IMG/VR virus record: IMGVR_UViG_3300045988_161245
Location: 96,001-160,000 of that record
Reading direction: 5' to 3' (one strand)
DNA: 64,000 nucleotides
Source of the DNA: a virus
A program made the translations under genes and the position numbers. Below, one piece after another: positions 1 through 64,000 of this stretch. The notes beneath the pieces are model-generated. The model had not been told where the DNA came from and did not search any database. It saw nothing but the letters and a program-made list of their open reading frames with translations. Within the stretch, counting starts at the first letter, position 1; each line of letters opens with the position of its first letter.

Positions 1-4
1 ATTT

Positions 5-259
5 ATGAGTGATGTATTTTATTGCTACTCTCCTACTCTTAGAAAGGAGCTTATGGAGAATGCACATCAAAGATATATTGCACGATCAGTCAATCCATCT
101 ACCAATAGAGAATTTTGGATGTTCTTATATACAGATGAGTTGATTGATTATCTTAACAAGCGTCCTAAAACGAAACATAAGTATGTTAAGAATAGGAAGA
201 ATCCTAAGTTCGAAAATATTGAGAATACTTCTTGTAAAAATACAGAAGTAAAAAAATAA
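5..259 (+). CDS. DUF5659-like small protein (paralog of intron ORF 14854..15027)
   Basis: Motif FYCYSPTLRKEL..NPSTNREFWMF aligns with LYCCFSVPLRDYL..NPNTDNLMWIF of 14854..15027. The family name is from memory. A hairpin terminator follows. Confidence 0.55.
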   Translation: MSDVFYCYSPTLRKELMENAHQRYIARSVNPSTNREFWMFLYTDELIDYLNKRPKTKHKYVKNRKNPKFENIENTSCKNTEVKK

Positions 260-260
260 A

Positions 261-284
261 AAGAACTTTTAGGGTTCTTTTTTA
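261..284 (+). terminator. intrinsic terminator
   Basis: Stem aagaac/gttctt followed by a T-run, just after the stop at 259. Confidence 0.5.
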
Positions 285-304
285 ATTGAAAGTGAGGTTT
301 ATTT

Positions 305-1497
305 ATGGGTATTACATTAACTAATGAAGAATTTCAAGAAAAGTTTTATAATAAATTTGATAAAAACGAGTATACACTAATTTCTCAATATACTGGTGGA
401 TCTAATTTTATAAGAATTAGACACAAATGCGGATATGAATTTGAGAAAAGCCTAAAAATATAATTACACCAAGAGAACATCTTAATTGTCCAAAATGTTT
501 TGGAAAATTATATACTAAGGTAATTCCTGGAATAAATGATATGGCAACAACAAATCCAGAACTAATACCATTACTAAAAAATCCAGATGATGCTTATAAG
601 TATAAAACTAATACAAATAAGAAAATATATTTTATATGCCCTGTTTGCGGTAATGAACTATATAAAACAGGGAATGAAGTATATATGCATGGATTACAAT
701 GTAAATATTGTAGTGATGGATTTAGTTACGCCGAAAAATTCATGAAATCTATATTAAGCCAACTTGGAATTAACTATATACATCAATATAATCCTGGTTG
801 GGCACGACCATATAGATATGATTTTTATTTTGAATTAGATGATAAAAAATATATTATCGAAATGGATGGTGGAATTGGACATGGGAATTTTACTCGTGAT
901 GGTAAACAAGATGTTGTTGGAAAACAAATTGATGACAAGAAAGATGCACTTGCAAAATCACATAATATAAATGTAGTTCGAGTTGATTGTAATTATATTG
1001 ATATAGAAAATAGGTATGATTATATAAAAGAACATATTTTAATTTCTGAATTATCTCAAGTCTTAGATTTATCAAAAATAAACTTTTCTTTATGCCGTAT
1101 CGTTGCAGAAAAATCAATATTTATTTCAGTTTGTGATTTAGTTAATCAAGGAATGCAAAGTTTTGTAGAAATAGCTGAGAAGCTTGAAATATCAAATACT
1201 ACTGTAAGTAGATATTTAAAAACTGCTTGTGAATCTGAATATCTTGATATAGATTATAACGATCTCAAACAACAATCCCTTGATATTGGATACCAAAAGA
1301 ACAAACAACGAAACGAGAACCGTCCAAACGGATTTAATCGAACACCTGTTAAATGTATTGAAACAGGTGAAATATTTAATTCTATGAATGCAGCGGATAA
1401 AAAATATGGCGGATGTGTAAGTAGTTATTTATCTGGACGAATTAAATATACTGGTCATTTAGATGACGGAACAGTTCTTCATTGGGAACGAATTTAA
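305..1497 (+). pseudogene. Zn-ribbon + PD-(D/E)XK (Vsr/DUF559-like) homing-endonuclease-like gene, frameshifted
   Basis: The ATG-305 frame (..HKCGYEFEK) stops at 461-463. The -1 frame is open from 445 and continues sensibly (..NIITPREHLNCPKC..) into ORF 541..1497. A 1-nt loss in the A-run 454-458 would explain this. The protein has CxxC ribbons followed by a YRYDFYF..IIEMDG..GH nuclease core. Confidence 0.55.
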
Positions 1498-1505
1498 AAT
1501 CATTC

Positions 1506-1535
1506 AGAACCTTCTATAACGAGGGTTCTTTTTTA
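1506..1535 (+). terminator. intrinsic terminator
   Basis: Stem agaacc/ggttct followed by TTTTTT. Confidence 0.6.
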
Positions 1536-1566
1536 TTGCCTAAAAATATTAAAGGAGGAAACCGAA

Positions 1567-2112
1567 ATGGCATCTAATTTCGAAAAATATTTATACGACA
1601 AACATGGCGTATTTCATGCCACATTAATGCACGCAACTGATATTCCAAGTGCATTTTACACAATGGTTAATGAAGATGCAGAGATGGAAAATGGTTCTGT
1701 ATCTGTTCTGAAGCCAGAGAATTACGTAGAGGACGATGTATTTAAAGTAGAGGCACCAAAGATTACAGATAAAATCGTAATCCTTGCTAACGATGTAAAA
1801 ATCTACGAAGAGTACACAAAGAGAATGCAGGAAGAGTCCCAGTATTTTATTGGTCAGGGAGAAAGAATTCGTGCATTTGAAACATTCGAAACAGACAGAT
1901 TTAGCCTTTCTAAAGAAGCTTTCAAGGATGAAACAGAGGTTGAAGTTGGCAAATATGTTGTTGTTGATGGAACTGGTTTCAAATTAACAACTGTTGCTGA
2001 AGACCCAAACAAAACAGCTGTAACACATGGTTTTGTTGGCTATATCTACAAGCAGTGGCCAAACGGTGAATATGCAGTATTCGTTAAGAGAAATGCTGCA
2101 GTTGAAGCCTAA
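1567..2112 (+). CDS. capsid-module protein (scaffold or decoration candidate)
   Basis: Strong RBS aaaggagga. Lies immediately upstream of the putative major capsid gene. Function is assigned by position only. Confidence 0.4.
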   Translation: MASNFEKYLYDKHGVFHATLMHATDIPSAFYTMVNEDAEMENGSVSVLKPENYVEDDVFKVEAPKITDKIVILANDVKIYEEYTKRMQEESQYFIGQGERIRAFETFETDRFSLSKEAFKDETEVEVGKYVVVDGTGFKLTTVAEDPNKTAVTHGFVGYIYKQWPNGEYAVFVKRNAAVEA

Positions 2113-2133
2113 TAGAAAGGAGGAAATATCATA

Positions 2134-3237
2134 ATGAGAAAATTATTATTTGCTGAATATACTGATTTAAATCAGGCAAAATTTAAAGATGCAAAAGATA
2201 TTAGAACTTTTACAAAAATTTGTATTGATACATATAATGGTACACTTCAGAACCAGTCTGTAGCAGATGCCAATACTGTAATTAGAACAAAATTTAGAGA
2301 AATTGCAGGACTTTCCGAGGACGCAACTGATAATCAGATTAAACGTGCATTAGGAAGAACTGCAGTAAGAGAAGCATTATTCGAGATTATTGAGGACACA
2401 ATTGATGATACATTGGTAACAGGTTGGTCAGCAGATCCATTCTTCAGAAAATATGTTGATTTTAAGAATACAACAATCGGAGAGAAAAACAGTTTCTATA
2501 TTAAAGATGATTGCATCCTTACTGTAGCAAAACTTTCTGGTGGACATCATGCAATTGAACGTCAGAGACTTGGTGCTGGACAGACTCGTACAGTTAGTAC
2601 AAGCTACTTTGGATTAGGCGTATACATGAGTCTTCTTAGATTTATGCAAGGCGTTGAAGATTGGAATGAACTGATTAACAAAATTACAGAGGCATTTGAT
2701 CGTTATGTAAATACAATGCTTCATGATGCCGTTATGTCTGCATCTCAGCAGCTCCCAGTTCCTACAAAATGGAATATCAAAGGTGAAGCTAAAGCTGAAA
2801 ATAGAGCAAAACTGAAAAGACTTATCTCTGACGTGCAGCTTGCTACCGGTTCTAAGGCAGTAATTATGGGTACTGAAGTAGCTCTTGGAGAACTTCAGAA
2901 CTTTGGTAATGTACAGTGGATTTCTAATGAAGCAAAATCTGATATTTATAGAATGGGTCGTCTTGGATCATTCGAGGGAACAGAGATTGTAGAGATTCCA
3001 CAGGCATTTGCTTACAATGATGTTGAGCACTATCTGGAAGATGATAAGAAACTTCTGGTTATGCCTAATAATATTGATAAGTTCGTTAAGTTCGTTTATG
3101 AAGGTTCTGATGCAACATTTGAAAGAAACGAAATGGGCGAGACTGGCGATGAGACAAAAGATTACCGTATTAGAACTTGTATGGGTCTTGAGACAATGAC
3201 TAATGTACGTTTTGGTACATGGACTCTTGAGGCGTAA
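2134..3237 (+). CDS. putative major capsid protein
   Basis: 367 aa with RBS aaggagga and a strong terminator after it. Size and position fit an HK97-fold capsid protein. No diagnostic motif was verified. Confidence 0.55.
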   Translation: MRKLLFAEYTDLNQAKFKDAKDIRTFTKICIDTYNGTLQNQSVADANTVIRTKFREIAGLSEDATDNQIKRALGRTAVREALFEIIEDTIDDTLVTGWSADPFFRKYVDFKNTTIGEKNSFYIKDDCILTVAKLSGGHHAIERQRLGAGQTRTVSTSYFGLGVYMSLLRFMQGVEDWNELINKITEAFDRYVNTMLHDAVMSASQQLPVPTKWNIKGEAKAENRAKLKRLISDVQLATGSKAVIMGTEVALGELQNFGNVQWISNEAKSDIYRMGRLGSFEGTEIVEIPQAFAYNDVEHYLEDDKKLLVMPNNIDKFVKFVYEGSDATFERNEMGETGDETKDYRIRTCMGLETMTNVRFGTWTLEA

Positions 3238-3260
3238 TTTCGTCTAATATAAAAATATTT

Positions 3261-3294
3261 AGGAGTGTGGTTGATTACTACACTCCTATTTTTA
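3261..3294 (+). terminator. intrinsic terminator after capsid gene
   Basis: 8-bp stem aggagtgt/acactcct followed by a T-run. Confidence 0.7.
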
Positions 3295-3315
3295 TGAATG
3301 AAAGGAAAAATAACT

Positions 3316-3978
3316 ATGAAAGTTTTTGAGCTTGCAAAAGAAATTGGTGTACCAAGTTCAGATGTTGTAGCGCTATTAAAGGAAAACGAAGTTCCTGTGA
3401 AAAATCATATGACTCCACTTTCTGATGAAGCAATTGAAATGGTAAGAGCCAATTATATTACGGTTCCGGACGAACCTGAAAAAGTAGAGGTAAAAGAACC
3501 TAAAAAAGTAGTAAAAACAGACGCAGATTACAGACCAGAGGAAATGATTCCATGTAGGTCACTTTTTGCCGGCGTACTCTTGTTTACAGGTGATCATACA
3601 CACATGACATATGCGTTTAATGGTGCTGGTGACAGACGAAATATTGAATATCAGGATTTAAAAGCTGCAATGCTTCAACATAAAGGCTCTATATTTGATC
3701 CAGATATTATTATCGAGGATGAAAATCTTATCAATGACGAGCACTGGTTTGAAGTAAAGGAAGTTTATGAAAATATGTTTAACGAAAAAGATATTGAGAA
3801 AGTAATGAACCTTCCATATCGTGATTTTGAAAAAGCATTTATTCAGCTTCCAATTACAGCAAAAAACAGAATTATTACTACTTACGCTACACAGATGGAA
3901 AACGGTACATTTGAACAGTGGAACAAAGCGAAAATCATTGACAAGGTTTGTGGTACTCGTTTTGATCTGAAAATGTAA
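3316..3978 (+). CDS. protein with IF2_N-like N-terminal domain
   Basis: MKVFELAKEIGVPSSDVVALLKENEVPVKNHM closely resembles the N-terminal domain of bacterial IF-2 (recognised from memory). An alternative start exists at 3298. Confidence 0.5.
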   Translation: MKVFELAKEIGVPSSDVVALLKENEVPVKNHMTPLSDEAIEMVRANYITVPDEPEKVEVKEPKKVVKTDADYRPEEMIPCRSLFAGVLLFTGDHTHMTYAFNGAGDRRNIEYQDLKAAMLQHKGSIFDPDIIIEDENLINDEHWFEVKEVYENMFNEKDIEKVMNLPYRDFEKAFIQLPITAKNRIITTYATQMENGTFEQWNKAKIIDKVCGTRFDLKM

Positions 3979-4000
3979 TTAATAAGATCGGAGGTACTAT

Positions 4001-4456
4001 ATGACCTACGATGAAATATTTAACAGATTTTATAATCTAATGGATGATCCAAACTTTTATAAATTACCACAGGATTTTGCGTATGATCGTATGCGTTCAT
4101 GGTTACATGACGCTGCATCAAAGCCATATATTAGGAAGAAATTTTCTCAGCTAAAATTAGATGATAGATTGTTGGAGTTAACTTACTCTCTTAATAATCC
4201 ATCAGATCAGGAGTCAGATGATGATTTTGTTATAAATATCTTCGCTCAATATATGGTGATTGGTTGGTTAAAACCACAGGTTGATAATGCGATTAATACA
4301 GCAAGGATTATTGGTAGTAAGGAAGAAAAGAACATCCAATCTAACTATAAGACGAATATAGAACGACTCGAATCTTTAGAGCGTAATCTTCGAAAATTTA
4401 TCCGTGATGATGGATATATAAATAACAGTTATATCTCCGGAGGTGAAACGTCATGA
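4001..4456 (+). CDS. head-tail connector/adaptor candidate
   Basis: RBS ggaggt. Assigned from its position after the capsid genes. Its stop overlaps the next start. Confidence 0.35.
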   Translation: MTYDEIFNRFYNLMDDPNFYKLPQDFAYDRMRSWLHDAASKPYIRKKFSQLKLDDRLLELTYSLNNPSDQESDDDFVINIFAQYMVIGWLKPQVDNAINTARIIGSKEEKNIQSNYKTNIERLESLERNLRKFIRDDGYINNSYISGGETS

Positions 4457-4785
4457 CGAAACACCGTTACGGAAAATTCAGTGATATGCAAATGTCGGAA
4501 ATTAAGAAGACATTACGAGGTTCTATTTTTTTCTTATTACAATGTGCAGATCCTAATACTTCAAGTAAATACCCAGGTAAAGACGTAAATGAAATATTTC
4601 AGAATATTCAGTATGATTTAGATGGATTGAACAGCTTACTCTTCTACCCTGTCGAGTTAGTTCCTGTGATTGAATTATTGGAAGCTGCCAGAGTTACATA
4701 CAATAAGCCGGATTCTAAATTTGAGGATTATAGAAAACTCATTTTGGATGCCGGTGTTGCAGTGCTTAAAATAAAGGAGGATTGA
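4453..4785 (+). CDS. head-tail joining candidate
   Basis: ATGA start/stop overlap with the upstream gene. Assigned by position only. Confidence 0.3.
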   Translation: MTKHRYGKFSDMQMSEIKKTLRGSIFFLLQCADPNTSSKYPGKDVNEIFQNIQYDLDGLNSLLFYPVELVPVIELLEAARVTYNKPDSKFEDYRKLILDAGVAVLKIKED

Positions 4786-4787
4786 TT

Positions 4788-6750
4788 ATGCCTACCTTTA
4801 GAGAAATGCAACAATTATACGCGAATATTGGAACAGTTGGTCAGCAGATTAAAAAACAATCTGATGATGCTATGGAAGCAACATGGGATAATTCTATCGC
4901 ATCAAGGGTTTGTTATATCTATGATTATTATCATGATGACTCTCCTACTTTGAATAGAAATATTACCTATGGACCACATACAACCAAAACTCGCATTGAT
5001 GCAAAATTTATTGTCAAATCTTATAGCTCACTGGATAAAGACCAGGTTGAGTATTATCTACAATTTAAACCAAGTCAGAAGACACAATTCGAACCAACTG
5101 ATGAACTCTATTATTTTGAAACAGATTACAGACGAAAATACGGATCAGACGATTTTGTAGGATTATATATTGATATAGCCGATGATCAAGGTATTTATCA
5201 TAGATGGCTTATCTGTACAAAAGAAATAGGCAATCAGTTTGTTAAATATAATATTCTTCCATGTGATTATTGGTTTCATTTTATTGTAAAGAAAAACGGT
5301 AAACGGTATAAACGGAAAATTTGGGGAGTAACGAGGACACAATCCTCGTACAACAGCGGATCTGTTACATGGTCCTTCCCATTAGAAATAAGGGGAAATC
5401 ATCCTTTGAATTGCTGGAAATTCCTAAAGACAATTAAACTACAACGCAAGTATGAAATATAACTAACCGTGAATGTGGCGAAAGCAGAAAAAATTAATTG
5501 TATGAGAACGAGGTTAAAACCCCTGTTCTCTTTTTTAATGGAAAATCAGCAGCGAAGCCTCGAATAGAGGAACGTTCAACGACTAAGCTACCTAAGTAGG
5601 TACTGTGGAGGACATCCGAAAGGATGAAGATATAGTCTGAACTTCTTTCGAAAGAAAGAGAAAACCGAAAGGTCTTATTTGAATTAACGAATCAAATAAG
5701 TAACGCATTTGTATGGACTGATAAGTAATTGTCCACTGCATTTGGAAACTATGCAGTGAATTTCTTCTAATTGCTGGAAACTCTTTAGAAATTTGTAAAC
5801 TACAACGCAAGCATGAAAAATGGCTAATCGTGAATGTTAAAAATTACAAATATTAGATAATCAGCAGCCAAGACTCGAATAGAGTAAGGTTCATCGACTA
5901 TTATGTAGGACAAGTGTCCGAAATGGAGAACACCTAAACCACAAGGCATGGTGAAGATATAGTCAGCACTTCATATGAGAATATGAGAAAAGCATTCGTG
6001 CTCTTTTGCAGCTTAACGAACTGTAAAAGTAACATAAGGTATTACTCTACTTCCACTGAGAACCAGTTTAAGGCAATCGTTCCGTTGAATCCAATTACTG
6101 AAGACATTTACTATGTAGAAGAAGACAATAAAAATATGCGTATAATTATTTCTGCACCTGTAGAAAAACCAAATGTATTCCAGGTAAGTAAAGTTGAAAC
6201 AGCTCCACTATTTGGACTGAAGAGACTTACTTTTGCACAGGATAAATTTGATCCTTATACAGATGGTAGAGATGATGTTGAAATTGCCAAAGGCGACATT
6301 TTTGCTATGTATGCAGATTTGTTTGATAATGAAGTACCTACTGATACTCCATTCCATACAGATACTGAGATAAAAATGGATACTATTCATTGTGATTTAT
6401 CATGCAATGCTAATAAGATTAAGATTGGCGGTAGTTATAAGTTAATTACTGCAAAATTCTTTAATATACAGGGAAGTGAAATTACAGATGAATTTATTCC
6501 ATATTTAGCAAAAAGCAGCTGGTCATGTTATGTAAAAAATAACAGACATGAAGATCCAGATGAAATCGAAGTCACGGATAATACTGATTTAATCACCTGG
6601 TTAGAGCAAAAAGAAAGCAACAAAATTAAAATTAAAATAGCAGACAATAAAGAGTATTTAACGAAAATTCTTGTAATTAAATGCTCTATAAATAAAGATG
6701 GAAGAAATATTGTTGGAGAGATTCAACTTCAAATTTCATCCGTATTATAA
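4788..6750 (+). CDS. virion structural gene split by two tandem group I introns (exons 4788..5361, 5706..5719, 6040..6750)
   Basis: RBS aaggagg lies before ATG 4788. Joining the three exons keeps one frame (..YNSG S FVWT YYSTSTENQ..) and gives 434 aa. ORF 5983..6750 has no credible RBS of its own. Confidence 0.5.
5362..5705 (+). ncRNA. group I intron A (ORF-less)
   Basis: R-like GUUCAACGACUAAG at 5574-5587 and S-like AAGAUAUAGUC at 5627-5637, with GACUA/UAGUC forming P7. P1 pairs GGAU.C with GGUCC and has a U.G wobble at U5361. P10 is 3 bp in register. GAAA-capped hairpins follow, and the last nucleotide is G5705. Confidence 0.65.
5720..6039 (+). ncRNA. group I intron B (ORF-less, paralog of intron A)
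   Basis: Shares blocks with intron A (aattgctggaaa, aaactacaacgcaag, cgtgaatgt). R-like GUUCAUCGACUA at 5889-5900 and S AAGAUAUAGUC at 5954-5964. GAGA- and UUCG-capped hairpins are present. The 5' junction has C:G in place of the U.G wobble. Confidence 0.55.
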
Positions 6751-6763
6751 AGGAGGCTCATAA

Positions 6764-7384
6764 ATGGATAAACTTCAAACAAAGCAGGAACTTCTTGCAA
6801 AGCTTACAGCATTAACGAGCGTTCCTGATGATAATAATATTTATCTAAAAGAAAAGGTTAAAAAAGCCTTACTAAAATCTCCAGAACTCTTGTATGCATT
6901 TCATAATTTAGACTTAGAAGATACTGAACTTTTTAATCCAGACGGAACTATTAACTACACAGGTGATTGGTCTATGTATTATGGAGAAGAGGGGAATATC
7001 CACCCTCACTTTTATTTACCTAATACACAAGATAAAGTTCGGCACCATCTTTGTTTTAAAACTGAATTCACAGACATTCCAAAGTACAACCAAATCATGT
7101 GTTATATGAATGTTACTTTTTTAGTAATGGTAGATGTACGTGATGCAATTGATCCACTTACAGGAATTACACGGCATGATCTTATTGGCTCAATTCTTCG
7201 TGAAAGATTTAATTGGTCTAATATTTTTGGTGCACATTGCTATATTGTAAGTGATAAGGAATCTTTTACAGATTCAAATTATATTATTCGCACTATTGTT
7301 CTTGAGCAGGAAACCACAAATAATATCACCGGTATTCGAAATGGAAAGCGACAGGTTATTAATAAACAGCCATGGACAAGTTAG
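6764..7384 (+). CDS. hypothetical virion protein
   Basis: RBS aaggagg. Lies in the structural operon. Confidence 0.4.
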   Translation: MDKLQTKQELLAKLTALTSVPDDNNIYLKEKVKKALLKSPELLYAFHNLDLEDTELFNPDGTINYTGDWSMYYGEEGNIHPHFYLPNTQDKVRHHLCFKTEFTDIPKYNQIMCYMNVTFLVMVDVRDAIDPLTGITRHDLIGSILRERFNWSNIFGAHCYIVSDKESFTDSNYIIRTIVLEQETTNNITGIRNGKRQVINKQPWTS

Positions 7385-8139
7385 AGTTTGATGAATCAAT
7401 CTTTAAATATGATGAGTGCAAACTTCTATTTAGAGAACCATATAGACTGAACAGTTATATAACGATTTCGCAACCGACTATGCAGGATATTATTAATTTT
7501 GGTGAACAGGAATATTATCAGATGATTGGACTGCTATGTGGTACACCATCTGATTTTAAAGTAATGCTTTGGGATAATGGGCAAGATTGGAATAAGATTA
7601 GTGAATTTGATTTTTTCTGTGTTTTTGCTACAAGCTTAACGCCAGACAAAACAGGAATTTTATTTGGAGATTTAGATTTTAGTAAATTCCGCTTGGCTAC
7701 GAAAAATGAGACAGGCGAAACAGTTCTTTATAATGAAGAACTTGATTTTGCAATTGATTCCTTTATTTATCATCACATAGTTTCTTATATAAGGCGTATT
7801 AATGGCATGACTTATACAGGAACTAAGATTATAAAAGGAGCAACTGCAAAGAAATTGGTCATTGAAAGAGACCGAAATAGAATGAAAGCTCAGGCAAATA
7901 AGCCGTATGAATCACAATTAGTTAATTTGATTTCTGCTATGCTTGTTTATCCTGGTTTCAAATATAGTAAAGATCAGTTAAAAGAATGCGGAATATATGA
8001 ATTCATGGATGCTGTTAAGCGTTCACAGATATACACTTCTACTATTGCTCTTACACAAGGAGCTTACAGTGGATTTATGGATACAAAAAATATTAAGCAG
8101 GAATCATTTAACTGGTTACGTAGTACAGACCAAACTTAG
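7372..8139 (+). CDS. hypothetical virion protein
   Basis: Overlaps the upstream gene by 13 nt. Lies in the structural operon. Confidence 0.4.
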   Translation: MDKLEFDESIFKYDECKLLFREPYRLNSYITISQPTMQDIINFGEQEYYQMIGLLCGTPSDFKVMLWDNGQDWNKISEFDFFCVFATSLTPDKTGILFGDLDFSKFRLATKNETGETVLYNEELDFAIDSFIYHHIVSYIRRINGMTYTGTKIIKGATAKKLVIERDRNRMKAQANKPYESQLVNLISAMLVYPGFKYSKDQLKECGIYEFMDAVKRSQIYTSTIALTQGAYSGFMDTKNIKQESFNWLRSTDQT

Positions 8140-8180
8140 GTCTGTTTTTTTATGCAAAAATTTAAAAGGAGGATACACAC

Positions 8181-8993
8181 ATGTTTAATCTTGATGGTGT
8201 AATTTGGGACTCAGCCCTTCATGCTGTCGCTGATAATAAAGACACTGGAGAAGTTTATTACAGACTTCCGGATATCAGTGATGTTTCTATCGACATTTCT
8301 GCAGACACCAAAGATTCTGTTGATAAGGATGGTGCTCTTATTAAGAGATCTTATACTGCTAAAGCTGCAACCGTTACTCTGACAAATACTCACCTTGTAC
8401 TTGGTGCTTATGCAGGTACAACTGGATCTAAAAAGATCATGGTTGATACTGTAGGTGAAATGGAAGCTCCAAAAATGCTTCTTGTGGACCCAAGTAAGGC
8501 AGATTTTGATCTTCCAGATGAGCCTGTTACTGGTACTGTTAGTGTAACACCAATTTATAAAGATGGTGGTACCGGTAAATCCTTTACTCTGTCTGATGGT
8601 GAGGCTGACGAGAATACAAAATTCCAGTTGGCAGCAAAGAAGATTACTTTCCCAACTAAAGTAAAGGACAATGCAGAAATCGTACAGCTGCTTATTAAAT
8701 ATGAGTACAAGTGTAAAGACACTGTTATTATTGAGAATCATGCAAATAAATTTCCTAAAACAGTTCGCCTTACAATCGTTGGATTATATTGTTACCCATG
8801 TGAAAAAGACGTTCTGCTTCTTGGTTACATTGTATTCCCAAGCTTCCAGCCAAGTCCAGAGACCACAATTGCTATGAAGAATGATTCTACATTCGATTAC
8901 AAGGGTGATGCTCAGTCTGACTACTGTGCAAGAAAGAAACGTCTGTTCTATATGGTATTCCCAAAAGATGATGTACAGGCAGACGAAGACTGA
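8181..8993 (+). CDS. putative major tail protein
   Basis: RBS aaaggagga. 270 aa and beta-rich. Assigned by its position upstream of the chaperone and TMP genes only. Confidence 0.35.
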   Translation: MFNLDGVIWDSALHAVADNKDTGEVYYRLPDISDVSIDISADTKDSVDKDGALIKRSYTAKAATVTLTNTHLVLGAYAGTTGSKKIMVDTVGEMEAPKMLLVDPSKADFDLPDEPVTGTVSVTPIYKDGGTGKSFTLSDGEADENTKFQLAAKKITFPTKVKDNAEIVQLLIKYEYKCKDTVIIENHANKFPKTVRLTIVGLYCYPCEKDVLLLGYIVFPSFQPSPETTIAMKNDSTFDYKGDAQSDYCARKKRLFYMVFPKDDVQADED

Positions 8994-9053
8994 TATTTTC
9001 TTAATCCCATGGGCTAATATGTCCATGGGATTTATTGAAGGAAAGGAGATACC

Positions 9054-9506
9054 ATGTCTAAGAAAAGAAAATGTTTAATGTGTGAGACTGAGTATGAATA
9101 CTGTCCGTACTGTTGGGAATATGAACGTCAACCAAGATGGAGAACTCTCTTTGATAGAGCTGAGTGCCAGGATGTTTACTACATTATTAGTGATTGGCTT
9201 GGTAAACGACTTACTCAAAAAGAAGCTAGAGAAAAACTTCTTGCAGTGAATATTAAAAATATTCCGTTCAATTCATCTGTACAGGGAAATATTGATAAAA
9301 TCATGCAGATCTCTGATGAAGAATTAAAAGCAGTTCATGACGAAATTGATGATTCTGATGAGGTAATGGATGGAATCAAAAATATCGAACCAGTTCTTAA
9401 AAATGATAAAGTTTTTGAGAAAGCTGATGAGAAAAAGAAACAGACAGTAAAGATTAAACCGGTTTCTACAGTAAAACCAGTAGTTAATAAAACTACTAAT
9501 AAATAA
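9054..9506 (+). CDS. Zn-ribbon protein with acidic/lysine-rich tail
   Basis: CLMC..CPYC motif at the N-terminus. RBS aaaggaga. Confidence 0.45.
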   Translation: MSKKRKCLMCETEYEYCPYCWEYERQPRWRTLFDRAECQDVYYIISDWLGKRLTQKEAREKLLAVNIKNIPFNSSVQGNIDKIMQISDEELKAVHDEIDDSDEVMDGIKNIEPVLKNDKVFEKADEKKKQTVKIKPVSTVKPVVNKTTNK

Positions 9507-9524
9507 TTTTGAAGAGTGATTAAG

Positions 9525-9589
9525 GAGGTAAGAAAAATATGACCTATTCGCATTGTTCGCGTTTTAAAATCATTCTTACCTCATTTTTT
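9525..9589 (+). terminator. long-loop hairpin terminator that sequesters an RBS
   Basis: 10-bp stem gaggtaagaa/ttcttacctc followed by a T-run. The left arm is part of the SD taaggaggt of a 21-codon ORF (9539..9604). Confidence 0.4.
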
Positions 9590-9616
9590 CGCCTTTCTAT
9601 ATGATCAAAAGGATAA

Positions 9617-9838
9617 ATGCTTATGCGTGAATATAACGAAGTAATGAATAAATACTATGATCCTGAAAAATGTGTATTCTTTGAAAATGCTCTTCAGAGT
9701 AATGCTTATATTTTTCGCGGTAATGCAGAACTACAGGCAGTCTTAGATTCAAAAAGAAATCCAGGACGCTTTGTATTCGCATTCCTTATCAGTGATCATA
9801 AGAGACTTAGAGAAAAATGGAAAAATCACGAATTATAG
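9617..9838 (+). CDS. small protein, possible third DUF5659-like paralog
   Basis: ..AYIFRGNAELQAVLDSKRNPGRFVFAF.. loosely follows the pattern of 5..259 and 14854..15027. Confidence 0.4.
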   Translation: MLMREYNEVMNKYYDPEKCVFFENALQSNAYIFRGNAELQAVLDSKRNPGRFVFAFLISDHKRLREKWKNHEL

Positions 9839-9848
9839 GTGATACATT

Positions 9849-10238
9849 ATGAAATATTTAACAGAAAAAGAATTTGAAAAAGAAATGACTCAGATCAAAC
9901 AGCAAAAGCGTCAATATGAAATGAGAAAAGAACTTAGAGAAGCAAAACGCAGATTTCCTAAGTTTAAGAAACCAAGAACAAGTAAGATGGTGTTATGGAC
10001 TGTGATTGCTATTTGTATACAGATTTTATGGTTTACAGAACATATGGCAACTATTACAGGTGACACAAGTTTTATGTATGCACTTGTCGCTATTCCTGCC
10101 TCATTAATTCCAACTGTTTTAAGTTATATGAAAAATAGTCGTGTGGAACATCAAATGGGACAGTTTGAAAATCCGATAGAGACTCCATATGTAACTTTAG
10201 ACTTAAATAATGAAGAAGAAAATAAAGCAGCCGGTTAA
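9849..10238 (+). CDS. membrane protein (2 TM)
   Basis: Basic N-terminus followed by two hydrophobic spans (MVLWTVIAICIQILWF, FMYALVAIPASLIPTVL). Confidence 0.5.
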   Translation: MKYLTEKEFEKEMTQIKQQKRQYEMRKELREAKRRFPKFKKPRTSKMVLWTVIAICIQILWFTEHMATITGDTSFMYALVAIPASLIPTVLSYMKNSRVEHQMGQFENPIETPYVTLDLNNEEENKAAG

Positions 10239-10251
10239 AGAGGTGAAATGA

Positions 10252-10548
10252 ATGAATACAAATACTTTTATTATGTTATTTGCAATTTATAGTATTGCAA
10301 CAGGACTTGTAGTTGAGACAATTAAAAAATTACTTGATGAAGCAAATAGAAAATATGCTTCCAATTTACTTGCTTTTATTGTTGCAATTGTTATCGGAAC
10401 TGTAGGAACACTTGTATATTACCAGTTATATGGTATTGCTTTTGATGTAAACAATATTATTTGTGCAGTGCTACTTGGAATTTTAAGTGGTATTGGTGCA
10501 ATGGTTGGTTTTGATAAAGTAAAACAGTTTATTGGACAGATTAAATAA
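10252..10548 (+). CDS. holin-like small membrane protein (3 TM)
   Basis: 98 aa with three hydrophobic segments and a charged loop. RBS agaggtga. Lies far from the endolysin. Confidence 0.45.
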   Translation: MNTNTFIMLFAIYSIATGLVVETIKKLLDEANRKYASNLLAFIVAIVIGTVGTLVYYQLYGIAFDVNNIICAVLLGILSGIGAMVGFDKVKQFIGQIK

Positions 10549-10569
10549 AGAGTAAAAGGATGATTTTAT

Positions 10570-10803
10570 ATGGAATTTGAGAAAAGAACAGAATCAGAAC
10601 ATGAAAAATGGATTGCAGGAAATAATTATAAATATGAATTAAATACATTCTATGATTTCTGGGGAATTAATAAAAACGATTTTTTTGAAATAACTTCTGA
10701 AATTATTTCTTTATTAAAAACAAAAGGACTCACTATGAGGCAAGCCCAAATTGTTTTAATGAGATGTAAAGAGCTTATATTAGATGCAGTCAATGTAGAT
10801 TAG
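10570..10803 (+). CDS. hypothetical protein
   Basis: ORF with RBS aaaggatga. Confidence 0.4.
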   Translation: MEFEKRTESEHEKWIAGNNYKYELNTFYDFWGINKNDFFEITSEIISLLKTKGLTMRQAQIVLMRCKELILDAVNVD

Positions 10804-10961
10804 TGCTGCAGAAATTCATTGATGATTAAATCGTAAGCATCAATAAAAGTATTAGCAACATTACTTGTATCGTGGTTGTGATTTCGTTCTGTGATTTGCA
10901 ATGCAATTTGTTTAGCAATTTCTTCTTTCTCATTATCTTTAAGCTCCTTAAAATTTCTCAT
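10800..10961 (-). CDS. small acidic protein
   Basis: Internal ATG preceded by the perfect SD aaggagg. Convergent with 10570..10803. Confidence 0.45.
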   Translation of the reverse strand: MRNFKELKDNEKEEIAKQIALQITERNHNHDTSNVANTFIDAYDLIINEFLQH

Positions 10962-11047
10962 ATCAAAATCCTCCTTAGTAAAATTTGTTTTGTTTCTATT
11001 AATTATACGAGTAAAAATAATTAAAATCACATGATTAAAGGAAATTT

Positions 11048-11617
11048 ATGACAGAAAAATTATACCTGACCTCTCCTATACCACCATCAGTTAACCATTA
11101 TACTTCTGTACGTACCATAATGAAAAATGGTAGACCACTTTCAATGGTATATGAGACTAAAGAAGCGAAGGATTATAAAAAAGCATTCAAGAAAATAATC
11201 GAGGATGAAGTTAAAAAACAGAATTGGACCAGAGAGGTAAATGATACACAGCATTTTTTTATAGATGCTGTTTTTTATTTCGATAGAATTGATAAAGATT
11301 GTGCAAACTATGAAAAATGCTTAGATGATACAATCACAGAAACACAGCTAATATGGAAGGATGATAATGTAGCACTCTTCCGCCCTCAGAGAATTTACTA
11401 CGACAAGGATAATCCAAGAATTGAACTGACTATTTATCCTGTTGAATATATTGGAATCTTTGATAATGACGATGATAAGGTGAAATTCGAAGATAAGTGT
11501 AAGACATGTAAACGCTATGCAAGAAATTGCAGTTTACTAAGAAAAGCTATTGAAGGAAGGGTTCAACCGGAAATCAAGGATTATGTATGTGAAAAATACT
11601 TTGAAATGAAAAATTAA
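11048..11617 (+). CDS. rusA: RusA-family Holliday junction resolvase with C-terminal Cys-rich extension
   Basis: The motifs PPSVNHY, DKDCANYEKCLDD, IWKDDNV and RIELTIY parallel E. coli RusA PPSNNRY, RRDLDNLQKAAFD, WLDDAQV and RLELTI. Confidence 0.7.
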   Translation: MTEKLYLTSPIPPSVNHYTSVRTIMKNGRPLSMVYETKEAKDYKKAFKKIIEDEVKKQNWTREVNDTQHFFIDAVFYFDRIDKDCANYEKCLDDTITETQLIWKDDNVALFRPQRIYYDKDNPRIELTIYPVEYIGIFDNDDDKVKFEDKCKTCKRYARNCSLLRKAIEGRVQPEIKDYVCEKYFEMKN

Positions 11618-11634
11618 ATATTGGAAAAATTATT

Positions 11635-11814
11635 ATGTACTCTTATGAGATTAGTGAACTATTAACAAGAAGTAACTATAGAATTCCATCGGATGTTTAT
11701 TGGAAAATATGTGAATCACCACAGGTATGCAGAGTTAAATATAATCCATATGGTGATTGTATAGAAATTTGGACATCCGATGGAAACTATTGGAAAGTTA
11801 CTGTTTATGAGTAA
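11635..11814 (+). CDS. small hypothetical protein (59 aa)
   Basis: Below the ORF-track cutoff. It fills the gap between rusA and the next gene. Confidence 0.35.
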   Translation: MYSYEISELLTRSNYRIPSDVYWKICESPQVCRVKYNPYGDCIEIWTSDGNYWKVTVYE

Positions 11815-11847
11815 AAGGAAAAATTGTTTGAAAAGGAGTAATTAACT

Positions 11848-12402
11848 ATGAAAGATATTACCGTACAGGAATTTATTAATACATATAATAAGAAGGAATC
11901 CGATCAGGAAAAGCAGGATTACATTGAATCTATGGTAAAAATTGAATATATGCCGATTAATACAAAAATGACTCTTGCTGAAAAAATTGTTGAAAACGCA
12001 TATTGGAAAGATGTTGAGAAAAAGGATATTGTAAGCGTCAGCTCTCCAGTTAGACATGTGCTTCATGTGTACACGATTATTAACAACTATACATATATTC
12101 ATATGGACAATAAGACTATGGCCGAAGATTATGACTATCTTAACAGAGACGGACTTGTTGTAGAACTTATTAAAGCAATTGGTAATGATGTCAAAGAATT
12201 TACAGCTATTGAGGAAATGACTGCACAGGATTTTATGACTAATCATTATGGAACACAGGCATTTATTCAGAACCAGGTTACCAGACTGAATGATGTGTTG
12301 AAACAGGTTGGTACTTCTCTCGCACCAGTATTTGCTGAAGCGATGAAAGATATTAGTAAGGAAGATATTATAAAGCTTGTTAAAGCGATTTCTTCAAAAT
12401 AA
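11848..12402 (+). CDS. tail assembly chaperone candidate
   Basis: RBS aaaggag. Assigned by its position just upstream of the TMP gene. Confidence 0.35.
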   Translation: MKDITVQEFINTYNKKESDQEKQDYIESMVKIEYMPINTKMTLAEKIVENAYWKDVEKKDIVSVSSPVRHVLHVYTIINNYTYIHMDNKTMAEDYDYLNRDGLVVELIKAIGNDVKEFTAIEEMTAQDFMTNHYGTQAFIQNQVTRLNDVLKQVGTSLAPVFAEAMKDISKEDIIKLVKAISSK

Positions 12403-12477
12403 AATATGAACATTTAGTTAAGATCCATGGCTGTCAAAGGTCATGGAGCTTTTTACAGTTTGAATAGGAGTTAAAAT

Positions 12478-13011
12478 ATGATTTCATTAAAAATTAACGC
12501 TTCTAATCTCAATAAGGCGGCTAGAAAATTTAGAAAATTAGCTGATAGTATTGAGACTGCAGAAAAGAAAACAAATGAAGAAATACCTAAAAAGGCTGCT
12601 CCTGAGATTGAAAATGCAAGCAGGTTCGCAGTTGAAGATTGGTATATGTCATTCAATCCTGAATACTATGAAAGAACTGAATCCCTATTAAATGTATATG
12701 ATGTAAAGCCATTATCAGGGGAAATTAATGTTAATTTAAGCTCTGATGAATTAGGTGGACATAGAGTAGGTAATGACTACATTTATGAGTATATATTTAA
12801 ACAAGGTTATCACGGTGGAGCCATTGATGGTCCTGAACATCCAGCTCCTGGAACTCCATATTGGAGAACAGGATTTAATTTTTCAGAATGGGGAAGACCT
12901 GCTCCAAAAACAACTTCTGCTTATATGCTTATGCAGAAATACATTAGTGAAAAGAAAGATCCAATTAAGGAACTTACGTGGAGTACGTTTATTGGATATC
13001 TAAAATGGTAA
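12478..13011 (+). CDS. hypothetical tail-module protein
   Basis: RBS taggag. Lies directly before the TMP gene. Confidence 0.3.
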   Translation: MISLKINASNLNKAARKFRKLADSIETAEKKTNEEIPKKAAPEIENASRFAVEDWYMSFNPEYYERTESLLNVYDVKPLSGEINVNLSSDELGGHRVGNDYIYEYIFKQGYHGGAIDGPEHPAPGTPYWRTGFNFSEWGRPAPKTTSAYMLMQKYISEKKDPIKELTWSTFIGYLKW

Positions 13012-13029
13012 GAAAGGAAGTGAATTTAT

Positions 13030-14721
13030 ATGCCTAATGAAGATTTTAGTATAAAAACTGGTATAGAGGTTGATGATAGTAAAGTCAGCCAATTAAAAAG
13101 TATTGCTGATGAGCTTGAAAAAACAGCGAAAGCTTTACAGAAAATTAATAACGTAAAATTTAATGGTGATATTTTCTCTGGGTTGACAAATGCAGGAAAA
13201 AATATTCAAAACGTCACTAAAGAGATTGATAAATTACAGAAGTCTGCCAATGGTGCTGGAAAACCATTAAACAACATTGGAAAAGGCGCAGAAAGTATTG
13301 TTTCAGGAAACTCAACGCAGTTTACATTATTAGATTTAACTTCTATTGATGTAATTAAATCAAGTATGAGTGAAATTGCAGACTCTGCTCAGAATCTTAA
13401 AGAAGCATTAGGATCAGAAGTTACTTCCGGATTAATGACTCAGATTGATGCTATGTTGGCGAAAAAAGATGAGTTACAAAATCTTGCGAACATTTTGAAA
13501 AGCAATAAGGAAGATTTAAATAAGGCTGCGAAAGCAACTGGAAGTAGTAATAAGAAGTCTACAAATAACACATCGTCTTCCACTTCTACTAAAACCCCAA
13601 AATATGTAACTGACCAGTCTTATGTTGGTGATTATAAGACACTTGCAGATAATGAAGCTTTTGTTCATACTCTTAGTACGTTTAGACATAATACAACAGA
13701 AGCTCAAGCCGCCATAGAAGAACGAAATAAAGTTATGGCAAGAGTAAACGCAAAAACACCACAGAACACTTCTGAAATAAATGCAAAGCAGAGATTTGAT
13801 GATATTGATAAGACTATCACAGACAATCTTAGTAAATACGGAAATCGAATTCAGAGCGCCTATGATGCTTTCGACAAGATAAAAGTAGACAAAAGTGGCA
13901 TCGCTGGAATTGAAGATGTATTTAAATCCAGTGAAGAACAGATTAATAAATGGGCTACTGCTGTCGCAAAAGGCAAAATGGGCATTAGTGAATTTGAGAA
14001 GAAAGTCGGTGGATTAAGTGGATCTGTTGGTAGTATTGGTAAAATCATTGATCCTGCAAGTATCACAGATGCAAAAATGGAATTGGAAAGTTATCTGAAA
14101 GAACTTACTAATGTACAGGATATTACTTTTAGTGGATTTACAGAAAAGAATGGAATTGTTTCGCTAAAAGGTACATTTAAGGATAGTGCCGGTGAAGCGC
14201 AGACTTTAAGTGTCCAATTAAATACACTGAATGGACAGATTAAAAATCTTGGAACTTCTGTAAAACCTGTTGAAAGTGGACTAAGTAAATTCTTCTCAGG
14301 TTGGAAAGAAAAAATGGTAAACCTTGCCCAATATTTGACTTCATTCCAGGCAATGAATCAAGTTTGGAATACGTTCAAGCAAGGTTTAGAAATAGTTAAA
14401 GAATTTGATACTGCTCTTACAGAAATGCGAAAAGTATCAGATGAGCCAATCAGTAAGCTGAAAGAATTTCAGAAGGAAAGCTTTGATATGGCTAAGAGCG
14501 TTGGTACTACTGCTCTACAGATTCAGAACAGTACCGCCGATTTCCAGAGGCTCGGAGAATCATTCTCGGATGCCAAGCAGTCAGCTGTAAATGCTAATAA
14601 ATTATTAAATGTATCAGAGTTTGATAATATTGATGATGCAACTTCTGCGCTGATTTCTATGAAAGCTGCGTATAGCGAAGTTGCAGAGTCAGATTTGGTG
14701 GATAAGGTCAACCAAGTAGGT
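13030..14721 (+). CDS. tape measure protein, exon 1
   Basis: Coiled-coil-rich. Ends ..DLVDKVNQVG, which joins exon 2 (NNFSISTDGLASALQRSASAL) to rebuild the conserved TMP core motif. The ORF tail SIMPKHMVTCGVLPC is read-through into the intron. Confidence 0.75.
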
Positions 14722-14853
14722 GTCAGTATTATGCCTAAACACATGGTAACATGTGGGGTTTTACCCTGTTGATAACTATATCGGTAAACGTCTAGCGATA
14801 GATAATACCGAGGTAAGATATTTTAGAATTATATTATGATTAAAGGAGAAGTT

Positions 14854-15027
14854 ATGAAAGATAGTAAATTATATTGTTGTTTTTCAGTTCCACTCAGAGA
14901 TTATTTGATTTCAAATGGTCTTAGGTATGAGGTGTGTGCAAAAAATCCAAATACAGATAATTTGATGTGGATTTTTATTCGAACAGAAAAGCTTAATTCT
15001 CTTTTAAAGCAATGGAGTAATAAATAA
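14854..15027 (+). CDS. intron-encoded DUF5659-like small protein
   Basis: SD aaaggag lies before ATG 14854. Paralog of 5..259. Confidence 0.55.
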   Translation: MKDSKLYCCFSVPLRDYLISNGLRYEVCAKNPNTDNLMWIFIRTEKLNSLLKQWSNK

Positions 15028-15063
15028 TATTATTAATTTTTTAATGAAAGGTATGGATTTATT

Positions 15064-16377
15064 ATGGCAAGACCATCTAATAAAAGTTTTGGAACATGGT
15101 GTGAAGAAAATAATTTAACATATATGATTGATTTATGGGATAATAAATTAAATAAATGCTCACCATATGATATTGCTATGTCAACTGCACATAAGTACTA
15201 CTTTAAATGCAATAGAGGTATTCACGAAAGTGAATTAACATCAATATGCAATATTACTGGCGAAAAGCATTATAGAGTACATTGTAGAAAGTGCAATTCA
15301 TTTGGGCAATGGTGCATTGATAATTCTAAACAAGAATTATTGAATAGGTGGGATAAAAAATTAAATAATTTGGATCCGTTTGACGTTCCATATGGTTCTG
15401 GTAAAAAATATTGGTTTACATGTCCTGTAAATAATCCTAACCACCCAAGTGAACAAAAAATGTTATCTAATGTTGTTCGTCAATCAGGTTCACAAAGATG
15501 TTTAGGATGTGAATCATTTGGACAATGGTGTATTGATAATGTGGATAAAGATTTTATGACAAAATATTGGTCCGATAAAAATACTATTAATCCATTTACA
15601 TTTACATTTCGTTCAGATAGAAAAGTATATATTAAATGCCAGAAAACATCATATCATGACGATTATCTAATTTCTTGTGCTAATTTTGTAAAAGGAAAAA
15701 GATGTTCTTATTGCACTCCTAAAGGACCTACTAAAGTACATAAGTTTGACTCTGTTGGATATAAATTCCCAGATATTTTTAAAATATGGTCAAGTAAAAA
15801 TAAGTATACTCCTTATAATTATACTTTTAGATCGAATAAAAAAGTATTATTTGATTGTCCAAAACATGGTGAATATGAACGAAAAATATGTGATATGTAT
15901 TCATCCTATTTTAAGTGTCCAATGTGCGTACAAGAAGAATCAGCTTCTAAATTACAATATAAAGTAAATTTATATTTAGAATCTCTTGGGTATAAACCTC
16001 TTCACGAACATAATTGCAATCTTCTTCCAAGAAACCCACTAACAAATGCAATTCTTCCATATGATAATGAAATACCAGAATTAAAATTAATTATTGAAGT
16101 AAATGGTATGCAACATTATGAAATAAGTCAGTTTACAGTTTTGTCATCTATGTCGTCAGGAAAAACTCCAGAAGAATGTCTTCAGTATCAAGGAGAGAAA
16201 GATGATTATAAAAGACAATATGCTATAGAGCATGGATATTATTTCTTAGAAATACCATATTTTCTTGATATTGCTTCAGAACCATATAAATATGCAATTG
16301 ATATAGCAATTGATCAATGTAAAGAAAAAATAAGAAATTCTAAAATATCAACCGTAACGACTGCAGGATGTATGTAG
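15064..16377 (+). CDS. intron-encoded homing-endonuclease-like protein (repeated Zn-ribbon modules + PD-(D/E)XK/Vsr-like C-terminus)
   Basis: Four repeats of W..N......WD.KLN..P.D...GS.KKYWF.C plus CxxC, resembling DUF4379 (from memory). The C-terminus LPYDNEIPELKLIIEVNGMQH matches the nuclease core of 541..1497. Confidence 0.65.
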   Translation: MARPSNKSFGTWCEENNLTYMIDLWDNKLNKCSPYDIAMSTAHKYYFKCNRGIHESELTSICNITGEKHYRVHCRKCNSFGQWCIDNSKQELLNRWDKKLNNLDPFDVPYGSGKKYWFTCPVNNPNHPSEQKMLSNVVRQSGSQRCLGCESFGQWCIDNVDKDFMTKYWSDKNTINPFTFTFRSDRKVYIKCQKTSYHDDYLISCANFVKGKRCSYCTPKGPTKVHKFDSVGYKFPDIFKIWSSKNKYTPYNYTFRSNKKVLFDCPKHGEYERKICDMYSSYFKCPMCVQEESASKLQYKVNLYLESLGYKPLHEHNCNLLPRNPLTNAILPYDNEIPELKLIIEVNGMQHYEISQFTVLSSMSSGKTPEECLQYQGEKDDYKRQYAIEHGYYFLEIPYFLDIASEPYKYAIDIAIDQCKEKIRNSKISTVTTAGCM

Positions 16378-16544
16378 TAATATATGTGTTGAAGTTATCC
16401 GTCCTTATATTATAAGGATGTAATATACAGTCTGAACTCACGCAATAATCTAAATTTTATGAAACGTGAGACATAGGTAGAAATGCCTATGCGCCATACT
16501 AATTTTGTGTGGTTAGTAGAGCTTGTCTCGAAAGTAACAGCTTG

Positions 16545-17321
16545 AATAATTTTTCCATCTCCACCGATGGGTTAGCATCAGCATTACAAAGATCAGCATC
16601 TGCTCTTAAAACAGCAGGTAATAATATAGACGAAAGTATAGGATTAATTACGGCAGGCAACCAGGTTGTGCAGGACCCAGAATCCGTTGGTGCCGCAATG
16701 AGAACGATTGCTCTCCGTCTAACAGGAACAAGCGTTGCCGTTCAGCAATTGCAAGAACTTGGCGAAGAGACAGATGGTGTTGTAACAACTGTTTCTAAGC
16801 TTAGAGACGTAATTATGAGCGCAACAAAAGTCGCTTCTAATGGTTTTAAAGGTATAGATATTCTTGATAATAACGGAAACTACCGTTCAACGGCAAGTGT
16901 ATTACAGGATATAGCAGATATCTATAATGAGATCGAAGAAACCGATAAAAAGACCAAAAGTAACAATGTAAATCTTTTGCTTGAAACAATTGCCGGCAAA
17001 AACCGCGCAAATACAGCTGCTAGTATATTGCAGTCACCTGATATTTTAAGGGAAGCAATCGAGTCATCAAAAAATGCGAAAGGCTCGGCAGATCGTGAAA
17101 ATGAGACGTATTTATCTTCGTTAGAAGCTCATATCACCCAACTTCAAACACAGCTCCAAGAGCTTGCAACAGTAACTATCAACTCAGATATGTTTAAAGG
17201 CGTAATAGATACAGCAACCGCCTTTCTTAACATCGTAACTCAGATCCTGGATAAACTTCCACTGCTCTCAACAGCAATTGGTGGTCTTGCAGGATTTAAA
17301 CTTTCAAAAGCAGGTCTGGGT
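16545..17321 (+). CDS. tape measure protein, exon 2
   Basis: NNFSISTDGLASALQRSASALKTAGNNIDESIGLITAGNQVVQDPESVGAAMRTIALRLTG is the typical TMP core. The ORF tail KQLNIKLVSI lies beyond the proposed splice site. Confidence 0.75.
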
Positions 17322-17733
17322 AAACAGCTTAACATAAAGTTAGTTTCAATTTAAAATTTTATCGTAGTTAAGATGCCCATTTGATATGCTGCTGTCATAA
17401 TCGCGACAGTTAGTATAGAACTTGTTCAAGATGGTGATTCGACACCTATTGACAGACCTTTAGCCTTAGAGCTATAAAGCCGAATATCGGAGGAAGCCGT
17501 AATCCACATCACTGTGGTACCTTAGTTCTGAAAATGAATGAAAGGGATATATTGAAGATGGTAGTTCCGACACGTTAGCAAGCACATATGTTTAAATTTA
17601 CAAAAGTGGATGATAAATTCACGAATAAAACGCAATTATAAAAGGAAGAAAGAAATAGAGAGTAGAAAGTTGCAGGTAACAACTCTCCACTCTCTTAAAA
17701 GACTAAAAGGAGATTACAAAAATATGAACTAAA

Positions 17734-17907
17734 CTATTTATTATTTTGGGTGTCATCCTTATAGAATTCTCCAGACATGTCAAATCCTTTCAGGAATCCA
17801 AAATGGATGTGAAAGTTTTTCATGTTCTTAGATGGTATTCTGCGGATTAGCGACCATAGGATTAATAATCCTACAAGAGTTAAAACGAATAGAAATACAT
17901 CTTCCAT
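17734..17907 (-). CDS. small hydrophobic protein (57 aa)
   Basis: Perfect SD aggaaggaggtga lies before the ATG. One TM segment (FLFVLTLVGLLILWSLI). Below the ORF-track cutoff. Confidence 0.35.
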   Translation of the reverse strand: MEDVFLFVLTLVGLLILWSLIRRIPSKNMKNFHIHFGFLKGFDMSGEFYKDDTQNNK

Positions 17908-18364
17908 ATCTCACCTCCTTCCTGTACGAAAGTATCAAGAAAGAGATTTGATGTTGGGAGAATCCCATAGAAATGAATATAATATTTAGAGTACTTCATT
18001 TTAGACAATCTCATTTCTGGTACAAATTGCGTACCAATAATTCAATACTACATGACGACTGTCAGATATACTGTCGTGCAACGGATCATAATGTAGAACT
18101 GTGATCACAAGTATATCTGACTTTGATTGTAGTATAATTGTCTATTTTTGTAAATCCAGAACATATGTGTTTTCATGTAAAAGTGTAGTTTTACAGTTAA
18201 CGTGCGAGAGGCTGACAAAGCATATTATATGTGGCGTTACAACATATAGTATAATATACAGTCCAACCAGGGAAAGCCTGGGTAGCATGATGGATCGAAT
18301 AGTATGGATAGAACCGTGAGGTTACTACTCGCTTACTACCTGAAATGCACTAACTGCACATATT

Positions 18365-18392
18365 CACCACGGCTTGCAAACGTGGTGTTTTT
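18365..18392 (+). terminator. intrinsic terminator inside the intervening element
   Basis: 7-bp stem caccacg/cgtggtg followed by TTTTT. Confidence 0.6.
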
Positions 18393-18424
18393 ATTATTTT
18401 ATTGAAAAAGAAGGTGAATATTTT

Positions 18425-18616
18425 ATGTGTGTTAAAATTTTTGATCATATTTTTTTAATAAGTAATTATGAGGTTATAGATTATTATAATAATGAAGAGG
18501 TAAATAAATTACATAGCCAAATATTACTTTCACCTCAAGATATAAAGGAGTATTTTGAATGGCTCTTTATAAAAGGTAAACATTATTTTTGCGGTCATCC
18601 AGGAGGATTATTGTGA
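18425..18616 (+). CDS. small partner protein, copy 1 (paralog of 29819..30037)
   Basis: SD agaaggtga. MCVKIFDHIFLISNYEV..QDIKEYFEWL compares with MYVKFFDCELFIDSHEI..NNVKDLVEEFL. Its 3' end overlaps the convergent hydrolase gene by 9 nt. Confidence 0.5.
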   Translation: MCVKIFDHIFLISNYEVIDYYNNEEVNKLHSQILLSPQDIKEYFEWLFIKGKHYFCGHPGGLL

Positions 18617-19150
18617 TCTTAAAACAACTGTATTAATATTTGTATTTACATTATTATTTACTTTTGCTCTATCATTTATTATTATTTTCATATCATTAAT
18701 AATGTTAGAAAAATCTTTTTGAGTATCTACAAATAAATCAAAGTCATAATCACCTATAGCCATATAATTTATCGGTAGTAATTTACTAATACGACATTGA
18801 TGTTTTTCAGTACCTATAAGATATATTTGTGGTATTTTACACTTATTAAATCCTACAATAAGTAAATGAATTCCATCATTTGATGCATGATTTTCTTCAT
18901 AATCTTTCACTTCTTTATATACGCATTCTACATCATTTGTGTCTAATAATATTGATTTAATTTCTAAATATATTTTTAGGCAATCAAAATCATTTTTACT
19001 ACCAGCATAAGCAATAACAACTTTATCACTAATTTGATAAATCTTATTCTCGTTTTCAGTAACTATATTACTGTTTTTATCAACGATTCTGGAATCACCG
19101 CACACAATGATATCATTATCTTTAGATATTGCAGCAATAACTAGACTCAT
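18608..19150 (-). CDS. HslV/proteasome-beta-like Ntn hydrolase, Ser1 type, copy 1
   Basis: M-SLVIAAISKDNDIIVCGDSR..NKIYQISDKVVIAYAGSKNDFD..YMAIGD aligns with HslV [49 protein letters not shown]. Confidence 0.65.
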   Translation of the reverse strand: MSLVIAAISKDNDIIVCGDSRIVDKNSNIVTENENKIYQISDKVVIAYAGSKNDFDCLKIYLEIKSILLDTNDVECVYKEVKDYEENHASNDGIHLLIVGFNKCKIPQIYLIGTEKHQCRISKLLPINYMAIGDYDFDLFVDTQKDFSNIINDMKIIINDRAKVNNNVNTNINTVVLRSQ

Positions 19151-19189
19151 GTTATACCTCCAATTTTATATTTTAAATATGTTAAAAAA

Positions 19190-19621
19190 TCATTTAAATA
19201 TTCCATTGGCAATATCGGTAATAAATTTAGGATCAGTAACAGCTACTTTAGCAACTTCTACACATACTGCTGAGATCATATTTATAGAAGAAATACCTAC
19301 AGATTTTAATTTAGCTTTACTCTTCCTCCATATAGAGTCAGGTCTAATTGATTCTGCTAATTTATGTCCTTCGAATGTAACATCATAAATTTTACAGTTT
19401 TCATATTTATAGTTATCATCTATAGAATACGATCCTTCTAAGAATCTTCCGTCAAATAAGTTTTTCACACAATATTGTACATCCTCTTCAGTGTATTTGC
19501 CTGAAAAGTGATCCTTTATATCTTTTAACATAATCCGCTTGAAATCTCCATTAAGTTTCATATTATCTTGTTCTTCAATATATAAGAGTACATCTCTAAA
19601 ACAATCATAGTTTAATATCAT
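19190..19621 (-). CDS. DUF2513-like winged-helix protein
   Basis: SD ggagg lies before ATG 19621. CFRDVLLYIEEQ.. and ..VTFEGHKLAESIRPDSIWRK match the DUF2513 pattern (..GHdFLd.iR....W). The family name is from memory. Confidence 0.6.
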   Translation of the reverse strand: MILNYDCFRDVLLYIEEQDNMKLNGDFKRIMLKDIKDHFSGKYTEEDVQYCVKNLFDGRFLEGSYSIDDNYKYENCKIYDVTFEGHKLAESIRPDSIWRKSKAKLKSVGISSINMISAVCVEVAKVAVTDPKFITDIANGIFK

Positions 19622-19652
19622 ATTCAATCCTCCATAGAAAGGTCGTGAAAAT

Positions 19653-19922
19653 ATGTTGTGGTCAATTTCTGAGACAGAAAATATTGCAACAAAAATTATT
19701 AAATTGTTATACGAAAATAATTGTACTGATGAAGGTGATATTGAAACCACATTTACATTAGTACGAAATCATTTTAAGAATATGTCCATTGATGACATTA
19801 TTAAATTCGAAACAACTGGTAAGATGCCGGAAATTGACGTTCATGGTAATCTTACTCAAATTATAAAACAAGTTTCTAGTCAAATAGCTGATGAGTTTTT
19901 GGAAGAACATGGTATTAAATAG
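19653..19922 (+). CDS. hypothetical acidic protein
   Basis: ORF with a weak RBS gaaagg. Antisense to the minus-strand operon. Its coding status is uncertain. Confidence 0.35.
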   Translation: MLWSISETENIATKIIKLLYENNCTDEGDIETTFTLVRNHFKNMSIDDIIKFETTGKMPEIDVHGNLTQIIKQVSSQIADEFLEEHGIK

Positions 19923-20106
19923 GTTGTTTTCCAGGTTTCCAAGAATACCAACAAGCTGCACACCTGTTCACGGTTTTATTACTTCCTAAGAAACCAGTTA
20001 TCAACGAGTAACCACGCTGTCCGGTAGTGATCTGAGTGCTTCCACAGCGAGGACAGTGAACAGTATTGGTTTTTGTATTAATTTGTATTAGGTTTATTAT
20101 ATTTTT
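19915..20106 (-). pseudogene. orphan Zn-ribbon coding remnant without a start codon
   Basis: The open frame encodes ..TNTVHCPRCGSTQITTGQRGYSLITGFLGSNKTVNRCAACWYSWKPG. This resembles the C-terminus of 21006..21545 (HCPKCNGTNFTP..GFATNKVELVCNNCGY). It has no ATG/GTG/TTG start and overlaps the upstream stop in another frame. Confidence 0.4.
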
Positions 20107-20764
20107 CTATATGTTCCTTTATTGTAGTCTTGACTAAATTATGTAATTTAATTTGATAATTAAGCAATACATTATAATTATATTTTGTTGTTGACAAAAA
20201 ATATTCCGTTATCTCTATAAATAATGAACGAAACATATCTGGTACATACTTATAACTATAAACATATTCGATATTATGCTTTTTAAGTGATGTCAAATAT
20301 CCAACACAATAATATAAAAGTCTTTCGTCACAATATACCTCACCTTTTAAAATAGGATCATTTGGTAATATAAAACTCTCAGTTAAATTTACTATTCCTT
20401 TATCTACATATTTTTTATATGAGAAATTTTCTATTTTTAAATGTATATCCATTTCAACTTCTGAAGCGTGAACTTCAGAATATATGTACATTAATTTAAT
20501 AAAATCTTCAAGCGGATAATTTAATAACTGAGTAGAATCATATACATGTGTGAACTCGTGAAAGAAAATTCCTTTGTATATTTTTGATTCATCTAATTGT
20601 TTGTTAACTTTTAGTATATATTTTTGATTATACAATTCCAATGTATTGAATTGTGCGGCTGCACAATCTCTTTTGTCAACTTCAATATATTCTTGTATTT
20701 CTGGAATTTCATAATATAACTCGTTGTATTCCTTAAATATTTTATCAAGATACTCTTTGTTCAT
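20078..20764 (-). CDS. HExxH zincin-like metallopeptidase
   Basis: FFHEFTHVYD motif. SD aggaga lies before ATG 20764. The family is unassigned; an ImmA/IrrE-like assignment is only a guess. Confidence 0.55.
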   Translation of the reverse strand: MNKEYLDKIFKEYNELYYEIPEIQEYIEVDKRDCAAAQFNTLELYNQKYILKVNKQLDESKIYKGIFFHEFTHVYDSTQLLNYPLEDFIKLMYIYSEVHASEVEMDIHLKIENFSYKKYVDKGIVNLTESFILPNDPILKGEVYCDERLLYYCVGYLTSLKKHNIEYVYSYKYVPDMFRSLFIEITEYFLSTTKYNYNVLLNYQIKLHNLVKTTIKEHIEKYNKPNTN

Positions 20765-20793
20765 TTTTATCTCCTGCATAGAAAGGAATTATT

Positions 20794-21000
20794 ATGATAA
20801 AAAACAAAATGCTAATTATTAGATTAAAACGTGATATATTATATCTAAAGTTTAAGAGTTTAAAAGTAGATATTAAGTTTGCAATTAAAAAAGTATATTA
20901 TAGAATTTTCGACAGCAAAAAGTACCAAAATCTCCTACAAACTCAAAAAGATATGCAAGAGATTTTGGATGCAATTGACGACAGAATGAACTGGGTGTAG
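20794..21000 (+). CDS. hypothetical basic protein
   Basis: RBS gaaagga. Antisense to the minus-strand operon. Its coding status is uncertain. Confidence 0.3.
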   Translation: MIKNKMLIIRLKRDILYLKFKSLKVDIKFAIKKVYYRIFDSKKYQNLLQTQKDMQEILDAIDDRMNWV

Positions 21001-21005
21001 TAGCT

Positions 21006-21545
21006 TTAATTTTCAGCCTTCATTCTATAACCACAGTTGTTGCACACTAACTCCACTTTATTAGTAGCAAATCCCATGAATAGTCCATATTTCTTCCTAA
21101 CCGGTGTAAAGTTGGTGCCGTTACATTTTGGACAATGACGAGTGTTAACTTCCTGCTGTTTTGCATTTTGTTGTGCTAAATATTCATTGTATCTTTTATC
21201 TAATTCTTCTTCAGCCTTGGCATTTATAATGTTCATTTGATTAGTATATTTGATGATGTCATTTGTATATAAATCGAACATTGTTGCAACAAAACCAGGA
21301 TCATTATTACCATATTCACAGAAATTAAACATATCGTTAAAACTCATATTAGGAACTGGTGTTAATTTATTTCCACATCCAGGACATAAATCTAAACTTT
21401 CACCACTAAGAATACCTGCATAATCTTTAGGTTTATTTGAACTTATTGAAAACATAGATTTTGTGCGTCCTTGTGGTTGTTTAAGTTTATTTCCACTTTT
21501 TAAAATGCATTCTCTACAATAATATATAATCTTATTAGAACTCAT
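21006..21545 (-). CDS. double Zn-ribbon protein
   Basis: CRECI..CPGC at the N-terminus and CPKC..CNNC at the C-terminus. SD ggaggt. Confidence 0.5.
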   Translation of the reverse strand: MSSNKIIYYCRECILKSGNKLKQPQGRTKSMFSISSNKPKDYAGILSGESLDLCPGCGNKLTPVPNMSFNDMFNFCEYGNNDPGFVATMFDLYTNDIIKYTNQMNIINAKAEEELDKRYNEYLAQQNAKQQEVNTRHCPKCNGTNFTPVRKKYGLFMGFATNKVELVCNNCGYRMKAEN

Positions 21546-21578
21546 ACGCCAACCTCCAAAATATAATATTATAATGCA

Positions 21579-21607
21579 AGTATAACATTATATTCTCCAA
21601 TATTCAA
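21579..21607 (-). promoter_or_regulatory. sigma-70-like promoter of the minus-strand cargo operon
   Basis: TTGAAT-N17-TATACT on the minus strand. The -35 element lies 3 nt from the proposed 3' splice site. Confidence 0.45.
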
Positions 21608-21610
21608 TTG

Positions 21611-24600
21611 GTCTTTAACTACGATAAAGCAACAGGAAAAGTTGGAAGTAATAAAAATAATTTAGAAAATGCATTAACAGAAGTAAAAGATTTCTTTCTA
21701 AAAAAACAGGATATAGAAAAGCCATATACACTTAGCAAAGATGAATATTCATTTTTTGAGAGAATGAAAAAAGAGCTTTCTGATTCTCAGTTAAATGGAT
21801 CTGCGGAAGATTCTAAAGATGCAATGCTACAACTGGCAGAAGAAATTACAGGTGCAGATAGCTCATTGGTCAAATATATCCAAGACACAGATGTAGCGTC
21901 TGTTTCTCAAGTCGGTTTTGCTCAATCACAAAAAACAGTAATTCAAGGAACAACTAAATTTAGTGCTGTAATGAAAACGGCCGGTGGAGTAGCAAAATCA
22001 TTTGTAGCTACCCTTGGAAGTATGGCTGTAGCCGCCGCAGCAGCTTGGGCTATCGGTAAAGTAATTGAGGGTATTGATTATCTTTATCATTACGATGAAA
22101 ATATCATCAAAGCTGGACAGGAAGCAAAGGATTCCATTGACAGTACATTTAAAAGTTTCGAAGAAGGTAAGCAGTCTATCATGGACCTTGGCTCTTCATT
22201 TGGCAATCAGACAGAGCAGATAAAAAATACCGGTGATGCAATCGATCAAGTTGCCGAAAAATATGTAGAGCTTCGTAAGGGAGTAAATCAGAATACAAAC
22301 GAGAATGTATCATTATCTACAGACGAGTATCAGCAATATATTGATCTCAGTAGTAAGCTTGCCTCTCAGTTTCCTGGTCTGGTAGCAGGTTATGATAGTC
22401 AGGGAAATGCTGTATTAAATCTTGCTTCCAATGCAGATAAGGCTGCTGATAGTATTCGTAATTTATATGAAGCACAAGTTTCTTCTGCAAATGTTGATAT
22501 GGGGAAAAATCTACAAGCAACATATGATGGTGTTGTTACACAGACAAGTCAATATGCTGAGGATATCCAGAAAAAACGTGATGAGTTAGAACAATTAGAT
22601 ACTGATATTTCTGAGAACAAACGTAGTATTTTAACATATGGAAGTAACAATTTTGAAGTACAAGGGCTGTATGGTGATAAAGAAAATGTTATTACTGATG
22701 TTCTAAAAGAGAATGGACTGTATAAAGAAAATACAGGAGATGACGGAAGTATTTGGAACTTCTATGCCGAAGGTCTCGCTGATAAGTCAAAAAAAGAAAT
22801 AGATAGGATGAATGAACAGATTACAGCTGGTTTGGAATCCTATAACTTGTCACTAGAGACTCAAAGAAGCCAACTTCAGAGTGAAATTAACTCCTACGAT
22901 TTAATGATTGAAGATCAATGGCGTAGTATGGCACAATCTCTTGGAAACTATCTTCAGACATCAAAATCATTTAATGAACTTGATGATAGTCTTCAAAGTG
23001 CATTTCTTGCCAACATTTCAAACCTTGACTTAACTGCCTTAAATGATCCAGATGGTAAATACCAAGGACAGGTGCTTGATTTCTTGTATGGAGAATTCAT
23101 TGGACCAATGTCTCGGTTTAGTGCGGATGTACAAGAAAGTCTTGCAGATGCATTACAGATTGATCCTTCTAAATTGACTATTGATGAGTATAAGTCACAA
23201 GTTGATGAAGCATTTAATAAAGCATTTCCAAAGGAAGAAGATGCAGATAAACGAGATAGATTCAAAAACGCTTATGGAATTGATTCTTCTATTGAGGATA
23301 TGGAGGATAATGCATCTCGTCTCAAAGAAGCATATGCAGATTTTCCAAATGCCAGTGATTTTATTGACCATATGCAGACAGGTGATCTGTCAATTGCTGC
23401 ACAGTTAATTGATAATGGTTCAGTTGATATTGAGAAAGGCACAGATGGATTAGTTTCTGCCATTGAAAGATATAAGAAAACGGTAGCTGAAGCAAAATCT
23501 GATACAACTCTTGCTTCTGTTCTTGGCGATTCCGATAATGAAATCTCATCTTCTATTGATTCTTTACAGTCAGATATTTCTTCTTTATCAGATACTCTTA
23601 CCAAGCTTAAAACAGGTGAGTTCAAAGATTCAGATCTCACCGACCTTATTCAACAGTTTCCACAGTTAGCCGATCAAACAGATAATCTTCAAGAAGCTAT
23701 CTCCAATCTTCAGGCAGATAAATTAAAGTCTACTTTGAAAAAAATTGACGATTCTATGGATGGAGCTTCTGATGAAGAGTTAGCTAATGCACAAAAATTA
23801 AAAGATTCTTTAATTAAGTCAGTTGACCTATCTGATATTAATTCAGACAAGATTACAGAATCAATCAAAAGTGCTTTTGAAGGTGATGGCGGAAGTAGGT
23901 ATATTGCTGCAGAACATGGAGCAAAAGCTGCTGAAGAATACAACCAAGCATTTTCAAAAGAACTTAAAAATAGTGCTGGACGAGAAGCTTTCTATAAGGC
24001 AACATTAAATCAAGATGCTGTAAAACAGGGACCTGATGCAATACGTGAATTATATAATCAGTATTTAAAGACAGCCAAAGACATCATCCAAGATACAGAT
24101 ATCCAATCACAGCTTACAAATTATCAGGATAAATACCAGTCACTCTATCAAGCTCAGAAAGATCTAAAGAACGGTCTAATGACTGGTTCTACCAAAAAGA
24201 CATTTCTGGACAAGTTTCCAGATCTTGCAAAGTATGCAGGAAACACTGAAACACTCTCTTCTGCTATTGATGATCTGATGGATTCTATGGACAGTGATGT
24301 AACTAACCAGTTTACAGATGCTATTAAAGCTCTTCAGGATGCCGGACAGTATGCAGATGCAAGTGCATTACAATCTTATGTTGAAGCTGTTTTAGATGGT
24401 GCCCATGATATCGAGGGTGCTTATCAGAAGATCGCAGGTCTTAAAATTCCTACACCTAAGTACGCAGAACTTAAAGAAGCTCTTGAATCTTCAAACGAGG
24501 GTGATCTTTACAATGAACTTCTCTCTCAGTATAAAACCGCAAAAGAGGCATGGGAAAAAGGTGAAGTTGGTACAGATGACTTTAAGTCTTTTGCTTCTAT

Positions 24601-27600
24601 TATTTCTCCTACAGGTGTATCTGATGCAGTAAACTTTGGTGAGAATCAAGCAATGTTTGAAAGATACTTCCAGGATACATCTACTGGTGTTGAGAACTTC
24701 TTAGAAGATCTACAGAAGCTTGACCTTGCTTCTAATGAAAGTGGTCATTGGACCAGTACATTAGGAAATAACCTTGATGAAATGCGAGACGCTGCACAGA
24801 GACTTAATATGGGCTTTGAACCATTTATGATGATGTTTGGTCGTCTCGAAGATTATGGTGCTACTACTGACTTCTTCACTACGGAAGAGGATGGGCAACA
24901 GCATTTATCTGATCTCTATCAGCAGATTGCAGAAAAGAAACAAAAACTTGCAGAAATTAAAGCAGATCCGGATTTAGCTGGCGATCAGTCTGCTATTGAT
25001 TCTCTCAATAAAGATTTAGATGAACTTTATGCGAGAGTAGAAAATACAAAAACTGGAATTGAAGAGCTTCCGGACAAAGCAACTTATTATGAAGCAAAGA
25101 ATCTCGAACAGGCTAAATCAGTTATCACTCAGATGCAGGACGAAATTAATCAGGCAGCTGCAGAAGGAAATGATGAATTAGTCAAAATTCTTGAAAAGAC
25201 TCGTGATCAATATTTAAAAGAAAACGGATATATTCTTAAAGAACAGCCACAAGGTCCAACTCAGCAAGGGACTATTGAAAATCCGTTAGCAAGAGAATTC
25301 ACAAATCCAACTAAATTTGGCGATTATGAGACAGTCATCAAGAAGATTCAGAATGCGACAGATGAACAGACATCTTCTCTTGAGAAAAATCTTAAAGTAT
25401 TAAGCCAATATTCTGAATCTCAGCTCAGTGGAATCAATTTATCCGATGGACAGTATGATACCGGTTTTGAGGATGCCGAACAAGCACTTGACAACCTTTC
25501 TAGCACATTTGGTCTTACAAAAGATCAAGCGGTACAGTTAGCAGCTGTTCTTTCTGATATGGGGCTGATTAAAGCAACTCCTAAAGTTGACTTAACTACA
25601 GTTCAGGATCAGATTGATAATGCAAAAGATGAGTTACAGGATAGTAATATTACTGTTGATTTAGATTTTGATATTTCTACTTCTAGTAAAGAAGAACTTC
25701 AAAAAAAGAGTCAAGAAATTCAGAATGAGCTGAATAATAACGCATCTCTTTCTGATTCTCAAAGAACATCTTTACAGGGAGTAAAAGATTCTGTTGATAA
25801 CCAGGTTGTTACGCTTACAGTACAGGAAAAAGTTGAAAAAGATGGTGATGTAGACGAGCTTCTTGCAATGGATGATCAAACACTTGCCACAACACTTGAC
25901 CTTGATGTTAATAATGCTGACCAATTATCAACAGCTAGGGATGAGCTACAATATATTAAAGACAATCAAGATGCTCAAATTGATATGACTGTTAAACTGG
26001 ATGAGACACAGTTTAATCAGCTATTAGGTGACGGTGAGAACGCTTCTATTGATGTTACAGCAAACAATGAAGAAGCAAAAGAAAAGATAGATGAAGCTAA
26101 GAACTATGCAGAAAGTCAGAAACCTCAAATGAAAATTGATGGCAACAATGATCCTGCTATCAATAAAGGTACTTCTGCTACTCAGATGATCAACAACATG
26201 ACTGGAATTATTAAGGTTAATGCTGACACATCGGGTATGGCAAGTGCTATTAATTCTGAATTGTCAAAGCCTCATACTATCAATATTTCCGCAAATGTGT
26301 CTACGCATGTTAGTGGTGGAACAGGTAAATCTACAGGAACTATGATTAGTGTCGCTCATGCCGATGGAACTGCTTATAATGTTATCAATTATACTCCTGC
26401 TCACGCAAGCGGAAATGTAACACTTTCACATGATGAAACTGCTTTAGTTAACGAAGAAGGCATTGGCGCTGAATCAATTGTGCGTGATGGTAAATGGATG
26501 ATTATTCCTGGTGGTGCCCATTTTGAAAATCTAAAAAAAGGTGACTTAATCTTCAATAAAAAGCAGACATCCGAGCTTATCAATTCAGGACATGTTACAT
26601 CTGGAGGTGGACATGCTAGAGCTTATGCAAATGGTACTGTTGGTGCTTATGCAGGAGGTAATTCTGGTGTTTATTTAAACTGGGATAAAAATCGTACTCA
26701 AGTTGGCAATCAGTCAACATCATCTCCCTCTAATTCCACAATTACCGATAAAAATACAACTTCTGTTAAGAAAAATACAGACACCGTAAATGACAATACC
26801 GAAAAGATAAAAAAATCTACTAAGGTATATGACTGGGTAGAAACTCGTATTAAGCATTGGTCTGATCAGGTTCAAAAAATCGCTGATAAAATCACCGACT
26901 ATATTAAGAAATCACTTAAAACATCTTTGCTCAAACAGCAAATTCGTAAGATGAACTATGAGATTGGTTCAAATGAAAAGGGTGCAAAAGCCTATATGAA
27001 AAAGGCTAACTCTATAGCAAACGAGTACACTTATTACAATAGTGATGGCGAAGAAATTAAAACCAATGTACCAAAGAAATATCAGAAGCTTGTCCAAACA
27101 GGTGCTTATCGTATTGAAGATATGGACACTTCAACAGATCAGGGTAAGGCTCTGGCAGAGGCTATCGATCAGTATAAGACATATTATGACAAAGCACAGG
27201 ATTGTAAACAGGCTGTTGTTGATCTGAAAAAAGAGCAGCTGGAATTGTTTGAACAGTGGGCAAATATGCCAACTGAAAAAGCAGAGCAGAAATTGGAACG
27301 TTTACAAAACGGATTTAATGGATTGAATGCAACTCAGTCAAGGTTATCTGCTGTTCAGACAGGTGGATCAACACAAAAAGCTATAGCAGACGCTGCTACT
27401 GCAAGTTACGAATCAGCACAGGTAGTTACAGAAAAAGCACAATCAAATCTTGACACAGCAACTGCGAAAGCAGATAAGGCAACTACAGCTGTAAATAGAA
27501 AGAAAAAAGCACTTCTTAAATCAAAAGGTCTTACGAATGAGCAGAAAAAAGCTATTAAATCCGGAAAGACTATTGATACCAGTAAGATTACTAACAAGAC

Positions 27601-29755
27601 TACGAAGAAACGTGCCGAAGAGTATAATTCTGCAGTTAAAAATAAAAAGAAAGCAGATTCTAAAAAGAAAACGGCTCAGACTAAATTTAACACTGCAAAT
27701 AAGAATTCTTCATCTCTTAAGACAGATGCAGAAACAGCAATCGCCGGATATCAGGAAGGAAACGAACTTTCCTATATGGATTCCTTAACTGATCAGAATG
27801 TGACACAGACAAAGCAAGCTGCAGATATTAACAACAAGGCTTGGGAGGAAACTAAGAAAAATCTTAACGCACAGGAGAAAGCCAAGAAACAAGCAGACGA
27901 TAAGGTTAGTAAAAAAGCTAAAGCTATTAAGAAAAAGTTTGGTAGTAAACTGAGTGATAATCAGAAAAAGAAATTAGCAGCAGGTAAAGAAATAAATGTC
28001 GATAAGATAAAAGACAAGTCTCTTAAAAAGGCTCTTACAGCATATAATAAATATGTTACTACTGCAGCCGAAACAGAACAGAAATTAAATATTGTCACAG
28101 ATGCAGAATCAACAGCGGCAGCTAATGCAGCGGAATCACAGACAGAAGCAGCTAAAGCCACAGTCGAAGCTATTCAAAGTAAATTTGATAATGCGAAGAC
28201 GTATTATGAAGGATTGTTAGGATATCAGGAAAAGTATAATGAAATGGAAGAAGCAAACATTGATTTATACAATGCTCATGGAAATTATGAGCGTTCTTCT
28301 GATTATGAGATTAAGATCTCAAATACTGAAAGTCTGAGAAATATTGCACAGGATAAAGTTGATGAGCTTGAGAAAAGATTTCAAGAAGGTGTTGATAATG
28401 GCACAATTGTAGAAGGATCTCAGGAATGGATTAATATGAAATCCGAGATTGTAGAAGCAAAAAAAGCTGTAACCGATTACGACACAAGTATTGAAAATCT
28501 GAAACAGCAACAAATTGGTGTTTATTATGAAGAACAGTTTGATCGTGCAATAGAGAAAATTGATCAGTTCAAGGACCGTATTGATATACTAAATGAAATC
28601 ATCTCTGATGATATGAAAGTTGATAAGAATACTGGACTACTTACAGAATTGGGAGCTACTTCTGTAATGTTGAATAGAAATCAGTTTTCTGCAAATCAGA
28701 AAGAAATACAAAAGCTTCTTGAAAAAGAAAATGATGTGAAAAAACGATACGCTAATGGCGAAGATATGTCTTCTGAATTTGGCGAAAAGACTTATGATGA
28801 ATATATAAAAGACATTCAGTCTAAATATAATTCTTTAATTTCATCAAATAGTTCTCTTCAAAATGATATGCTCTCTCTTGTCAAAAATCAGGCTCAAGCA
28901 GAACTTGATGCTCTTAATAAAGTAATATCTAAGCGTAAGGAAGCCCTTTCCGCAAAGAAAGACTATTACGATTACGATAAAACTTTAAAGGATAAGACTA
29001 AAGACATTCAGATCCTTGAACGTCAAGCGGCAGCTCTCCAGGGTTCAACAAACGCTGAAGATAAAGCACGTTTGGCAAAGATCCAGGAACAATTATCAGA
29101 TGCAAGAGAAGATCTTTCTGATACTATGACAGACCATGCTTTCAGTATGCAAAGTGATGCGCTTGATAAATTATCCTCAGATATGAGTGATGATTTTGAC
29201 AAATGGTCTAACGACATAAGCTCTAACGTAGAGAAAATGAGTAAAGCTATTAATGAAGCAGTTTCAAATTCTGCTCTTAGTAATGCGCAGGTTCTCAATA
29301 ATCTTTCTACTATTCTGAAAAATGTTGGATTAACAGATGAGCAGGTTAACTCTACATTATCAGGACTTACCGGTTATGCTTCCGGAACTGACTATGTTCC
29401 AAAATCTGGTATGTACAGAGTTAACGAAAATGGAATGGAATCTGTACTGTCAAGAAAATACGGTACTCTCACATTCTTAAATCAGGGCGATAAAGTATTT
29501 ACAGCAGACTTCACCAAGAGACTTATTGATAATGCAGGTATTGCCACACAGAGTAGTCAACCACAATTTGGCGAGATGTATAAGGAACTTATGAATGCGA
29601 TTACCAACACAAACAATCAGTCTTATGAACATAGTACAGTTTACAATATTGTTGTAAATGAAGCTACTGATGCAAACGCAGTAGGTGATATTGTCGTTAA
29701 GAAGATCGATGCATACGAAAAGAAGCGTGTAAGAGATTTTAAGAGTCTCAGATAA
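21611..29755 (+). CDS. tape measure protein, exon 3
   Basis: The frame is open from 21575, but there is no SD or ATG near that point. The product is a 2714-aa coiled coil with a hydrophobic segment (GGVAKSFVATLGSMAVAAAAAWAIG). It carries the TMP C-terminal-type motif twice. Confidence 0.7.
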   Translation, partial: VFNYDKATGKVGSNKNNLENALTEVKDFFLKKQDIEKPYTLSKDEYSFFERMKKELSDSQLNGSAEDSKDAMLQLAEEITGADSSLVKYIQDTDVASVSQVGFAQSQKTVIQGTTKFSAVMKTAGGVAKSFVATLGSMAVAAAAAWAIGKVIEGIDYLYHYDENIIKAGQEAKDSIDSTFKSFEEGKQSIMDLGSSFGNQTEQIKNTGDAIDQVAEKYVELRKGVNQNTNENVSLSTDEYQQYIDLSSKLASQFPGLVAGYDSQGNAVLNLASNADKAADSIRNLYEAQVSSANVDMGKNLQATYDGVVTQTSQYAEDIQKKRDELEQLDTDISENKRSILTYGSNNFEVQGLYGDKENVITDVLKENGLYKENTGDDGSIWNFYAEGLADKSKKEIDRMNEQITAGLESYNLSLETQRSQLQSEINSYDLMIEDQWRSMAQSLGNYLQTSKSFNELDDSLQSAFLANISNLDLTALNDPDGKYQGQVLDFLYGEFIGPMSRFSADVQESLADALQIDPSKLTIDEYKSQVDEAFNKAFPKEEDADKRDRFKNAYGIDSSIEDMEDNASRLKEAYADFPNASDFIDHMQTGDLSIAAQLIDNGSVDIEKGTDGLVSAIERYKKTVAEAKSDTTLASVLGDSDNEISSSIDSLQSDISSLSDTLTKLKTGEFKDSDLTDLIQQFPQLADQTDNLQEAISNLQADKLKSTLKKIDDSMDGASDEELANAQKLKDSLIKSVDLSDINSDKITESIKSAFEGDGGSRYIAAEHGAKAAEEYNQAFSKELKNSAGREAFYKATLNQDAVKQGPDAIRELYNQYLKTAKDIIQDTDIQSQLTNYQDKYQSLYQAQKDLKNGLMTGSTKKTFLDKFPDLAKYAGNTETLSSAIDDLMDSMDSDVTNQFTDAIKALQDAGQYADASALQSYVEAVLDGAHDIEGAYQKIAGLKIPTPKYAELKEALESSNEGDLYNELLSQYKTAKEAWEKGEVGTDDFKSFASIISPTGVSDAVNFGENQAMFERYFQDTSTGVENFLEDLQKLDLASNESGHWTSTLGNNLDEMRDAAQRLNMGFEPFMMMFGRLEDYGATTDFFTTEEDGQQHLSDLYQQIAEKKQKLAEIKADPDLAGDQSAIDSLNKDLDELYARVENTKTGIEELPDKATYYEAKNLEQAKSVITQMQDEINQAAAEGNDELVKILEKTRDQYLKENGYILKEQPQGPTQQGTIENPLAREFTNPTKFGDYETVIKKIQNATDEQTSSLEKNLKVLSQYSESQLSGINLSDGQYDTGFEDAEQALDNLSSTFGLTKDQAVQLAAVLSDMGLIKATPKVDLTTVQDQIDNAKDELQDSNITVDLDFDISTSSKEELQKKSQEIQNELNNNASLSDSQRTSLQGVKDSVDNQVVTLTVQEKVEKDGDVDELLAMDDQTLATTLDLDVNNADQLSTARDELQYIKDNQDAQIDMTVKLDETQFNQLLGDGENASIDVTANNEEAKEKIDEAKNYAESQKPQMKIDGNNDPAINKGTSATQMINNMTGIIKVNADTSGMASAINSELSKPHTINISANVSTHVSGGTGKSTGTMISVAHADGTAYNVINYTPAHASGNVTLSHDETALVNEEGIGAESIVRDGKWMIIPGGAHFENLKKGDLIFNKKQTSELINSGHVTSGGGHARAYANGTVGAYAGGNSGVYLNWDKNRTQVGNQSTSSPSNSTITDKNTTSVKKNTDTVNDNTEKIKKSTKVYDWVETRIKHWSDQVQKIADKITDYIKKSLKTSLLKQQIRKMNYEIGSNEKGAKAYMKKANSIANEYTYYNSDGEEIKTNVPKKYQKLVQTGAYRIEDMDTSTDQGKALAEAIDQYKTYYDKAQDCKQAVVDLKKEQLELFEQWANMPTEKAEQKLERLQNGFNGLNATQSRLSAVQTGGSTQKAIADAATASYESAQVVTEKAQSNLDTATAKADKATTAVNRKKKALLKSKGLTNEQKKAIKSGKTIDTSKITNKTTKKRAEEYNSAVKNKKKADSKKKTAQTKFNTANKNSSSLKTDAETAIAGYQEGNELSYMDSLTDQNVTQTKQAADINNKAWEETKKNLNAQEKAKKQADDKVSKKAKAIKKKFGSKLSDNQKKKLAAGKEINVDKIKDKSLKKALTAYNKYVTTAAETEQKLNIVTDAESTAAANAAESQTEAAKATVEAIQSKFDNAKTYYEGLLGYQEKYNEMEEANIDLYNAHGNYERSSDYEIKISNTESLRNIAQDKVDELEKRFQEGVDNGTIVEGSQEWINMKSEIVEAKKAVTDYDTSIENLKQQQIGVYYEEQFDRAIEKIDQFKDRIDILNEIISDDMKVDKNTGLLTELGATSVMLNRNQFSANQKEIQKLLEKENDVKKRYANGEDMSSEFGEKTYDEYIKDIQSKYNSLISSNSSLQNDMLSLVKNQAQAELDALNKVISKRKEALSAKKDYYDYDKTLKDKTKDIQILERQAAALQGSTNAEDKARLAKIQEQLSDAREDLSDTMTDHAFSMQSDALDKLSSDMSDDFDKWSNDISSNVEKMSKAINEAVSNSALSNAQVLNNLSTILKNVGLTDEQVNSTLSGLTGYASGTDYVPKSGMYRVNENGMESVLSRKYGTLTFLNQGDKVFTADFTKRLIDNAGIATQSSQPQFGEMYKELMNAITNTNNQSYEHSTVYNIVVNEATDANAVGDIVVKKIDAYEKKRVRDFKSLR

Positions 29756-29765
29756 ACACAGGATG

Positions 29766-29796
29766 GCGTAGTGTCACAGCTACGCTCTCTTTTATT
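29766..29796 (+). terminator. weak terminator after the TMP gene
   Basis: Stem gcgtag/ctacgc followed by tctctttta. Confidence 0.35.
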
Positions 29797-29818
29797 AATT
29801 TTGAACAGAGGTGCAATT

Positions 29819-30037
29819 ATGTATGTAAAATTTTTTGATTGTGAATTATTTATTGATTCACATGAAATAAAAATAAAAAATAAAAGAGGAAGTTCCGGAC
29901 AATCTTATGGCGAACATTTTATTCCACCAAATAATGTAAAGGATCTCGTTGAGGAATTTCTAGTTCCAACTGTGTATCAACATAAGTGTATTGAAGAACT
30001 TATGAAAAGAAAACCAGATCCTAACATTAAGTGGTAG
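29819..30037 (+). CDS. small partner protein, copy 2
   Basis: SD agaggtg. Paralog of 18425..18616. Its 3' end overlaps the convergent hydrolase gene by 11 nt. Confidence 0.5.
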   Translation: MYVKFFDCELFIDSHEIKIKNKRGSSGQSYGEHFIPPNNVKDLVEEFLVPTVYQHKCIEELMKRKPDPNIKW

Positions 30038-30587
30038 GCGATATATTTTCATTAGCAGTAACCGTACCATTAATTGATGAATCTGTTCTAGCTCTTTCTT
30101 CAATCATTTTTGCAATTTTAAATTTGATTGCTTTAATATCATCATTTTCTTTATCAAAATTTAATACACAATCCAAATCTCCTATAGAGACAGTTCTTTC
30201 TTTAAAATAGTCATAGTTGCCAATAGCTGTTTCACTAGCTCCAATAACATACAAATGTGGATTATTATTACTATCATAACCGGCAGCTAAAAAATGTAAA
30301 TCACCTTTTTCATTTTTATAATTTTCTTTTTCGTATTTTAAAGCTTCTTTATAGATGCTATCAACATCCCATTTACTGTAGTCAAGATGAACTAAATTTA
30401 TATGTATTCTTAAAGGTGTTATTTTTGTATCGTGACCAGCAAAAGCAACAATTAAAGAATTGTTAAATTTAAAGACTTTTCTTGTATCTTCTGTAAGAAC
30501 TTCATTAGTTATTGGATTTACAGATCTTCCTTCTCCGTACACAATAATATCATTATCTTTTGAGATTGCAGCAATTACTAGACTCAT
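30027..30587 (-). CDS. HslV/proteasome-beta-like Ntn hydrolase, Ser1 type, copy 2
   Basis: The first 16 aa (MSLVIAAISKDNDIIV) are identical to copy 1. This is followed by YGEGR..RKVFKFNNSLIVAFAGHD..SIGD. SD gggagag lies before ATG 30587. Confidence 0.65.
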   Translation of the reverse strand: MSLVIAAISKDNDIIVYGEGRSVNPITNEVLTEDTRKVFKFNNSLIVAFAGHDTKITPLRIHINLVHLDYSKWDVDSIYKEALKYEKENYKNEKGDLHFLAAGYDSNNNPHLYVIGASETAIGNYDYFKERTVSIGDLDCVLNFDKENDDIKAIKFKIAKMIEERARTDSSINGTVTANENISPTT

Positions 30588-30627
30588 CTTCTCTCCCATC
30601 CTTCAAACAAATCTATATATAAAATCC

Positions 30628-30656
30628 ATTATGATTCAAGTAATAATTTTTGTCAA
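30628..30656 (-). promoter_or_regulatory. sigma-70-like promoter for 30027..30587
   Basis: TTGACA-N17-CATAAT on the minus strand. Confidence 0.5.
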
Positions 30657-30687
30657 TAATAGTCTGAATAGAAAGTAGGTGATTAAT

Positions 30688-31635
30688 ATGGCTATATTTG
30701 GCTCTTCTTTTACATATAACGGAAAATCTTCCGATGATTTTGGAGTTATTATTTGTGCCTCTGAACAGCCAGAATCAATTCCAATGGGATTAACAAGAGA
30801 AATTTTAAAAGGTGAAATTACAAGCAGACGACCTGTATCAAATTGGTATAATACAAAATATTCAGATGTACTTACATTTGAAGTAACAATTACCAAACCT
30901 GAAAATCGTGCTTTTTCAAGAGAAGAAGTTAGAGATATAAACGCCTGGTTAACAGGACCACGTACACCTACTCTTCTATTTTTTGAAGATGAAGCTTTTG
31001 ACCCTATTAATTATTATGGAGTTTTTACAGATGTAACTAACGTATATGGCAGTGGTGTTTTAATGCTTACATATACATTTACTGCAGATTCCCCATATGG
31101 ATGGAGTAACGAACGTGAGTTTGCTTACAACAACTTAGAGAATTGTTTACTTACAGTAAATGATAAAAATGTATCTGTAAACAATAAAAATGTTGAGGTG
31201 ACAATTCAAAACGCAGAATTATTTGAAGTGAACAATGATACAGATGAGATTGGTGATTTTACATATCCGTTAATAGCAATTTATTCTTATGCAGGTACGC
31301 AAATTACAATTGATAATTATTCCGAAATTTCTACTGATGATTTATTAAGTCATAGTCTTACTCTTACAATTCCAAATGCAATTGATTACACAAATCCACT
31401 TTATATAGATTCAAAAAATCATAAAATTTATTATTACAGTAATACAAAGAAAAAGAATATTCCGGTTCAATTATCCGATCTTGGGGTTACATCTGACAAC
31501 CTTACAAATTTAGATAATGGTAGTTTGGGATTATATTGGGTTAGGTTAGTTCCTGGTGTAAACAAATTTAAAATAACAGGTGGATGCAGTATTAAAATGA
31601 CATTCAGATGCCCAAGAAAGGTAGGTGCCTATTAA
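30688..31635 (+). CDS. distal tail protein (Dit)-like
   Basis: Lies directly after the TMP region. The N-terminus FTYNGKSSDDFGVII..ILKGEITSRRP is typical of siphovirus tail-family proteins. Confidence 0.6.
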   Translation: MAIFGSSFTYNGKSSDDFGVIICASEQPESIPMGLTREILKGEITSRRPVSNWYNTKYSDVLTFEVTITKPENRAFSREEVRDINAWLTGPRTPTLLFFEDEAFDPINYYGVFTDVTNVYGSGVLMLTYTFTADSPYGWSNEREFAYNNLENCLLTVNDKNVSVNNKNVEVTIQNAELFEVNNDTDEIGDFTYPLIAIYSYAGTQITIDNYSEISTDDLLSHSLTLTIPNAIDYTNPLYIDSKNHKIYYYSNTKKKNIPVQLSDLGVTSDNLTNLDNGSLGLYWVRLVPGVNKFKITGGCSIKMTFRCPRKVGAY

Positions 31636-34600
31636 TGAATTTTAATTACGACTATTTTGGGCTTGCTGAACCGGCTCGTTTTTATTTATGCAAAACAGAT
31701 AATACAATAATCTGTGAATTAAATGGAATTGATCTTCAATCTGTCAGTTATACGAAACAGCTTAATAATTTTGATACTATCCAGTTTGATGTACATAGAT
31801 ATGTGAACTGCGAAGAATCTAATGGATATGACATGCTTGACGAGGCAATGTACATATTTGTTGATGGAATTGGATATTTTCGTATGTCCTATCCGGAAGT
31901 TTCAAATGATGGATTTGATGAATATAAATCAATATTTGCACAATCATGCGAATGCGAACTTGCATTAAAAACCCTAAAAAACTTTAAGATTAATACAGGT
32001 GAAACAGATAGCTATGAATATTTAGCACCTGGAAATGTAGAAGAAACAGATGAAGGTGTTAAGATTGCGAAGAAGAGCATTACCTTGTATGATAAAAATA
32101 ATCCTAATTTATCATTACTTGATATAGCTCTTAGTAAAGTATCTGGATGGAAAATCGGAATAGTAGATCAGACTGTTGCGATTACAACAATCGAAGAGCC
32201 TACAGTTAATGAAGATGGATCGGTTACTACAAAAACAGTAACTTCTGCATCAAAAAGAACATTTGATATAGACAGTAAAAGTGTATATGCTTTTTTGACT
32301 CAAGATGTATCGAAGAAATTTGAGTGTATATTTGAGTTTGATATTATAAAAAGAGAAATCAATGTTCGTGATGTAGATACTTATGGGAAAGATTCTAATG
32401 TATTCATATCTTATAGAAATCTAATTCAAGAATTGAACTACTCTCCTGCGCAAGAAAATAATATCCTTACAAGGTTTGATGTTCGTGGAGCTGATGATCT
32501 TACAATTGATGCAGTAAATTTTGGAACATCTACTATTGAAGATTTATCTTATTATCTTAATACAAAACACCATGTAAGTGACGATTTAGTTGACCATTAT
32601 AATAAATGGCTAAAAGCAATTGAGGAAGCACGTAAGAAATATATGTACTACAATCGTCAGTACAATATATTGATGGAAAAACGTGATGAAGTAAATAACC
32701 GTGTTCCAAATGATGGGTTAAATAATAATTGGAAGCAGTTTACTGTTGAGGAATTGGAAACTATCAAGAAAAAATACACTGGTTACATGAGTGCTTTAAA
32801 AGATAAGGATCTTGGATATTGGGACGCAACAAATAAAAAGTGGCTTAATAAAGGTGCCGAGCAGGATTATATTGCTTATCAAGGTATTCTTGAAATTATT
32901 GACCAGACAATTAAATATAAGCAAGCAAGTGTTACGGAAACAGAGAAAGAAGAAAATAACCTTGATGATTTATTAGAGGAATGGAATACAAACTGGGATT
33001 TATTTGGACTTGCAGAGTTAAAAACAAAAGAGAAAACTTATAAGCAAAACATTGAGGCTCTTGCTGCTTATGCAAAGGCATGGGAAGATCTCGGTGAAGA
33101 TGAACAAGGTCATCTTACTAAGGCGAACTATGATATATCTCACAACCAATATGTAAAATATGTTGGCTATGAAAGCGGTTGTTCTAAAGCAATTGACGAA
33201 CGCCAGAAAGAATATGATGGATATCAATCTCAAATGACTGCTATATCAAAAAATATGGCAGATGTTGCAAAAGTCAATGATAAGAAGTCATATGGGTTTT
33301 CTGATGCTGAACTAAATACACTTAATAAGCTTTACAATGATACCGATTACACGAATGACAATATTTTAACCACATCTATTGATACAGCAGAAAAAATAAT
33401 CAATACTCAGTATGATTTATTTAATGATGCAACCACAGAGTTATCTAAAGTATGTCGTCCACAATTATCTTTTACTCTTACCATGGATAATATATTTGCT
33501 ATTCCTGGGTTTAAAGAATGGCAAGGAAATTTTGATATTGGGAATTTCATTCACCTTTCTTTTGATGAAAATGAACAGTATTTCTTAAAACTTCGTATCT
33601 CATCTCTTACTTTTAATCCATGTATTATCGAAAACGATTTCCAGATTGAGTTTACAGATATGATTGATTATAACGGTGGACGAAATGACTTTGCAGCTCT
33701 TTTAGATGAAAGTGTGAGCACAGCAAAAAATCAGATTACAGGAAGTGTAAAAAGTAAACTTGATACTTCTGGAATCGAAGTGTCTGACTCATTGATTAAA
33801 GCATTGGTGAAATCTAGTGTTTTTACCGGTGCTGTTTCAAATGGAGTCTTTGATACTGTTAGTGCAAATGTCGGATCATTTGGACAGGTTTTAGCACAAA
33901 CCATTAATGCTAAAGAGCTAATGGCAAACAGTGGTCTTTTTGAAACAATAGATGCCGGTGACGGTAATATTCGAAGCGTTCTTGCAGTAGAAGTAAATGC
34001 AAGTCGGATAAGCGTTGGTACTCTGGCTGTTGACAGACTTATTTTACGTGGTGAAAATTCTGTCATGTATGAACTCAATAAGTTTGGGGATATTACAGAA
34101 ACCAAAATACCAGATGGAGAATTAGATAAATATTATCTTAATGGGAAGCATTTACAGGTTAATACTCTTGCTGCAGATAGAATTATTTCTCACACAATAA
34201 ATTCAGAACAAATTACAACTGATAATATTCGTGGAGCAAGTGGATGGATTAATCTTGCCAATGGCACTTTCTTATTCTTTAATGGGATAACTAAAGGCAC
34301 GAGTAATCAAACAGATACGGATATGGCTGCCATTAATGCAGAAGAATGGTTAACTACCTCTTCCGGGATTTCATGGGATGGTAAGAAATTAGCTATAAAA
34401 GGTGATGTTGTTGCAACAAGTCTTACCCTTGGAAATAATGCTTCTGTTAGTGGTATATATACATCCAAAGAAGTTGATGATAAGTTATCCGATTATACGC
34501 CAACAAGTCAATTGGATTACAATAAATTAAACAATCTTCCAGATATGACAAAATATCTAACCGAAGATGATGAAAATGAAAATGGAAGACTTTATTATTA

Positions 34601-36257
34601 TATAAAACAAGATGGTGGAATTGGTGACGTAAACTGTACTGATCCTGATGATCCACTTAATCCTGCTGTTGGATATTTTAAGGTTGCAAAAGAAGGATTA
34701 TTAATTTGTAAAAATGCAATTATAGATGGAGTTGTATATGCTCGTGCAGGTAAATTCACCGGTGATATAGAGGCAAGATCATTGATACTTGGTTCCGGTG
34801 TAACAATTCCATATAAGAATCTTTCTGATTCCCCTGATCTTGGTATTTATATTAGCAAAGATGGTGAAATTGGAACTATATCGTCTGACTTAACTGCACC
34901 AGATGGTGCAAAAGGATATTTTAAAGTTAGTACAAATGGGCTGTTAATTGCAGACAATGCCTATATTTCAGGCACAATATATGCTCAAAATGGTACTTTT
35001 GCTGGTGAACTAAAGGCTGCTACAGGAAGTTTCACAGGAGAACTAAAGGCTGCAACAGGTACTTTTGCTGGAAAGCTTAGTGCTGCTACAGGAAGTTTCA
35101 CAGGAGAAATTACAGCAGATAAACTTATTGCAAATACAGCCGGAAATATTGCCGGTTGGACTATTACTTCTGATGCATTGTCTAAGAATCAAGGATACAA
35201 CACATCTGGAGGTGCATACTTTGGTATTTCTGGATTAAGCATATCAGACAAATTTGTTGTCTCTTCTGATGGAGTTTTAAATGCAACTGGTGCAACGATA
35301 TCAGGAGATATTACTGCATCCTCTGGTAAAATTGGTGGTTATAAAATTGAAAACGGACGATTATACAATCATATGTATGGTACCGCTGGAAGCAGTTCGC
35401 TGGGATACAGTTGTGGCTTTTCAGTTAATGGTGGAACTGATCACACATTATGGGCAGGAAATGAGAACTTCTATGTAAATATGGATGGATCTATGCATTG
35501 CTCTAATGCTGATATTACCGGAAGTATTACTGCCAGTGGAGATAATTCAAGTATTTCAACAATAAATGGAAATACACGAGTCACATTAAATAATGGACGT
35601 TTAGTTATTTCAAATGGAGATCCGAGTAATGCAAAGACATATAGAGCTTTAATTGGATTGGATAACGAAGGTAACAATGCATGGGTTTGTATGTATGGAA
35701 CTGATGGATATGTATCAGATCCACCTGTAATGCTGTCTTCTAGTGGTGTAAAAGGTTGGATAACTAATTCAGAATCTTCAAATTATCGTCCTGCCATTTG
35801 TACTTCAACAGCAAAAGAAAACAGTTACGTTTCTATTATTTGTACAAATGGAACTAATCAAGTTTTGATTAGAGGTCTATATAATACGGATTCATATAAA
35901 GATTACACTATAAAAGTAACAACATCGGATGCACGTTTAAAAAATAATATTGCTTCAACAAAAGTTACTAATGCATTGCAACAATTACTTAAAATAAATC
36001 ATCGTGAGTTTAATTGGAAAAGCTCTGGTGAATATACAGATATTGGTTATATTGCACAGGAACTTGAGACTATAAACCCAAGATTAGTTATGAAACCGGT
36101 AAGTAAGGATGGATATTATGAAATTGATACTTTTTATATGACAAGTCTTATTACAAAATCCATTCAGGAAATGTATGCTGAACTTAAGGAAGAAAATTAC
36201 AAATTGAAAAATGAGTTGGATTCTTTAAAAAAACTATACAAAGTAAATAATAATTAA
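31635..36257 (+). CDS. tail-associated protein (Tal)/fibre with C-terminal S74 intramolecular chaperone domain
   Basis: TAATG overlap with the Dit gene. The product is a long fibre with GSFTGELKAATG repeats. The C-terminus TSDARLKNNI..IGYIAQELETINP carries the S74 autoproteolysis motif. Confidence 0.65.
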   Translation: MNFNYDYFGLAEPARFYLCKTDNTIICELNGIDLQSVSYTKQLNNFDTIQFDVHRYVNCEESNGYDMLDEAMYIFVDGIGYFRMSYPEVSNDGFDEYKSIFAQSCECELALKTLKNFKINTGETDSYEYLAPGNVEETDEGVKIAKKSITLYDKNNPNLSLLDIALSKVSGWKIGIVDQTVAITTIEEPTVNEDGSVTTKTVTSASKRTFDIDSKSVYAFLTQDVSKKFECIFEFDIIKREINVRDVDTYGKDSNVFISYRNLIQELNYSPAQENNILTRFDVRGADDLTIDAVNFGTSTIEDLSYYLNTKHHVSDDLVDHYNKWLKAIEEARKKYMYYNRQYNILMEKRDEVNNRVPNDGLNNNWKQFTVEELETIKKKYTGYMSALKDKDLGYWDATNKKWLNKGAEQDYIAYQGILEIIDQTIKYKQASVTETEKEENNLDDLLEEWNTNWDLFGLAELKTKEKTYKQNIEALAAYAKAWEDLGEDEQGHLTKANYDISHNQYVKYVGYESGCSKAIDERQKEYDGYQSQMTAISKNMADVAKVNDKKSYGFSDAELNTLNKLYNDTDYTNDNILTTSIDTAEKIINTQYDLFNDATTELSKVCRPQLSFTLTMDNIFAIPGFKEWQGNFDIGNFIHLSFDENEQYFLKLRISSLTFNPCIIENDFQIEFTDMIDYNGGRNDFAALLDESVSTAKNQITGSVKSKLDTSGIEVSDSLIKALVKSSVFTGAVSNGVFDTVSANVGSFGQVLAQTINAKELMANSGLFETIDAGDGNIRSVLAVEVNASRISVGTLAVDRLILRGENSVMYELNKFGDITETKIPDGELDKYYLNGKHLQVNTLAADRIISHTINSEQITTDNIRGASGWINLANGTFLFFNGITKGTSNQTDTDMAAINAEEWLTTSSGISWDGKKLAIKGDVVATSLTLGNNASVSGIYTSKEVDDKLSDYTPTSQLDYNKLNNLPDMTKYLTEDDENENGRLYYYIKQDGGIGDVNCTDPDDPLNPAVGYFKVAKEGLLICKNAIIDGVVYARAGKFTGDIEARSLILGSGVTIPYKNLSDSPDLGIYISKDGEIGTISSDLTAPDGAKGYFKVSTNGLLIADNAYISGTIYAQNGTFAGELKAATGSFTGELKAATGTFAGKLSAATGSFTGEITADKLIANTAGNIAGWTITSDALSKNQGYNTSGGAYFGISGLSISDKFVVSSDGVLNATGATISGDITASSGKIGGYKIENGRLYNHMYGTAGSSSLGYSCGFSVNGGTDHTLWAGNENFYVNMDGSMHCSNADITGSITASGDNSSISTINGNTRVTLNNGRLVISNGDPSNAKTYRALIGLDNEGNNAWVCMYGTDGYVSDPPVMLSSSGVKGWITNSESSNYRPAICTSTAKENSYVSIICTNGTNQVLIRGLYNTDSYKDYTIKVTTSDARLKNNIASTKVTNALQQLLKINHREFNWKSSGEYTDIGYIAQELETINPRLVMKPVSKDGYYEIDTFYMTSLITKSIQEMYAELKEENYKLKNELDSLKKLYKVNNN

Positions 36258-36273
36258 TTGTATATTTTTATTA

Positions 36274-36302
36274 TTGCAATACCTTTATAAATATCATATG
36301 AT
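36274..36302 (+). promoter_or_regulatory. sigma-70-like promoter of the LRR moron
   Basis: TTGCAA-N17-TATGAT. Confidence 0.5.
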
Positions 36303-36331
36303 ATTGATAAAATATTTTATGGAGGTATTGT

Positions 36332-37510
36332 ATGAAAAAGAATTTGTTATTTGTTTTTCTTATGCTTTTTCTTATTTTTCAATTGCCGGTCAATACATAT
36401 GCTATTGATGCATCGTCAGTTATTGGAAAAAGAGTCCAAGTTGGTGATAATTGTTATGCATATGTAGAAGATTTAGGAAATCGAAAATACACACTGCATC
36501 TCGATGGATATGGAAATTTATATGAAAAATCCACATTATCAGAAGAAGCAAAAATGATTATTAATTTTGGATCATCTAAGGTCATAATTTCGAATGGGAT
36601 ATCTAAAATACCAGATAGATTTTTTAGTGCACTTGGACTTAATATTATAGAAAATCATTCATCAACATTACAAATTGGAAGTTTTAACTTTATATTTGGA
36701 AGTTCTCCACAAGTTGAATATTATTCATTACCTCAAGATTTTAATCTTGCAGACAACGTGTATCAAGTGACCAATTGTCCAGAAAGCTTTACTACATTTG
36801 TAGACATTAGAGAAAAGAAACAAATAAATTTTGAATATACAATGTACTTTTCTGATGTTGCAAAAAGTGTAATTGTTCGTGATGGAAATAAGGCAATTAC
36901 CAACTATATGTTTACAAGATGCCCTAATCTTTCTGAATGTACAATACCTGCATCTGTAACATATATAGATCCTAAAGCATTTGCAGACAAAAATAAAATT
37001 ACTATTCGTGGATATTCTGGATCATATGCAGAAAAATATGCAAAGAAAAATAAAATTAAATTTGTATCTATAGGAACAACTATTAACCAGAATAAAGTAT
37101 ATAAGGTTGGTGCTTACAATTATAAATTTAATTTAAGCAATAATACAGCAACACTTGTATCTTCTGCGTCTAAAAATATTAAAAAAGTTACTGTTCCAAA
37201 TAAAGTAACTTATGCTGGAAAAACATTTACAGTCACAAATATTGCAAAAAATGCATTTAAAAATTGTACTAAGCTAACAAAAGCTACCATTGGAAGTAAC
37301 GTTACTCAAATTGGAGCATCTGCATTTTATAAATGTAAAAAGCTTCAAACAATAAAAATAGGAACCACTAAATTAACAAAAATTGGATCAAAAGCATTTA
37401 ATACACAATCTTCTAAACTTACACTGAAGATTCCAAAATCAAAATCAACATATAAAAAATTGATTACAAAATCAAAAATATCAAAAACAGTAAAATTCAA
37501 ACTGTTTTAA
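36332..37510 (+). CDS. secreted BspA-type leucine-rich-repeat (LRR_5-like) protein
   Basis: Signal peptide MKKNLLFVFLMLFLIFQLPVNTYA. Repeats are of the type ..IAKNAFKNCTKLTKATIGSNVTQIGASAFYKCKKL.. Confidence 0.65.
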   Translation: MKKNLLFVFLMLFLIFQLPVNTYAIDASSVIGKRVQVGDNCYAYVEDLGNRKYTLHLDGYGNLYEKSTLSEEAKMIINFGSSKVIISNGISKIPDRFFSALGLNIIENHSSTLQIGSFNFIFGSSPQVEYYSLPQDFNLADNVYQVTNCPESFTTFVDIREKKQINFEYTMYFSDVAKSVIVRDGNKAITNYMFTRCPNLSECTIPASVTYIDPKAFADKNKITIRGYSGSYAEKYAKKNKIKFVSIGTTINQNKVYKVGAYNYKFNLSNNTATLVSSASKNIKKVTVPNKVTYAGKTFTVTNIAKNAFKNCTKLTKATIGSNVTQIGASAFYKCKKLQTIKIGTTKLTKIGSKAFNTQSSKLTLKIPKSKSTYKKLITKSKISKTVKFKLF

Positions 37511-37523
37511 ATAAAAATCATCT

Positions 37524-37556
37524 AAGAGCATTCCTGTTATAGGAATGCTCTTTTTA
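37524..37556 (+). terminator. intrinsic terminator
   Basis: 12-bp stem aagagcattcct/aggaatgctctt followed by a T-run. Confidence 0.7.
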
Positions 37557-37591
37557 TATTAAAAATTACGACAAAAAGGAGATTTTATACT

Positions 37592-38038
37592 ATGAAATTA
37601 ACAAACGCAACAATTTATGACATTATCGGAGCAGTTAACAAATTTAACAATGCGAAAGGTAAAACAGCTTTTATCCTCTTCCGTACTCTTCGCAAGCTTA
37701 ATGAAGAAATCAAAGATTGTGATGAACAGAAAAACAAGTTAATTCAGAAATATGGAAAAGAGGTTGAAGGAGGCGGTATCGCTATTCCTCGTGATGATGC
37801 AGAAGCAACTAAGAATTTTATGGAAGAGTTCACTCCTATCTTACTCTGTCCAATTGATGTTGATATTCCACAGCTCACCGAAGAGGAATTTAATGATTTG
37901 GAAAATGTTGATGCTCCTAATGCAGGACTAACAGACTTCGATATTATCTATACATTTCTTGTTAAAAAGCCAGAGTCAAAGAAAGAAGAAACAGAGAAAG
38001 TTGATGCAGAAGTTGTTGATGATAAAGCTGCAGAATAA
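37592..38038 (+). CDS. hypothetical protein (DUF1617-like?)
   Basis: RBS aaaggaga. The family guess is from memory only. Confidence 0.35.
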   Translation: MKLTNATIYDIIGAVNKFNNAKGKTAFILFRTLRKLNEEIKDCDEQKNKLIQKYGKEVEGGGIAIPRDDAEATKNFMEEFTPILLCPIDVDIPQLTEEEFNDLENVDAPNAGLTDFDIIYTFLVKKPESKKEETEKVDAEVVDDKAAE

Positions 38039-38052
38039 ATAAGGAGGTCCTT

Positions 38053-38667
38053 ATGGGCAACGTAATTGATATTGCTTGTTATGGATCTGATGGTATTACT
38101 AGAATAAATCATCTTACACAATGGGATAAAGGACAGACCATATGTTTTGAAACATTTGGTCTGACTTCTCCACCTGTGGTCCACTGGTGCAATAGAATGA
38201 GTGAAGAAGCACTTCAGGTTAAATCATCTTTGAAAAATAATAAATTTTATGTAGATGTCCCAAACTCATTGCTTCAAGAGCCATACCCTCTTATTGGATA
38301 TATTTATATATCTGAATCAAATAGCACTTCTGAAACAGTCGCACAGATTCGTATTCCACTAAAGCAAAGACAAAAGCCATCAGATTATTATTATATAAAT
38401 AATGTAGATTTTGTAGTCAGTTATCAGGTTGGTTCTTTTGAATTTACAACTGGATCTACAGCTGGCGCAAAAACTTATACTTTAACATTCCCAAATAAAT
38501 TCAAATCTATTCCAGTCGTATTTGCGACAACTAATCAAACAGATCCCCAAAACTATGCCGTTTCAATAACAAATAAAAGTCAAACTGGTGCCACTATTTG
38601 TATTTATAACAATGAAAATGGGGTTGATAAAAAACTGACAGTTAGTTGGATGGCTATTATTTCGTAA
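38053..38667 (+). CDS. tail-fibre-associated protein with lectin-like C-terminal domain
   Basis: The C-terminus ..FPNKFKSIPVVFATTNQ..AVSITNKSQTGATICIYN..VSWMAI follows the pattern of H-type-lectin/gp53-like domains. Confidence 0.4.
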   Translation: MGNVIDIACYGSDGITRINHLTQWDKGQTICFETFGLTSPPVVHWCNRMSEEALQVKSSLKNNKFYVDVPNSLLQEPYPLIGYIYISESNSTSETVAQIRIPLKQRQKPSDYYYINNVDFVVSYQVGSFEFTTGSTAGAKTYTLTFPNKFKSIPVVFATTNQTDPQNYAVSITNKSQTGATICIYNNENGVDKKLTVSWMAIIS

Positions 38668-38706
38668 ATTATATATTTGTTATTATTGTTAGAAAGGTGG
38701 TGTAAA

Positions 38707-39420
38707 ATGTACACTCTTAGAATTACAGATGACAATAATGTTATTACTACAGTAAAAGAAAGTCTGATGGAGAAAAGTAATTGCGTGAACTCTATCCAGA
38801 TTATTATTAATAAACTTTATAAAGAACAAATTGATATGACAGATACTACTGCTTATATGAAATATGTTCTTCCGGTTACAAAGAAAATTAAGATGACTCA
38901 GCTCATTGCAGATACAACAACTGATGAGAGTCATATTTTATATACTATCCCTGTGACAGCCAATATCTCTGCAGAACCAGGTGATATCGAGGTATCATTT
39001 ACTTTCTTAAAACTTGTTCATGATGAAGAATCTGATACTACCACTTCTTATGTTCGAAAAACTGAATCTGGACTTATCCACATTACAAAATTAGCACAGT
39101 TTGATAGTTATGAACCAAGTGAAATGTTAACTGAACTTGACCAGAGAATTCTTGCACTTATGGCAACTGCTGAAGATATTAAGAAACTTGGTCAGGCAAC
39201 TTATGACAATATGCCAATTGATATGAAACTTGATTCAGAAGCAAAGAAACTGACTCTTGTAAACGCTAATGGAAATACAGGTGATGGTGTTGGGATTGCA
39301 GACCTTTCAGACTCTATTGCAAAAGAACTTACAGGTACAGATCCAGATGGCACTCAAGATGGTATTACACATATTGACAAAGTTACAGGCGTACAGAGCC
39401 TTGATGAATTATTAAAATAA
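38707..39420 (+). CDS. hypothetical virion protein
   Basis: SD aaaggtggtg lies before ATG 38707. Confidence 0.35.
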   Translation: MYTLRITDDNNVITTVKESLMEKSNCVNSIQIIINKLYKEQIDMTDTTAYMKYVLPVTKKIKMTQLIADTTTDESHILYTIPVTANISAEPGDIEVSFTFLKLVHDEESDTTTSYVRKTESGLIHITKLAQFDSYEPSEMLTELDQRILALMATAEDIKKLGQATYDNMPIDMKLDSEAKKLTLVNANGNTGDGVGIADLSDSIAKELTGTDPDGTQDGITHIDKVTGVQSLDELLK

Positions 39421-39436
39421 AAGATGGAGGGAGAAC

Positions 39437-42400
39437 ATGTCATTTAAAGATTCAAAAGCACAAATATTGGCTAATTCAGCTTCCGATGATAGTGATATCT
39501 CTACCATAAAGGCTGATTTAGCCACTACTGCTGTTGTTGACGATGGATATGTATTATGCACAGATGGACGATATGTTATCTATGATGAATACTATGATAA
39601 TTCATATTCAACAGTGGATAAATTAAAAAATGTAACAGTAGACTCTTCACAGATCAATATTGTTCAAGAAACAAATAGTCAGTATATTCCATTCCGTATT
39701 CCGAGGTATTGGGATGGTATTGACCTGATGAAGATGCTGATTCAAATCAGATACGAAAATGTATCTACTAAAAAAGGACAAGTATCTACAGCTGTAAATG
39801 TTGCATCAAGTACAACAAATATTACGTTTGGTTGGTTAGTTGATCAGAATGTTACTGCTATCGCCGGTGATGTCAGATTTGAAATTATGGCAACCGGAAC
39901 AAATGAAAAAGGCAATACATATGTTTGGAGAACAAGACCAAATGGTAGACTTACTGTTCTTGAAGGGTTAAATTATGACGGTATTATTGAACCGTCTAAG
40001 GATTGGTACACAGGATTTGTAGCAACCATAATGGGACATGTTGATGAAGCTAAGAAATATGCTGATCAGGCAAAAGCCTCTGCAGAATCCGTAGATGTTA
40101 ATACTATTAAGGCGGACGTAAAAAAATCTGTAACAGTAGATGTGAACGCAAATCTTGCAGAAAATTATTATAACAAAACAGAGATTGATACTAAGGTTAA
40201 AACACTCAATGATGCAATCAGTAATATTGATAGCTTAAAAAATCTTAAGGTCGAATATGATAACACAACTGGAAGACTTGTATTTAAAGATGGTACTGTT
40301 ATTCTGACAACTATCACAATTAACAGTTTATCAAACTTAAATGTTACTTATGCCGTTGAAGGCGGTAAGGGTAAGCTTACTTTTAAAAATGGCGAAACAG
40401 AAATTCAGTCTGTGGAACTTAGCTCTATTGAACCGTCTGCACAGTGGACAGCTGCTCTAAAAGAGGAAATTAATACAGGAGTTGATACAAAAATCAGTCC
40501 TGTATCAGAAAAGGTAAACGCTGTGGAATCTTCAGTAACTGACCTTTCTAAAAAGGTTGAAACAAATACTTCTGATATTACAGCGTTAAAAACAAAGACA
40601 ACAGAACTTGAAAAAGCCGATGAAGTAATTCGTTCTACTGCTTCTGAGGCAAAAAATACAGCGGATATTTTAAAGCAGAATATTGCCGACTATGATTCGC
40701 AGTTTAACACGATCAACGGTGACATTACCAATATTCAGTCTGATATTGATGAAATTAAAAAGAATCCAGCTGCATCTGAGTATGATGTAGATTATGTTGG
40801 TAGTACATTTAGTTGGATGAAAAATGGAGAAGTTCTTAAAACATTTACAATCCAAAGCGGAGGTGGTGGCGGATCTGATACTTCAACTATCACGATTGAA
40901 CGTGTAACCCCTGCAGATGCAATCTTCTTACTTGGAGATAAAGCAGAAATCGAATACACATTTAGCTCTGTTGATAATACTGGCGATACAACTGGTGATG
41001 GTACAGCAATTTGGAAAGTTGGAAATACAATTGTATCAACAACCACTGCTTCTCAGGGAACAAATAAGGTTGATTTAACAGAGTATTTATCAGTAGGCTC
41101 TAATCAGATTAGAGTTAGTATCACGGATAGCTTTGGAACAATGTCATATAAAACTTGGACTGTTACTATTGTAGAATTTAAGCTTGAAAGTACATTTGAT
41201 GATACACTGATTTACACTGATACAGACGTAGTATTTAGATATACACCTTATGGTAATGTAAATAAGACCATTCATTTTATCTTGGATGGACAGGAATTAG
41301 AATCCGTAACAACACAGGCTTCCGGTCGTATTATATCATACAATATTCCAAAACAGGAACATGGTGCTCATTTCCTTAAAGTATATATGACAGCAACAGT
41401 AAATAATAAAGATATTACTTCTTCTACTATTTACAAGGATATTGTGTGTGTTGATCCGGCAAACAGAACTCCTATTATCGGATGCTCACAGCAAGAATTT
41501 ACTGCAAAACAATATCAGGCTACAAGTATTAAATATGTTGTTTATGACCCAGCTCATAATCCTGCTACCGTTAAGTTGTCTATTGATGGAAAAACAGTTT
41601 CTACATTAACTGTAGATAGAACCGCACAAATTTGGAGTTTCAAGTCTTCTGAAATTGGTCAGAAAAATCTTACTATCTCATGTCAGAAAATCACAAAAAT
41701 TCTTACCGCACATATTGAAAAACTTGATATAGATGTAAATCCAATTACTGCAAATCTTGCGTTCGACTTTAATCCAGTTGGTTTATCTAATGGTGATGAA
41801 AATAGACTTTGGAGTGATAAAAATCATCCAGAAGTTGCTTTAACTGTATCAGATAATTTTGACTGGACGAATGGTGGTTATCAGATTGACGATGAAGGAA
41901 ATCAGTATTTCTGCGTAAAAGCAAGTACTACTGCTTCTATTAGTTATAATCTGTTTGCCAAAGACCCAAAACAAACTGGTGCTGAATTTAAGATTATTTT
42001 CAAAACTAAAAATGTAAGAAATGCTTCTGCCACTTTCTTGTCATGTCTCGATGGATTGGCAGATTCTAACATTGGACTTGAAATGAAAGTACATGAGGCA
42101 AACATTTATACTTCTACAGACGATCTTTATTTCCCATATTCCGAAGAAGATATTATTGAGTATGAATATAATATTAACTCAATTGATACCAAGAATACAA
42201 CAGCAACATCTATTATCATGACGTATGAAGATGGTGTTGGTGGAAGACCTATTATTTATGATAATTCACATAGATTACATCAGTACACTCCTGCTCCAAT
42301 TTCTATTGGATCTCCAGATTGTGATGTATTAATTTATAGGATGAAAGCCTATAGTGCAGCATTAACTGATTCTGATGTTTTATCTAACTTTATTGCAGAC

Positions 42401-45400
42401 GCTAGAGATTCTGATGATATGATTGATAGATATAATCGAAATCAGATTTATAACGAAAACAATGCTCTTACACCGGATTCGGTTGCAAAAGCATGTCCAG
42501 ACTTAAGAGTTATTAAGATTGAAGCACCACATTTTACAAATGATAAGAAGGATTTTGTGCTAAATACTTCCATGGAATGTGTTTATGTAAATGGCGATCC
42601 AAAATTTGATAACTGGAAATTTACTAACGCCTGTCACGCTGGACAGGGCACTACCTCTAATGAATATGGTTTTGCAGCAAGAAACATTGATGTTATTTGC
42701 TGTTTTGATGGAATTCATAAGGTAAATAGTAAAATTGATCTTGATCCAAATTATAAAACAAAACTTGTTCTTGGCGATGGAACCGAATATACAGAGGGTG
42801 ATGGTAAGATATCTCTTACTCGAAACTCCGTTCCTAATAACTGGCTGAATTTTAAAGTAAATGTGGCTTCTTCTGAAATGGCAAATAACGCACTTCTTCA
42901 GAAAAGATATAATGATTATCTGCCATATTCTACTCCTGCATCTCGTAGGGATAAAAAGATTAAAAACTCAATGGAGTTTGTAAACTGTATTATTTTTGTA
43001 AAAGAGAGTGATCCGGATATTTCTACTCATAGAGAGTTTAATGATACAGAATGGCACTTCTACTCTCTTGCCAATATGGGTGATTCAAAAAAAACTGATG
43101 TAACAAGAGCTTATGATCCAGATGATATGAACGAATGCTGTATTGAAATTAGCGATAATACACTTCCAAACTCTGTATTCCAAACCGGTGTAACAAATTC
43201 AGATGGTTCAATGAAATATCCTATTTCTAAAGATGAATGGAAAGCTGGTAATACAGCATACGACAATCTTTATAATAACTGGGATGGATCATTTGAATTT
43301 AGATATGACTGTTGTGGAGATTCAAAGGATGGTTCTGCGATTTCTAGTGATGAAGCAAAAGAAAAGATTCGTAAACAAAATAAACAAAATTGGAGAGACT
43401 TCTATGAATTTGTAATTACATCTTCTAATGAAGATTTTGTAGCTCATTTAGGCGATTGGTGCATTGTCAATTCGGTGTTGTATTTATACCTCTTCACACT
43501 TAGATATACAATGATTGACAATCGTTCAAAAAATGTATTCCCACATTGGGCAAAACATTATATTAGCAATGAAGAAGCTTCTACCCTTGGTGATAAAGCT
43601 AAGTATTACACTATAGATGATACGGCAGCTGCCATCCACAATGGATATAGATATGACTTGTGGGATTACGACAACGACACAGGACTTGGAATTAATAACA
43701 GCGGTGAGCTTACTATGTCTTACGGTAAAGAAGATACCGATTACAAAACAGATGGTGATCCAAGCTCTGGATACATCTTTAACGCTGCAGAATCTGTATT
43801 ATGGTGTAGAATTCGTGATTTAATGCCGAAGCAACTTGCATCCTTATATCAGTCTGTAGATTCAAACTGTTGGAGTGATACTCATCTCATTAATGAGTTC
43901 GATGCTTGGCAGAATCAATTTCCAGAGGAATTATGGAGACTTCATTACGAAAGATTATATATTCGTACATATCAAGGTGTTATCTTTCCAGGAAAAACTG
44001 AAGTAACAAAGTCAGACAGATTCCTTAAAGAAATGATGAACGGACGTAAAAAATATCAGCGTAGACAGTGGGAACGTGATCAACATGCGTATATGGGAAC
44101 AAAATTCCTTCACACTGATATTAAGTCTGACCAGATTATGTTCCGTTGTAATACTCCTAAAACAGCTGTTGTAAAACCAGATTATACATTAAGAATTGTT
44201 CCATACTCAGACATGTATATTTCTGTACTTTACGGTAATTCACCGGAAACAACTCAGATTCGTGCAAAAGCTGGACAGGAATATGAAATTACAACTAACT
44301 TAATTAATATGGATGATACTGCTATCCTTATTTATTGTGCGTCAAGGATTCAGGCATTGAATGATTTATCTGCTTGTTATATCCACGATAATGACTTCTC
44401 TAAGGCATCAAAGCTTAAAACTCTTATCATTGGCAACGAAACAAGTGGCTATCAGAATACGTTCTTAACCACTCTTAATATGGGTAACAATACACTTCTT
44501 GAAACTCTTAATATTAAGAATTGTCCAAACTTAACAGGATCTGTAAATCTTTCTGCATGTGAGAATCTTATTAATCTTTACGCACAGAATACTGCTATTA
44601 CTTCTTTCCTGCTTGCTAATCACGGTAAGATTAAGAATGCATATTTACCTGCAACAATTAATACTCTTACGTTTAAAAATCTGAAAGACCTTACAAATCT
44701 TAATGTAGCATCTTATGATAATCTGCAGACATTTGTTTGCCAGAATTCTATTGTGGATGCACTTGAAATTATAAAAACTGCTATTTCAACACTTAAGACC
44801 GTAAGTATCACAGGTATTGACTGGAATCTTGAGAACACCGATCTCTTAAAGAAATTAGCTAAACTTGGTGGTATTGACGAAAATGGTATTACCATTGACC
44901 AGTCTGTATTAACAGGAACTATTCACATTCCAGTTATGCGTCAACAGGAGTATAAAGACTTTGTTGGAACTGATGACGAGCCAGGTATCTGGACAAATCT
45001 TACAATCACATACGATTCTATGATTGCACAGTTTAAAGTTTCATTCTTAAATGACGATTCAAACAAAACTGTGTTAGATATTCAGTATGTTGACAAAGGC
45101 TCATGCGCTGTAGATCCTACAACTCGTCAGGATGATCCTATAGCTATACCTATAAAACAAAGTACCATTGAAAATGATTTTACATTTAAGGGTTGGGACA
45201 CTATTCTCTCAGATAAAATCTTTGCGGATAGAGTTATCAATGCAGTTTATACAAGTACAATCAGAAATTATACCGTAAAGTATAACTCTAAAGGTTTAAC
45301 CTTACAGGAAACTGTAGCCCCATATGGAACTTATGTTAAATACGAGGGTGATACTCCTGTATACACAGCCGAGGAAGCTGCCTATAAATACAATTTATTT

Positions 45401-46708
45401 AAAGGATGGGACCAGTCCGGATATGTAAACGGTGATAAAACTGTAAACGCAGTGTTTGACACCTGTGAATATGTAGACGGATACTTCAATGATAAAGATC
45501 TCAAAGACCTGTCTCAGGTTGAGTTATATGCAATGATGAAAATGGGACTTGAGCAGAAAGTTCTGTCACTGAAAGACTCATTTGATTTTACACTTGGAGT
45601 TGACTTCCATTACAACGATATTGAGGAAGAAGAATTAATCTCTTCCACAACAGTATTTGACGGAACAAACCATATTGATACTGGAATCTCTATTATGGAT
45701 AAGGATAAGGATTTCACATTTGCGATTGACTTTGAATTTGATAACGAGAACGCAACAGGTGCTACTCTGGCACAATGCTTCCAGGGAGATGGTTCTAACG
45801 GATTCCGCTTATGGTATAGCCAGAGTTACAAATTATCATGGGGAACTGATAGTGCGAATGCATCAAGCTCCGGTGGACGTGAAATTATTGTAATTCGTCA
45901 TAAGGCAGGAAGTCAAAAGCTCTATGTATACAATTCTAATATGTCTGGAAATGCAATCTCTACTGCTACTCTTCAGGCAATCCGTATTCCCGAAATCACA
46001 TCAACTCTTGTTTTTGGATGCTCAAAGGCAGATGATGGTGCTTATGAAAACTATGCAAAAGGCAAGATCCACTGGTGCAAACTGTGGTATTCAGACCTTG
46101 GTGAAGAACAATGTTCTGACATTGCAGCATGGATTCATGAAACAATTCCAATGGAAGTAGCTAAATTTAAAGCATACTACTTATCAGATGTCGCTTCTAA
46201 GAGAGCAAATGTAACATTTATTGCTTCAAATCTTCTTGGTTCTAAGAAAGCTTATAGTAACAAGTCTACAAATACCGGTGGATGGGCAGAATCTACGCTT
46301 AATACGTGGATGAACACTCGTATAACGAAAGCTATACCACCACTCTGGAAAGCACTGATTAAGCCTGTTAAAGTTAGTTCTTCTACTGGAAATAAATCGA
46401 ATACAATATCAACATCTAATTGTCGTTTTTATGTACCAGCACTATATGACATTGATGCTTCTGCAGGAAGTGATCCGTATAGTTCTGAAACAAATGCAAC
46501 AATTCAATATTATGTTGATAACGATTCAAGAAAGAAGGCAAGAACTTCAAGTCCAGATGTTTATGAGTCTTACTGGACTAGATCACCAAATGCTCAGGTA
46601 TCTAACTGGGTTTACTCTGTAAGTGAGCAGGGTGATACATATGGATATTCTTATCCTGGACAGGAAAATGGAGTTCTTCTTATGTTTAGCATAACTTGTG
46701 AGGGGTAG
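39437..46708 (+). CDS. giant multidomain receptor-binding/adhesin-like protein (2423 aa)
   Basis: SD ggaggga. Domains recognised by eye are as follows. CotH-like motifs (IDNRSKNVFPHW, LWDYDNDTGLG) at about 42.6-44.0 kb. LRRs at about 44.4-44.8 kb. InlB B-repeat-like units (FKGWD) at about 45.0-45.5 kb. A LamG-like region. A C-terminus YWTRSP that is DUF6273-like. Confidence 0.55.
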   Translation: MSFKDSKAQILANSASDDSDISTIKADLATTAVVDDGYVLCTDGRYVIYDEYYDNSYSTVDKLKNVTVDSSQINIVQETNSQYIPFRIPRYWDGIDLMKMLIQIRYENVSTKKGQVSTAVNVASSTTNITFGWLVDQNVTAIAGDVRFEIMATGTNEKGNTYVWRTRPNGRLTVLEGLNYDGIIEPSKDWYTGFVATIMGHVDEAKKYADQAKASAESVDVNTIKADVKKSVTVDVNANLAENYYNKTEIDTKVKTLNDAISNIDSLKNLKVEYDNTTGRLVFKDGTVILTTITINSLSNLNVTYAVEGGKGKLTFKNGETEIQSVELSSIEPSAQWTAALKEEINTGVDTKISPVSEKVNAVESSVTDLSKKVETNTSDITALKTKTTELEKADEVIRSTASEAKNTADILKQNIADYDSQFNTINGDITNIQSDIDEIKKNPAASEYDVDYVGSTFSWMKNGEVLKTFTIQSGGGGGSDTSTITIERVTPADAIFLLGDKAEIEYTFSSVDNTGDTTGDGTAIWKVGNTIVSTTTASQGTNKVDLTEYLSVGSNQIRVSITDSFGTMSYKTWTVTIVEFKLESTFDDTLIYTDTDVVFRYTPYGNVNKTIHFILDGQELESVTTQASGRIISYNIPKQEHGAHFLKVYMTATVNNKDITSSTIYKDIVCVDPANRTPIIGCSQQEFTAKQYQATSIKYVVYDPAHNPATVKLSIDGKTVSTLTVDRTAQIWSFKSSEIGQKNLTISCQKITKILTAHIEKLDIDVNPITANLAFDFNPVGLSNGDENRLWSDKNHPEVALTVSDNFDWTNGGYQIDDEGNQYFCVKASTTASISYNLFAKDPKQTGAEFKIIFKTKNVRNASATFLSCLDGLADSNIGLEMKVHEANIYTSTDDLYFPYSEEDIIEYEYNINSIDTKNTTATSIIMTYEDGVGGRPIIYDNSHRLHQYTPAPISIGSPDCDVLIYRMKAYSAALTDSDVLSNFIADARDSDDMIDRYNRNQIYNENNALTPDSVAKACPDLRVIKIEAPHFTNDKKDFVLNTSMECVYVNGDPKFDNWKFTNACHAGQGTTSNEYGFAARNIDVICCFDGIHKVNSKIDLDPNYKTKLVLGDGTEYTEGDGKISLTRNSVPNNWLNFKVNVASSEMANNALLQKRYNDYLPYSTPASRRDKKIKNSMEFVNCIIFVKESDPDISTHREFNDTEWHFYSLANMGDSKKTDVTRAYDPDDMNECCIEISDNTLPNSVFQTGVTNSDGSMKYPISKDEWKAGNTAYDNLYNNWDGSFEFRYDCCGDSKDGSAISSDEAKEKIRKQNKQNWRDFYEFVITSSNEDFVAHLGDWCIVNSVLYLYLFTLRYTMIDNRSKNVFPHWAKHYISNEEASTLGDKAKYYTIDDTAAAIHNGYRYDLWDYDNDTGLGINNSGELTMSYGKEDTDYKTDGDPSSGYIFNAAESVLWCRIRDLMPKQLASLYQSVDSNCWSDTHLINEFDAWQNQFPEELWRLHYERLYIRTYQGVIFPGKTEVTKSDRFLKEMMNGRKKYQRRQWERDQHAYMGTKFLHTDIKSDQIMFRCNTPKTAVVKPDYTLRIVPYSDMYISVLYGNSPETTQIRAKAGQEYEITTNLINMDDTAILIYCASRIQALNDLSACYIHDNDFSKASKLKTLIIGNETSGYQNTFLTTLNMGNNTLLETLNIKNCPNLTGSVNLSACENLINLYAQNTAITSFLLANHGKIKNAYLPATINTLTFKNLKDLTNLNVASYDNLQTFVCQNSIVDALEIIKTAISTLKTVSITGIDWNLENTDLLKKLAKLGGIDENGITIDQSVLTGTIHIPVMRQQEYKDFVGTDDEPGIWTNLTITYDSMIAQFKVSFLNDDSNKTVLDIQYVDKGSCAVDPTTRQDDPIAIPIKQSTIENDFTFKGWDTILSDKIFADRVINAVYTSTIRNYTVKYNSKGLTLQETVAPYGTYVKYEGDTPVYTAEEAAYKYNLFKGWDQSGYVNGDKTVNAVFDTCEYVDGYFNDKDLKDLSQVELYAMMKMGLEQKVLSLKDSFDFTLGVDFHYNDIEEEELISSTTVFDGTNHIDTGISIMDKDKDFTFAIDFEFDNENATGATLAQCFQGDGSNGFRLWYSQSYKLSWGTDSANASSSGGREIIVIRHKAGSQKLYVYNSNMSGNAISTATLQAIRIPEITSTLVFGCSKADDGAYENYAKGKIHWCKLWYSDLGEEQCSDIAAWIHETIPMEVAKFKAYYLSDVASKRANVTFIASNLLGSKKAYSNKSTNTGGWAESTLNTWMNTRITKAIPPLWKALIKPVKVSSSTGNKSNTISTSNCRFYVPALYDIDASAGSDPYSSETNATIQYYVDNDSRKKARTSSPDVYESYWTRSPNAQVSNWVYSVSEQGDTYGYSYPGQENGVLLMFSITCEG

Positions 46709-46748
46709 GACAATCTACCTCTCTTTTTAACGAAGGGAGCCAACTCAC

Positions 46749-47015
46749 ATGTATTACAAAGTAACTAATTCAATGACACAAGATATTGTGGATGTCATTA
46801 AGAAAATTCACTATATACAGTACCAAGAGAAACATAAAATACTGATTTTATGTGACATCAAAATTGCACAGGCTATATTGTCTTCTGACGGTAAAAAAGG
46901 CTGGCATATTGAAGGGCTGTATAATTTCCCACTTGATAACACAATATACGAAATTGATCCTATTTCACGATTAGAATACGAAGAAATAGACGCAAAATTA
47001 CACGAGGTAGATTAA
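46749..47015 (+). CDS. hypothetical protein
   Basis: ORF with RBS gaagggag. Confidence 0.35.
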   Translation: MYYKVTNSMTQDIVDVIKKIHYIQYQEKHKILILCDIKIAQAILSSDGKKGWHIEGLYNFPLDNTIYEIDPISRLEYEEIDAKLHEVD

Positions 47016-47016
47016 C

Positions 47017-47871
47017 ATGGCAAAATTACCAGTATTTTTTACTGCCTCAACAAAAGCGATTGCTGAAAAAGCAATTCAGCGAGGTATCTTAAAATATCCA
47101 GGGCTTTGCTATATAGAAGACGGAAATGTAATTGCATGGATGACTGAAGATAATGAGATCAGATATACAAAAGGTGATAAACAAATTACTGACGTAAGAT
47201 TTTCTGGATCAAATCTTCAGTTTTTTAATGAAAAGAAATTACTCTTCTCTTATGATCTATCCATGACAGACGAGGACAAGGACCATATTGTTGATGAAGT
47301 AAAACGACAAATCGGGCTTGATAGTTATATAAAATCCTCAGAGCTATCTACTATATTAGATAATATTATTGGAAATCTCGAAGATAAGCAAACTGTTGTA
47401 GATTATATTAACAGTCTGTCTTATAGAAAGCTCACAGATAAACCAATTGAATATTTGATCGGATCTCTTACAGTACCGGTCACAATTTCGACTCTTGATG
47501 ATGGAATTTATAAAATCAAGGGTCAATTTATTATTGGTGGTAATAGCACCACCGTTCACTCTTCTGCAGATGAAGTGTTCTTTTTAGTTTCACATGATGA
47601 AGATACTCACGGCACATCTATTACTCAATTCCAAGGCAATTCTATACTTCTCTACTTTATCCAACAAGATGGTGATTACGTAACGGACAAATATGTAACT
47701 GAAAAATGGGTAAATGATCAGAATTTTATGTCTGCGGATTCTGCAAAACAATTCATTCAGGAACAGCTTGAGCTGACTGTGTCAGAGCTTGTGGATAAAA
47801 AGATAGATGAAGCTTTAGATAAAAAAATCGGTGGGCTTGAATCCACTGATATTGCAAACATATTTAACTAA
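47017..47871 (+). CDS. hypothetical virion protein
   Basis: Tightly coupled to the upstream gene. Confidence 0.35.
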   Translation: MAKLPVFFTASTKAIAEKAIQRGILKYPGLCYIEDGNVIAWMTEDNEIRYTKGDKQITDVRFSGSNLQFFNEKKLLFSYDLSMTDEDKDHIVDEVKRQIGLDSYIKSSELSTILDNIIGNLEDKQTVVDYINSLSYRKLTDKPIEYLIGSLTVPVTISTLDDGIYKIKGQFIIGGNSTTVHSSADEVFFLVSHDEDTHGTSITQFQGNSILLYFIQQDGDYVTDKYVTEKWVNDQNFMSADSAKQFIQEQLELTVSELVDKKIDEALDKKIGGLESTDIANIFN

Positions 47872-47894
47872 ATTTCCAAGGAGGAACAAATATA

Positions 47895-48971
47895 ATGGCT
47901 AAATTACAATTTACGACTATTGACAATCTTCGTGAGTTTTTAACTCTTCATAATGTACAGATTGACAAAAAAATTTCCGATGCTGTAGTAAACTCCATTA
48001 AAACTGTATCCCAGTCTGAGGATGGATACACAATTTACTTTTATACTAAAACTGCACCAGTAACAATCGAAGATGCCGTATTTACACTGAGTCTTCCACA
48101 GCCACTGACAAAAATAGATAAAGTTAAGAACGCAGTAGAGGGTAATATTCCAAGTCTTAGCAAAGATGGTAATTTGGTAGATTCCGGAAAATCTGTTACA
48201 GACTTTGATGCTGCTGGTGCTGCAGATACTGCAAAAGCAGAGGTGTTAGGTGTAGTTGGTACTATTCCAGCCGATGCAACAGCTAAGAACGTAGTTGACT
48301 ACATTAAAGAAGTTGTTACTGCCGGTGCTTACGATGACAAGCAGATTAAAGCAGACATCGCAGCAAACAAAGGAGCTATTGATACCCTGAACGGAACAGG
48401 CGATGGTTCTGTAAAGAAAGCCGTTTCCGATGCTGTAGCTAAAATCGTAGCAGAGGCTCCAGAAGCTTATGATACTCTGAAAGAAATTTCTGATTGGATC
48501 ACAAATCATACATCAGATGCTGCTACAATGAACAGCCAGATTAATACAAACAAAACAGATATTGCTAATCTGAAAACTTTGATTGGTACCTTACCTGACA
48601 CAGCAACCTCTAAAGATATTGTAAGCTACATTGCTGAGTACGTATCTAAAGCTCTTGCTGATTCTGATCTCTCTCAGTATGCAACAGCTGAGGCTCTGAA
48701 AGCTTGCGTAGGTAGAGTAGATGCTATTGAGAAGAAAATTCCTACTCTTGAAGCAGCCGACACAGCTAATACAGAAGCCATTAATGGTGTTAAGACTAGA
48801 GTTGAAACCGTAGAAGGCAAAGTCAAAGCTATTGAAGATGATCTTGCAGTTGAGAAACCAAAGATTGCAAAAAATGCAACTGATATTGCAGCCTTACAAG
48901 GACTTGTTGGTGATGGTTATGAAGCTATTCCATCTGAAAAGATTCAGGCTCTTTTTAAAGTAACTGAGTAA
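47895..48971 (+). CDS. fibre-like coiled-coil protein
   Basis: SD aaggagga. The APEAYDTLKEISDWI motif is common in phage fibres. An internal repeat is present (PADATAKNVVDYIKEVV / PDTATSKDIVSYIAEYV). Confidence 0.45.
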   Translation: MAKLQFTTIDNLREFLTLHNVQIDKKISDAVVNSIKTVSQSEDGYTIYFYTKTAPVTIEDAVFTLSLPQPLTKIDKVKNAVEGNIPSLSKDGNLVDSGKSVTDFDAAGAADTAKAEVLGVVGTIPADATAKNVVDYIKEVVTAGAYDDKQIKADIAANKGAIDTLNGTGDGSVKKAVSDAVAKIVAEAPEAYDTLKEISDWITNHTSDAATMNSQINTNKTDIANLKTLIGTLPDTATSKDIVSYIAEYVSKALADSDLSQYATAEALKACVGRVDAIEKKIPTLEAADTANTEAINGVKTRVETVEGKVKAIEDDLAVEKPKIAKNATDIAALQGLVGDGYEAIPSEKIQALFKVTE

Positions 48972-48982
48972 TTATTATAAAG

Positions 48983-49006
48983 GAGGGGAATTTCCCCTCC
49001 GTTTTT
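48983..49006 (+). terminator. intrinsic terminator
   Basis: Stem ggagggg/cccctcc followed by gttttt. Confidence 0.7.
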
Positions 49007-49017
49007 GAAAGGGCATA

Positions 49018-49313
49018 ATGGACATGAAAACACAATTTCTTGATTATAGCGGATTAGGGGAGGCCGTAAATTTAATAAAAAATGTATTGCCGACCATAAA
49101 GAAATTCTTCCTTATGCTTCTTTAGGATCGTTCCCCTCACAAGGTATTATAGACGGAATCTATATAGATACAGCTACAAATTCAATTGACCGTGGTATGC
49201 CTGTTGAAGAAATAAAGGAAATATTAGGTCACGTAAAATTAGACACTACTCTCATTTATGCAAAAGTAAGTAAGGAAAATATTAAACACGATCACAGAAA
49301 ATATATAATATAA
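49018..49313 (+). pseudogene. chimeric remnant: tail-fibre N-terminus (frameshifted) fused to a tyrosine-recombinase C-terminus
   Basis: MKTQFLDYSGLGEAVNLIK..CIADHKEILPYASLGSFP..IYIDTATNSI parallels the start of 49349..52573. The sequence then switches to DRGMPVEEIKEILGHVKLDTTLIYAKV, which is the integrase LGH..TT.IY end. Confidence 0.6.
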
Positions 49314-49348
49314 AAACATAAACACTTATGAAAGGGGTGATTAAAAAT

Positions 49349-52300
49349 ATGAAAGAGCAATTTCTTAATTTATCTGGATTGACAGAGCTTGTAACATATA
49401 TAAAATTATGTATTGCACAACACAAGATGATAATCCCAAGAGCCTCTTTCAGCTTGTTTCCTAAAACTGGGGACGAAAATAATATTTACATTGATACATC
49501 AACTAATTCAATCTATAGGTGGAATGATTCCGATAAATCGTTTGTTTTATTAGCCAAACCACCACGGAATATAAGCATATCTGAGGGTAAAAATAATGGT
49601 CAAATTACATTAAAAGTGGATGAAATTGAATCAAATGCTACTGTGCATGGTTTGAAGAGTGCAGCCTTTTCTAATGCTTCTTCTTTTGCCACATCTGCGC
49701 AGGGAGCTAAGGCAGATTCAGCAATTCAATCTATTACAATCGCCCCTGGTACAAATAATGGTACGGTAAAAATAACCGTAAATGGTGTGACAACGGATAA
49801 TATTAAAGTCGCAGGTCTTGGATCTGCGGCTTTTTCAGATATAGCGGTATTTGCACCGGCAAAGCATACTCACAGTAAAAGTGATGTTGGACTTGGAAAC
49901 GTAGATAATACCGCAGATATAGATAAAAGTGTTAAGTACGCAGGATCTTCTGGAAGTTCTAATACTGTTGTTTATACTGCTCTTACCAACACAGATTTGA
50001 ATACATTACAGACTGAAGGTAAATGGTATTATGCAGGTGGAGGTAACACTTGTACAAACGTTCCTGTTGAATCTGCTGCGTTTGAATTATATGTAGGTCG
50101 TAATGCAAGTGTATGGCGTTATCAACAATTTACTGTGACGAGTGGAGAAATTTATATTCGTGTATTTGATTCTAGTAATTGGGGTAATTGGAGAAAACTT
50201 GCATTTACAAGCGATACTGTTACTGCTGCATCATCTGTTCCTTGGAGCGGTATCACAGGAAAACCAAGTACATATACACCAAGCAGTCATACACATACTG
50301 TATCACAAATAAGTGATTTTAGTACACATGTTTATGATGCTACAATTTCACGTACTGCAAATACAGTATTAGCGGCTCCAAATGGGAAAGCTGGTTCTGC
50401 TTCTTTTCGAGCATTAGTTGCTGCTGATATTCCTAGTATTACCAAAAGTAAGATCACCGACTTCCCATCCAGTCTTCCAGCATCAGACGTTTATGCATGG
50501 GCTAAAGCTTCATCCAAGCCAAGTTATTCATGGGGAGAAATTACAGGTAAACCGAGCACATATACACCATCATCCCATAATCATACAGTAATTCAAGGTA
50601 CTAGTAGCACATCTGCAGTACCAGGGAAAGCAAATGATGGATTTTGTGAATTCTATTATAATGTAAATAATGGATTGGCAAATAATATGCCATCTAGTAA
50701 TAATGCTAATGCTATAATTAGTATTAGTAGACATGCCGGTGATTATACATCTCAGTTAGGATTTAGTTCTAATGGAAATCTATATTATCGTGAAGGTGTT
50801 GGAGCAACAGCTTGGAAAACTATACTTACCTCTAGCAACTACACTTCCTACACGGTTACCAAAACTGGTGGCGGAGCTTCTGGAACCTGGGGTATTAATA
50901 TTACAGGATCTGCAGGTTCTTGTACTGGTAACGCAGCTACTGCATCCAATGCATCTAAAGTTAATGGTCATACTGTAAATTCCGATGTTCCATCTGGTGC
51001 TAAATTTACAGATACTAACACATGGAGACCACTCGGTACAACAGCAGATACAGCTTGTGCAGGTAATGATAATAGATTGTCTAATGCTCGTCCTGCTTCA
51101 GATGTTTACAGTTGGGCTAAAGCAAGCTCAAAACCTTCATATAGTTGGAGTGAAATAACCAGTAAACCCTCTACTTTCACACCGGCTTCACATACACACG
51201 CATATATACCTTTATCTGGAGGCACAATTACAGGTAGTATAATACGTAGTAGTGGAGGAAGTTGGATATCAGCTAGAAATAATGTAGCAGTTCGTGGTAC
51301 TGCAACTACTAAAGATTCATGGAATCCTGTGGTTGGTCAAGCTACACCAAATGGATATTGGACAATTGGCAACTTAGTATCAAATGATAATTTAGCATTT
51401 AGCTATACTTCTAACACAAATTATAATGCCGGAAACAATTCGGCTACAACAGTGTATTTACCAGTGCAAGAAGGAACTATCATTACTTCTGCAACAATTG
51501 GATCTCAATCTGTAAAATATGCTACAAGCGCTGGTTCTGCCGGTTCCGTAGCATGGGGAAACGTAAGTGGTAAACCATCTAGTTATACTCCATCGTCACA
51601 TACACATGATGATCGTTACTATACAGAAACAGAAATAAATACGAAGTTAGGAGCAAAACTTGGTGCAGTATCAGCAAACGGTTACTATGGTATGGCAAGA
51701 CCAGATGGTAATACATCAGACTGGATACGTACTACAACAACTGGTATTATACCATATCAGTCTGGCGGAGCCGGTGGAGGTCATTGCGGACTTGGTACAA
51801 GTTTATGGTATTTTAGTAATGCATATATTGATACGGTTAACTGCGTTAATGCTTCGGTTAGTGGTCATATAGATGCAGCCGGATATATTCAAAGTAGTAA
51901 TTTAATAAATACTTATTTTGAATATCAATCTAATAGAGGAACTATAGATTGGCGATTTGGATCTGCAACAGCAACAGGCGATGAAAATTTCTTTGGTTTT
52001 TATGATGCAAAAACTGGGAAAATTCCATTAGCACTTGATGGTAATTTTGGAAATATTTATGTTGGTTTTAATGTAGGTGGACTAAATCAAAAAACTTCTG
52101 TAGGAGTTTATCTGGGCGCACAAGTATCTGGAAACAGAGCTTTTATTTACCACGGAGATTCATACGCTGGGTCAATTTGGATTCAAACCAGACTTGATGG
52201 TTCATGGAAATGGTTTAGTCTCGGAAGAGCATGTAGTACAGCTCTTTCTGATATTCGACTAAAAGGTAATATAAGAGACACCGAAGTAGAAGATGCCACA

Positions 52301-52573
52301 AAAGTTATAGAATCAATGAAAATTCGTTCTTTTGAAAGAAAAGATTCTCATAAGAAATACAAGATTGGCTTTATAGCAGACGAACTCGAACAGCTCGACC
52401 CTAATCTTGTTGATGGAGGTGGAGAGGTTGATGGACACCCATATTATAAATCTGTCAATAATTTACAGATGCTTGCTTATGTTGTGAAAGGAATGCAAGA
52501 ATTAAATTCTAAAGTAACTATACTCGAAAAAGAAAACAAACGACTCAAACAAAAACTAAATATGTGCAACTAA
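49349..52573 (+). CDS. tail fibre with repeated His-box motifs and C-terminal S74 chaperone domain
   Basis: The motif KPS(T/S)YTPSSH(T/N)H occurs four times (a fifth copy is KPSTFTPASHTH), and SDVY(A/S)WAKASSKPSYSW occurs twice. The C-terminus is LSDIRLKGNI..IGFIADELEQLDP. Confidence 0.7.
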   Translation: MKEQFLNLSGLTELVTYIKLCIAQHKMIIPRASFSLFPKTGDENNIYIDTSTNSIYRWNDSDKSFVLLAKPPRNISISEGKNNGQITLKVDEIESNATVHGLKSAAFSNASSFATSAQGAKADSAIQSITIAPGTNNGTVKITVNGVTTDNIKVAGLGSAAFSDIAVFAPAKHTHSKSDVGLGNVDNTADIDKSVKYAGSSGSSNTVVYTALTNTDLNTLQTEGKWYYAGGGNTCTNVPVESAAFELYVGRNASVWRYQQFTVTSGEIYIRVFDSSNWGNWRKLAFTSDTVTAASSVPWSGITGKPSTYTPSSHTHTVSQISDFSTHVYDATISRTANTVLAAPNGKAGSASFRALVAADIPSITKSKITDFPSSLPASDVYAWAKASSKPSYSWGEITGKPSTYTPSSHNHTVIQGTSSTSAVPGKANDGFCEFYYNVNNGLANNMPSSNNANAIISISRHAGDYTSQLGFSSNGNLYYREGVGATAWKTILTSSNYTSYTVTKTGGGASGTWGINITGSAGSCTGNAATASNASKVNGHTVNSDVPSGAKFTDTNTWRPLGTTADTACAGNDNRLSNARPASDVYSWAKASSKPSYSWSEITSKPSTFTPASHTHAYIPLSGGTITGSIIRSSGGSWISARNNVAVRGTATTKDSWNPVVGQATPNGYWTIGNLVSNDNLAFSYTSNTNYNAGNNSATTVYLPVQEGTIITSATIGSQSVKYATSAGSAGSVAWGNVSGKPSSYTPSSHTHDDRYYTETEINTKLGAKLGAVSANGYYGMARPDGNTSDWIRTTTTGIIPYQSGGAGGGHCGLGTSLWYFSNAYIDTVNCVNASVSGHIDAAGYIQSSNLINTYFEYQSNRGTIDWRFGSATATGDENFFGFYDAKTGKIPLALDGNFGNIYVGFNVGGLNQKTSVGVYLGAQVSGNRAFIYHGDSYAGSIWIQTRLDGSWKWFSLGRACSTALSDIRLKGNIRDTEVEDATKVIESMKIRSFERKDSHKKYKIGFIADELEQLDPNLVDGGGEVDGHPYYKSVNNLQMLAYVVKGMQELNSKVTILEKENKRLKQKLNMCN

Positions 52574-52574
52574 G

Positions 52575-52607
52575 GTCGCTCTTAATTGAGTGACATTTTA
52601 TTTTTTT
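52575..52607 (+). terminator. intrinsic terminator
   Basis: Stem gtcgctc/gagtgac (one G.U pair) followed by a long T-run. Confidence 0.6.
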
Positions 52608-52635
52608 ACTCAAAATTTGAAAGGAGCAATATATT

Positions 52636-53538
52636 ATGATTATTTTAGGCAAAATTAAAGTTGATGACCAGGTACTTAAGTATTGTGAAATTTCCTATGA
52701 TCCATTTTATGTAACAGTCATGTCTGAGGACGAAAAAGCAATTGTAGATCTCTTTAATAATGCAAAATCTATTATTGTTATGGATCAGTATGGACTGGTA
52801 ATCAAGTCCGTATCCAATTATTGTGGCGTTGAATCTTCTACTATAAAATATAACTTTTATCTGGATGAAGAGAACAACATGAAACCTGTAATTACCGTTC
52901 GTCTCAAGGCTGTTGATCTCAATGAAAAAATCAAATCTATTGAAGCTGCTATGGGTGAAGATACTGTTGACGAATCAAGTATGTCTCTTGAAGAGTACAG
53001 AGCATACAAAATTAAACAGTATGGTGTAGAATGCCAGGACAAAATTTATGCAGGTACTGATGTAGAGACAAGTTATGGAACAGAGCACTTTTCTGCCACA
53101 GGTGATGATCAGGCAAATATTAAAACTTTATCTGATGTTGCCATGGCAACAAAGGTATCTCTTCCATATCATGCAGATGGCTCACAGTGCAAAGTATATA
53201 CCTATCAGGATATTATTAAAATTTACTGTGAGATTCAGAAACTCATTCTTGCAGAGACATCTTATTGTAATGCTTTGAATACATATGTAAGAGGACTTAA
53301 TACCAAAGAACAGATTGCAGCTGTTAAATATGGTCAGGAAATTACAGATCAGGCAATTAAGACTAATATGGATACCGTAATTGCACAGGGAAATGCTGTA
53401 ATGGAAGGTATTGTAAAGCAGTATCTTGAAACTGCAGTACCAGAAACTAAGACAGATGTTAAGGACACAGAAAATACTACAGATGGTACAGATAATATAG
53501 AAGATGCAGCTACAGAAAAATCATCTAAAAAGGCGTGA
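52636..53538 (+). CDS. DUF4376-like protein (fibre-associated)
   Basis: The segment ..KIYAGTDVETSYGTEHFSATGDDQANIKTL.. fits the DUF4376 pattern (from memory). Confidence 0.45.
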   Translation: MIILGKIKVDDQVLKYCEISYDPFYVTVMSEDEKAIVDLFNNAKSIIVMDQYGLVIKSVSNYCGVESSTIKYNFYLDEENNMKPVITVRLKAVDLNEKIKSIEAAMGEDTVDESSMSLEEYRAYKIKQYGVECQDKIYAGTDVETSYGTEHFSATGDDQANIKTLSDVAMATKVSLPYHADGSQCKVYTYQDIIKIYCEIQKLILAETSYCNALNTYVRGLNTKEQIAAVKYGQEITDQAIKTNMDTVIAQGNAVMEGIVKQYLETAVPETKTDVKDTENTTDGTDNIEDAATEKSSKKA

Positions 53539-53543
53539 TATAA

Positions 53544-53975
53544 ATGAATAAATTAAAGCCATGGGCTAAATATTTATTTTTGTTTTACATGGGTGGTTCT
53601 ATCTATTACTACATAGAAGTCCTGTTCAGAGGATATAGCTATTTAAGTATGTTTATTCTTGGTGGAATATGTTTCATTTATTGTGGGTTGCAAAATGAAA
53701 AAACTTCATGGGATTATCCGTTTTGGAAGCAATTAGCAAAATCTGAAGCATTTGTACTAATAGCAGAATTTTTGACAGGATGTGTTTTAAACTTATGGCT
53801 CGGTCTTGGAATTTGGGATTATAGTAATCTTCCTGGAAATATTCTCGGACAGACTTCTTGGCAGTTTGCATTACTCTTTTTGCCGGTATGTGCATTTGGA
53901 ATTATCTTGGACGATTATCTAAGGTACTGGTTCTTTAATGAAGATGAACCACATTACAATTTTAAGCTTAAATAA
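53544..53975 (+). CDS. multi-pass membrane protein (DUF1113-like), lysis-cassette associated
   Basis: Four hydrophobic spans. Lies adjacent to the endolysin region. Confidence 0.45.
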   Translation: MNKLKPWAKYLFLFYMGGSIYYYIEVLFRGYSYLSMFILGGICFIYCGLQNEKTSWDYPFWKQLAKSEAFVLIAEFLTGCVLNLWLGLGIWDYSNLPGNILGQTSWQFALLFLPVCAFGIILDDYLRYWFFNEDEPHYNFKLK

Positions 53976-53980
53976 TCAAT

Positions 53981-54010
53981 AGGGGTGGTATTATACCACC
54001 CTTTATTTTT
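53981..54010. terminator. bidirectional terminator
   Basis: Stem aggggtgg/ccaccccttt lying between convergent genes. Confidence 0.6.
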
Positions 54011-54188
54011 ATTCTTTTTTGTAATCAAGCATGTATGTAATTATTTCACCTATTGACATTTTATCAACTTGATCAGAAGTAATAAGATCATGTCCGGATT
54101 CAATTAACCCACGGATGTAATCGAATGCATGTAAATGTTGTATATATTCTCTCGCCTGAGAAATCGTAGTCATTCTCATATTTTTCAT
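54009..54188 (-). CDS. small hypothetical protein (59 aa)
   Basis: Below the ORF-track cutoff, with a weak RBS. Confidence 0.3.
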   Translation of the reverse strand: MKNMRMTTISQAREYIQHLHAFDYIRGLIESGHDLITSDQVDKMSIGEIITYMLDYKKE

Positions 54189-54215
54189 CTCAAATATTAA
54201 AATCTTAACTCCCTC

Positions 54216-54368
54216 TTAATTTTTATGTTTAAGTATAAAATTATTAATATCTGAGATACAGTCTGTATTCACTTCATCTTCTATAAAACTTTCATAATGA
54301 TCAAGTCTTAGGCAAATCAATTTAACATAATTCTTGATTTCAAATTTTTCTTTCATATCAGTTGCCAT
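54216..54368 (-). CDS. small hypothetical protein (50 aa)
   Basis: Below the ORF-track cutoff. RBS aaaaggatgg. Confidence 0.3.
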   Translation of the reverse strand: MATDMKEKFEIKNYVKLICLRLDHYESFIEDEVNTDCISDINNFILKHKN

Positions 54369-54502
54369 TTTTTTATTACCATCCTTTTCTATTTTTTTTA
54401 AATTATACCAATTTTAATTAAATATTTCACTGGAAATATATGGTAATTGATCACTTCTAAAAGTTAACTCTAAATTCAATTCTAAGAAAGGAGTCACATC
54501 TT

Positions 54503-55522
54503 ATGACAAAGACAGAAAAAGCTACTCAGTGGATGGAAGCAACAGCTCGAAACGATGCACATGGATATGATCAGACTTTTCGTTGGAACGAAAAAGGCGA
54601 TTATGACTGCTCTTCTGCTGTTTACACTGCATGGGTCAATGCAGGTATTCCTGTAAAAGATTATTCATTTAAAACTTATGGCTGTGCTTATACTGGTGTT
54701 ATGAAAGCAGTATTTACACATTTTAAATTTAAGGATGTAACCTCTAAAGTAAATCTTGCAACAGGAGCAGGTTTACAGCGTGGAGATATTTTACTTAATG
54801 AAAAACGTCATGTTGCAATGTATTGTGGTAATGGACTTGAAGTTGAAGCATCTATCAATGAAAATGGTAGAGCTACTGGAGGTAAACCTGGGGACCAGAC
54901 TGGACGTGAATTCTTAATTCGCTCTTATAGAAATTATCCATGGAATGTTGTTCTCAGATATACTGAAGCAGCTGATGGTAATCCGCCTGTAACTACAAAA
55001 AATTATCTTGCTATGGGTGATAAAGGTGATGCAGTAAAAACAATGCAGACAATGCTTATTAAACTTGGTTATTCATGTGGAAAATATGGTGCTGATGGAG
55101 ATTTTGGATCAGGATCATTAGCATCTGTAAAAGCGTTTCAGCGTGATAATGGACTTGTTGCAGACGGTCTTTATGGTGAGGCTACAAAAGCTAAACTTAC
55201 AACCTTATATAATGCTAAAATTAAAGCAGAATCGGCTCCAAAACCAAGTTCAAAGCCATCTATTGCATCATCTTCTAAAGTTGCTTCTGCACAGTCCTTT
55301 AATAAATCAATTGCTGGTACTTACAAGGTTAAAGCATCTAATGGTCTTAATCTTCGTTATAAACCAGGAGATACATCCAATTCAAATCTTATCATTACAA
55401 TCCCTAATGGAAAATCTGTTGCAAATTATGGATACTACACTACCGTCAATGGAGTCAAGTGGTATCTTGTTACATACAAAGATACACCTGGATTTGTTTC
55501 CAGTAGGTATCTTGTTAAATGA
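54503..55522 (+). CDS. endolysin: papain-like Cys/His cell-wall hydrolase (NlpC/P60 or Amidase_5-like) + PG_binding_1 + SH3b
   Basis: YDCSSAV and RHVAMY supply the catalytic Cys/His pattern. GDKGDAVKTMQTMLIKLGY..ADGDFGSGSLASVKAFQRDNGL is the PG-binding domain. The C-terminus has an SH3b-like fold pattern. Confidence 0.8.
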   Translation: MTKTEKATQWMEATARNDAHGYDQTFRWNEKGDYDCSSAVYTAWVNAGIPVKDYSFKTYGCAYTGVMKAVFTHFKFKDVTSKVNLATGAGLQRGDILLNEKRHVAMYCGNGLEVEASINENGRATGGKPGDQTGREFLIRSYRNYPWNVVLRYTEAADGNPPVTTKNYLAMGDKGDAVKTMQTMLIKLGYSCGKYGADGDFGSGSLASVKAFQRDNGLVADGLYGEATKAKLTTLYNAKIKAESAPKPSSKPSIASSSKVASAQSFNKSIAGTYKVKASNGLNLRYKPGDTSNSNLIITIPNGKSVANYGYYTTVNGVKWYLVTYKDTPGFVSSRYLVK

Positions 55523-55569
55523 TAGTACAGCACACAATGAATAAAGGGAGTGAGGATAAGGTGATTTAA

Positions 55570-56148
55570 ATGGATAAGTTTGGTGGGATTAAAGAGAATG
55601 TAGAAGTTGTACGCAGTTTTGATTGGTGGACCGTTGTAATTGGAGTTTTGATTGCAATAGGTATTGTAATGCTATGCGTAAAAATTAAAGACTTCGTTGT
55701 TTCTACATTTGGAATTACTACAAAATCTGCTTTAGCTAAACAGGCACAAGAGGAACGTATCAAAGACTTGAATAATCAAATTATAGATTTACAGAAAGAA
55801 ATTCAACAGTTTAAGGATAATAGAACCCATGATAGAGAGCAGTCATTTGATATACAGAAACAATTAACTGACAGTCAGACTTTGCTACAAAATTCTGTCG
55901 AGAATTTAAGAAAAATGTTAGTTAACAAAGAGATTAATGACATGCGTTGGGAAATTCTTGACTTTTCAAATGCCGTTATGAACGGTAGAGTATATAATAA
56001 AGAGATATATGATCATATTTTTGACACATACACAGAATATGAACGAGTATTGGAAGAAAACGGTCTTGAAAATGGTAAGGTTGATTCTTCAATGCAATTT
56101 GTTCGTAATAAATATCTTGAGCTAATGGAAAAAGGCTTTAAGCAGTAA
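55570..56148 (+). CDS. single-pass membrane protein with coiled coil
   Basis: TM segment WWTVVIGVLIAIGIVMLCV followed by a coiled coil. A holin or spanin-like role is only a guess. Confidence 0.4.
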   Translation: MDKFGGIKENVEVVRSFDWWTVVIGVLIAIGIVMLCVKIKDFVVSTFGITTKSALAKQAQEERIKDLNNQIIDLQKEIQQFKDNRTHDREQSFDIQKQLTDSQTLLQNSVENLRKMLVNKEINDMRWEILDFSNAVMNGRVYNKEIYDHIFDTYTEYERVLEENGLENGKVDSSMQFVRNKYLELMEKGFKQ

Positions 56149-56157
56149 TTATACATA

Positions 56158-56201
56158 TGGGGTAATAAGTTGTTATTATACAGCTTACTACCCCATTTTT
56201 T
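56158..56201 (+). terminator. intrinsic terminator
   Basis: 12-bp stem (11 of 12 paired) tggggtaataag/cttactacccca followed by TTTTTT. Confidence 0.65.
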
Positions 56202-56208
56202 CGCGTTT

Positions 56209-56427
56209 TTATTTACATGATATATTATATATTGGAACAAATACCTGATCATTGATTTCGAGCCGTTTTGGATAATTATTGATGAGTGCATCATATATTT
56301 GAATTGCCATTTTTTCTGTTATCACAGTATCTTTTTTGATTGGAATTTTCTGGATAAGATTTTTCATAATTATTCTGGCATTTTCATTTTCATATATATA
56401 TTCGTCTGCAGGTATTGGATTAATCAT
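56209..56427 (-). CDS. hypothetical protein (72 aa)
   Basis: SD aggaggt. Lies downstream of a strong minus-strand promoter. Confidence 0.4.
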   Translation of the reverse strand: MINPIPADEYIYENENARIIMKNLIQKIPIKKDTVITEKMAIQIYDALINNYPKRLEINDQVFVPIYNISCK

Positions 56428-56476
56428 AATATCGACCTCCTATTGTAAATAATCGAACAATTGTTTGTTAAATGTT

Positions 56477-56505
56477 ATTGTATAGAATATACGTTCGATT
56501 GTCAA
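56477..56505 (-). promoter_or_regulatory. consensus-like sigma-70 promoter
   Basis: TTGACA-N17-TACAAT on the minus strand. The 10-bp palindrome AACAATTGTT (56456-56465) lies just downstream. Confidence 0.55.
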
Positions 56506-56607
56506 GGCTTTATGTCGAATTGTTGCAATTTATTTACCATGATTTTTCTATACTTCTGCTGCTATGTATGGTATTATCATATTTGTAACTAACATTTCAA
56601 TTTTAAT

Positions 56608-56650
56608 AAGACTCCAGCACGATTTAAATTGGCCTGCGTGCTGGAGTCTT
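56608..56650. other. very stable 14-bp hairpin
   Basis: aagactccagcacg / cgtgctggagtctt with a 15-nt loop. Neither side has a clear U-run. Confidence 0.5.
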
Positions 56651-56843
56651 GTATATGTAAAATTTACTCATTCCGCAACTTGAATAGTCCTTATAATAAT
56701 CAGAACTTAAAAGTACAAATTCCATACTTTTCTCCTAATAAAGTAAAAACCTCTGATATTTGCAAAGAAGAAGATTTTTTCAAACCTAATATTGCAAAAA
56801 TGCGTGATTATCTATATAATAAATATAGAAATCCAAAAACTTC

Positions 56844-56872
56844 TTGACAAACAAGATAAAAAGTTATATACT
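56844..56872 (+). promoter_or_regulatory. sigma-70-like promoter
   Basis: TTGACA-N17-TATACT. Confidence 0.5.
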
Positions 56873-56964
56873 ACAATATATAAAAAATTAGAGAAAACTA
56901 AATAAAGTGCTTTTTGGATATAGGAGCAAATGAGCCAGCCTATATTTGGAAAGAACACTTTCAA

Positions 56965-56992
56965 AAAGGACACCTCGTAGGATGTCCTTTTT
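56965..56992 (+). terminator. intrinsic terminator
   Basis: Stem aaaggaca/tgtccttt that runs into a T-run. Confidence 0.5.
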
Positions 56993-57020
56993 GTATTGTT
57001 TTTATATTAAACTATATAAC

Positions 57021-57056
57021 AAAGCCCAGCGATCCACACGGACAACTGGGCTTTTA
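57021..57056 (-). terminator. hairpin downstream of 57099..57356
   Basis: 9-bp stem aaagcccag/ctgggcttt. Confidence 0.45.
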
Positions 57057-57098
57057 TTGTTACTATTCCTCATCATATTCCAGACTCATATTTTCCTC

Positions 57099-57356
57099 TT
57101 ATTCTTTTATAAATGTTGTCATAATAGATGCTGTATACCCTGATTCATCACCGTTACATTCCTGAATAATATATGTACCAAGCTTATATTTGTCTGAGAG
57201 AGCTTGTATTGCTTCATTTACTGTTTTAAATGCTCCAAGAATTTTCTTATTTTTCAGTGCTATAAAGGATTTTCCATATTTATTATATAGATCCTGGTAT
57301 ATACTTACAAAATATTTGAAATCATTTAATCTGTCTTGTTCTGTATATGTGTCCAT
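57099..57356 (-). CDS. small protein (DUF5678-like?)
   Basis: SD ggagggt. ..GKSFIALKNKKILGAFKTVNEAIQAL.. fits the pattern. The family name is from memory. Confidence 0.45.
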   Translation of the reverse strand: MDTYTEQDRLNDFKYFVSIYQDLYNKYGKSFIALKNKKILGAFKTVNEAIQALSDKYKLGTYIIQECNGDESGYTASIMTTFIKE

Positions 57357-57447
57357 ATTGTCAACCCTCCAATCTGTTCTTTTCTACTAATATATTACTA
57401 TATTTTGCTGTATATTTCTATGTACAATGTGGTCTAATGACCATAAT

Positions 57448-57474
57448 AAAAGCCCAGGCATTCACCCAGGCTTT
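57448..57474 (-). terminator. intrinsic terminator (minus-strand RNA)
   Basis: The RNA AAAGCCUGGG/CCUGGGCUUU forms a 10-bp stem with two G.U pairs, followed by UUUU. Confidence 0.5.
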
Positions 57475-57485
57475 ATAGTGTGTTA

Positions 57486-57758
57486 TTATTCTACCGTTGG
57501 CTTCGGCATTGACATAAGCTCCTTCAGTTCTTCAATTGTGTAACCGTTGGAATCCATGAGATCCGCAAGAGCTGTAAGCTGCGCTGCACGTTCGGCTTTA
57601 GATTTCTGGGCTTTTAAAATAGTAAGTTCTTTATCAATAGTCTTTTTCTGTTCTGATAATGCATTAATCTTCTCAGTTAATTTTTTAATTTCTTCATCAA
57701 TTTTTGTAAGTTTTGAATTAAGCACTTCTTCTTTTGTTCGTCTTGTTCTTGCTGCCAT
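57486..57758 (-). CDS. coiled-coil protein (DUF4315-like?)
   Basis: SD ggagga lies before ATG 57758. MAARTRRTKEEV is followed by a coiled coil and then ..GYTIEELKELM. Confidence 0.45.
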   Translation of the reverse strand: MAARTRRTKEEVLNSKLTKIDEEIKKLTEKINALSEQKKTIDKELTILKAQKSKAERAAQLTALADLMDSNGYTIEELKELMSMPKPTVE

Positions 57759-57834
57759 AATAAAATTCCTCCTATTGGATAATTTTATAATTATACTACT
57801 CCATAACAACTAAAGTTTCAAGATAATTTTGAAA

Positions 57835-58647
57835 TTAATGGCATATTTTTAAATAATAATATATGGCACTCATTGTATAAAAATTTTTTCTATTGTCATA
57901 TACCATTGAGTCTATTTCTCTACCGCAAAAATTTATTCCATGTTTTTTATAAAAACTAATTATGTTACTTCTTAATCCCCAATTTTCTTTTCTAATCGAC
58001 AAATAATCAATACCAATATCTTTTATGTCTTGTTTATAATATCTGTCAATTGCGTATTCAACTATTTTATCAAGCATTTCATTTGTGTTATATTCTACAT
58101 CAGAGTTAAGATTCATCATTTCTAGTGGAGATAATTTTTCTCTTACTCTTCCATAACCAATATAACGTATTTCACTATTATGCAATTTGCACTTGTGTAT
58201 AGGACATATCGGTAACATTCGTATTTGATGTATATTATGCCAATATGCTTCTCCATATTTTTTACGATCCTCAATAATACACATTGGACAATATTTCAAT
58301 TGTCTATTTTCGCTACGTGGTCTTCTTATATTAAGCTCTGTTTTATAGCAGTCCGTTTTTAAATTATAAAGGAATTCATTAGTATAGTCATTTGAACAAT
58401 ATCCTGTATAAACATAAAACATTGTATGATGTTTTAACAGATTTTCTATTGATATAACTTTCTCAATATTATTTTCGGTATCTTTATTAATATTTCCAAT
58501 AAATAATTTACTAATAACATTTGTACTGTTTACAAATAGTTCTTTTGCAATCTCATGCTCTCTCCATATACCGCTATTTACAAGATATCTACAGAACCAG
58601 CTGTAAACTGTTTCGTCATCATAGATGCTAGGAAGTCTGTTTGTCAT
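57835..58647 (-). CDS. tniQ: TniQ/TnsD-family target-selection protein
   Basis: LPSIYDDETVYSWFCRY forms the N-terminal TniQ motif. A Cys/His cluster follows (LKYCPMCI..HNIHQIRMLPICPIHKCKL). The start overlaps the tnsC stop. Confidence 0.75.
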   Translation of the reverse strand: MTNRLPSIYDDETVYSWFCRYLVNSGIWREHEIAKELFVNSTNVISKLFIGNINKDTENNIEKVISIENLLKHHTMFYVYTGYCSNDYTNEFLYNLKTDCYKTELNIRRPRSENRQLKYCPMCIIEDRKKYGEAYWHNIHQIRMLPICPIHKCKLHNSEIRYIGYGRVREKLSPLEMMNLNSDVEYNTNEMLDKIVEYAIDRYYKQDIKDIGIDYLSIRKENWGLRSNIISFYKKHGINFCGREIDSMVYDNRKNFYTMSAIYYYLKICH

Positions 58648-59879
58648 ATTTTTATTTCCTCCACTATAATTGATTGTTTAAGCAGTTTTATAAAATCAAT
58701 ATTTTTTTCCTTAGATATTTTCAATATCGCTTCAATGTTATTAAACTCTTTTATTACGCAATCTTGTGTGATATTATTTGTTCTATTAGATACTATGTGT
58801 TTATTTTTCTTTTTATCGACTTTGTTAATGCTTGGTTGTATAAATTTGTGATACATTTCAATCCTATTTTGGTATGCTTCATTCAATATATTAATATTAA
58901 TCTTGCTAACTCCTGACATTATAGCAATTTCCTGAGCATCGTGTAATAATGATATTACAATTGAAATGTTACCGCAGGAATGGTCATATATCCATTTATA
59001 AAACTCTTCATTTATTGTTGCATTTTTTATAGTATATCGATATCTAAATAATATATTGCATATGTTTTTAAAGTACTCATCATAAGAAAGTGCTGTATAT
59101 TTAAGCCCCATAGTTCTTCTTGCAAGATGTTCGGCACCCTCGAAAAACAATACACTTTCCGGAGTACCAACCATACAAATACTTATTCCGCTATTGTTGA
59201 TAAGCTGTGTAAGAAATCCTATTATATTTTTACCGTTTTTTGAGTTTGCAACATTTTGTATCTCATCAATGATAAGAACACCTATATTATTTATTGCTAT
59301 TGTACTTATTTGGCTTATGAGGGCATCTGTAGTACATTTATCAATAATTTTCCCATTTAAATATTGTGTTTTAAGCATACTGTTTATCTTCATCAAAATT
59401 TCGATCGCAAGACCTTTTACAGATGAATCAAATGGACATTGTACAGTTACAAATGGAATTATATCTGAGAATAAATTGCAATCAAATTTACAATTTTCAA
59501 CAATAACATCTACTGCCCTGTTAACGGCTGTACTTTTACCAATACCTGAACTCCCTATTATTGTAAATGAATCAGATCCGCCAATTATACTATTAGAGTT
59601 TCCTGTTAAAAATCTTTTGTAATTTTCGTATCTTTGCTGTGATGCCAATTTTGAACTCTTCTTTTTTAGTGAGTGATATAAAGACAAATATAATTTGTTA
59701 TAAATCTCTATGGACATTTTAGATGGAATATAAATATCATATAGATTTGATAAAGCAATCAGTTTCTCTCCAATGTCCATATTTTTACTATTTTCATCAT
59801 ATTTTGGAACAACAGACAATGCTTTTACAAGTCCATCTCCTGATAACATTTTTGGTAATATTTTTGTATAATCATCCAT
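58644..59879 (-). CDS. tnsC: TnsC-like AAA+ ATPase
   Basis: Walker A GSSGIGKST and Walker B LIIDEIQ. Lies between tnsB and tniQ with overlapping stops and starts. Confidence 0.75.
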   Translation of the reverse strand: MDDYTKILPKMLSGDGLVKALSVVPKYDENSKNMDIGEKLIALSNLYDIYIPSKMSIEIYNKLYLSLYHSLKKKSSKLASQQRYENYKRFLTGNSNSIIGGSDSFTIIGSSGIGKSTAVNRAVDVIVENCKFDCNLFSDIIPFVTVQCPFDSSVKGLAIEILMKINSMLKTQYLNGKIIDKCTTDALISQISTIAINNIGVLIIDEIQNVANSKNGKNIIGFLTQLINNSGISICMVGTPESVLFFEGAEHLARRTMGLKYTALSYDEYFKNICNILFRYRYTIKNATINEEFYKWIYDHSCGNISIVISLLHDAQEIAIMSGVSKININILNEAYQNRIEMYHKFIQPSINKVDKKKNKHIVSNRTNNITQDCVIKEFNNIEAILKISKEKNIDFIKLLKQSIIVEEIKI

Positions 59880-61695
59880 TTAAGATATCCTCCGTGAAAT
59901 CAATATGATATTTTCTTTTAGCTCTATTTTTAACAGATGTAGTATATTTTGTATTTAATTTTTGAGGATATTGTACATTAGCTACTATCTCTTCCAAAGA
60001 ATTTGCCAAGTCAATTTGCGCCTGAGTGTTGCTATTACAATGACTATTTACGAGTTTTCGATGCTCTTTTTCGATCAATTCTACATCAGTTAACTCTTTT
60101 CCATTATACCTACTTTCAATCAATTTAAACTGTATATAACACCCATTTTCTATAAGCCATACATAGCTTACATTATCTGGATTATAAGCAACTGTTACTT
60201 CTCCACCAACCAAATATTTTTCAATATAATTCTCATTTTTGTACCTCATTTTATTTACTTTAAGCCCAAATCTACTAAATACACCGATGGTTCTTGGAAG
60301 TAATGTGAGCATAATTTGTTTTAATGTTACCGGTATTAAGTTAGCTCCTGGAAGTAATTTGTTATATTCAAAAATTCTATTCGCATATGGCTCAATATTG
60401 TTTTTTATCATATCTTCTGTATAAGGAAAATTCTTTAATATACGCTGCGAATTATAATATACAATGCACTTTACTATGATTTTTTCAAAAACTTCCATTG
60501 TCAAACAAGCATCTTTTCTATAATCATGTACGCCTCTTTCAAGAAAATCAGGTTCAACTATACCTTTATTTTTTAAATAAGGTTTGTATGTTTCTTGAAT
60601 TATATTAAAAAATTTTTCTACAACGCCTTTTAATTCAGGACGATATGGTGGCAAATTTTTTAGTGCAACTCCAAGCTCAGTTATTTGTTCGAAATTTTCA
60701 GATACATATTCTTTTCCCATGTCAGTAACAAATGTCCCTGGGATTTCAGATATGTTCCACTGATCATCGTTTATGAATATACCGAGTTCTTCACAATGTT
60801 TCTTTTTATTAGATACCATATTTTGCATGAGCACTTTTAAACTATAAATGCCACCTTCCCAAGTTAATGCATAGCCGTAACAAAAACTGCTATATGCGTC
60901 AATACAAACTGTTAATATAGGTCTTCCAACTAAGCTGTTTGTCTCATCTATGAGATATATGTCACACACCGTAGAGTCAAGTAATCCGGTACCAACTGCC
61001 GGTGCAAATTCCTGTACTCCATCGCCTAACAATGGTCTTTTATTTCTTTGGTAATTACTTAAACCACCTCTTGAAATGTAAAAAGCTTGCATATTTTTTG
61101 TCTTACGATAAAAGTATCTGAACTGATAAAAAGATGGTATATTAGGTTGTAACCTTCCATCTATATCGCAATATTTTTCTTTTAACATAAGCAAATAAGA
61201 AGACTTTAAACTATATCTGTTTGTGCTATAAAAATATTTATTTAAAGCCCATCTCATATTCTTTTCATCTTTAGTAAGTGACTTTTCTGTAATACTACTT
61301 TTTGGTACAAGTACACAAATATTTTGGAAAATAAGATACTTGTAAAAGTAGTTTCTAAGAGACTGTTTACTTATATTTCTTTCTTCACATATTTGATTTA
61401 CCAATGAGGTACGCTTGTGTTTATCATCCATAAAGGAAAGTAATGGAGCAATCATATTGTACCGATCGTATGCTATCTTTTTATTATGCTCTGAAGCTTC
61501 TGATATGTCGAATACAGGCTCCTTTGTCTCTTGTATAAGTAAATCCTCATCACACAAAATAGCGTCCTTAAAATCAATTTTATGCGCTGTATACGGCATT
61601 TTGGGATTTAAACAATCAATGATAAAAACTGATTGATCTGATTCTTTTAAAACTCTTGCTATTGTACCATTAAACTTATACAATTCATTCTTCAT
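59872..61695 (-). CDS. tnsB: TnsB-like DDE (Mu/rve-type) transposase
   Basis: About 600 aa with an HTH-like N-terminus. The core has DSTVCDIYLID.. and ..FVTDMGKEY.. The likely start is MKNELYKF, preceded by an SD ggggga. Confidence 0.8.
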   Translation of the reverse strand: MKNELYKFNGTIARVLKESDQSVFIIDCLNPKMPYTAHKIDFKDAILCDEDLLIQETKEPVFDISEASEHNKKIAYDRYNMIAPLLSFMDDKHKRTSLVNQICEERNISKQSLRNYFYKYLIFQNICVLVPKSSITEKSLTKDEKNMRWALNKYFYSTNRYSLKSSYLLMLKEKYCDIDGRLQPNIPSFYQFRYFYRKTKNMQAFYISRGGLSNYQRNKRPLLGDGVQEFAPAVGTGLLDSTVCDIYLIDETNSLVGRPILTVCIDAYSSFCYGYALTWEGGIYSLKVLMQNMVSNKKKHCEELGIFINDDQWNISEIPGTFVTDMGKEYVSENFEQITELGVALKNLPPYRPELKGVVEKFFNIIQETYKPYLKNKGIVEPDFLERGVHDYRKDACLTMEVFEKIIVKCIVYYNSQRILKNFPYTEDMIKNNIEPYANRIFEYNKLLPGANLIPVTLKQIMLTLLPRTIGVFSRFGLKVNKMRYKNENYIEKYLVGGEVTVAYNPDNVSYVWLIENGCYIQFKLIESRYNGKELTDVELIEKEHRKLVNSHCNSNTQAQIDLANSLEEIVANVQYPQKLNTKYTTSVKNRAKRKYHIDFTEDILNG

Positions 61696-62044
61696 TAATA
61701 ACAATCCCCCAATCTGATATACCATGCGTTTTCCAGTACTCTCTGGATGCGTCTAGTAATCTAATAGTCATCGGTTTTTGTAATAGTTTTCTTTCTATAC
61801 ATTCACGGACCATTAGGTCACCTGTATCTTTTACGCATACAAAGTCTGATGTGTAAGTTCTTTCTGGATACTTACTATCCTTATATCCATCAAGATCTAC
61901 ATTTACTCGTATACTGATTATGCTTTGATCTTTTTCTAGTTTCATTGCATAAGCATATTGAATCTTGCTGTAGGTTATGCATACGCCATCACATTTGCAT
62001 AAATATAATTTTGTTGCAGCTACTTTTGAATTTTTATTCCGCAT
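61685..62044 (-). CDS. tnsA: short TnsA-like endonuclease (N-terminal catalytic domain only)
   Basis: ..YTSDFVCVKDTGDLMVRECIERK..REYWKTHGISDWGIV follows the TnsA_N pattern (YTPDF..EVK..yW..g..f.iv). It is 119 aa, much shorter than canonical TnsA. Confidence 0.6.
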   Translation of the reverse strand: MRNKNSKVAATKLYLCKCDGVCITYSKIQYAYAMKLEKDQSIISIRVNVDLDGYKDSKYPERTYTSDFVCVKDTGDLMVRECIERKLLQKPMTIRLLDASREYWKTHGISDWGIVINEE

Positions 62045-62073
62045 TATTTTACCTCCTATTTTTGAAATGATTT

Positions 62074-62241
62074 TTCCTAAAAACGGCTATTTTCTTGCTA
62101 AAAACGATTGATTTTTTCCTAAAAACGCATTTTTAGGGTTATTTTCGTTTTTAGCATTTCATTTTTAGGAAAAACAAAATACTCGCAAGCCCAGTAAAAT
62201 CAATGGTTTGCGGATTTTCCTAAAAACGTTTCCTAAAAACG
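62074..62241. repeat. array of TTCCTAAAAACG repeats (putative TnsB-binding sites)
   Basis: Direct copies lie at 62074, 62095 (ttgctaaaaacg), 62116, 62217 and 62230. Inverted or partial copies lie at 62128, 62146 and 62160. Confidence 0.7.
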
Positions 62242-62515
62242 AGGTTAAAAATACTATGTTGAGAGGCAATTACTTTTAGTCTTTTTTGGGGCAAAAATTT
62301 TATTCTTTTATTCCGGTCAAAATTTGCTTTGAATTTGCTCTGACGCAAGATTTTCCTCTTTTGTGCATGTTAATTTGACTACAATAAAATCACAATTTTA
62401 TCGGAAAAATGACCCCCTTTAATCCCTTATTTTTATTGACTTTTCGAAAGCCGATTTTTGGAAAAATCGCGATTTTTAGCTATTTTGGGCTGTTTTTTGA
62501 ACTTTTCGTCAAATT

Positions 62516-62558
62516 GCACAAAAAAATGACCTTGGATAAAAATATCAAAGGTCATTTT
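62516..62558 (-). terminator. intrinsic terminator of the DHFR operon
   Basis: 11-bp stem aaaatgacctt/aaggtcatttt, followed on the minus strand by U7. Confidence 0.6.
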
Positions 62559-62771
62559 CTATGTTCTTATTCTTATAAGTTTCTTGTAAGCAAACTATTT
62601 TATTTGATGTCTCAGGCTAAAAAAATTGCCCCATTTTACGCTAAAGTTTATTGCCCTCGAACATAGTATTTCTGACCTTGAAGTCATTATACGAGATTTA
62701 TATATTTCTTGCAATAGTTCGAGTTCCAATTTCGCAATATTTTACTTATTTTGCTTAATATATTACGGATA

Positions 62772-62906
62772 TTAATCAATATCATCATCATCATCTTTAT
62801 TTCTTCCGGCAGTAAGACAAGCTGTAAGAATAAGTCCAACTACTCCACCAACCACAAATGTGCAGCCTACAATACAAATAAATGTACCAATACCAAGTGT
62901 AATCAT
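62772..62906 (-). CDS. tiny membrane protein with poly-Asp tail (44 aa)
   Basis: ATGA start/stop overlap with the DHFR-fusion gene. Sequence MITLGIGTFICIVGCTFVVGGVVGLILTACL..DDDDDID. Confidence 0.4.
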   Translation of the reverse strand: MITLGIGTFICIVGCTFVVGGVVGLILTACLTAGRNKDDDDDID

Positions 62907-63871
62907 GCAGTCTCATCCTCCATTCTGTGAATTTCTGAATCAAGTAATGCTAATGATATTTTTAAATTGACCTCAACATTATCCGCACACCATGTTGAGA
63001 TACATCTGATAATTTCACCACGGTTATAATTAAGTTCCTGATCTTCAATAAAATCATTAACATCAATCTTAAATTTTTGATCTTCAACATCCACTGTATT
63101 ATCTTCTGTAAGTCTTCTTTCAAGGTACCACTTAGCTTTATTTAGGTCTTGTAATTCTTTCTGTGAATCTCCAGGATATTTTTTTCCTGCCCTACAGATA
63201 TATTTAGCAACATTTCCAAGGCAGTAACCAAGCCCCCTATCTTCAATGAAACTAATTACTTCATATTTTTTTCCTATATAATGTGATGGATTTTTAACTG
63301 CATCGTGACCAAAAACAGGATCAGAATAGGCATTGGATACAGTCTTACAATTCTCTTTTCTGATAAATGTTTTAAAGCTATATGATAAATTACCGTATGT
63401 CTTATCTATAGATTCAATCTCATCAAAATTGTTTAAAAGGTATTCGATTGGGAAAAATACATCCGCAGTTGAGATACATCTATTAACGATTGTTGCATAA
63501 ACTTTCTCGCAATGAGGTAAGAACATTTTGTAGATACTTTCTCCACCAATTGCAAAATACTTAGTCGGCATTTCAACTATAAATTTTATTTCTTCTTTTG
63601 TCATTTTTTTTAATATATTAACATCTGTAGCATATCCATTATCTTCATTGATTGGCTCTGCTGCATAATTAAGTGTCGTAGAAAGGACAATATTGTTCCT
63701 ACTTTTAAGAGGCTTGTTACCAATACTGTTCCATGTCTTTCTTCCCATGATAACAGAATGTCCCATTGTAATCTCTTTAAATCTTTTTAAGTCATCTGGA
63801 ATCTTATAAAGTAAGTCACCATTCTTACCGATTCCACCAAAATTATCCATACAAACGATTGCTGATAACAT
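62903..63871 (-). CDS. folA: dihydrofolate reductase fused to a DUF3310-like domain
   Basis: The N-terminus has the DHFR pattern (DNFGGIGKNGDLLYKIPDDLKRFKEITMGHSVIMGRKTWNSIG..AIGGESIY). The C-terminus has the DUF3310 pattern (NPSHYIGKKYEVISFIE..GNVAKYICRAGKK..DLNKAKWYLER). Confidence 0.7.
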   Translation of the reverse strand: MLSAIVCMDNFGGIGKNGDLLYKIPDDLKRFKEITMGHSVIMGRKTWNSIGNKPLKSRNNIVLSTTLNYAAEPINEDNGYATDVNILKKMTKEEIKFIVEMPTKYFAIGGESIYKMFLPHCEKVYATIVNRCISTADVFFPIEYLLNNFDEIESIDKTYGNLSYSFKTFIRKENCKTVSNAYSDPVFGHDAVKNPSHYIGKKYEVISFIEDRGLGYCLGNVAKYICRAGKKYPGDSQKELQDLNKAKWYLERRLTEDNTVDVEDQKFKIDVNDFIEDQELNYNRGEIIRCISTWCADNVEVNLKISLALLDSEIHRMEDETA

Positions 63872-63884
63872 AAATTTTCTCTCC

Positions 63885-64000
63885 TTAAATACCCAACGGT
63901 AGCGTCAATTGTGGCTTCATTGGCTTGTAATTTTCCATAGAAAAGTCGTCAATTGTCATGTCATAAAAGTTATTTTTTTCTGGATTTAATACCAATTTTG
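63885..64000 (-). CDS. thyA: thymidylate synthase, C-terminal fragment (gene continues beyond the window)
   Basis: The translated end ..NNFYDMTIDDFSMENYKPMKPQLTLPLGI* resembles the ThyA C-terminus (..DF.l..Y..hp.ik.piav). The stop lies 14 nt before the DHFR start. Confidence 0.55.
   Translation of the reverse strand, partial: KLVLNPEKNNFYDMTIDDFSMENYKPMKPQLTLPLGI

What the first reader, a model, noticed from the sequence alone, without database searches (positions are those of the whole stretch)
5362..6039. Two tandem, paralogous ORF-less group I introns separated by a 14-nt micro-exon
The 520-nt 'intergenic' gap between ORFs 4782..5462 and 5983..6750 contains two copies of a group I core. 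Each copy has R (GUUCA(A/U)CGACUA) and S (AAGAUAUAGUC) elements that can form P7, plus shared P3-like blocks and GNRA/UUCG-capped 3' hairpins. With splice sites at 5361|5362, 5705|5706, 5719|5720 and 6039|6040, the three exons join in one frame to give a 434-aa protein. Splicing from the 5' site of intron A directly to the 3' site of intron B would be out of frame. Tandem introns with a micro-exon this short are unusual for phages.
Basis: partly seen in the sequence, partly recalled or inferred. Interest (0 to 1): 0.7.

Follow-up and report, generated by a model that had tools for sequence, protein, structure and literature searches.

The report
Two group I introns, 11-nt micro-exon

Summary
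The core observation holds. Rfam's group I model matches window 5354-5660 (82 bits) and 5700-5987 (72.5 bits) over its full length. No other Rfam match occurs in the 64 kb.

Close relatives carry the same gene in four forms: no intron (L005, L001), intron B only (L013), intron B with a LAGLIDADG endonuclease ORF (L007/8/9/14), or both introns. These alleles fix the splice sites.

- Intron A is 5362-5711.
- The micro-exon is 5712-5722 (TATGGACTGAT, 11 nt).
- Intron B is 5723-6039.

The spliced product is 431 aa and reads ...SYNSG-LWTD-YYSTS..., identical in this stretch to the intron-less homologues.

Its terminal G5705 is A in several alleles, its U5719 is C in B-only alleles, and it adds a residue that no homologue has.

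Both introns have a U·G pair at the 5' splice site, a terminal G, a P10 pairing and many compensatory changes. They belong to one intron family but are not simple local duplicates: A's core is closer to an intron in another gene.

The closest documented case is Twort orf142, where two similar introns flank a 23-nt exon and exon skipping occurs. I rate this a new member of a known kind, of moderate interest. Splicing itself is inferred, not shown.

The parts
4788..5361 (+). Exon 1 of the interrupted virion gene (ATG 4788, preceded by AGGAGG at 4774-4779). It ends ...AAC AGC GGA T, one base into a Leu codon.
   Evidence: Homologues start MPTF/MPSL. The ORF's continuation to 5462 is read-through into intron A.
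5362..5711 (+). Intron A, group I, 350 nt, ORF-less. P1 = 5358-5362/5371-5375 with U5361·G5372. P7 strands are 5581-5585 and 5633-5637. The terminal G is 5711.
   Evidence: Rfam RF00028 gives 82.2 bits. The MFE fold forms this P1. B-only and intron-less alleles lack exactly this segment. G5711 is conserved in every A-bearing allele read (all 12 listed in the Full report section).
5712..5722 (+). Micro-exon, 11 nt, TATGGACTGAT. Together with the last T of exon 1 it encodes Leu-Trp-Thr-Asp.
   Evidence: Intron-less L005 reads GGC CTT TGG ACG GAT TAT TAC and L001 reads GGT CTA TGG ACC GAT TAT TAC. L013 runs from exon 1 straight through ...CTC TGG ACC GAT into intron B.
5723..6039 (+). Intron B, group I, 317 nt, ORF-less. 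P1 = 5720-5724/5729-5733 with U5722·G5731 and a GUAA loop. P7 strands are 5896-5900 and 5960-5964. The terminal G is 6039.
   Evidence: Rfam gives 72.5 bits. The MFE fold forms this P1. The same intron occurs alone in L013, and with a LAGLIDADG ORF in L007/8/9/14.
6040..6750 (+). Exon 3 (TAT TAC TCT ACT ..., stop at 6748-6750). The annotated ORF start at 5983 lies inside intron B and is spurious.
   Evidence: Alignment to uninterrupted homologues.
5368..5375 (+). Internal guide sequence of intron A. 5371-5375 pairs with the exon 1 end (P1). 5368-5371 pairs with micro-exon bases 5712-5715 (P10: U·G, A-U, U-A, G-C).
   Evidence: Read from the sequence. Conserved in the divergent allele L102, although the P1 loop differs there.
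5725..5733 (+). Internal guide sequence of intron B. 5729-5733 forms P1. 5725-5729 pairs with exon 3 bases 6041-6045 (P10, 5 bp).
   Evidence: Read from the sequence. Invariant in all alleles.

Best explanation
One virion-module gene (431-aa product, three genes upstream of a YomU-like tail tube gene) is interrupted by two independent self-splicing group I introns of the same family. They sit 11 nt apart in the codons of a conserved SYNSG-LWTD-YY loop.

Each intron recognises its own 5' exon through a short P1 helix with a U·G wobble: GGAU·C/G·GUCC for A, and GAU·AA/UU·GUC with a GUAA loop for B. Each ends in G and aligns its 3' exon by a P10 helix.

The 11-nt micro-exon serves both introns. 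Its first four bases form P10 of A, and its last three form the exon half of P1 of B.

Inferred steps:
- A is transcribed and can complete both steps before B's core exists, so splicing probably runs A then B. Either order gives the same mRNA.
- B arrived first and is, or was, mobilised by a LAGLIDADG endonuclease that some alleles still encode.
- A, a family member lacking an ORF, inserted later next to B. Because it is only 11 nt away, it is co-inherited with B.
- Both guide sequences share the core GUCC, so occasional exon skipping (exon 1 joined to exon 3, frameshift, stop after 6 codons) is a plausible by-product.
For: Ribozyme identity:
- Full-length RF00028 matches lie above the gathering score.
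- RNAalifold on A and B sequences from several alleles gives 39 of 92 or 26 of 63 predicted pairs with changes on both sides that keep the pair.
- Compensatory changes also occur within lineage A in L102.

Splice sites:
- Intron-less alleles L005 (95% aa identity) and L001 (75%) read ...GG(C/T) CT(T/A) TGG AC(G/C) GAT TAT TAC....
- L013 and L007 have the exon 1/micro-exon sequence contiguous and only intron B.
- All 21 aligned full-length homologues have exactly four residues at the site.
- U5361, G5372, G5711, U5722 and G5731 are conserved in every allele read. G6039 is conserved in all but L002.
- The MFE folds form both P1 helices.

Order of arrival: every A-bearing allele also has B (12 loci from three collections), B-only alleles exist, and no A-only allele was seen.

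Endonuclease: the L007 intron B ORF matches LAGLIDADG_3 at E 5.8e-16.

Exon flanks: the flanks of A are synonymously recoded in all A-bearing alleles (GGC CTC -> GGA TTA). This provides the U at -1.
Against: - No RNA evidence: splicing, its order and its accuracy are inferred from sequence only.
- P1 of B has only three exon base pairs. A competing 5-bp helix, UGGAC(5714-5718)/GUCCA(5731-5735), is more stable as a duplex (-7.2 kcal/mol against -4.2 kcal/mol for B's guide on the GGAU end of exon 1; the cognate GAU/GUC pairing was not scored separately) and uses the same guide bases.
- One allele (L002) lacks the terminal G of B and cannot be spliced canonically in frame.
- The window encodes no recognisable homing endonuclease, so present-day mobility of this allele is unsupported.
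- The function of the host protein is not established. There is no Pfam hit, and only a weak structural match to a phage neck chain plus Ig-like folds.
Confidence: 0.88

Rival explanations
1. One reading: splice sites at 5705|5706 and 5719|5720, a 14-nt micro-exon, and the junction peptide SFVWT.
For: It is in frame. G5705 and U5719 are present in this window, so the sites are formally canonical here.
Against: G5705 is A in L002, L003, L012, L102 and L107. U5719 is C in L013 and L007, where the exon runs on through GAT. This version gives five residues where all 21 aligned full-length homologues have four, and it loses the LWTD sequence that the closest homologues share. U5719 has no G partner in any P1 register.
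Confidence: 0.03
2. The whole 5362-6039 segment is removed as one composite unit (twintron-like, or obligatory exon skipping), and the 11 nt form a pseudo-exon.
For: Both guide sequences contain GUCC, and B's guide can pair with the exon 1 end GGAU (-4.2 kcal/mol). Exon skipping is documented for Twort orf142 and the SIOphi terminase (PMC10136302, PMC11878797). Fungal tandem group I modules can splice as one unit (PMC12308204).
Against: Joining 5361 to 6040 shifts the frame and stops after 6 codons. It also deletes the LWTD codons that sit at exactly this position in intron-less alleles. The micro-exon is conserved base for base in all A+B alleles.
Confidence: 0.04
3. The two ORFs are naturally separate genes, and the ribozyme-like sequences are decayed, non-splicing remnants.
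For: Gene callers annotate a 255-aa ORF starting inside intron B in many contigs (P0002-P0004).
Against: 1651 homologues were found, and the great majority of the 120 listed are uninterrupted proteins of 406-429 aa covering 92-100% of the query. Both cores score far above the Rfam threshold and keep their helices through compensatory changes. The micro-exon and splice-site nucleotides are conserved.
Confidence: 0.02
4. On origin only: intron A arose by local tandem duplication of intron B, not by a separate invasion from the family pool.
For: A and B share guide-sequence core GUCC, the P3-P6, P7 and P9 blocks, and the 3' tail motif TTAACGAA...AAGTAAC. Both insertion sites read GAT|TAT in A+B alleles.
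Against: A carries about 46 extra nucleotides in the P5/P6 region. Its positions 48-225 are 85% identical to the L096/L100 intron in a different gene, against only two short blocks of 81% and 87% with B.
Confidence: 0.2

Closest known systems
Staphylococcus phage Twort orf142 introns I2 and I3 (Landthaler & Shub 1999, as described in PMC10136302 and PMC11878797)
   Same: Two highly similar group I introns lie in tandem in a phage virion gene (orf142 was later identified as the tail tube gene). They flank a very short exon, and their similar guide sequences make exon skipping possible.
   Different: The exon here is 11 nt, against 23 nt in Twort. There are two introns, not three. The host is an uncultured gut phage with related contigs of roughly 180-220 kb. 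Splicing and skipping are untested here. Natural alleles with 0, 1, 1+HEG and 2 introns are available for comparison.
Coxiella burnetii 23S rRNA introns, and Bastillevirinae multi-intron genes (phiNIT1 ribonucleotide reductase large subunit, SIOphi terminase)
   Same: [quoted passage not shown]
   Different: The Coxiella introns belong to different subgroups and sit in an rRNA gene. The Bastillevirinae cases are in DNA-metabolism and terminase genes. The size of the phiNIT1 exon is not given in the text held.
Tandem organellar introns with mini-exons (Ophiostoma cob-201 with 18 nt between two group IB modules; rnl-576/577 group II introns with a 1-nt exon; PMC12308204)
   Same: Adjacent self-splicing introns are separated by an exon too short for gene callers to see.
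   Different: These are fungal mitochondrial genes. Some splice as one composite unit, which is excluded here by reading frame and conservation.
Phage group I introns carrying homing endonucleases (T4 td/nrdB/sunY, SPO1 and Bastille DNA polymerase introns)
   Same: The ribozyme architecture is the same, with an extra hairpin between P7 and P3' as in subgroup IA (my inference). Insertion is in a conserved coding segment. In some alleles an endonuclease ORF sits in a peripheral 3' loop (LAGLIDADG in L007).
   Different: Both window introns are ORF-less, and the target is a virion gene of unknown function.

Membership tests
Group I intron (Rfam RF00028) | Conserved catalytic core (P3-P9, with the P7 R/S pairing) matching the family covariance model above its curated threshold | tested here: met
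   82.2 and 72.5 bits against a gathering score of 50, model positions 1-253 of 253, for both introns. The P7 strands GACUA/UAGUC are invariant.
Group I intron (Rfam RF00028) | The 5' exon ends in U, paired with G of the internal guide sequence in P1 | tested here: met
   U5361·G5372 and U5722·G5731. Both helices appear in the MFE folds, and the four bases are conserved in all alleles.
Group I intron (Rfam RF00028) | The intron ends in G (omega G), and the 3' exon is aligned by P10 | tested here: met
   G5711 and G6039. P10 is 4 bp for A (5712-5715/5368-5371) and 5 bp for B (6041-6045/5725-5729), read from the sequence. G6039 is replaced in one allele, L002.
Group I intron (Rfam RF00028) | Removal restores an uninterrupted gene colinear with intron-less alleles | tested here: met
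   The spliced exons give SYNSG-LWTD-YYSTS, identical in this stretch to L005 and L001. The DNA matches base for base apart from synonymous sites.
Group I intron (Rfam RF00028) | Helices maintained by compensatory substitutions | tested here: met
   39 of 92 and 26 of 63 predicted pairs have changes on both sides. Caveats: most changes are between lineage A and lineage B, and the automatic alignment is unreliable in the P7.1/P3'/P8 region.
Group I intron (Rfam RF00028) | Guanosine-dependent self-splicing | not testable with these tools
   Needs in vitro transcription and splicing, or cDNA.
Twort orf142-type tandem introns with exon skipping | [quoted passage not shown] | tested here: met
   The exon is 11 nt.
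Twort orf142-type tandem introns with exon skipping | An exon-skipped mRNA is produced | not testable with these tools
   Only the potential is shown: B's guide pairs with the exon 1 end GGAU. The skipped product would be frameshifted.
Composite tandem intron / twintron spliced as one unit | The sequence between the ribozyme modules is non-coding and is removed with them | tested here: not met
   The 11 nt encode the conserved LWTD, and removing them breaks the frame.
Mobile group I intron with intron-encoded homing endonuclease | An endonuclease ORF inside the intron | tested here: not met
   Neither window intron has an ORF with similarity to the LAGLIDADG or GIY-YIG proteins of related introns. 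Intron B does carry a LAGLIDADG_3 ORF in L007/8/9/14.

The most novel reading that the evidence does not exclude
Intron A may be an ORF-less hitch-hiker that persists because it lies within the co-conversion tract of intron B's LAGLIDADG-driven homing. The pair would then move as one composite mobile unit.

The micro-exon can pair with both guide sequences (about -7 kcal/mol, stronger than the -4.2 to -4.3 kcal/mol computed for either guide on the exon 1 end). It may therefore act as a folding switch that sets splicing order, or that yields a regulated fraction of exon-skipped, truncated protein.
Probability: 0.15. Interest if true: 0.6.

Novelty: new member of a known kind. Interest (0 to 1): 0.4.

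Why it matters
- An inter-intron exon this short is invisible to gene callers. Public annotations of this phage group split the gene into two false ORFs, for example the 255-aa cluster P0002 with 428 member sequences. The correct annotation is a single 431-aa virion protein.
- At 11 nt, the exon is less than half the length of the Twort case. Four bases go to P10 of the upstream intron and three to P1 of the downstream one. This is close to the minimum a pair of independent group I ribozymes should tolerate, which makes it a natural substrate for studying exon inclusion versus skipping.
- The co-existing alleles (no intron, B, B with endonuclease, A+B) give a ready-made series for studying intron gain, endonuclease loss and co-conversion in uncultured gut phages.

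Tried and rejected
- Megablast of the gene against INPHARED phages found only a 183-nt, 79% match of intron A's core to two Bacillus cereus phages. No close cultured relative exists there.
- PHROGs and Pfam gave no function for the host protein. The only hit was phrog_5251, of unknown function, on exon 1. A PDB sequence-profile search found nothing meaningful.
- The AlphaFold model of homologue P0001 (pLDDT 83) gave only a weak Foldseek hit to a phage Chi neck chain, plus generic Ig-like matches.
- I first considered P1 of intron B to be UGGAC/GUCCA. That register places no U·G at the splice site defined by the intron-less alleles, so I rejected it in favour of GAUAA/UUGUC.
- Rfam's own P1 alignment for both hits is poor and was not used.
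- The Twort paper (PMC22036) is not held, so its content is cited second-hand.
- The supplements of PMC11878797 do not give the size of the phiNIT1 small exon.
- A search for A-only alleles in viral and metagenome collections found none.
- tblastn of the two intron endonucleases against the window found no homologue.

Full report
**What is there**

Between the ORFs called at 4782-5462 and 5983-6750, Rfam's group I intron model RF00028 matches twice on the + strand. The hits are 5354-5660 (82.2 bits, E 2.3e-19) and 5700-5987 (72.5 bits, E 1.9e-16). Each covers model positions 1-253 of 253 against a gathering score of 50. A permissive scan of all 64 kb at E<0.05 adds nothing.

So two tandem group I cores are real and far beyond chance.

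**One gene, not two**

The conceptually spliced protein finds 1651 homologues. The great majority of the 120 best hits are uninterrupted proteins of 406-429 aa covering 92-100% of the query. The best is P0001 (429 aa, 75% identity).

Three clusters (P0002-P0004) are 255-aa products equal to the false downstream ORF. The same split is therefore mis-annotated in other assemblies.

In the alignment, all 21 full-length homologues have exactly four residues between the conserved SYNSG and the following YY/xY. The closest homologues read LWTD.

**Splice sites from natural alleles**

Fetching the encoding DNA gave a natural series of alleles:
- No intron. L005 (95% aa identity) reads ...TCC GGC CTT TGG ACG GAT TAT TAC TCT... 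L001 reads ...GGT CTA TGG ACC GAT TAT TAC...
- Intron B only, ORF-less. L013 reads ...AGC GGC CTC TGG ACC GAT|AAGTAATTGTCC......ACATAAGG|TATTAC...
- Intron B only, with about 1 kb inserted in its 3' part (L007, L008, L009, L014). The insert encodes a 319-aa protein matching Pfam LAGLIDADG_3 at E 5.8e-16.
- Both introns, as in the window (L002, L003, L006, L010, L011, L012, L102-L107).

These fix the boundaries:
- Exon 1 ends at T5361.
- Intron A is 5362-5711 (350 nt).
- The micro-exon is 5712-5722 (TATGGACTGAT, 11 nt).
- Intron B is 5723-6039 (317 nt).
- Exon 3 starts at 6040.

The junction GGA T|TA TGG ACT GAT|TAT TAC encodes G-LWTD-YY, identical in this stretch to L005 and P0001. The product from ATG 4788 is 431 aa.

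G5705 is A in L002, L003, L012, L102 and L107. U5719 is C in L013 and L007. Given the intron-less sequences, no other placement satisfies both 'exon ends in U' and 'intron ends in G'.

**Ribozyme anatomy at the splice sites**

Intron A:
- P1 is G5358-C5375, G5359-C5374, A5360-U5373, U5361·G5372, C5362-G5371.
- P10 is U5712·G5371, A5713-U5370, U5714-A5369, G5715-C5368.

Intron B:
- P1 is G5720-C5733, A5721-U5732, U5722·G5731, A5723-U5730, A5724-U5729, closed by a GUAA tetraloop.
- P10 is A6041-U5729 through C6045-G5725.

Unconstrained MFE folding of each intron with its flanks forms both P1 helices. The bases involved are conserved in every allele, including the divergent L102, where the P1 loop of A differs.

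The 11-nt exon therefore gives its first four bases to P10 of A and its last three to P1 of B.

In all A-bearing alleles the exon flanks of A are synonymously recoded (GGC CTC -> GGA TTA). This creates the U at position -1 and the P1/P10 complementarity.

**Structure conservation**

RNAalifold on eleven A and B sequences predicts 92 pairs, 39 with changes on both sides that keep the pair. The tool run on nine sequences gives 26 of 63.

Most of this covariation is between lineage A and lineage B, in P2, the P4-P6 domain, P6, P9 and the two 3' hairpins. Within lineage A, L102 shows U-A to C-G changes in the hairpin between P7 and P3' and in the last 3' hairpin.

Caveat: the automatic alignment is wrong around P7.1/P3'/P8, and some long-range pairs are spurious. 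The local helices are the reliable part.

**How the two introns are related**

A and B share the P3-P6 blocks, P7, the guide core GUCC and a 3' tail motif (TTAACGAA loop, AAGTAAC, 6-7 nt, G). But A carries about 46 extra nucleotides.

Over positions 48-225, A is 85% identical to an intron in L096/L100. That intron sits in a different gene, a large (>673 aa) protein of unknown function (not characterised here), and carries a GIY-YIG-like ORF. Against B, A matches only in two blocks of 70 and 45 nt (81% and 87%).

So they belong to one family that is spread through these gut phages (13 viral contigs hold a 23-nt core pattern). They are probably not a simple local duplication.

Every A-bearing allele found also has B (12 loci, three collections). 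B occurs without A. A was never seen alone. I infer that B is the older resident and A the later arrival.

**Mechanism (inferred)**

Each intron is a complete ribozyme and B works alone in relatives, so the two should splice independently.

Transcription order favours A first. Its second step needs only G5711 and the first bases of the micro-exon, which exist before B's core is made.

After A is removed, B sees the same upstream context as in B-only alleles.

There are two complications:
- The micro-exon's UGGAC pairs with the GUCC core of both guide sequences at -7.2 to -7.4 kcal/mol. That is stronger than the -4.2 to -4.3 kcal/mol computed for either guide on the GGAU end of exon 1. It is a competing, non-productive helix.
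- B's guide can also pair with GGAU at the end of exon 1, U·G included. This allows exon skipping of the kind documented for Twort orf142, and modelled with tandem Tetrahymena introns (PMC10136302). Skipping removes 11 nt and stops translation after six codons, so it would be a cost and not an isoform, unless it is regulated.

**Mobility**

The window encodes no homologue of the LAGLIDADG or GIY-YIG proteins, so both introns here are ORF-less.

In relatives, B's endonuclease would cut intron-less alleles at the site where B is inserted. A lies only 11 nt away, so it would be co-converted with B. This hitch-hiking idea is untested.

**Host gene**

There is no Pfam family. PHROGs gives only an unknown-function family on exon 1.

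The gene lies after the 151-aa and 110-aa ORFs at 4001-4456 and 4453-4785 (a candidate capsid region lies further upstream, see Noticed in passing) and three genes before a YomU-like tail tube gene (Pfam PF27173 on the syntenic gene).

An AlphaFold model of P0001 (pLDDT 83) is mostly beta. Its weak best structural hit is a phage Chi neck chain, followed by Ig-like folds.

The introns sit in the lowest-confidence segment of the model (the only runs of 3 or more residues with pLDDT <50 in this region are 186-190 and 192-194), which includes the invariant S187 and G191. I call it a virion neck- or tail-proximal protein of unknown function.

**Comparison with known cases**

- Twort orf142 (a tail tube gene) has two very similar IA2 introns flanking a 23-nt exon, with exon skipping (PMC10136302; PMC11878797).
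- Coxiella 23S rRNA has a 34-nt exon between two introns (PMC10136302).
- phiNIT1 ribonucleotide reductase has a small exon found only by cDNA sequencing, and SIOphi shows dominant exon skipping (PMC11878797).
- Fungal mitochondria have tandem introns with 18-nt and even 1-nt exons (PMC12308204).

The arrangement is therefore known. The 11-nt length is shorter than the phage cases I could document, and the allele series is new.

**Verdict**

Two of the four splice sites are corrected. This is a new member of a known kind, of moderate interest.

**Unresolved**

L002 reads GAT where the other alleles read AGG at the last three bases of intron B. It loses the terminal G and duplicates the micro-exon's GAT. 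No canonical splice then keeps the frame. It may be a dead allele, a recombination scar or an assembly artefact.

Noticed in passing
L002:1785-1800 (equivalent to window 6037-6039): One A+B allele reads ...ACATAGAT|TATTAC instead of ...ACATAAGG|TATTAC. The terminal G of intron B is lost and the micro-exon's GAT is duplicated. Canonical splicing would then frameshift.
   Followed up: partly
L007:506-1477 (also L008, L009, L014): In B-only alleles of the same gene, intron B carries a 319-323-aa ORF with two LAGLIDADG_3 matches and N-terminal HTH motifs. It is inserted just before the last 38 nt of the intron, which are 100% identical to the window.
   Followed up: yes
L096:5132-6309 and L100:5348-5697: An intron whose core is 85% identical to intron A interrupts a different, large (>673 aa) gene in other gut phages. 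It is followed by a 250-aa GIY-YIG-like ORF.
   Followed up: partly
L098:2856-4811 (minus strand): At least three Rfam group I hits, plus a fourth core-pattern match, lie within 2 kb and fragment a structural-looking gene. A GIY-YIG-like ORF sits next door at 5343-6182. This may be another multi-intron gene with short exons.
   Followed up: no
window 5360-5361, 5713, 5719: The exon bases flanking intron A differ synonymously between A-bearing alleles (GGA T..TA TGG ACT) and A-less alleles (GGC CTC TGG ACC/ACG). This fits co-conversion, or selection for P1/P10 pairing.
   Followed up: partly
window 541-1497 (+): A 318-aa ORF just upstream of the 181-aa and 367-aa ORFs (1567-2112 and 2134-3237; no Pfam match above threshold, possibly capsid-module genes) has Cys-rich N-terminal motifs and weak HTH matches. 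Its C-terminal stretch resembles the C-terminus of the L096 GIY-YIG intron protein (tblastn E 0.002). It may be a free-standing endonuclease-like gene.
   Followed up: no
window 3298-3978 (+): A 226-aa ORF in the virion module has an N-terminal match to the IF2_N domain (Pfam PF04760, E 1.3e-09). This is unexpected for a phage structural region.
   Followed up: no
window 5714-5718 vs 5371-5375 and 5731-5735: The micro-exon's UGGAC is complementary to the guide sequences of both introns (-7.2 to -7.4 kcal/mol). That is stronger than the -4.2 to -4.3 kcal/mol computed for either guide on the exon 1 end, so it is a potential misfolding or switch element.
   Followed up: partly

What the first reader, a model, noticed from the sequence alone, without database searches (positions are those of the whole stretch)
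18425..19150. Convergent, 3'-overlapping two-gene module: small protein + HslV/proteasome-like Ser-Ntn hydrolase (copy 1 of 2)
The 180-aa minus-strand protein aligns well with HslV and proteasome beta subunits. The N-terminal strand, a GD(S)R element, a Lys33-like NK-IYQI element and AYAG..D are all present. However, it has Ser where the nucleophilic Thr1 should be, and it lacks the GSGG loop. It is paired tail-to-tail with a 63-aa plus-strand protein, overlapping by 9 nt. The same pair, in the same geometry, recurs at 29819-30587. I know of no described phage function or defence/anti-defence system built on a proteasome-like hydrolase with such a partner. Conservation of the architecture across two diverged copies argues that it is a functional unit, for example protease with inhibitor or substrate, or antisense-coupled expression.
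Basis: partly seen in the sequence, partly recalled or inferred. Interest (0 to 1): 0.85.

Follow-up and report, generated by a model that had tools for sequence, protein, structure and literature searches.

The report
Swappable phage proteasome-like hydrolase and partner
A group of large gut phages carries, on both sides of its giant tail tape-measure gene, an exchangeable two-gene cassette made of a proteasome-like enzyme and a small partner protein; the way the cassette evolves resembles toxin-immunity loci, which suggests an undescribed conflict system.

Summary
Both minus-strand ORFs (18608-19150 and 30027-30587) pass Pfam's Proteasome threshold. The AlphaFold model (pLDDT 89.5) matches 20S beta subunits and HslV. 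Ser2, Asp/Glu19, Arg21, Lys36 and Gly50 align with Thr1, Glu17, Arg19, Lys33 and Gly47.

The convergent small ORFs are real genes (dN/dS 0.09-0.25). They belong to one family of 64 clusters, although the two window copies are related only at profile level.

New here: the pair is a swappable cassette. Phage contigs 97-99.6% identical in the flanks carry unrelated cassette types. The breakpoints lie in the conserved 5' ends of the two convergent genes. The same type sits upstream of the tape-measure gene in one phage and downstream of it in another. Orphan partner genes persist under purifying selection, one with a displaced hydrolase 3' remnant. A distant family member lies in a bacterial defence island.

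The best reading is an accessory conflict cassette: an active Ser-Ntn peptidase plus a co-inherited small regulator or inhibitor, with expression of the two opposed by convergent transcription. The function is inferred, not shown. It is not HslV. Phage proteasome homologues are already catalogued, but no conserved partner or context has been reported for them.

The parts
18608..19150 (-). Hydrolase copy 1 (type 1a), 180 aa. It is a proteasome-fold Ser-Ntn hydrolase that starts Met-Ser, preceded by a GGAGGT Shine-Dalgarno sequence.
   Evidence: ORF. Pfam PF00227, 34.2 bits. AlphaFold2 pLDDT 89.5. Foldseek matches 20S beta and HslV, TMq up to 0.78. Catalytic mapping.
18425..18616 (+). Small partner 1 (type 1a), 63 aa. 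It has a four-strand beta-meander, a helix and a disordered C-terminal tail that ends GHPGGLL. GAAGGTG RBS at 18410-18416.
   Evidence: ORF. Family alignments A2 and A4. 64 clusters. Model pLDDT 81. dN/dS 0.25 against L001.
18365..18399 (+). Terminator-like hairpin (CACCACGG...CGTGGTG) followed by a T-run, about 25 nt upstream of the RBS of small partner 1.
   Evidence: Read from the sequence. RNAfold of the upstream regions of several cassettes shows an equivalent hairpin at both sites. This is only a consensus-type signal.
19095..19161 (-). Conserved 5' end of the hydrolase gene (codons for MSLVIAAISKDNDI...) plus its RBS. This is the right-hand recombination breakpoint of the cassette.
   Evidence: blastn homology between cassette types is limited to this stretch. 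Synonymous differences show the constraint is on the protein.
18405..18445 (+). Conserved RBS and first seven codons of the small gene (MxVKIFD). This is the left-hand recombination breakpoint of the cassette.
30027..30587 (-). Hydrolase copy 2 (type 2a), 186 aa from the Met-Ser start. An upstream in-frame ATG at 30599 is unlikely to be the start.
   Evidence: Pfam 25.6 bits. 32% identical to copy 1. Conservation begins exactly at MSLV in all members.
29819..30037 (+). Small partner 2 (type 2a), 72 aa.
   Evidence: A2 profile hit, E 2e-30. dN/dS 0.09 against L031 and L039.
29765..29786 (+). Terminator-like hairpin followed by a T-run, lying between the TMP stop codon (29755) and small partner 2.
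30628..30656 (-). Sigma-70-like promoter (TTGACA-17-CATAAT, 11 of 12 matches) in front of hydrolase 2, divergent from the Dit gene.
   Evidence: a consensus match only. The intergenic region is 90% conserved in L001-L004.
21006..21545 (-). Context: a Zn-ribbon protein of 179 aa. It is the first gene of the minus-strand unit that ends with hydrolase 1, and it is divergent from the giant TMP gene. It is conserved at this position in all relatives.
   Evidence: In L035-L037 it lies directly next to the hydrolase.
19190..20779 (-). Context: variable cargo between the Zn-ribbon gene and hydrolase 1. Here it is a DUF2513 winged-helix protein (19190-19624) and a 233-aa HExxH-motif protein (20078-20779). 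Related phages have this cargo replaced or absent.

Best explanation
This is an accessory, recombination-shuffled two-gene cassette carried by a lineage of roughly 180-260 kb AT-rich gut phages. One gene encodes a stand-alone proteasome-fold N-terminal-nucleophile hydrolase. It is most likely an active peptidase whose Ser1 is exposed by removal of the initiator Met. The convergent gene encodes a 63-72 aa protein that is inherited and exchanged together with the variable body of the hydrolase. I infer that this protein is the hydrolase's cognate regulator, most probably an inhibitor or 'immunity' protein. I also infer that the cassette works in conflict, either phage against host or phage against phage. 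The hydrolase would be made from its own promoter on the strand opposite the tail genes. The partner would be made only when late tail transcription reads through a terminator-like hairpin, and that transcription would also run antisense into the hydrolase gene. Shown here: the fold, the catalytic residues, the coding status of both genes, the geometry, cassette exchange, and orphan partners. Inferred: peptidase activity, a physical interaction between the two proteins, the timing of expression, and the conflict role.
For: Fold and active site:
- Pfam Proteasome is above threshold for both copies.
- The family profile hits 20S subunits in the PDB, E 1e-6.
- A confident model matches 20S beta and HslV, TMq up to 0.78.
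- S2, D/E19, R21, K36 and G50 align with Thr1, Glu17, Arg19, Lys33 and Gly47. Apart from Ser/Thr at position 2, they are conserved across a broad family of 238 representative clusters.

Partner gene:
- It belongs to a family of 64 clusters.
- dN/dS is 0.09-0.25.
- It is always convergent with the hydrolase, overlapping it by 9-29 nt.

Unit of inheritance:
- The window and L009-L014 are 97-99.6% identical on both sides of the cassette but share no homology from 18446 to 19116.
- Type 1a is at the upstream site here and in L024, but at the TMP-Dit site in L001-L004 and L025.
- L024 carries a chimeric hydrolase.
- The two genes diverge together, rho 0.64-0.76.

Dynamics like those of toxin-immunity loci:
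- Orphan partner genes occur in at least 24 contigs.
- One orphan has about 40 nt of displaced hydrolase 3' end beside it.
- Orphans remain under purifying selection.

Conflict context:
- Both sites are hotspots for variable cargo.
- Family member P0127 lies next to PARIS (AriA/AriB) and the defence candidate PDC-S33 in a bacterial defence island.
- Another member lies in a non-tail mobile element.

Expression signals:
-, consensus matches only.
Against: There is no direct evidence that the two proteins interact or that the enzyme is active. The equivalents of Ser129, Asp166 and Ser169 and the GSGG loop could not be aligned. Immunity genes are normally co-directional with, and co-expressed with, their toxin; a convergent overlap instead implies opposed expression. 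Co-divergence is expected from linkage alone. One comparison breaks it: L001A against L009A gives 33% for the hydrolases but 58% for the partners. Orphan partners under selection could equally mean that the small protein works independently of any hydrolase. PADLOC has no hit for either protein. The association with the tape-measure gene persists in distant relatives, which could point to a tail-related role. In distant family members the convergent ORF is unrelated or absent.
Confidence: 0.45

Rival explanations
1. The two genes are independent and merely share a hotspot. The small ORFs would be late, tail-strand accessory genes with their own function. The hydrolase would be an unrelated moron inserted next to them. 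The overlap would simply reflect tight packing.
For: Orphan small genes persist without a hydrolase and stay under purifying selection. The small genes lie on the tail-gene strand, directly after the TMP. Both sites hold other cargo in some phages. Distant hydrolases lack a homologous partner.
Against: No hydrolase of the clade lacks an abutting family partner: 26 of 26 plus 11 more. The cassette breakpoints enclose both genes. The stop-codon overlap is kept in every type. The orphans can be traced to displaced cassettes, with a hydrolase 3' remnant beside one of them.
Confidence: 0.2
2. The hydrolase is a morphogenetic protease. It would process the giant tape-measure protein or other tail proteins, and the small protein would be an assembly cofactor.
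For: The modules flank the 2715-aa TMP gene. Even members that share only about 20-25% identity sit between large tail proteins.
Against: The hydrolase is encoded on the strand opposite the tail operon. Its alleles are swapped between near-identical phages and differ by about 65% in sequence, which is unexpected for an enzyme matched to a conserved substrate. One relative has a split gene (L011). Some phages have other cargo at the TMP-Dit site. Family members also occur in a bacterial defence island and in a non-tail mobile element.
Confidence: 0.12
3. The enzyme is a connectase-like ligase or transpeptidase, or a maturation enzyme, and the small protein is its substrate. It would act on the partner's disordered C-terminal tail (GHPGG in type 1, P-x-N-P-N in type 2) rather than degrading proteins.
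For: Connectase is a proteasome homologue that ligates proteins (cited in PMC8665760). The partner has a conserved motif in a disordered tail. That tail is encoded in or next to the overlap with the hydrolase 3' end.
Against: No sequence or fold match specific to connectase was obtained; the top structural matches are 20S beta and HslV. The tail motifs differ between types. The partner's fold is not ubiquitin-like and matches nothing in the PDB.
Confidence: 0.07
4. The coupling is purely regulatory and antisense. What matters would be the convergent overlap, acting as a transcriptional switch that turns the hydrolase off in late infection. The small protein itself would have no biochemical link to the enzyme.
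For: The overlap of 9-29 nt leaves no room for a terminator between the genes. There is a promoter-like site for hydrolase 2 and there are terminator-like hairpins before the small genes.
Against: The small ORF is conserved as a protein, with low dN/dS and a confidently predicted fold. That would be unnecessary for a purely transcriptional role. Orphan copies are maintained without a hydrolase to regulate.
Confidence: 0.1

Closest known systems
Proteasome beta subunits and HslV (peptidase family T1; Pfam PF00227)
   Same: The alpha-beta-beta-alpha Ntn fold. An N-terminal hydroxyl nucleophile directly after the initiator Met, as in HslV. Equivalents of Asp/Glu17, Arg19, Lys33 and Gly47.
   Different: The nucleophile is Ser, not Thr. 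No GSGG / Ser129-Asp166-Ser169 region could be recognised. The HslV equivalog models score far below their cut-offs (17 bits against 138-158). No AAA+ partner is present in the gene tables of related loci (up to 10 kb on each side). The gene is carried by a phage, is polymorphic, and is paired with a small convergent gene.
Catalogued prokaryotic and phage proteasome homologues (PPH, AAH, CPH, Firmicute clusters FC1-FC5; Fuchs, Alva & Lupas 2021, PMC8665760)
   Same: Stand-alone proteasome-like proteins in phages and Firmicutes that keep the Thr1/Ser1-Asp17-Lys33 triad and Gly47 and have no AAA+ partner.
   Different: That survey reports no genomic context or co-occurrence pattern for any of the new families. 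Here a conserved partner gene and cassette behaviour are seen. PPH is about 140 aa and lacks helix H2. This protein is 180 aa and has both helices of the first pair. I could not test whether it belongs to one of the FC clusters, because their sequences were not on hand.
Polymorphic toxin-immunity loci (CDI CdiA-CT/CdiI, Rhs, colicin or pyocin immunity arrays). Comparison from general knowledge, not from a tool.
   Same: A conserved N-terminal part with a variable remainder of the effector. An adjacent small cognate gene. Replacement by recombination at the conserved part. Displaced 3' fragments and orphan partner genes that are retained.
   Different: No secretion or delivery domain is present. 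The effector has a proteasome fold. The two genes converge and overlap rather than being co-directional. The carrier is a phage tail module. Neither toxicity nor neutralisation has been shown.
Accessory-gene (moron, defence or anti-defence) hotspots in phage genomes. Comparison from general knowledge.
   Same: Genes on the strand opposite the late operon, with their own promoter-like signal, in positions where the cargo varies between near-identical genomes.
   Different: The hydrolase-partner pair is itself a fixed feature of the hotspot at two positions, and it varies by allele replacement rather than by presence or absence.

Membership tests
Proteasome / T1 Ntn hydrolases (Pfam PF00227) | Sequence score above the curated family threshold | tested here: met
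   34.2 and 25.6 bits against a gathering score of 22.4. The family profile hits 20S subunits in the PDB, E 1e-6.
Proteasome / T1 Ntn hydrolases (Pfam PF00227) | Four-layer alpha-beta-beta-alpha Ntn fold | tested here: met
   AlphaFold2 pLDDT 89.5, pTM 0.87. Foldseek probability 1.00 to 20S beta subunits and HslV, TMq 0.59-0.78.
Proteasome / T1 Ntn hydrolases (Pfam PF00227) | N-terminal Thr/Ser nucleophile plus Asp/Glu17, Lys33 and Gly47 | tested here: met
   hhalign against the verified T. acidophilum beta sequence pairs D19 with Glu17, R21 with Arg19, K36 with Lys33 and G50 with Gly47. By register, S2 corresponds to Thr1. In the broad family R21, K36 and G50 are invariant, D19 is at least 90% conserved, and position 2 is Ser or Thr.
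Proteasome / T1 Ntn hydrolases (Pfam PF00227) | Supporting residues Ser129, Asp166 and Ser169 (GSGG region) | tested here: inconclusive
   The C-terminal half does not align by profile. The family has a conserved IGD and a conserved [ST]-V-N motif instead.
Proteasome / T1 Ntn hydrolases (Pfam PF00227) | Exposure of the nucleophile, ring assembly and peptidase activity | not testable with these tools
   This needs N-terminal sequencing, native mass measurement or cryo-EM, and activity assays.
HslV (ClpQ), the proteolytic subunit of HslVU | Equivalog-level sequence match | tested here: not met
   TIGR03692 scores 17.4 bits against a cut-off of 157.75. NF003964 scores 17.1 against 137. Copy 2 has no hit.
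HslV (ClpQ), the proteolytic subunit of HslVU | Adjacent HslU-type AAA+ unfoldase | tested here: not met
   No AAA+ gene appears among the Pfam-annotated genes within up to 10 kb on each side in related loci. The rest of the roughly 200 kb genome was not examined.
PPH (proteasome homologue of phages and their hosts; PMC8665760) | About 140 residues and no helix H2 | tested here: not met
   The proteins are 180-186 aa. The model has both helices of the first pair, at 52-65 and 74-88.
Firmicute clusters FC1-FC5 (PMC8665760) | Sequence clustering with the published representatives (WP_075525441.1 and others) | not testable with these tools
   Only the accession numbers are available. The supplement holds no sequences.
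Polymorphic effector-immunity cassettes | Conserved 5' part, variable remainder, and replacement by recombination at the conserved part | tested here: met
Polymorphic effector-immunity cassettes | Orphan partner genes and displaced effector fragments | tested here: met
Polymorphic effector-immunity cassettes | Effector toxicity, and specific neutralisation by the cognate partner | not testable with these tools
   This needs co-expression and cross-neutralisation experiments.
Known anti-phage defence systems (PADLOC-DB v2) | Match to a catalogued defence protein model | tested here: not met
   Neither the hydrolases, the partners nor the island genes have a hit. The distant member P0127 has no hit either, although its neighbours match AriA, AriB and PDC-S33.
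Type II toxin-antitoxin operon | Co-directional, co-transcribed gene pair | tested here: not met
   The genes converge and overlap at their stop codons in every instance.

The most novel reading that the evidence does not exclude
This is a phage-borne polymorphic effector-immunity system built on a proteasome fold. The Ser-Ntn protease would be made early, or in a carrier state, and would destroy proteins of competing phages or of host defences. One possible target is incoming tape-measure or ejection proteins, which would explain why the cassettes flank the TMP gene. The small protein would be the allele-specific inhibitor, produced together with the phage's own late tail proteins to protect them. 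Orphan inhibitor genes would be retained to resist the proteases of rival phages.
Probability: 0.2. Interest if true: 0.85.

Novelty: new variant of a known kind. Interest (0 to 1): 0.7.

Why it matters
More than twenty families of prokaryotic and phage proteasome homologues have been catalogued. Their discoverers stated that no genomic context or co-occurrence pattern pointed to a function (PMC8665760). Here one such family has a fixed partner gene, a fixed geometry and an evolutionary pattern typical of arms-race loci: allele replacement, chimeras and orphan partners. One relative also lies in a bacterial defence island. This gives a concrete hypothesis that can be tested with cognate and non-cognate pairs, for an enzyme class that so far has no known role in viruses. 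If the hypothesis holds, it would add a self-contained protease-inhibitor module to the known means of phage-phage and phage-host conflict. It would also supply naturally diversified inhibitors of proteasome-like enzymes.

Tried and rejected
- Homing or intron origin of the invariant hydrolase N-terminus: rejected. The 14 invariant residues are encoded with synonymous differences, and Rfam finds nothing at either site.
- Membership of HslV: rejected.
- Known defence or anti-defence protein: no PADLOC hit. PHROGs gives only a weak hit to an unknown-function family and to 'peptidase HslV family'.
- Known phage: no nucleotide or protein match in the INPHARED phage collection.
- Prophage in sequenced bacteria: the clade is absent from the GTDB species representatives. 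A broader pattern found only one distant member, in a Eubacteriales MAG.
- Fold of the small protein: no significant match in the PDB.
- Ubiquitin-like precursor idea, prompted by the GHPGG-LL tail: rejected. The predicted topology is beta-beta-beta-beta-alpha, not a beta-grasp, and type 2 partners have no Gly-Gly.
- Partners of distant hydrolases: the convergent ORFs in L017 and L049 are unrelated. The 96-aa ORF in L020 is conserved but is only marginally similar to the family (hhalign E 0.006, probability 6%).
- Zn-ribbon and HExxH neighbours: no relative in the PDB.
- Two alignments were too diverse for the genome pattern search.
- Literature searches for a function of phage proteasome-like proteins or for a defence role returned nothing specific.
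Full report
**The observation**

A 180-aa ORF lies at 18608-19150 on the minus strand. It converges on a plus-strand ORF whose ATG is at 18425 and whose stop is at 18616, so the two overlap by 9 nt. A second pair lies at 30027-30587 (-) and 29819-30037 (+) and overlaps by 11 nt. The two large proteins are 32% identical (E 9e-27). The two small proteins give no BLASTP alignment with each other, so their relatedness had to be established through relatives, as described below.

**Setting**

The window is AT-rich phage DNA (GC about 0.29-0.37). The tail genes are on the plus strand:
- a TMP-like gene interrupted by an HNH endonuclease gene (13030-17354);
- a 2715-aa tape-measure-like ORF (21608-29755), whose relatives' gene tables show no Pfam hit;
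- a DUF6558 distal-tail protein (30679-31635);
- large fibre proteins.

Pair 2 sits between the TMP and the distal-tail gene; I call this site B. Pair 1 ends a minus-strand block that is divergent from the TMP; I call this site A. That block runs from a Zn-ribbon protein (21006-21545), through an HExxH-motif protein and a DUF2513 protein, to hydrolase 1.

The phage has no relative in the INPHARED collection. The hydrolase clade is absent from the GTDB species representatives. Related contigs of 50-260 kb come from human-gut metagenomes and IMG/VR.

**What the large protein is**

- Both copies pass Pfam's curated threshold for Proteasome, with 34.2 and 25.6 bits against 22.4.
- A profile of 24 family members hits 20S subunits in the PDB, with the best E-value 1e-6.
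- The AlphaFold2 model is confident (pLDDT 89.5, pTM 0.87).
- Foldseek places the model among 20S beta subunits and HslV with probability 1.00 and TMq up to 0.78. In BFVD it matches uncharacterised phage proteins, some of them named HslV.
- I verified my recalled T. acidophilum beta and E. coli HslV sequences against the PDB and aligned the family profile to them. Asp19 (Glu in other alleles) pairs with Glu17, Arg21 with Arg19, Lys36 with Lys33 and Gly50 with Gly47. By register, Ser2 corresponds to Thr1.

An exhaustive profile search finds 238 representative clusters at E <= 1e-3. They are nearly all 175-200 aa and start MS(I/L)(V/I)(I/L)A or MT.... In an alignment of 29 diverse members, M1, R21, K36 and G50 are invariant, and D19, E32 and G100 are at least 90% conserved.

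The C-terminal half, which would hold the Ser129/Asp166/Ser169 GSGG region, does not align. The family has its own IGD and (S/T)-V-N motifs there.

The protein is not HslV. The equivalog models score 17 bits against cut-offs of 137-158. No AAA+ gene lies within up to 10 kb on either side in related loci.

A Met-Ser start with no propeptide implies, by analogy with HslV, that methionine aminopeptidase exposes the nucleophile. This is inference. An active peptidase is therefore likely but not shown.

**What the small ORF is**

The convergent ORFs next to hydrolases in related contigs align with the two window ORFs. They share M-x-(V/I)-K-(I/F)-F-D...F-I...E-(I/V) at the N-terminus and a V-K-(D/E) helix start. 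A profile of six finds 64 clusters.

Close pairs give dN/dS of 0.09-0.25, similar to the hydrolase at 0.16-0.29. They are therefore protein-coding genes.

The model (pLDDT 81; above 90 for residues 1-40) has four strands in a meander, one helix and a disordered tail. It has no significant match in the PDB. Type 1 tails carry GHPGG or AHGG, and type 2 tails carry P-x-N-P-N.

**Co-occurrence**

An HMM scan of all loci then fetched found 26 hydrolase genes of the clade. Each has a family small ORF that converges on it and overlaps it. The 11 hydrolases in loci fetched later have one as well. The overlap is 9-29 nt in every type.

**The pair is a swappable cassette**

- blastn of the window against L009-L014 gives 97-98% identity for 17300-18445 and up to 99.6% for 19192-21700. 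Between 18446 and 19116 there is nothing. The proteins encoded there are only about 35% and 32% identical.
- Homology between cassette types survives only at the RBS and first seven codons of the small gene (18405-18445) and at the first 14-19 codons of the hydrolase (19095-19161).
- The 14 invariant hydrolase residues are encoded with synonymous differences, so the constraint is on the protein.
- The same type moves between sites. Type 1a is at site A here and in L024. It is at site B in L001-L004 and in L025, between flanks that match the window's site B at 82-96%.
- L024 carries a chimeric hydrolase. Its N-terminal part is of the L001 kind. Its C-terminal part and its partner are of the window kind.
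- At least six types exist: 1a, 1b, 2a, 2b, 2c and 3.
- Divergence of the hydrolase and of the partner is correlated (Spearman 0.64-0.76). Linkage alone would produce this, and one comparison breaks the pattern.

**Orphan partners**

- In L001-L004 a type 1b partner sits between the TMP and the resident 1a pair. It is identical in protein to the partner of a type 1b hydrolase in L033. The two copies differ by three synonymous changes and no non-synonymous change.
- In L031 and L039-L043 a type 1a partner (P0053, at least 24 contigs) precedes a resident type 2 pair.
- Next to the L039 orphan, about 40 nt of the 1a hydrolase 3' end survive. They encode NSSINTNINTII, compared with NN(N/G)(V/I)NTNIN(T/A)V(V/I) in intact genes.
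- The orphan 1a genes give omega of 0.17-0.18 against paired ones.

Replacement at a conserved 5' part, displaced 3' remnants and retained orphan partners are the pattern known from polymorphic toxin-immunity loci. That comparison rests on general knowledge, not on a tool result.

**Expression signals (consensus matches only)**

- Hydrolase 2 has TTGACA-17-CATAAT just upstream.
- The site A block has a TG-extended promoter-like site next to the TMP start, and a strong minus-strand terminator at 17695-17657, beyond a 57-aa membrane ORF.
- The first small gene at either site is preceded by a hairpin and a T-run about 25 nt before its RBS. The hairpin sequences differ between the sites.
- With no space between the convergent genes, their transcripts must overlap.

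**Breadth**

- Members at about 20-25% identity (P0114, P0138) also lie on the strand opposite to large tail proteins, with a Zn-ribbon protein upstream.
- P0114 has a conserved 96-aa convergent ORF that is only marginally similar to the partner family.
- Other convergent ORFs are unrelated or absent.
- One member lies beside HTH_36, DUF5697 and DUF6100 genes, not tail genes, in a Eubacteriales MAG; I read this as a mobile element.
- P0127 lies between an HNH protein and a RelA/SpoT protein that matches the defence candidate PDC-S33 (E 6e-112). Next to these are AriA and AriB of PARIS.

**Interpretation**

The enzyme class, the geometry and the co-inheritance are established. The most economical functional reading is an accessory conflict cassette, consisting of an active Ser-Ntn peptidase whose variable body sets its specificity and a small co-inherited protein that regulates it. 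The small protein is most plausibly an inhibitor. Its expression would be tied to late tail transcription, which would also silence the hydrolase through antisense transcription.

I put this at 0.45. The rivals are:
- independent neighbours sharing a hotspot (0.20);
- TMP processing (0.12);
- purely antisense coupling (0.10);
- a connectase-like enzyme acting on the partner's tail (0.07).

**Comparison with the literature**

Fuchs, Alva and Lupas (PMC8665760) catalogued phage and Firmicute proteasome homologues that keep the Thr1/Ser1-Asp17-Lys33 triad. They explicitly found no informative genomic context for them. I found no paper that assigns a function to a phage proteasome homologue.

The enzyme class in phages is therefore known. 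The partner gene, the cassette behaviour and the orphan arrays appear to be undescribed. I rate this a new variant of a known kind, with interest 0.7.

Noticed in passing
window 13030-17354: A TMP-like gene appears to be interrupted. 13030-14772 matches phrog_4211 positions 497-720, and 16509-17354 matches positions 722-942. An HNH homing-endonuclease ORF (15064-16377) lies between them. This looks like an intron or intein-type insertion. Rfam finds no intron there at E <= 1. L005 has a single 851-aa PhageMin_Tail ORF, which may be the uninterrupted counterpart; this was not checked.
   Followed up: partly
window 5354-5660 and 5700-5987: Two group I introns lie in tandem on the plus strand (Rfam RF00028, 82 and 72 bits). 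A homing-endonuclease-like ORF lies at 541-1497. The phage appears to be rich in introns.
   Followed up: no
window 17985-18424 (+): An ORF-free stretch of about 440 nt lies upstream of small partner 1. It is 97-98% conserved in L009-L014. It folds better than all 100 shuffles, z = -3.3, and ends in the terminator-like hairpin. It has no Rfam match. It may be a structured leader or a non-coding RNA.
   Followed up: partly
window 17734-17907 (-) and 17657-17695 (-): A 57-aa ORF with a hydrophobic helix (VFLFVLTLVGLLILWSLI) is followed by a 17-bp-stem terminator on the minus strand. It is also called as a gene in L009, L012, L014 and L037. It may mark the end of the minus-strand unit that contains hydrolase 1.
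   Followed up: no
window 58644-61725 (-): Adjacent ORFs match the PHROG families for transposase (phrog_310) and DNA transposition protein (phrog_296). This suggests Mu-like replicative transposition in a phage of about 200 kb.
   Followed up: no
window 19190-21545 (-) and the equivalent regions of L009-L014 and L035-L038: The cargo between the conserved Zn-ribbon gene and hydrolase 1 varies between near-identical phages. It can include a DUF2513 protein, a 228-233 aa HExxH protein, or proteins of 184, 304 or 318 aa, or nothing at all. This is a hotspot in its own right. None of the window's cargo proteins matches PADLOC.
   Followed up: partly
L044 5177-10259: This is a bacterial defence island: HNH protein, proteasome-like P0127, a RelA/SpoT protein (PADLOC PDC-S33, E 6e-112), then AriA and AriB of PARIS. 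HNH, hydrolase and RelA/SpoT may form one operon, which would make them a candidate defence system.
   Followed up: partly
L011 6182-6699: The hydrolase is split into fragments of 88 and 58 aa, while its partner gene is intact. This is either a pseudogene or an assembly error.
   Followed up: no
L005 156-380 (-): At the TMP-Dit site this phage has, after the same terminator-like hairpin and RBS, an unrelated helical small ORF of about 58 aa instead of a partner-family gene. The locus ends before it can be seen whether a hydrolase follows.
   Followed up: no
L020 4473-5588; L021 463-1320: In the distant P0114 lineage, the gene upstream of the hydrolase is a T5orf172/MUG113 protein in one contig and a Bro-N/ANT anti-repressor in another. 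This again shows variable cargo next to the hydrolase.
   Followed up: no

Follow-up and report, generated by a model that had tools for sequence, protein, structure and literature searches.

A hypervariable two-strand gene island in a putative group I-type intron of a phage tape-measure gene

The group I intron of phage T4 nrdD (sunY), reportedly described by Michel et al. in 1992, is said to carry its open reading frame downstream of the catalytic core and to end at a remote 3′ splice junction. IStrons, found in Clostridia, join a group I intron to an IS200/605 or IS607 element, as in CdISt1 of Clostridioides difficile and in CboIStron; their splicing restores the interrupted gene, and their cores score with the Rfam model Intron_gpI (PMC10690162). 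Phages also carry hypervariable accessory-gene hotspots, or morons (for example bioRxiv 10.1101/2024.10.15.618418). The locus described here lies in a 64,000-nucleotide stretch of viral DNA (positions 96,001 to 160,000 of IMG/VR record IMGVR_UViG_3300045988_161245; hereafter the window). The host phage (~210 kb) was seen mainly in Lachnospiraceae-associated gut metagenomes and in hundreds of gut metagenome samples. An earlier note, made from the letters of the window, had flagged a string of minus-strand genes inside the tape-measure gene (TMP). With moderate confidence, we read these genes as part of a two-strand hypervariable cargo island in the second of two group I-type TMP introns, whose cassettes assort independently. 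The proposed intron comprises the following elements.

17322-21610, plus strand: putative group I-type intron 2 of TMP, 4,289 nt
17322-18395, plus strand: conserved structured-RNA block (putative ribozyme core), ~1.07 kb, interrupted by the antisense gene p57
18396 to ~21580, both strands: cargo pocket between the core and a short 3′ tail
17317-17321, plus strand: exon 2 end UGGGU, 5′ strand of P1, invariant in all variants
17370-17379, plus strand: internal guide AAGAU/GCCCA (P10 part/P1 part), invariant in all variants
21610-21615, plus strand: intron terminal G (21610, invariant), then exon 3 GUCUU (P10)

In two distantly related phages TMP is a single open reading frame (L033, 3,677 aa; L039, 4,068 aa) that aligns across both junctions of the window gene, in which the exon 2 frame enters indel-ridden sequence after 17333 and is lost. 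UGGGU at 17317-17321 pairs with GCCCA at 17375-17379 to form P1, with a U17321.G17375 wobble, and the putative 5′ splice site after U17321 is a codon boundary (...KAGLG/). At the other end exon 3 begins with GUCUU, AUCUU or AUUUU, and all three variants keep P10 pairing with AAGAU at 17370-17374. Within the first 100 nt, no site other than the guide at 17370-17379 pairs with both exon ends; a joint P1 and P10 guide occurred in this span in 166 of 20,000 shuffles (0.8%), while a P1/P10 match anywhere in the 1.08-kb block is not rare (13% of shuffles). Intron 1 shares this guide layout (ATTAT/GCCTA at 14728-14737; ~0.5% by chance).

The core is 96-97% identical even in comparisons in which identity of the exon 2 protein drops to 63%, and its helices covary. 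Three pairs of P8 (18222-18232 with 18242-18252) and two pairs of the GAAA-capped P9 (18267-18271 with 18277-18281) are changed on both sides, giving five double changes with 100% of cells paired, compared with 0 for slid controls. The order P3′-P8-J8/7-CAGUC-P9 fits the Rfam consensus, and the AUAUA-CAGUC motif resembles it; the P7 assignment is ambiguous, as either GACUG (18055-18059) or GGCUG (18210-18214) could pair with CAGUC. The distant relative L053, with a 59% identical TMP, keeps the order of exon 2, structured RNA, minus-strand p57 homologue and zinc-ribbon gene, and exon 3. Rfam searches including Intron_gpI gave no match in 14000-22500 (E≤1), in 17300-18450 (E≤10) or in the L053 homologue; the Intron_gpI model did find two introns at 5354-5987. 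Antisense p57 splits the core, which may defeat this model. Among IMG/VR and JGI contigs (DNA) we found no intron-less allele or spliced junction, and IMG/VR yielded the element at this single TMP site only.

The contiguity of TMP in relatives, the P1/P10 guide and the covariation bear out the suggestion of the earlier note that the genes ride on an intron, in that they lie within a TMP intervening sequence with group I intron features. Judged from sequence, 17322-21610 is probably a group I intron whose 3′ splice site is remote and whose build resembles that of an IStron. Splicing would give ...SKAGLG/VFNYDK..., with the RNA junction GGUCUGGGU/GUCUUUAAC and a TMP of ~3,537 aa. The three annotated 'TMP genes' are probably one gene of ~3,537 codons, a correction to the annotation.

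Read another way, the locus would be an ordinary intergenic 'moron' island flanked by two tape-measure genes that are translated separately, with the structured RNA a relic or unrelated. Such an island would account for the empty Rfam search and would not require a ribozyme to act over the 3.2 kb to its 3′ splice site. Exon 3 might be initiated separately, since every variant has an apparent start codon at the boundary (ATG or TTG) and a plus-strand TATAAT lies 37 nt upstream of it. A plus-strand hairpin with a T-run at 18365-18400 (T-run absent in L031) also fits, and could terminate late transcripts in the window. However, exon 3 lacks a Shine-Dalgarno sequence (SD), whereas most window genes have one of the GGAGG type, and a major structural protein is hardly likely to start at a TTG without an SD. 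Related TMPs are moreover continuous across the region of the split, an invariant guide pairs both exon ends in frame, and the core covaries and is better conserved than the adjacent exon. We consider the intergenic island unlikely and retain the intron, whose cargo and neighbouring features are listed here.

21579-21607, minus strand: putative sigma-A-type promoter TTGAAT-N17-TGnTATACT, in the intron 3′ tail
21006-21545, minus strand: double zinc-ribbon gene, 179 aa, four CxxC pairs
20794-21000, plus strand: basic partner gene, 68 aa, divergent from the HExxH gene and convergent with the zinc-ribbon gene
20078-20764, minus strand: HExxH zincin-like gene, 228 aa, HEFTH; unannotated family
19915-20106, minus strand: zinc-ribbon C-terminal coding fragment lacking a start codon
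19653-19922, plus strand: acidic partner gene, 89 aa, divergent from the DUF2513 gene with 31 nt between start codons
19190-19621, minus strand: DUF2513 winged-helix gene, 143 aa
18608-19150, minus strand: HslV/proteasome-like Ntn hydrolase gene, 180 aa
18425-18616, plus strand: partner gene, 63 aa, convergent with the proteasome-like gene, with a 9-nt overlap of the 3′ ends
17734-17907, minus strand: p57, gene for a 57-aa predicted membrane protein inside the core block; SD AGGAGGTG
17657-17695, minus strand: intrinsic terminator, 17-bp stem and T-run; conserved
29819-30587, both strands: second module of convergent small partner and proteasome-like genes, just past the tape-measure stop codon

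The four full-length minus-strand open reading frames, antisense to the tail operon, are real genes: each has a GGAGG-type ribosome-binding site, and purifying selection acts on all the flagged frames. The zinc-ribbon remnant at 19915-20106 likewise proved to be a coding fragment without a start codon. The proposed uninterrupted co-oriented string did not survive, because the conserved 68-, 89- and 63-aa genes, also called as genes in metagenome contigs and under purifying selection, are interleaved on the plus strand. Further downstream, the minus-strand p57 gene and then a strong terminator had been missed. The cargo genes gave no tblastn match among 50,697 GenBank phage records. A PADLOC-DB 2.0 scan of six cargo proteins at E≤0.1 matched 0 families, in agreement with the earlier view that the genes match no known defence system, and domain searches of the cargo proteins turned up neither a transposase nor a TnpB domain.

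Comparison of 27 distinct versions of the region from related phage contigs revealed that it ranges from 1,371 to 6,840 bp, with ~18 gene orders, 3 to 13 or more genes and breakpoints at gene boundaries. Cassettes come and go independently, and relatives swap, duplicate and lose them. The HExxH gene occurs without DUF2513 in nine of the 27 versions (including L015, L018, L025, L026, L029, L036 and L037), DUF2513 without HExxH in L008, L030, L034 and L038, and the proteasome-like gene with neither in L040 and L041; small partner genes are orphaned in L030 and L032. Other cassettes encode a retropepsin-like protease, an XRE-type HTH protein and membrane proteins, and one version (L038) carries an IS21-like insertion. 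Conservation of the gene string elsewhere, which had been proposed as a check, holds in part: within this phage lineage the exact string recurs in many contigs, and it is the commonest order among the contigs sampled, but it is one of ~18.

These data bear directly on the proposal that the genes form one minus-strand defence or anti-defence operon, in which a zincin and winged-helix sensor pair recalling ImmA/ImmR or CapP/CapH controls the Ntn hydrolase. The flagged genes are indeed co-oriented downstream of a conserved promoter-like site, and their exact order is the commonest one sampled. However, the HExxH and DUF2513 genes are each found without the other, which argues against both a sensor pair and a dedicated operon, and all three genes assort independently in relatives. 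The gene content is mosaic, and the supposed members are separated by a gene fragment and by genes on the opposite strand; the 456-nt gap from HExxH to DUF2513 in the window holds both the zinc-ribbon fragment and an opposite-strand gene. The pair thus lacks adjacency, as well as any Peptidase_M78 or XRE signature, PADLOC matched nothing, and what each large gene constantly keeps beside it is a small partner of its own. We judge such an operon very improbable, and take the cargo to consist mostly of two-gene units, which would be HExxH with the 68-aa gene, DUF2513 with the 89-aa gene and the HslV-like gene with the 63-aa gene.

The HExxH protein belongs to a family whose 54 representatives (20-42% identical to the window protein) all have H69, E70, H73, D76, S96 and E97, so that the zincin motif, HExxH with a downstream third zinc ligand, is conserved family-wide. 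One close cluster of the family has NEFTH instead of HEFTH. An AF2 model (pLDDT 92) has as its best BFVD match a phage 'Lethal factor' protein (TM 0.74, E 8e-6); the best PDB matches are gluzincins (M61, ACE, LTA4H), and these are weak (E 0.1-1, TM 0.3-0.4). Pfam gave no Peptidase_M78 (ImmA/IrrE) match, the sole match being Peptidase_M76 at E 0.14, and distant family members have only weak PhageMetallopep and SprT-like matches. The constant neighbour of the HExxH gene is the divergent 68-aa gene, whose 26 copies, with identities down to 39%, lie on the plus strand in every case (dN/dS 0.09-0.29 in five of six comparisons).

The 143-aa protein is a DUF2513 member (PF10711; Pfam E 8e-16, 58.7 bits against a cut-off of 29.6; PHROG 585, E 4e-19) and, by Pfam, not an XRE-type repressor; its gene has a dN/dS of 0-0.23. 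The 89-aa gene always lies divergently beside it, with a 135-aa homologue in its place in L031, and shows dN 0 and dS 0.02-0.06 (dN/dS 0). The 180-aa protein matches the Pfam Proteasome domain (PF00227; E 2.5e-8, 34.2 bits against a cut-off of 22.4) and, by sequence, proteasome beta subunits and HslV in the PDB. Its homologues keep the N-terminus MSLVIAAISKD, in which Ser2 would be the N-terminal nucleophile after removal of Met1. The 63-aa family is present in every distinct version of the region that has the proteasome-like gene (dN 0, dS 0.13-0.17; dN/dS 0), and a paralogue of the 63-aa gene at 29819-30037 belongs to the second module.

The small proteins may modulate their larger partners. 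Strict large/small pairing in which the alleles diverge together, head-to-head or tail-to-tail arrangement with overlapping ends, the occurrence of one proteasome-like module at two sites and the protease nature of the large partners could all be taken to mean that the cassettes are self-stabilising pairs (toxin/antidote or enzyme/inhibitor), kept because their loss is costly and not because they benefit the phage. We regard this as quite unlikely: type II toxin-antitoxin operons do not typically show such convergent or divergent layouts, the small genes of L030 and L032 are orphans, neither Pfam nor PADLOC gave a match to known toxin-antitoxin families, and linkage alone explains the shared divergence of partners. 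A role in tail assembly, for example in processing the very long tape-measure protein, would explain why protease genes lie in and beside the TMP gene; three protease classes are found in and directly after it, and processing of TMP is known in other siphoviruses. Each protease cassette is nevertheless dispensable in some relatives, the protease genes run against the late operon and have SDs and a promoter-like site of their own, and the DNA around the uninterrupted TMPs of L033 and L039 has no match to the cargo genes, making this role extremely doubtful. On the favoured cargo-island reading, the cassettes would act in phage-host or phage-phage conflict.

The double zinc-ribbon gene is found in every version of the region, each time adjoining exon 3, and is the constant member of the cargo. 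Its product combines a hypervariable N-terminal half with a nearly invariant C-terminal ribbon (dN/dS 0.05-0.07 in two informative comparisons). A fold search returned only generic TFIIS/Rpb9/NrdR-type ribbons, and all zinc-ribbon Pfam matches fall under their cut-offs. The fragment at 19915-20106, in frame +1 when counted from the end of the HExxH frame, has the ribbon type that forms the C-terminus of 181-aa proteins and of a 306-aa HExxH-ribbon fusion in L015. Similar start-less fragments lie downstream of many cassette genes in relatives and mark cassette exchange joints. In another SPbeta-like phage, zinc-ribbon paralogues adjoin ArdC/MPTase-PolyVal, PBECR4, SocA_Panacea and Abi_2 in a variable island, a conflict-related setting.

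The promoter that the earlier note placed at 21579-21607 stands in part. TTGAAT-N17-TATACT is present, with a TG preceding the -10 hexamer, and the -10 block TATACTTGCA(T/A)TATA is kept in five allele types whose surroundings have otherwise fully diverged, which favours a promoter; however, the region is not enriched in such sites (29, against 31.8 expected from shuffled sequence). Minus-strand transcription would probably end at the terminator at 17695-17657. The larger minus-strand genes would be transcribed from this promoter to this terminator, early in infection or in a lysogen, and expression of the small plus-strand genes would depend on late transcripts that extend through the intron. 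As the start regions of plus- and minus-strand genes overlap, these two programmes would exclude each other. Antisense transcription would also cross the ribozyme core, which could tie cargo expression to tape-measure splicing. The p57 gene within the core has a dN/dS of 0-0.08, and its product and the zinc-ribbon protein, both always present, may be new intron-associated factors that replace the missing homing endonuclease.

More tentatively, a self-splicing intron in an essential tail gene might act as a protected landing pad for fast-exchanged conflict genes. Splicing would make insertions into the pocket harmless to the tail, so that cassettes could be freely swapped, and the cargo would include three protease classes with cognate small partners as well as the variable-headed zinc-ribbon proteins. 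If the element is spliced, it would be a phage group I intron that carries multi-gene, two-strand, hypervariable cargo and not a homing endonuclease or a transposon; no description of multi-gene two-strand intron cargo of this kind was found in the literature searched. Introns could then serve as safe harbours for accessory genes within essential genes. The compact, lineage-specific set of gene pairs, with a new zincin family, a Ser-Ntn HslV-like peptidase, a retropepsin-like protease and variable-headed zinc-ribbon proteins, also provides candidates for defence or counter-defence activity.

Set against known systems, the locus shares with ImmA/ImmR and CapP/CapH an HExxH protein and a helix-turn-helix-type protein in one mobile-element region, but has no M78 domain, XRE repressor, adjacency, co-inheritance or regulated system alongside. 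Like HslV and the 20S proteasome beta subunit, the 180-aa protein has the Pfam Proteasome domain, a hydroxyl residue after Met and aligned GD/K positions; unlike them, it has Ser for Thr at position 1, lacks an HslU partner, is paired with a 63-72-aa protein and is restricted to one phage lineage. The T4 nrdD intron likewise resides in a phage, with its catalytic core upstream of the reading frame and a distant 3′ splice site, but it carries one sense-strand homing endonuclease frame of <1 kb, whereas the island described here spans 1.4-6.8 kb with genes on both strands and no recognisable endonuclease. IStrons have a comparable build, in which a 5′ group I core precedes kilobases of protein-coding cargo and the 3′ splice site lies at the far end. 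In contrast to theirs, the present core has no Intron_gpI score, and TnpA, TnpB and omega-RNA are absent; the cargo is hypervariable and consists of unrelated genes, mostly on the opposite strand. Accessory-gene hotspots and morons resemble the locus in their fixed site, conserved flanks and gene content that varies between close relatives, and in having their own promoter and terminator, an orientation often antisense to late genes, and lineage-specific families. Unlike them, the island lies inside a gene, in an intervening sequence whose removal from the RNA would be a prerequisite for building the tail.

The gene content that the earlier note assigned to this locus is present: 18608-21545 carries four complete minus-strand ORFs and one start-less coding fragment. 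Three plus-strand genes that had been missed are interleaved among them, so the uninterrupted co-oriented string described in that note does not exist, and its observation as a whole is partly confirmed.

Genes and signals of the flagged locus
21006-21545, minus strand: Zn179, 179 aa, four CxxC pairs, complete ORF
20794-21000, plus strand: 68-aa basic protein, dN/dS 0.09-0.29
20078-20764, minus strand: HExxH protein, 228 aa, motif HEFTH, complete ORF
19915-20106, minus strand: zinc-ribbon coding fragment without a start codon
19653-19922, plus strand: 89-aa acidic protein, dN/dS 0
19190-19621, minus strand: DUF2513 protein, 143 aa (Pfam E 8e-16, passes threshold)
18608-19150, minus strand: proteasome-like protein, 180 aa (Pfam Proteasome E 2.5e-8, passes threshold)
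18425-18616, plus strand: 63-aa protein, dN/dS 0
17734-17907, minus strand: 57-aa predicted membrane protein, SD AGGAGGTG
17695-17657, minus strand: terminator with a 17-bp stem, directly after the 57-aa gene

GGAGG-type ribosome-binding sites precede all four complete minus-strand genes, and the complete genes are under purifying selection (dN/dS 0.05-0.55) wherever divergence suffices for measurement; none of the zinc-ribbon Pfam matches in the flagged proteins reaches the Pfam threshold. The three plus-strand genes are also predicted by gene callers in metagenome contigs, and their families hold a constant length while identity drops to about 40%. Two of them lie head to head with a minus-strand neighbor, the 68-aa gene starting 30 nt from the HExxH start codon and the 89-aa gene 31 nt from that of DUF2513, while the 63-aa and proteasome-like genes are tail to tail with 3' ends that overlap by 9 nt. 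Both head-to-head spacers (19622-19652 and 20765-20793) have the common sequence CCTTTCTATG(G/C)AGGA, which contains two ribosome-binding sites back to back and could be a common element for regulation or recombination. The promoter proposed to drive the minus-strand genes, TTGAAT-N17-TATACT at 21607-21579, is present as a motif with a TG extension, although the region has no excess of promoter-like motifs over shuffled sequence (29 against an expected 31.8). We favor it as a promoter because its -10 block is kept in five allele types whose flanking sequence has wholly diverged.

Comparison of 35 related contigs over the stretch from the end of the structured block at 18395 to where the last tape-measure (TMP) segment begins revealed 27 distinct versions of this cargo pocket, 1,371-6,840 bp long and with about 18 gene orders, among which the following units move.

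Moving units of the cargo pocket
63-69-aa gene with the proteasome-like gene
DUF2513 gene with the 89-aa gene
HExxH gene with the 68-aa gene
96-aa gene with a retropepsin-like protease (Pfam Asp_protease_2, 2e-7)
138-aa membrane protein
XRE-type HTH protein
IS21-like pair, in one contig only (L038)

Across these versions the HExxH and DUF2513 genes each occur in the absence of the other, and the proteasome-like gene also occurs where both are missing. Because the cassettes occur independently among relatives, an obligate HExxH/DUF2513/hydrolase system is ruled out, and the operon with a protease/repressor sensor pair that had been suggested is unsupported; these sequence comparisons mark the region as a hotspot rather than an operon. 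The exact proteins are found in about 180-240 sample blocks of a public assembly index. The gene string of the window recurs in many contigs of this phage lineage, but it is one of about 18 gene orders. Only two cargo genes are constant, the zinc-ribbon gene, always adjoining the last TMP segment, and the 57-aa gene; both persist even in L053, a Kineothrix-MAG relative with 59% TMP identity. In L038 (IMGVR_UViG_7000000624_000073) the IS21-like pair (479 and 253 aa) is inserted together with two further ORFs, and the pocket therefore tolerates large insertions. A paralogous module of a small partner and an HslV-like gene lies directly 3' of the TMP stop (29819-30037, plus strand; 30027-30587, minus strand), and is present in some relatives and absent from others. 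The earlier note could name no defense module of this composition, and a PADLOC scan, which matched none of the flagged proteins, likewise recognized no known defense system. Complete-looking contigs with the cargo proteins measure 207-222 kb. One related phage region (L007, ena:ERZ28758804 contig_817) lies within a 1.17-Mb contig, which hints at an integrated prophage and, with it, at a temperate lifestyle.

Protease-like proteins are prominent among the cargo. The HExxH family, which has no Pfam model, numbers 163 representatives (E<=1e-3) in a set of 1.84 billion cluster representatives; across 54 members with 20-42% identity to the window protein, H69, E70, H73, D76, S96, and E97 do not vary. 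Its AF2 model is confident (pLDDT 92), with a phage protein annotated 'Lethal factor' as best viral match (TM 0.74, E 8e-6) and gluzincins as best PDB matches, at non-significant E-values; PDB searches with the single sequence and with a profile gave no match. We regard it as probably a zincin peptidase from a family not yet described. C-terminal fusions occur in this family, to a zinc ribbon in L015 (306 aa, 838-1758 on the minus strand of the extracted cargo region) and in the family member P0113, and to a nucleoside 2-deoxyribosyltransferase-like domain (Pfam 7.5e-7) in P0066. The proteasome-like protein begins MSLVIAAISKD in all homologues, and Ser2 is therefore its putative N-terminal nucleophile. 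For DUF2513 (PF10711), a PDB sequence search returned only noise and a literature search found no paper. Searches of GenBank phages by megablast and tblastn gave no match for the region, the HExxH protein, Zn179, or the proteasome-like protein.

The zinc-ribbon proteins combine hypervariable N-terminal halves with a nearly invariant C-terminal ribbon of one of two types. The window fragment at 19915-20106 is of the second type, which also ends the 181-aa proteins of the related contigs L008 and L034 and the L015 fusion; in relatives, start-less ribbon fragments of 31-63 codons lie downstream of many different minus-strand genes. A programmed +1 frameshift joining HExxH to the fragment was considered, but no slippery site was seen, and for this reason we prefer to read such fragments either as decayed fusions or as joints that recombination left in the conserved part of the ribbon genes. 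The predicted model of Zn179 (pLDDT 75) has two ribbons linked by a long helix, and a fold search matched only generic TFIIS/Rpb9/NrdR ribbons. An HNH or His-Cys-box homing endonuclease is unlikely because the zinc-ribbon proteins have no conserved His. A hypervariable block at 21318-21995 spans the N-terminal half of Zn179, the promoter/splice-site region, and, in exon 3 (the last TMP segment), the initial ~130 codons; exon 3 protein identity is 44-60% within the block and above 90% beyond it. Co-conversion around the intron is one possible cause, and co-variation of Zn179 with the exon 3 protein is another. Tandem zinc-ribbon paralogues (179, 166, and 70 aa) also occur in a variable island of another SPbeta-like phage (L021-L024), beside ArdC-N/MPTase-PolyVal, PBECR4, SocA_Panacea, and Abi_2 genes that differ between contigs.

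The pocket lies in the second of two gaps in TMP. Distant relatives encode TMP as a single continuous ORF (3,677 and 4,068 aa), and the alignment to it spans the two gaps.

Segments of the tape-measure gene
13030-14772, plus strand: TMP piece 1
14722-16544: gap 1 (intron 1), clean split ...VNQVG/NNFSIST
16509-17354, plus strand: TMP piece 2
21608-29755, plus strand: TMP piece 3

In gap 1 the last base of the 5' exon is U, the last intron base is G, and the guide ATTAT/GCCTA pairs with both exon ends. Its cargo is a 63-aa DUF5659 ORF and a 437-aa DUF4379/HNH-like endonuclease; the endonucleases of relatives vary (398, 401, 437, 454, or 559 aa). L015 and L053 carry an intron at other positions of the gene. 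At gap 2, conservation of the exon 2 frame is lost through 7-, 8-, and 12-nt indels immediately past ...GLGKQLN, and the last TMP segment has no SD, begins with ATG or TTG depending on the variant, and is preceded by diverged sequence. An invariant AAGAU/GCCCA (17370-17379) pairs with UGGGU, where exon 2 ends and U17321.G17375 is a wobble, and with the first bases of exon 3, GUCUU, whose variants AUCUU and AUUUU still pair and in front of which G21610 is invariant; the predicted junction, ...KAGLG/VFNYDK, is in frame. A dual-pairing guide arises by chance in 0.8% of shuffles within the first 100 nt and in 13% over the whole 1.08-kb block, and for the latter reason the pairing is supporting evidence, not proof.

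The block at 17322-18395 is 96-97% identical even beside exons only 63% identical at the protein level, and an exact 22-mer from it occurs in IMG/VR only at this TMP site. Relative to a 77%-identical copy (L031), every pair of P8 and P9 (GAAA loop) is kept through five double substitutions, and slid controls showed none. The local order GGCUGAC, P8, AUAAUAUA-CAGUC, P9 parallels the order P3', P8, GAAGAUAUAGUC, P9 of the Rfam consensus in the window's two scored introns; the P7 assignment is ambiguous. Rfam searches of the whole window, 14000-22500, 17300-18450, and L053 placed no RNA family, intron or otherwise, in the region, nor did GOLLD, ROOL, or other large phage ncRNAs match. A group II intron was rejected: visual inspection showed neither a GUGYG start nor a domain V, and none of the Rfam group II families scored. 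The sequence is too AT-rich for RNAduplex to give an informative pairing of the 3' tail with the core, and visual inspection did not define splice sites in the L053 homologue. IMG/VR and JGI contigs yielded no intron-less allele or spliced junction. The intron context proposed for the flagged genes is supported, though not proven.

The core also contains a perfect 12-bp inverted repeat, 18058-18069 with 18113-18124 (GTCAGATATACT and AGTATATCTGAC), and part of one arm (CAAGTATA) recurs in the conserved 16-mer TATAATGCAAGTATAA by the 3' splice site (about 21570-21585), a hint of alternative pairing. Elsewhere in the window, Rfam-scoring group I introns at 5354-5660 and 5700-5987 (82 and 72 bits) interrupt a gene split into 4782..5462 and 5983..6750; as they are 39 nt apart, a 39-nt micro-exon is implied.

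In the mechanism that we consider most likely, late transcription reads through the full 4.3-kb intron and splicing joins 17321 to 21611, which would give a single TMP of about 3,537 aa; the predicted junctions are AAGCAGGTCTGGGT joined to GTCTTTAACTACGATAAA for intron 2 and CAAGTAGGT joined to AATAATTTTTCC for intron 1. The larger minus-strand genes would be transcribed from the promoter at 21579-21607 to the terminator at 17657-17695, probably early in infection or in lysogens, and the small plus-strand genes would be expressed only from late sense RNA. Because the start regions of divergent neighbors overlap, the two programs should exclude each other. The cassettes may act in phage-host or phage-phage conflict, a role supported by their rapid turnover, by the many proteases among them, and by the other phage's zinc-ribbon paralogues with their ArdC, PBECR4, Panacea, and Abi_2 neighbors.

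The locus is a hypervariable two-strand cargo pocket within a probable IStron-like intron that interrupts an essential tail gene, a more unusual arrangement than first described. In IStrons, which are common in Clostridia, the 5' end holds a group I core, after which come IS genes and a remote 3' splice site (PMC10690162). They are the closest precedent for intron 2, where a putative 5' group I-type core is likewise followed by cargo and a remote 3' splice site; unlike an IStron, intron 2 has no transposase, and its cargo is variable and mostly antisense. Even so, the locus varies on elements already known, namely accessory-gene hotspots of phages and group I introns whose 3' splice site is remote.
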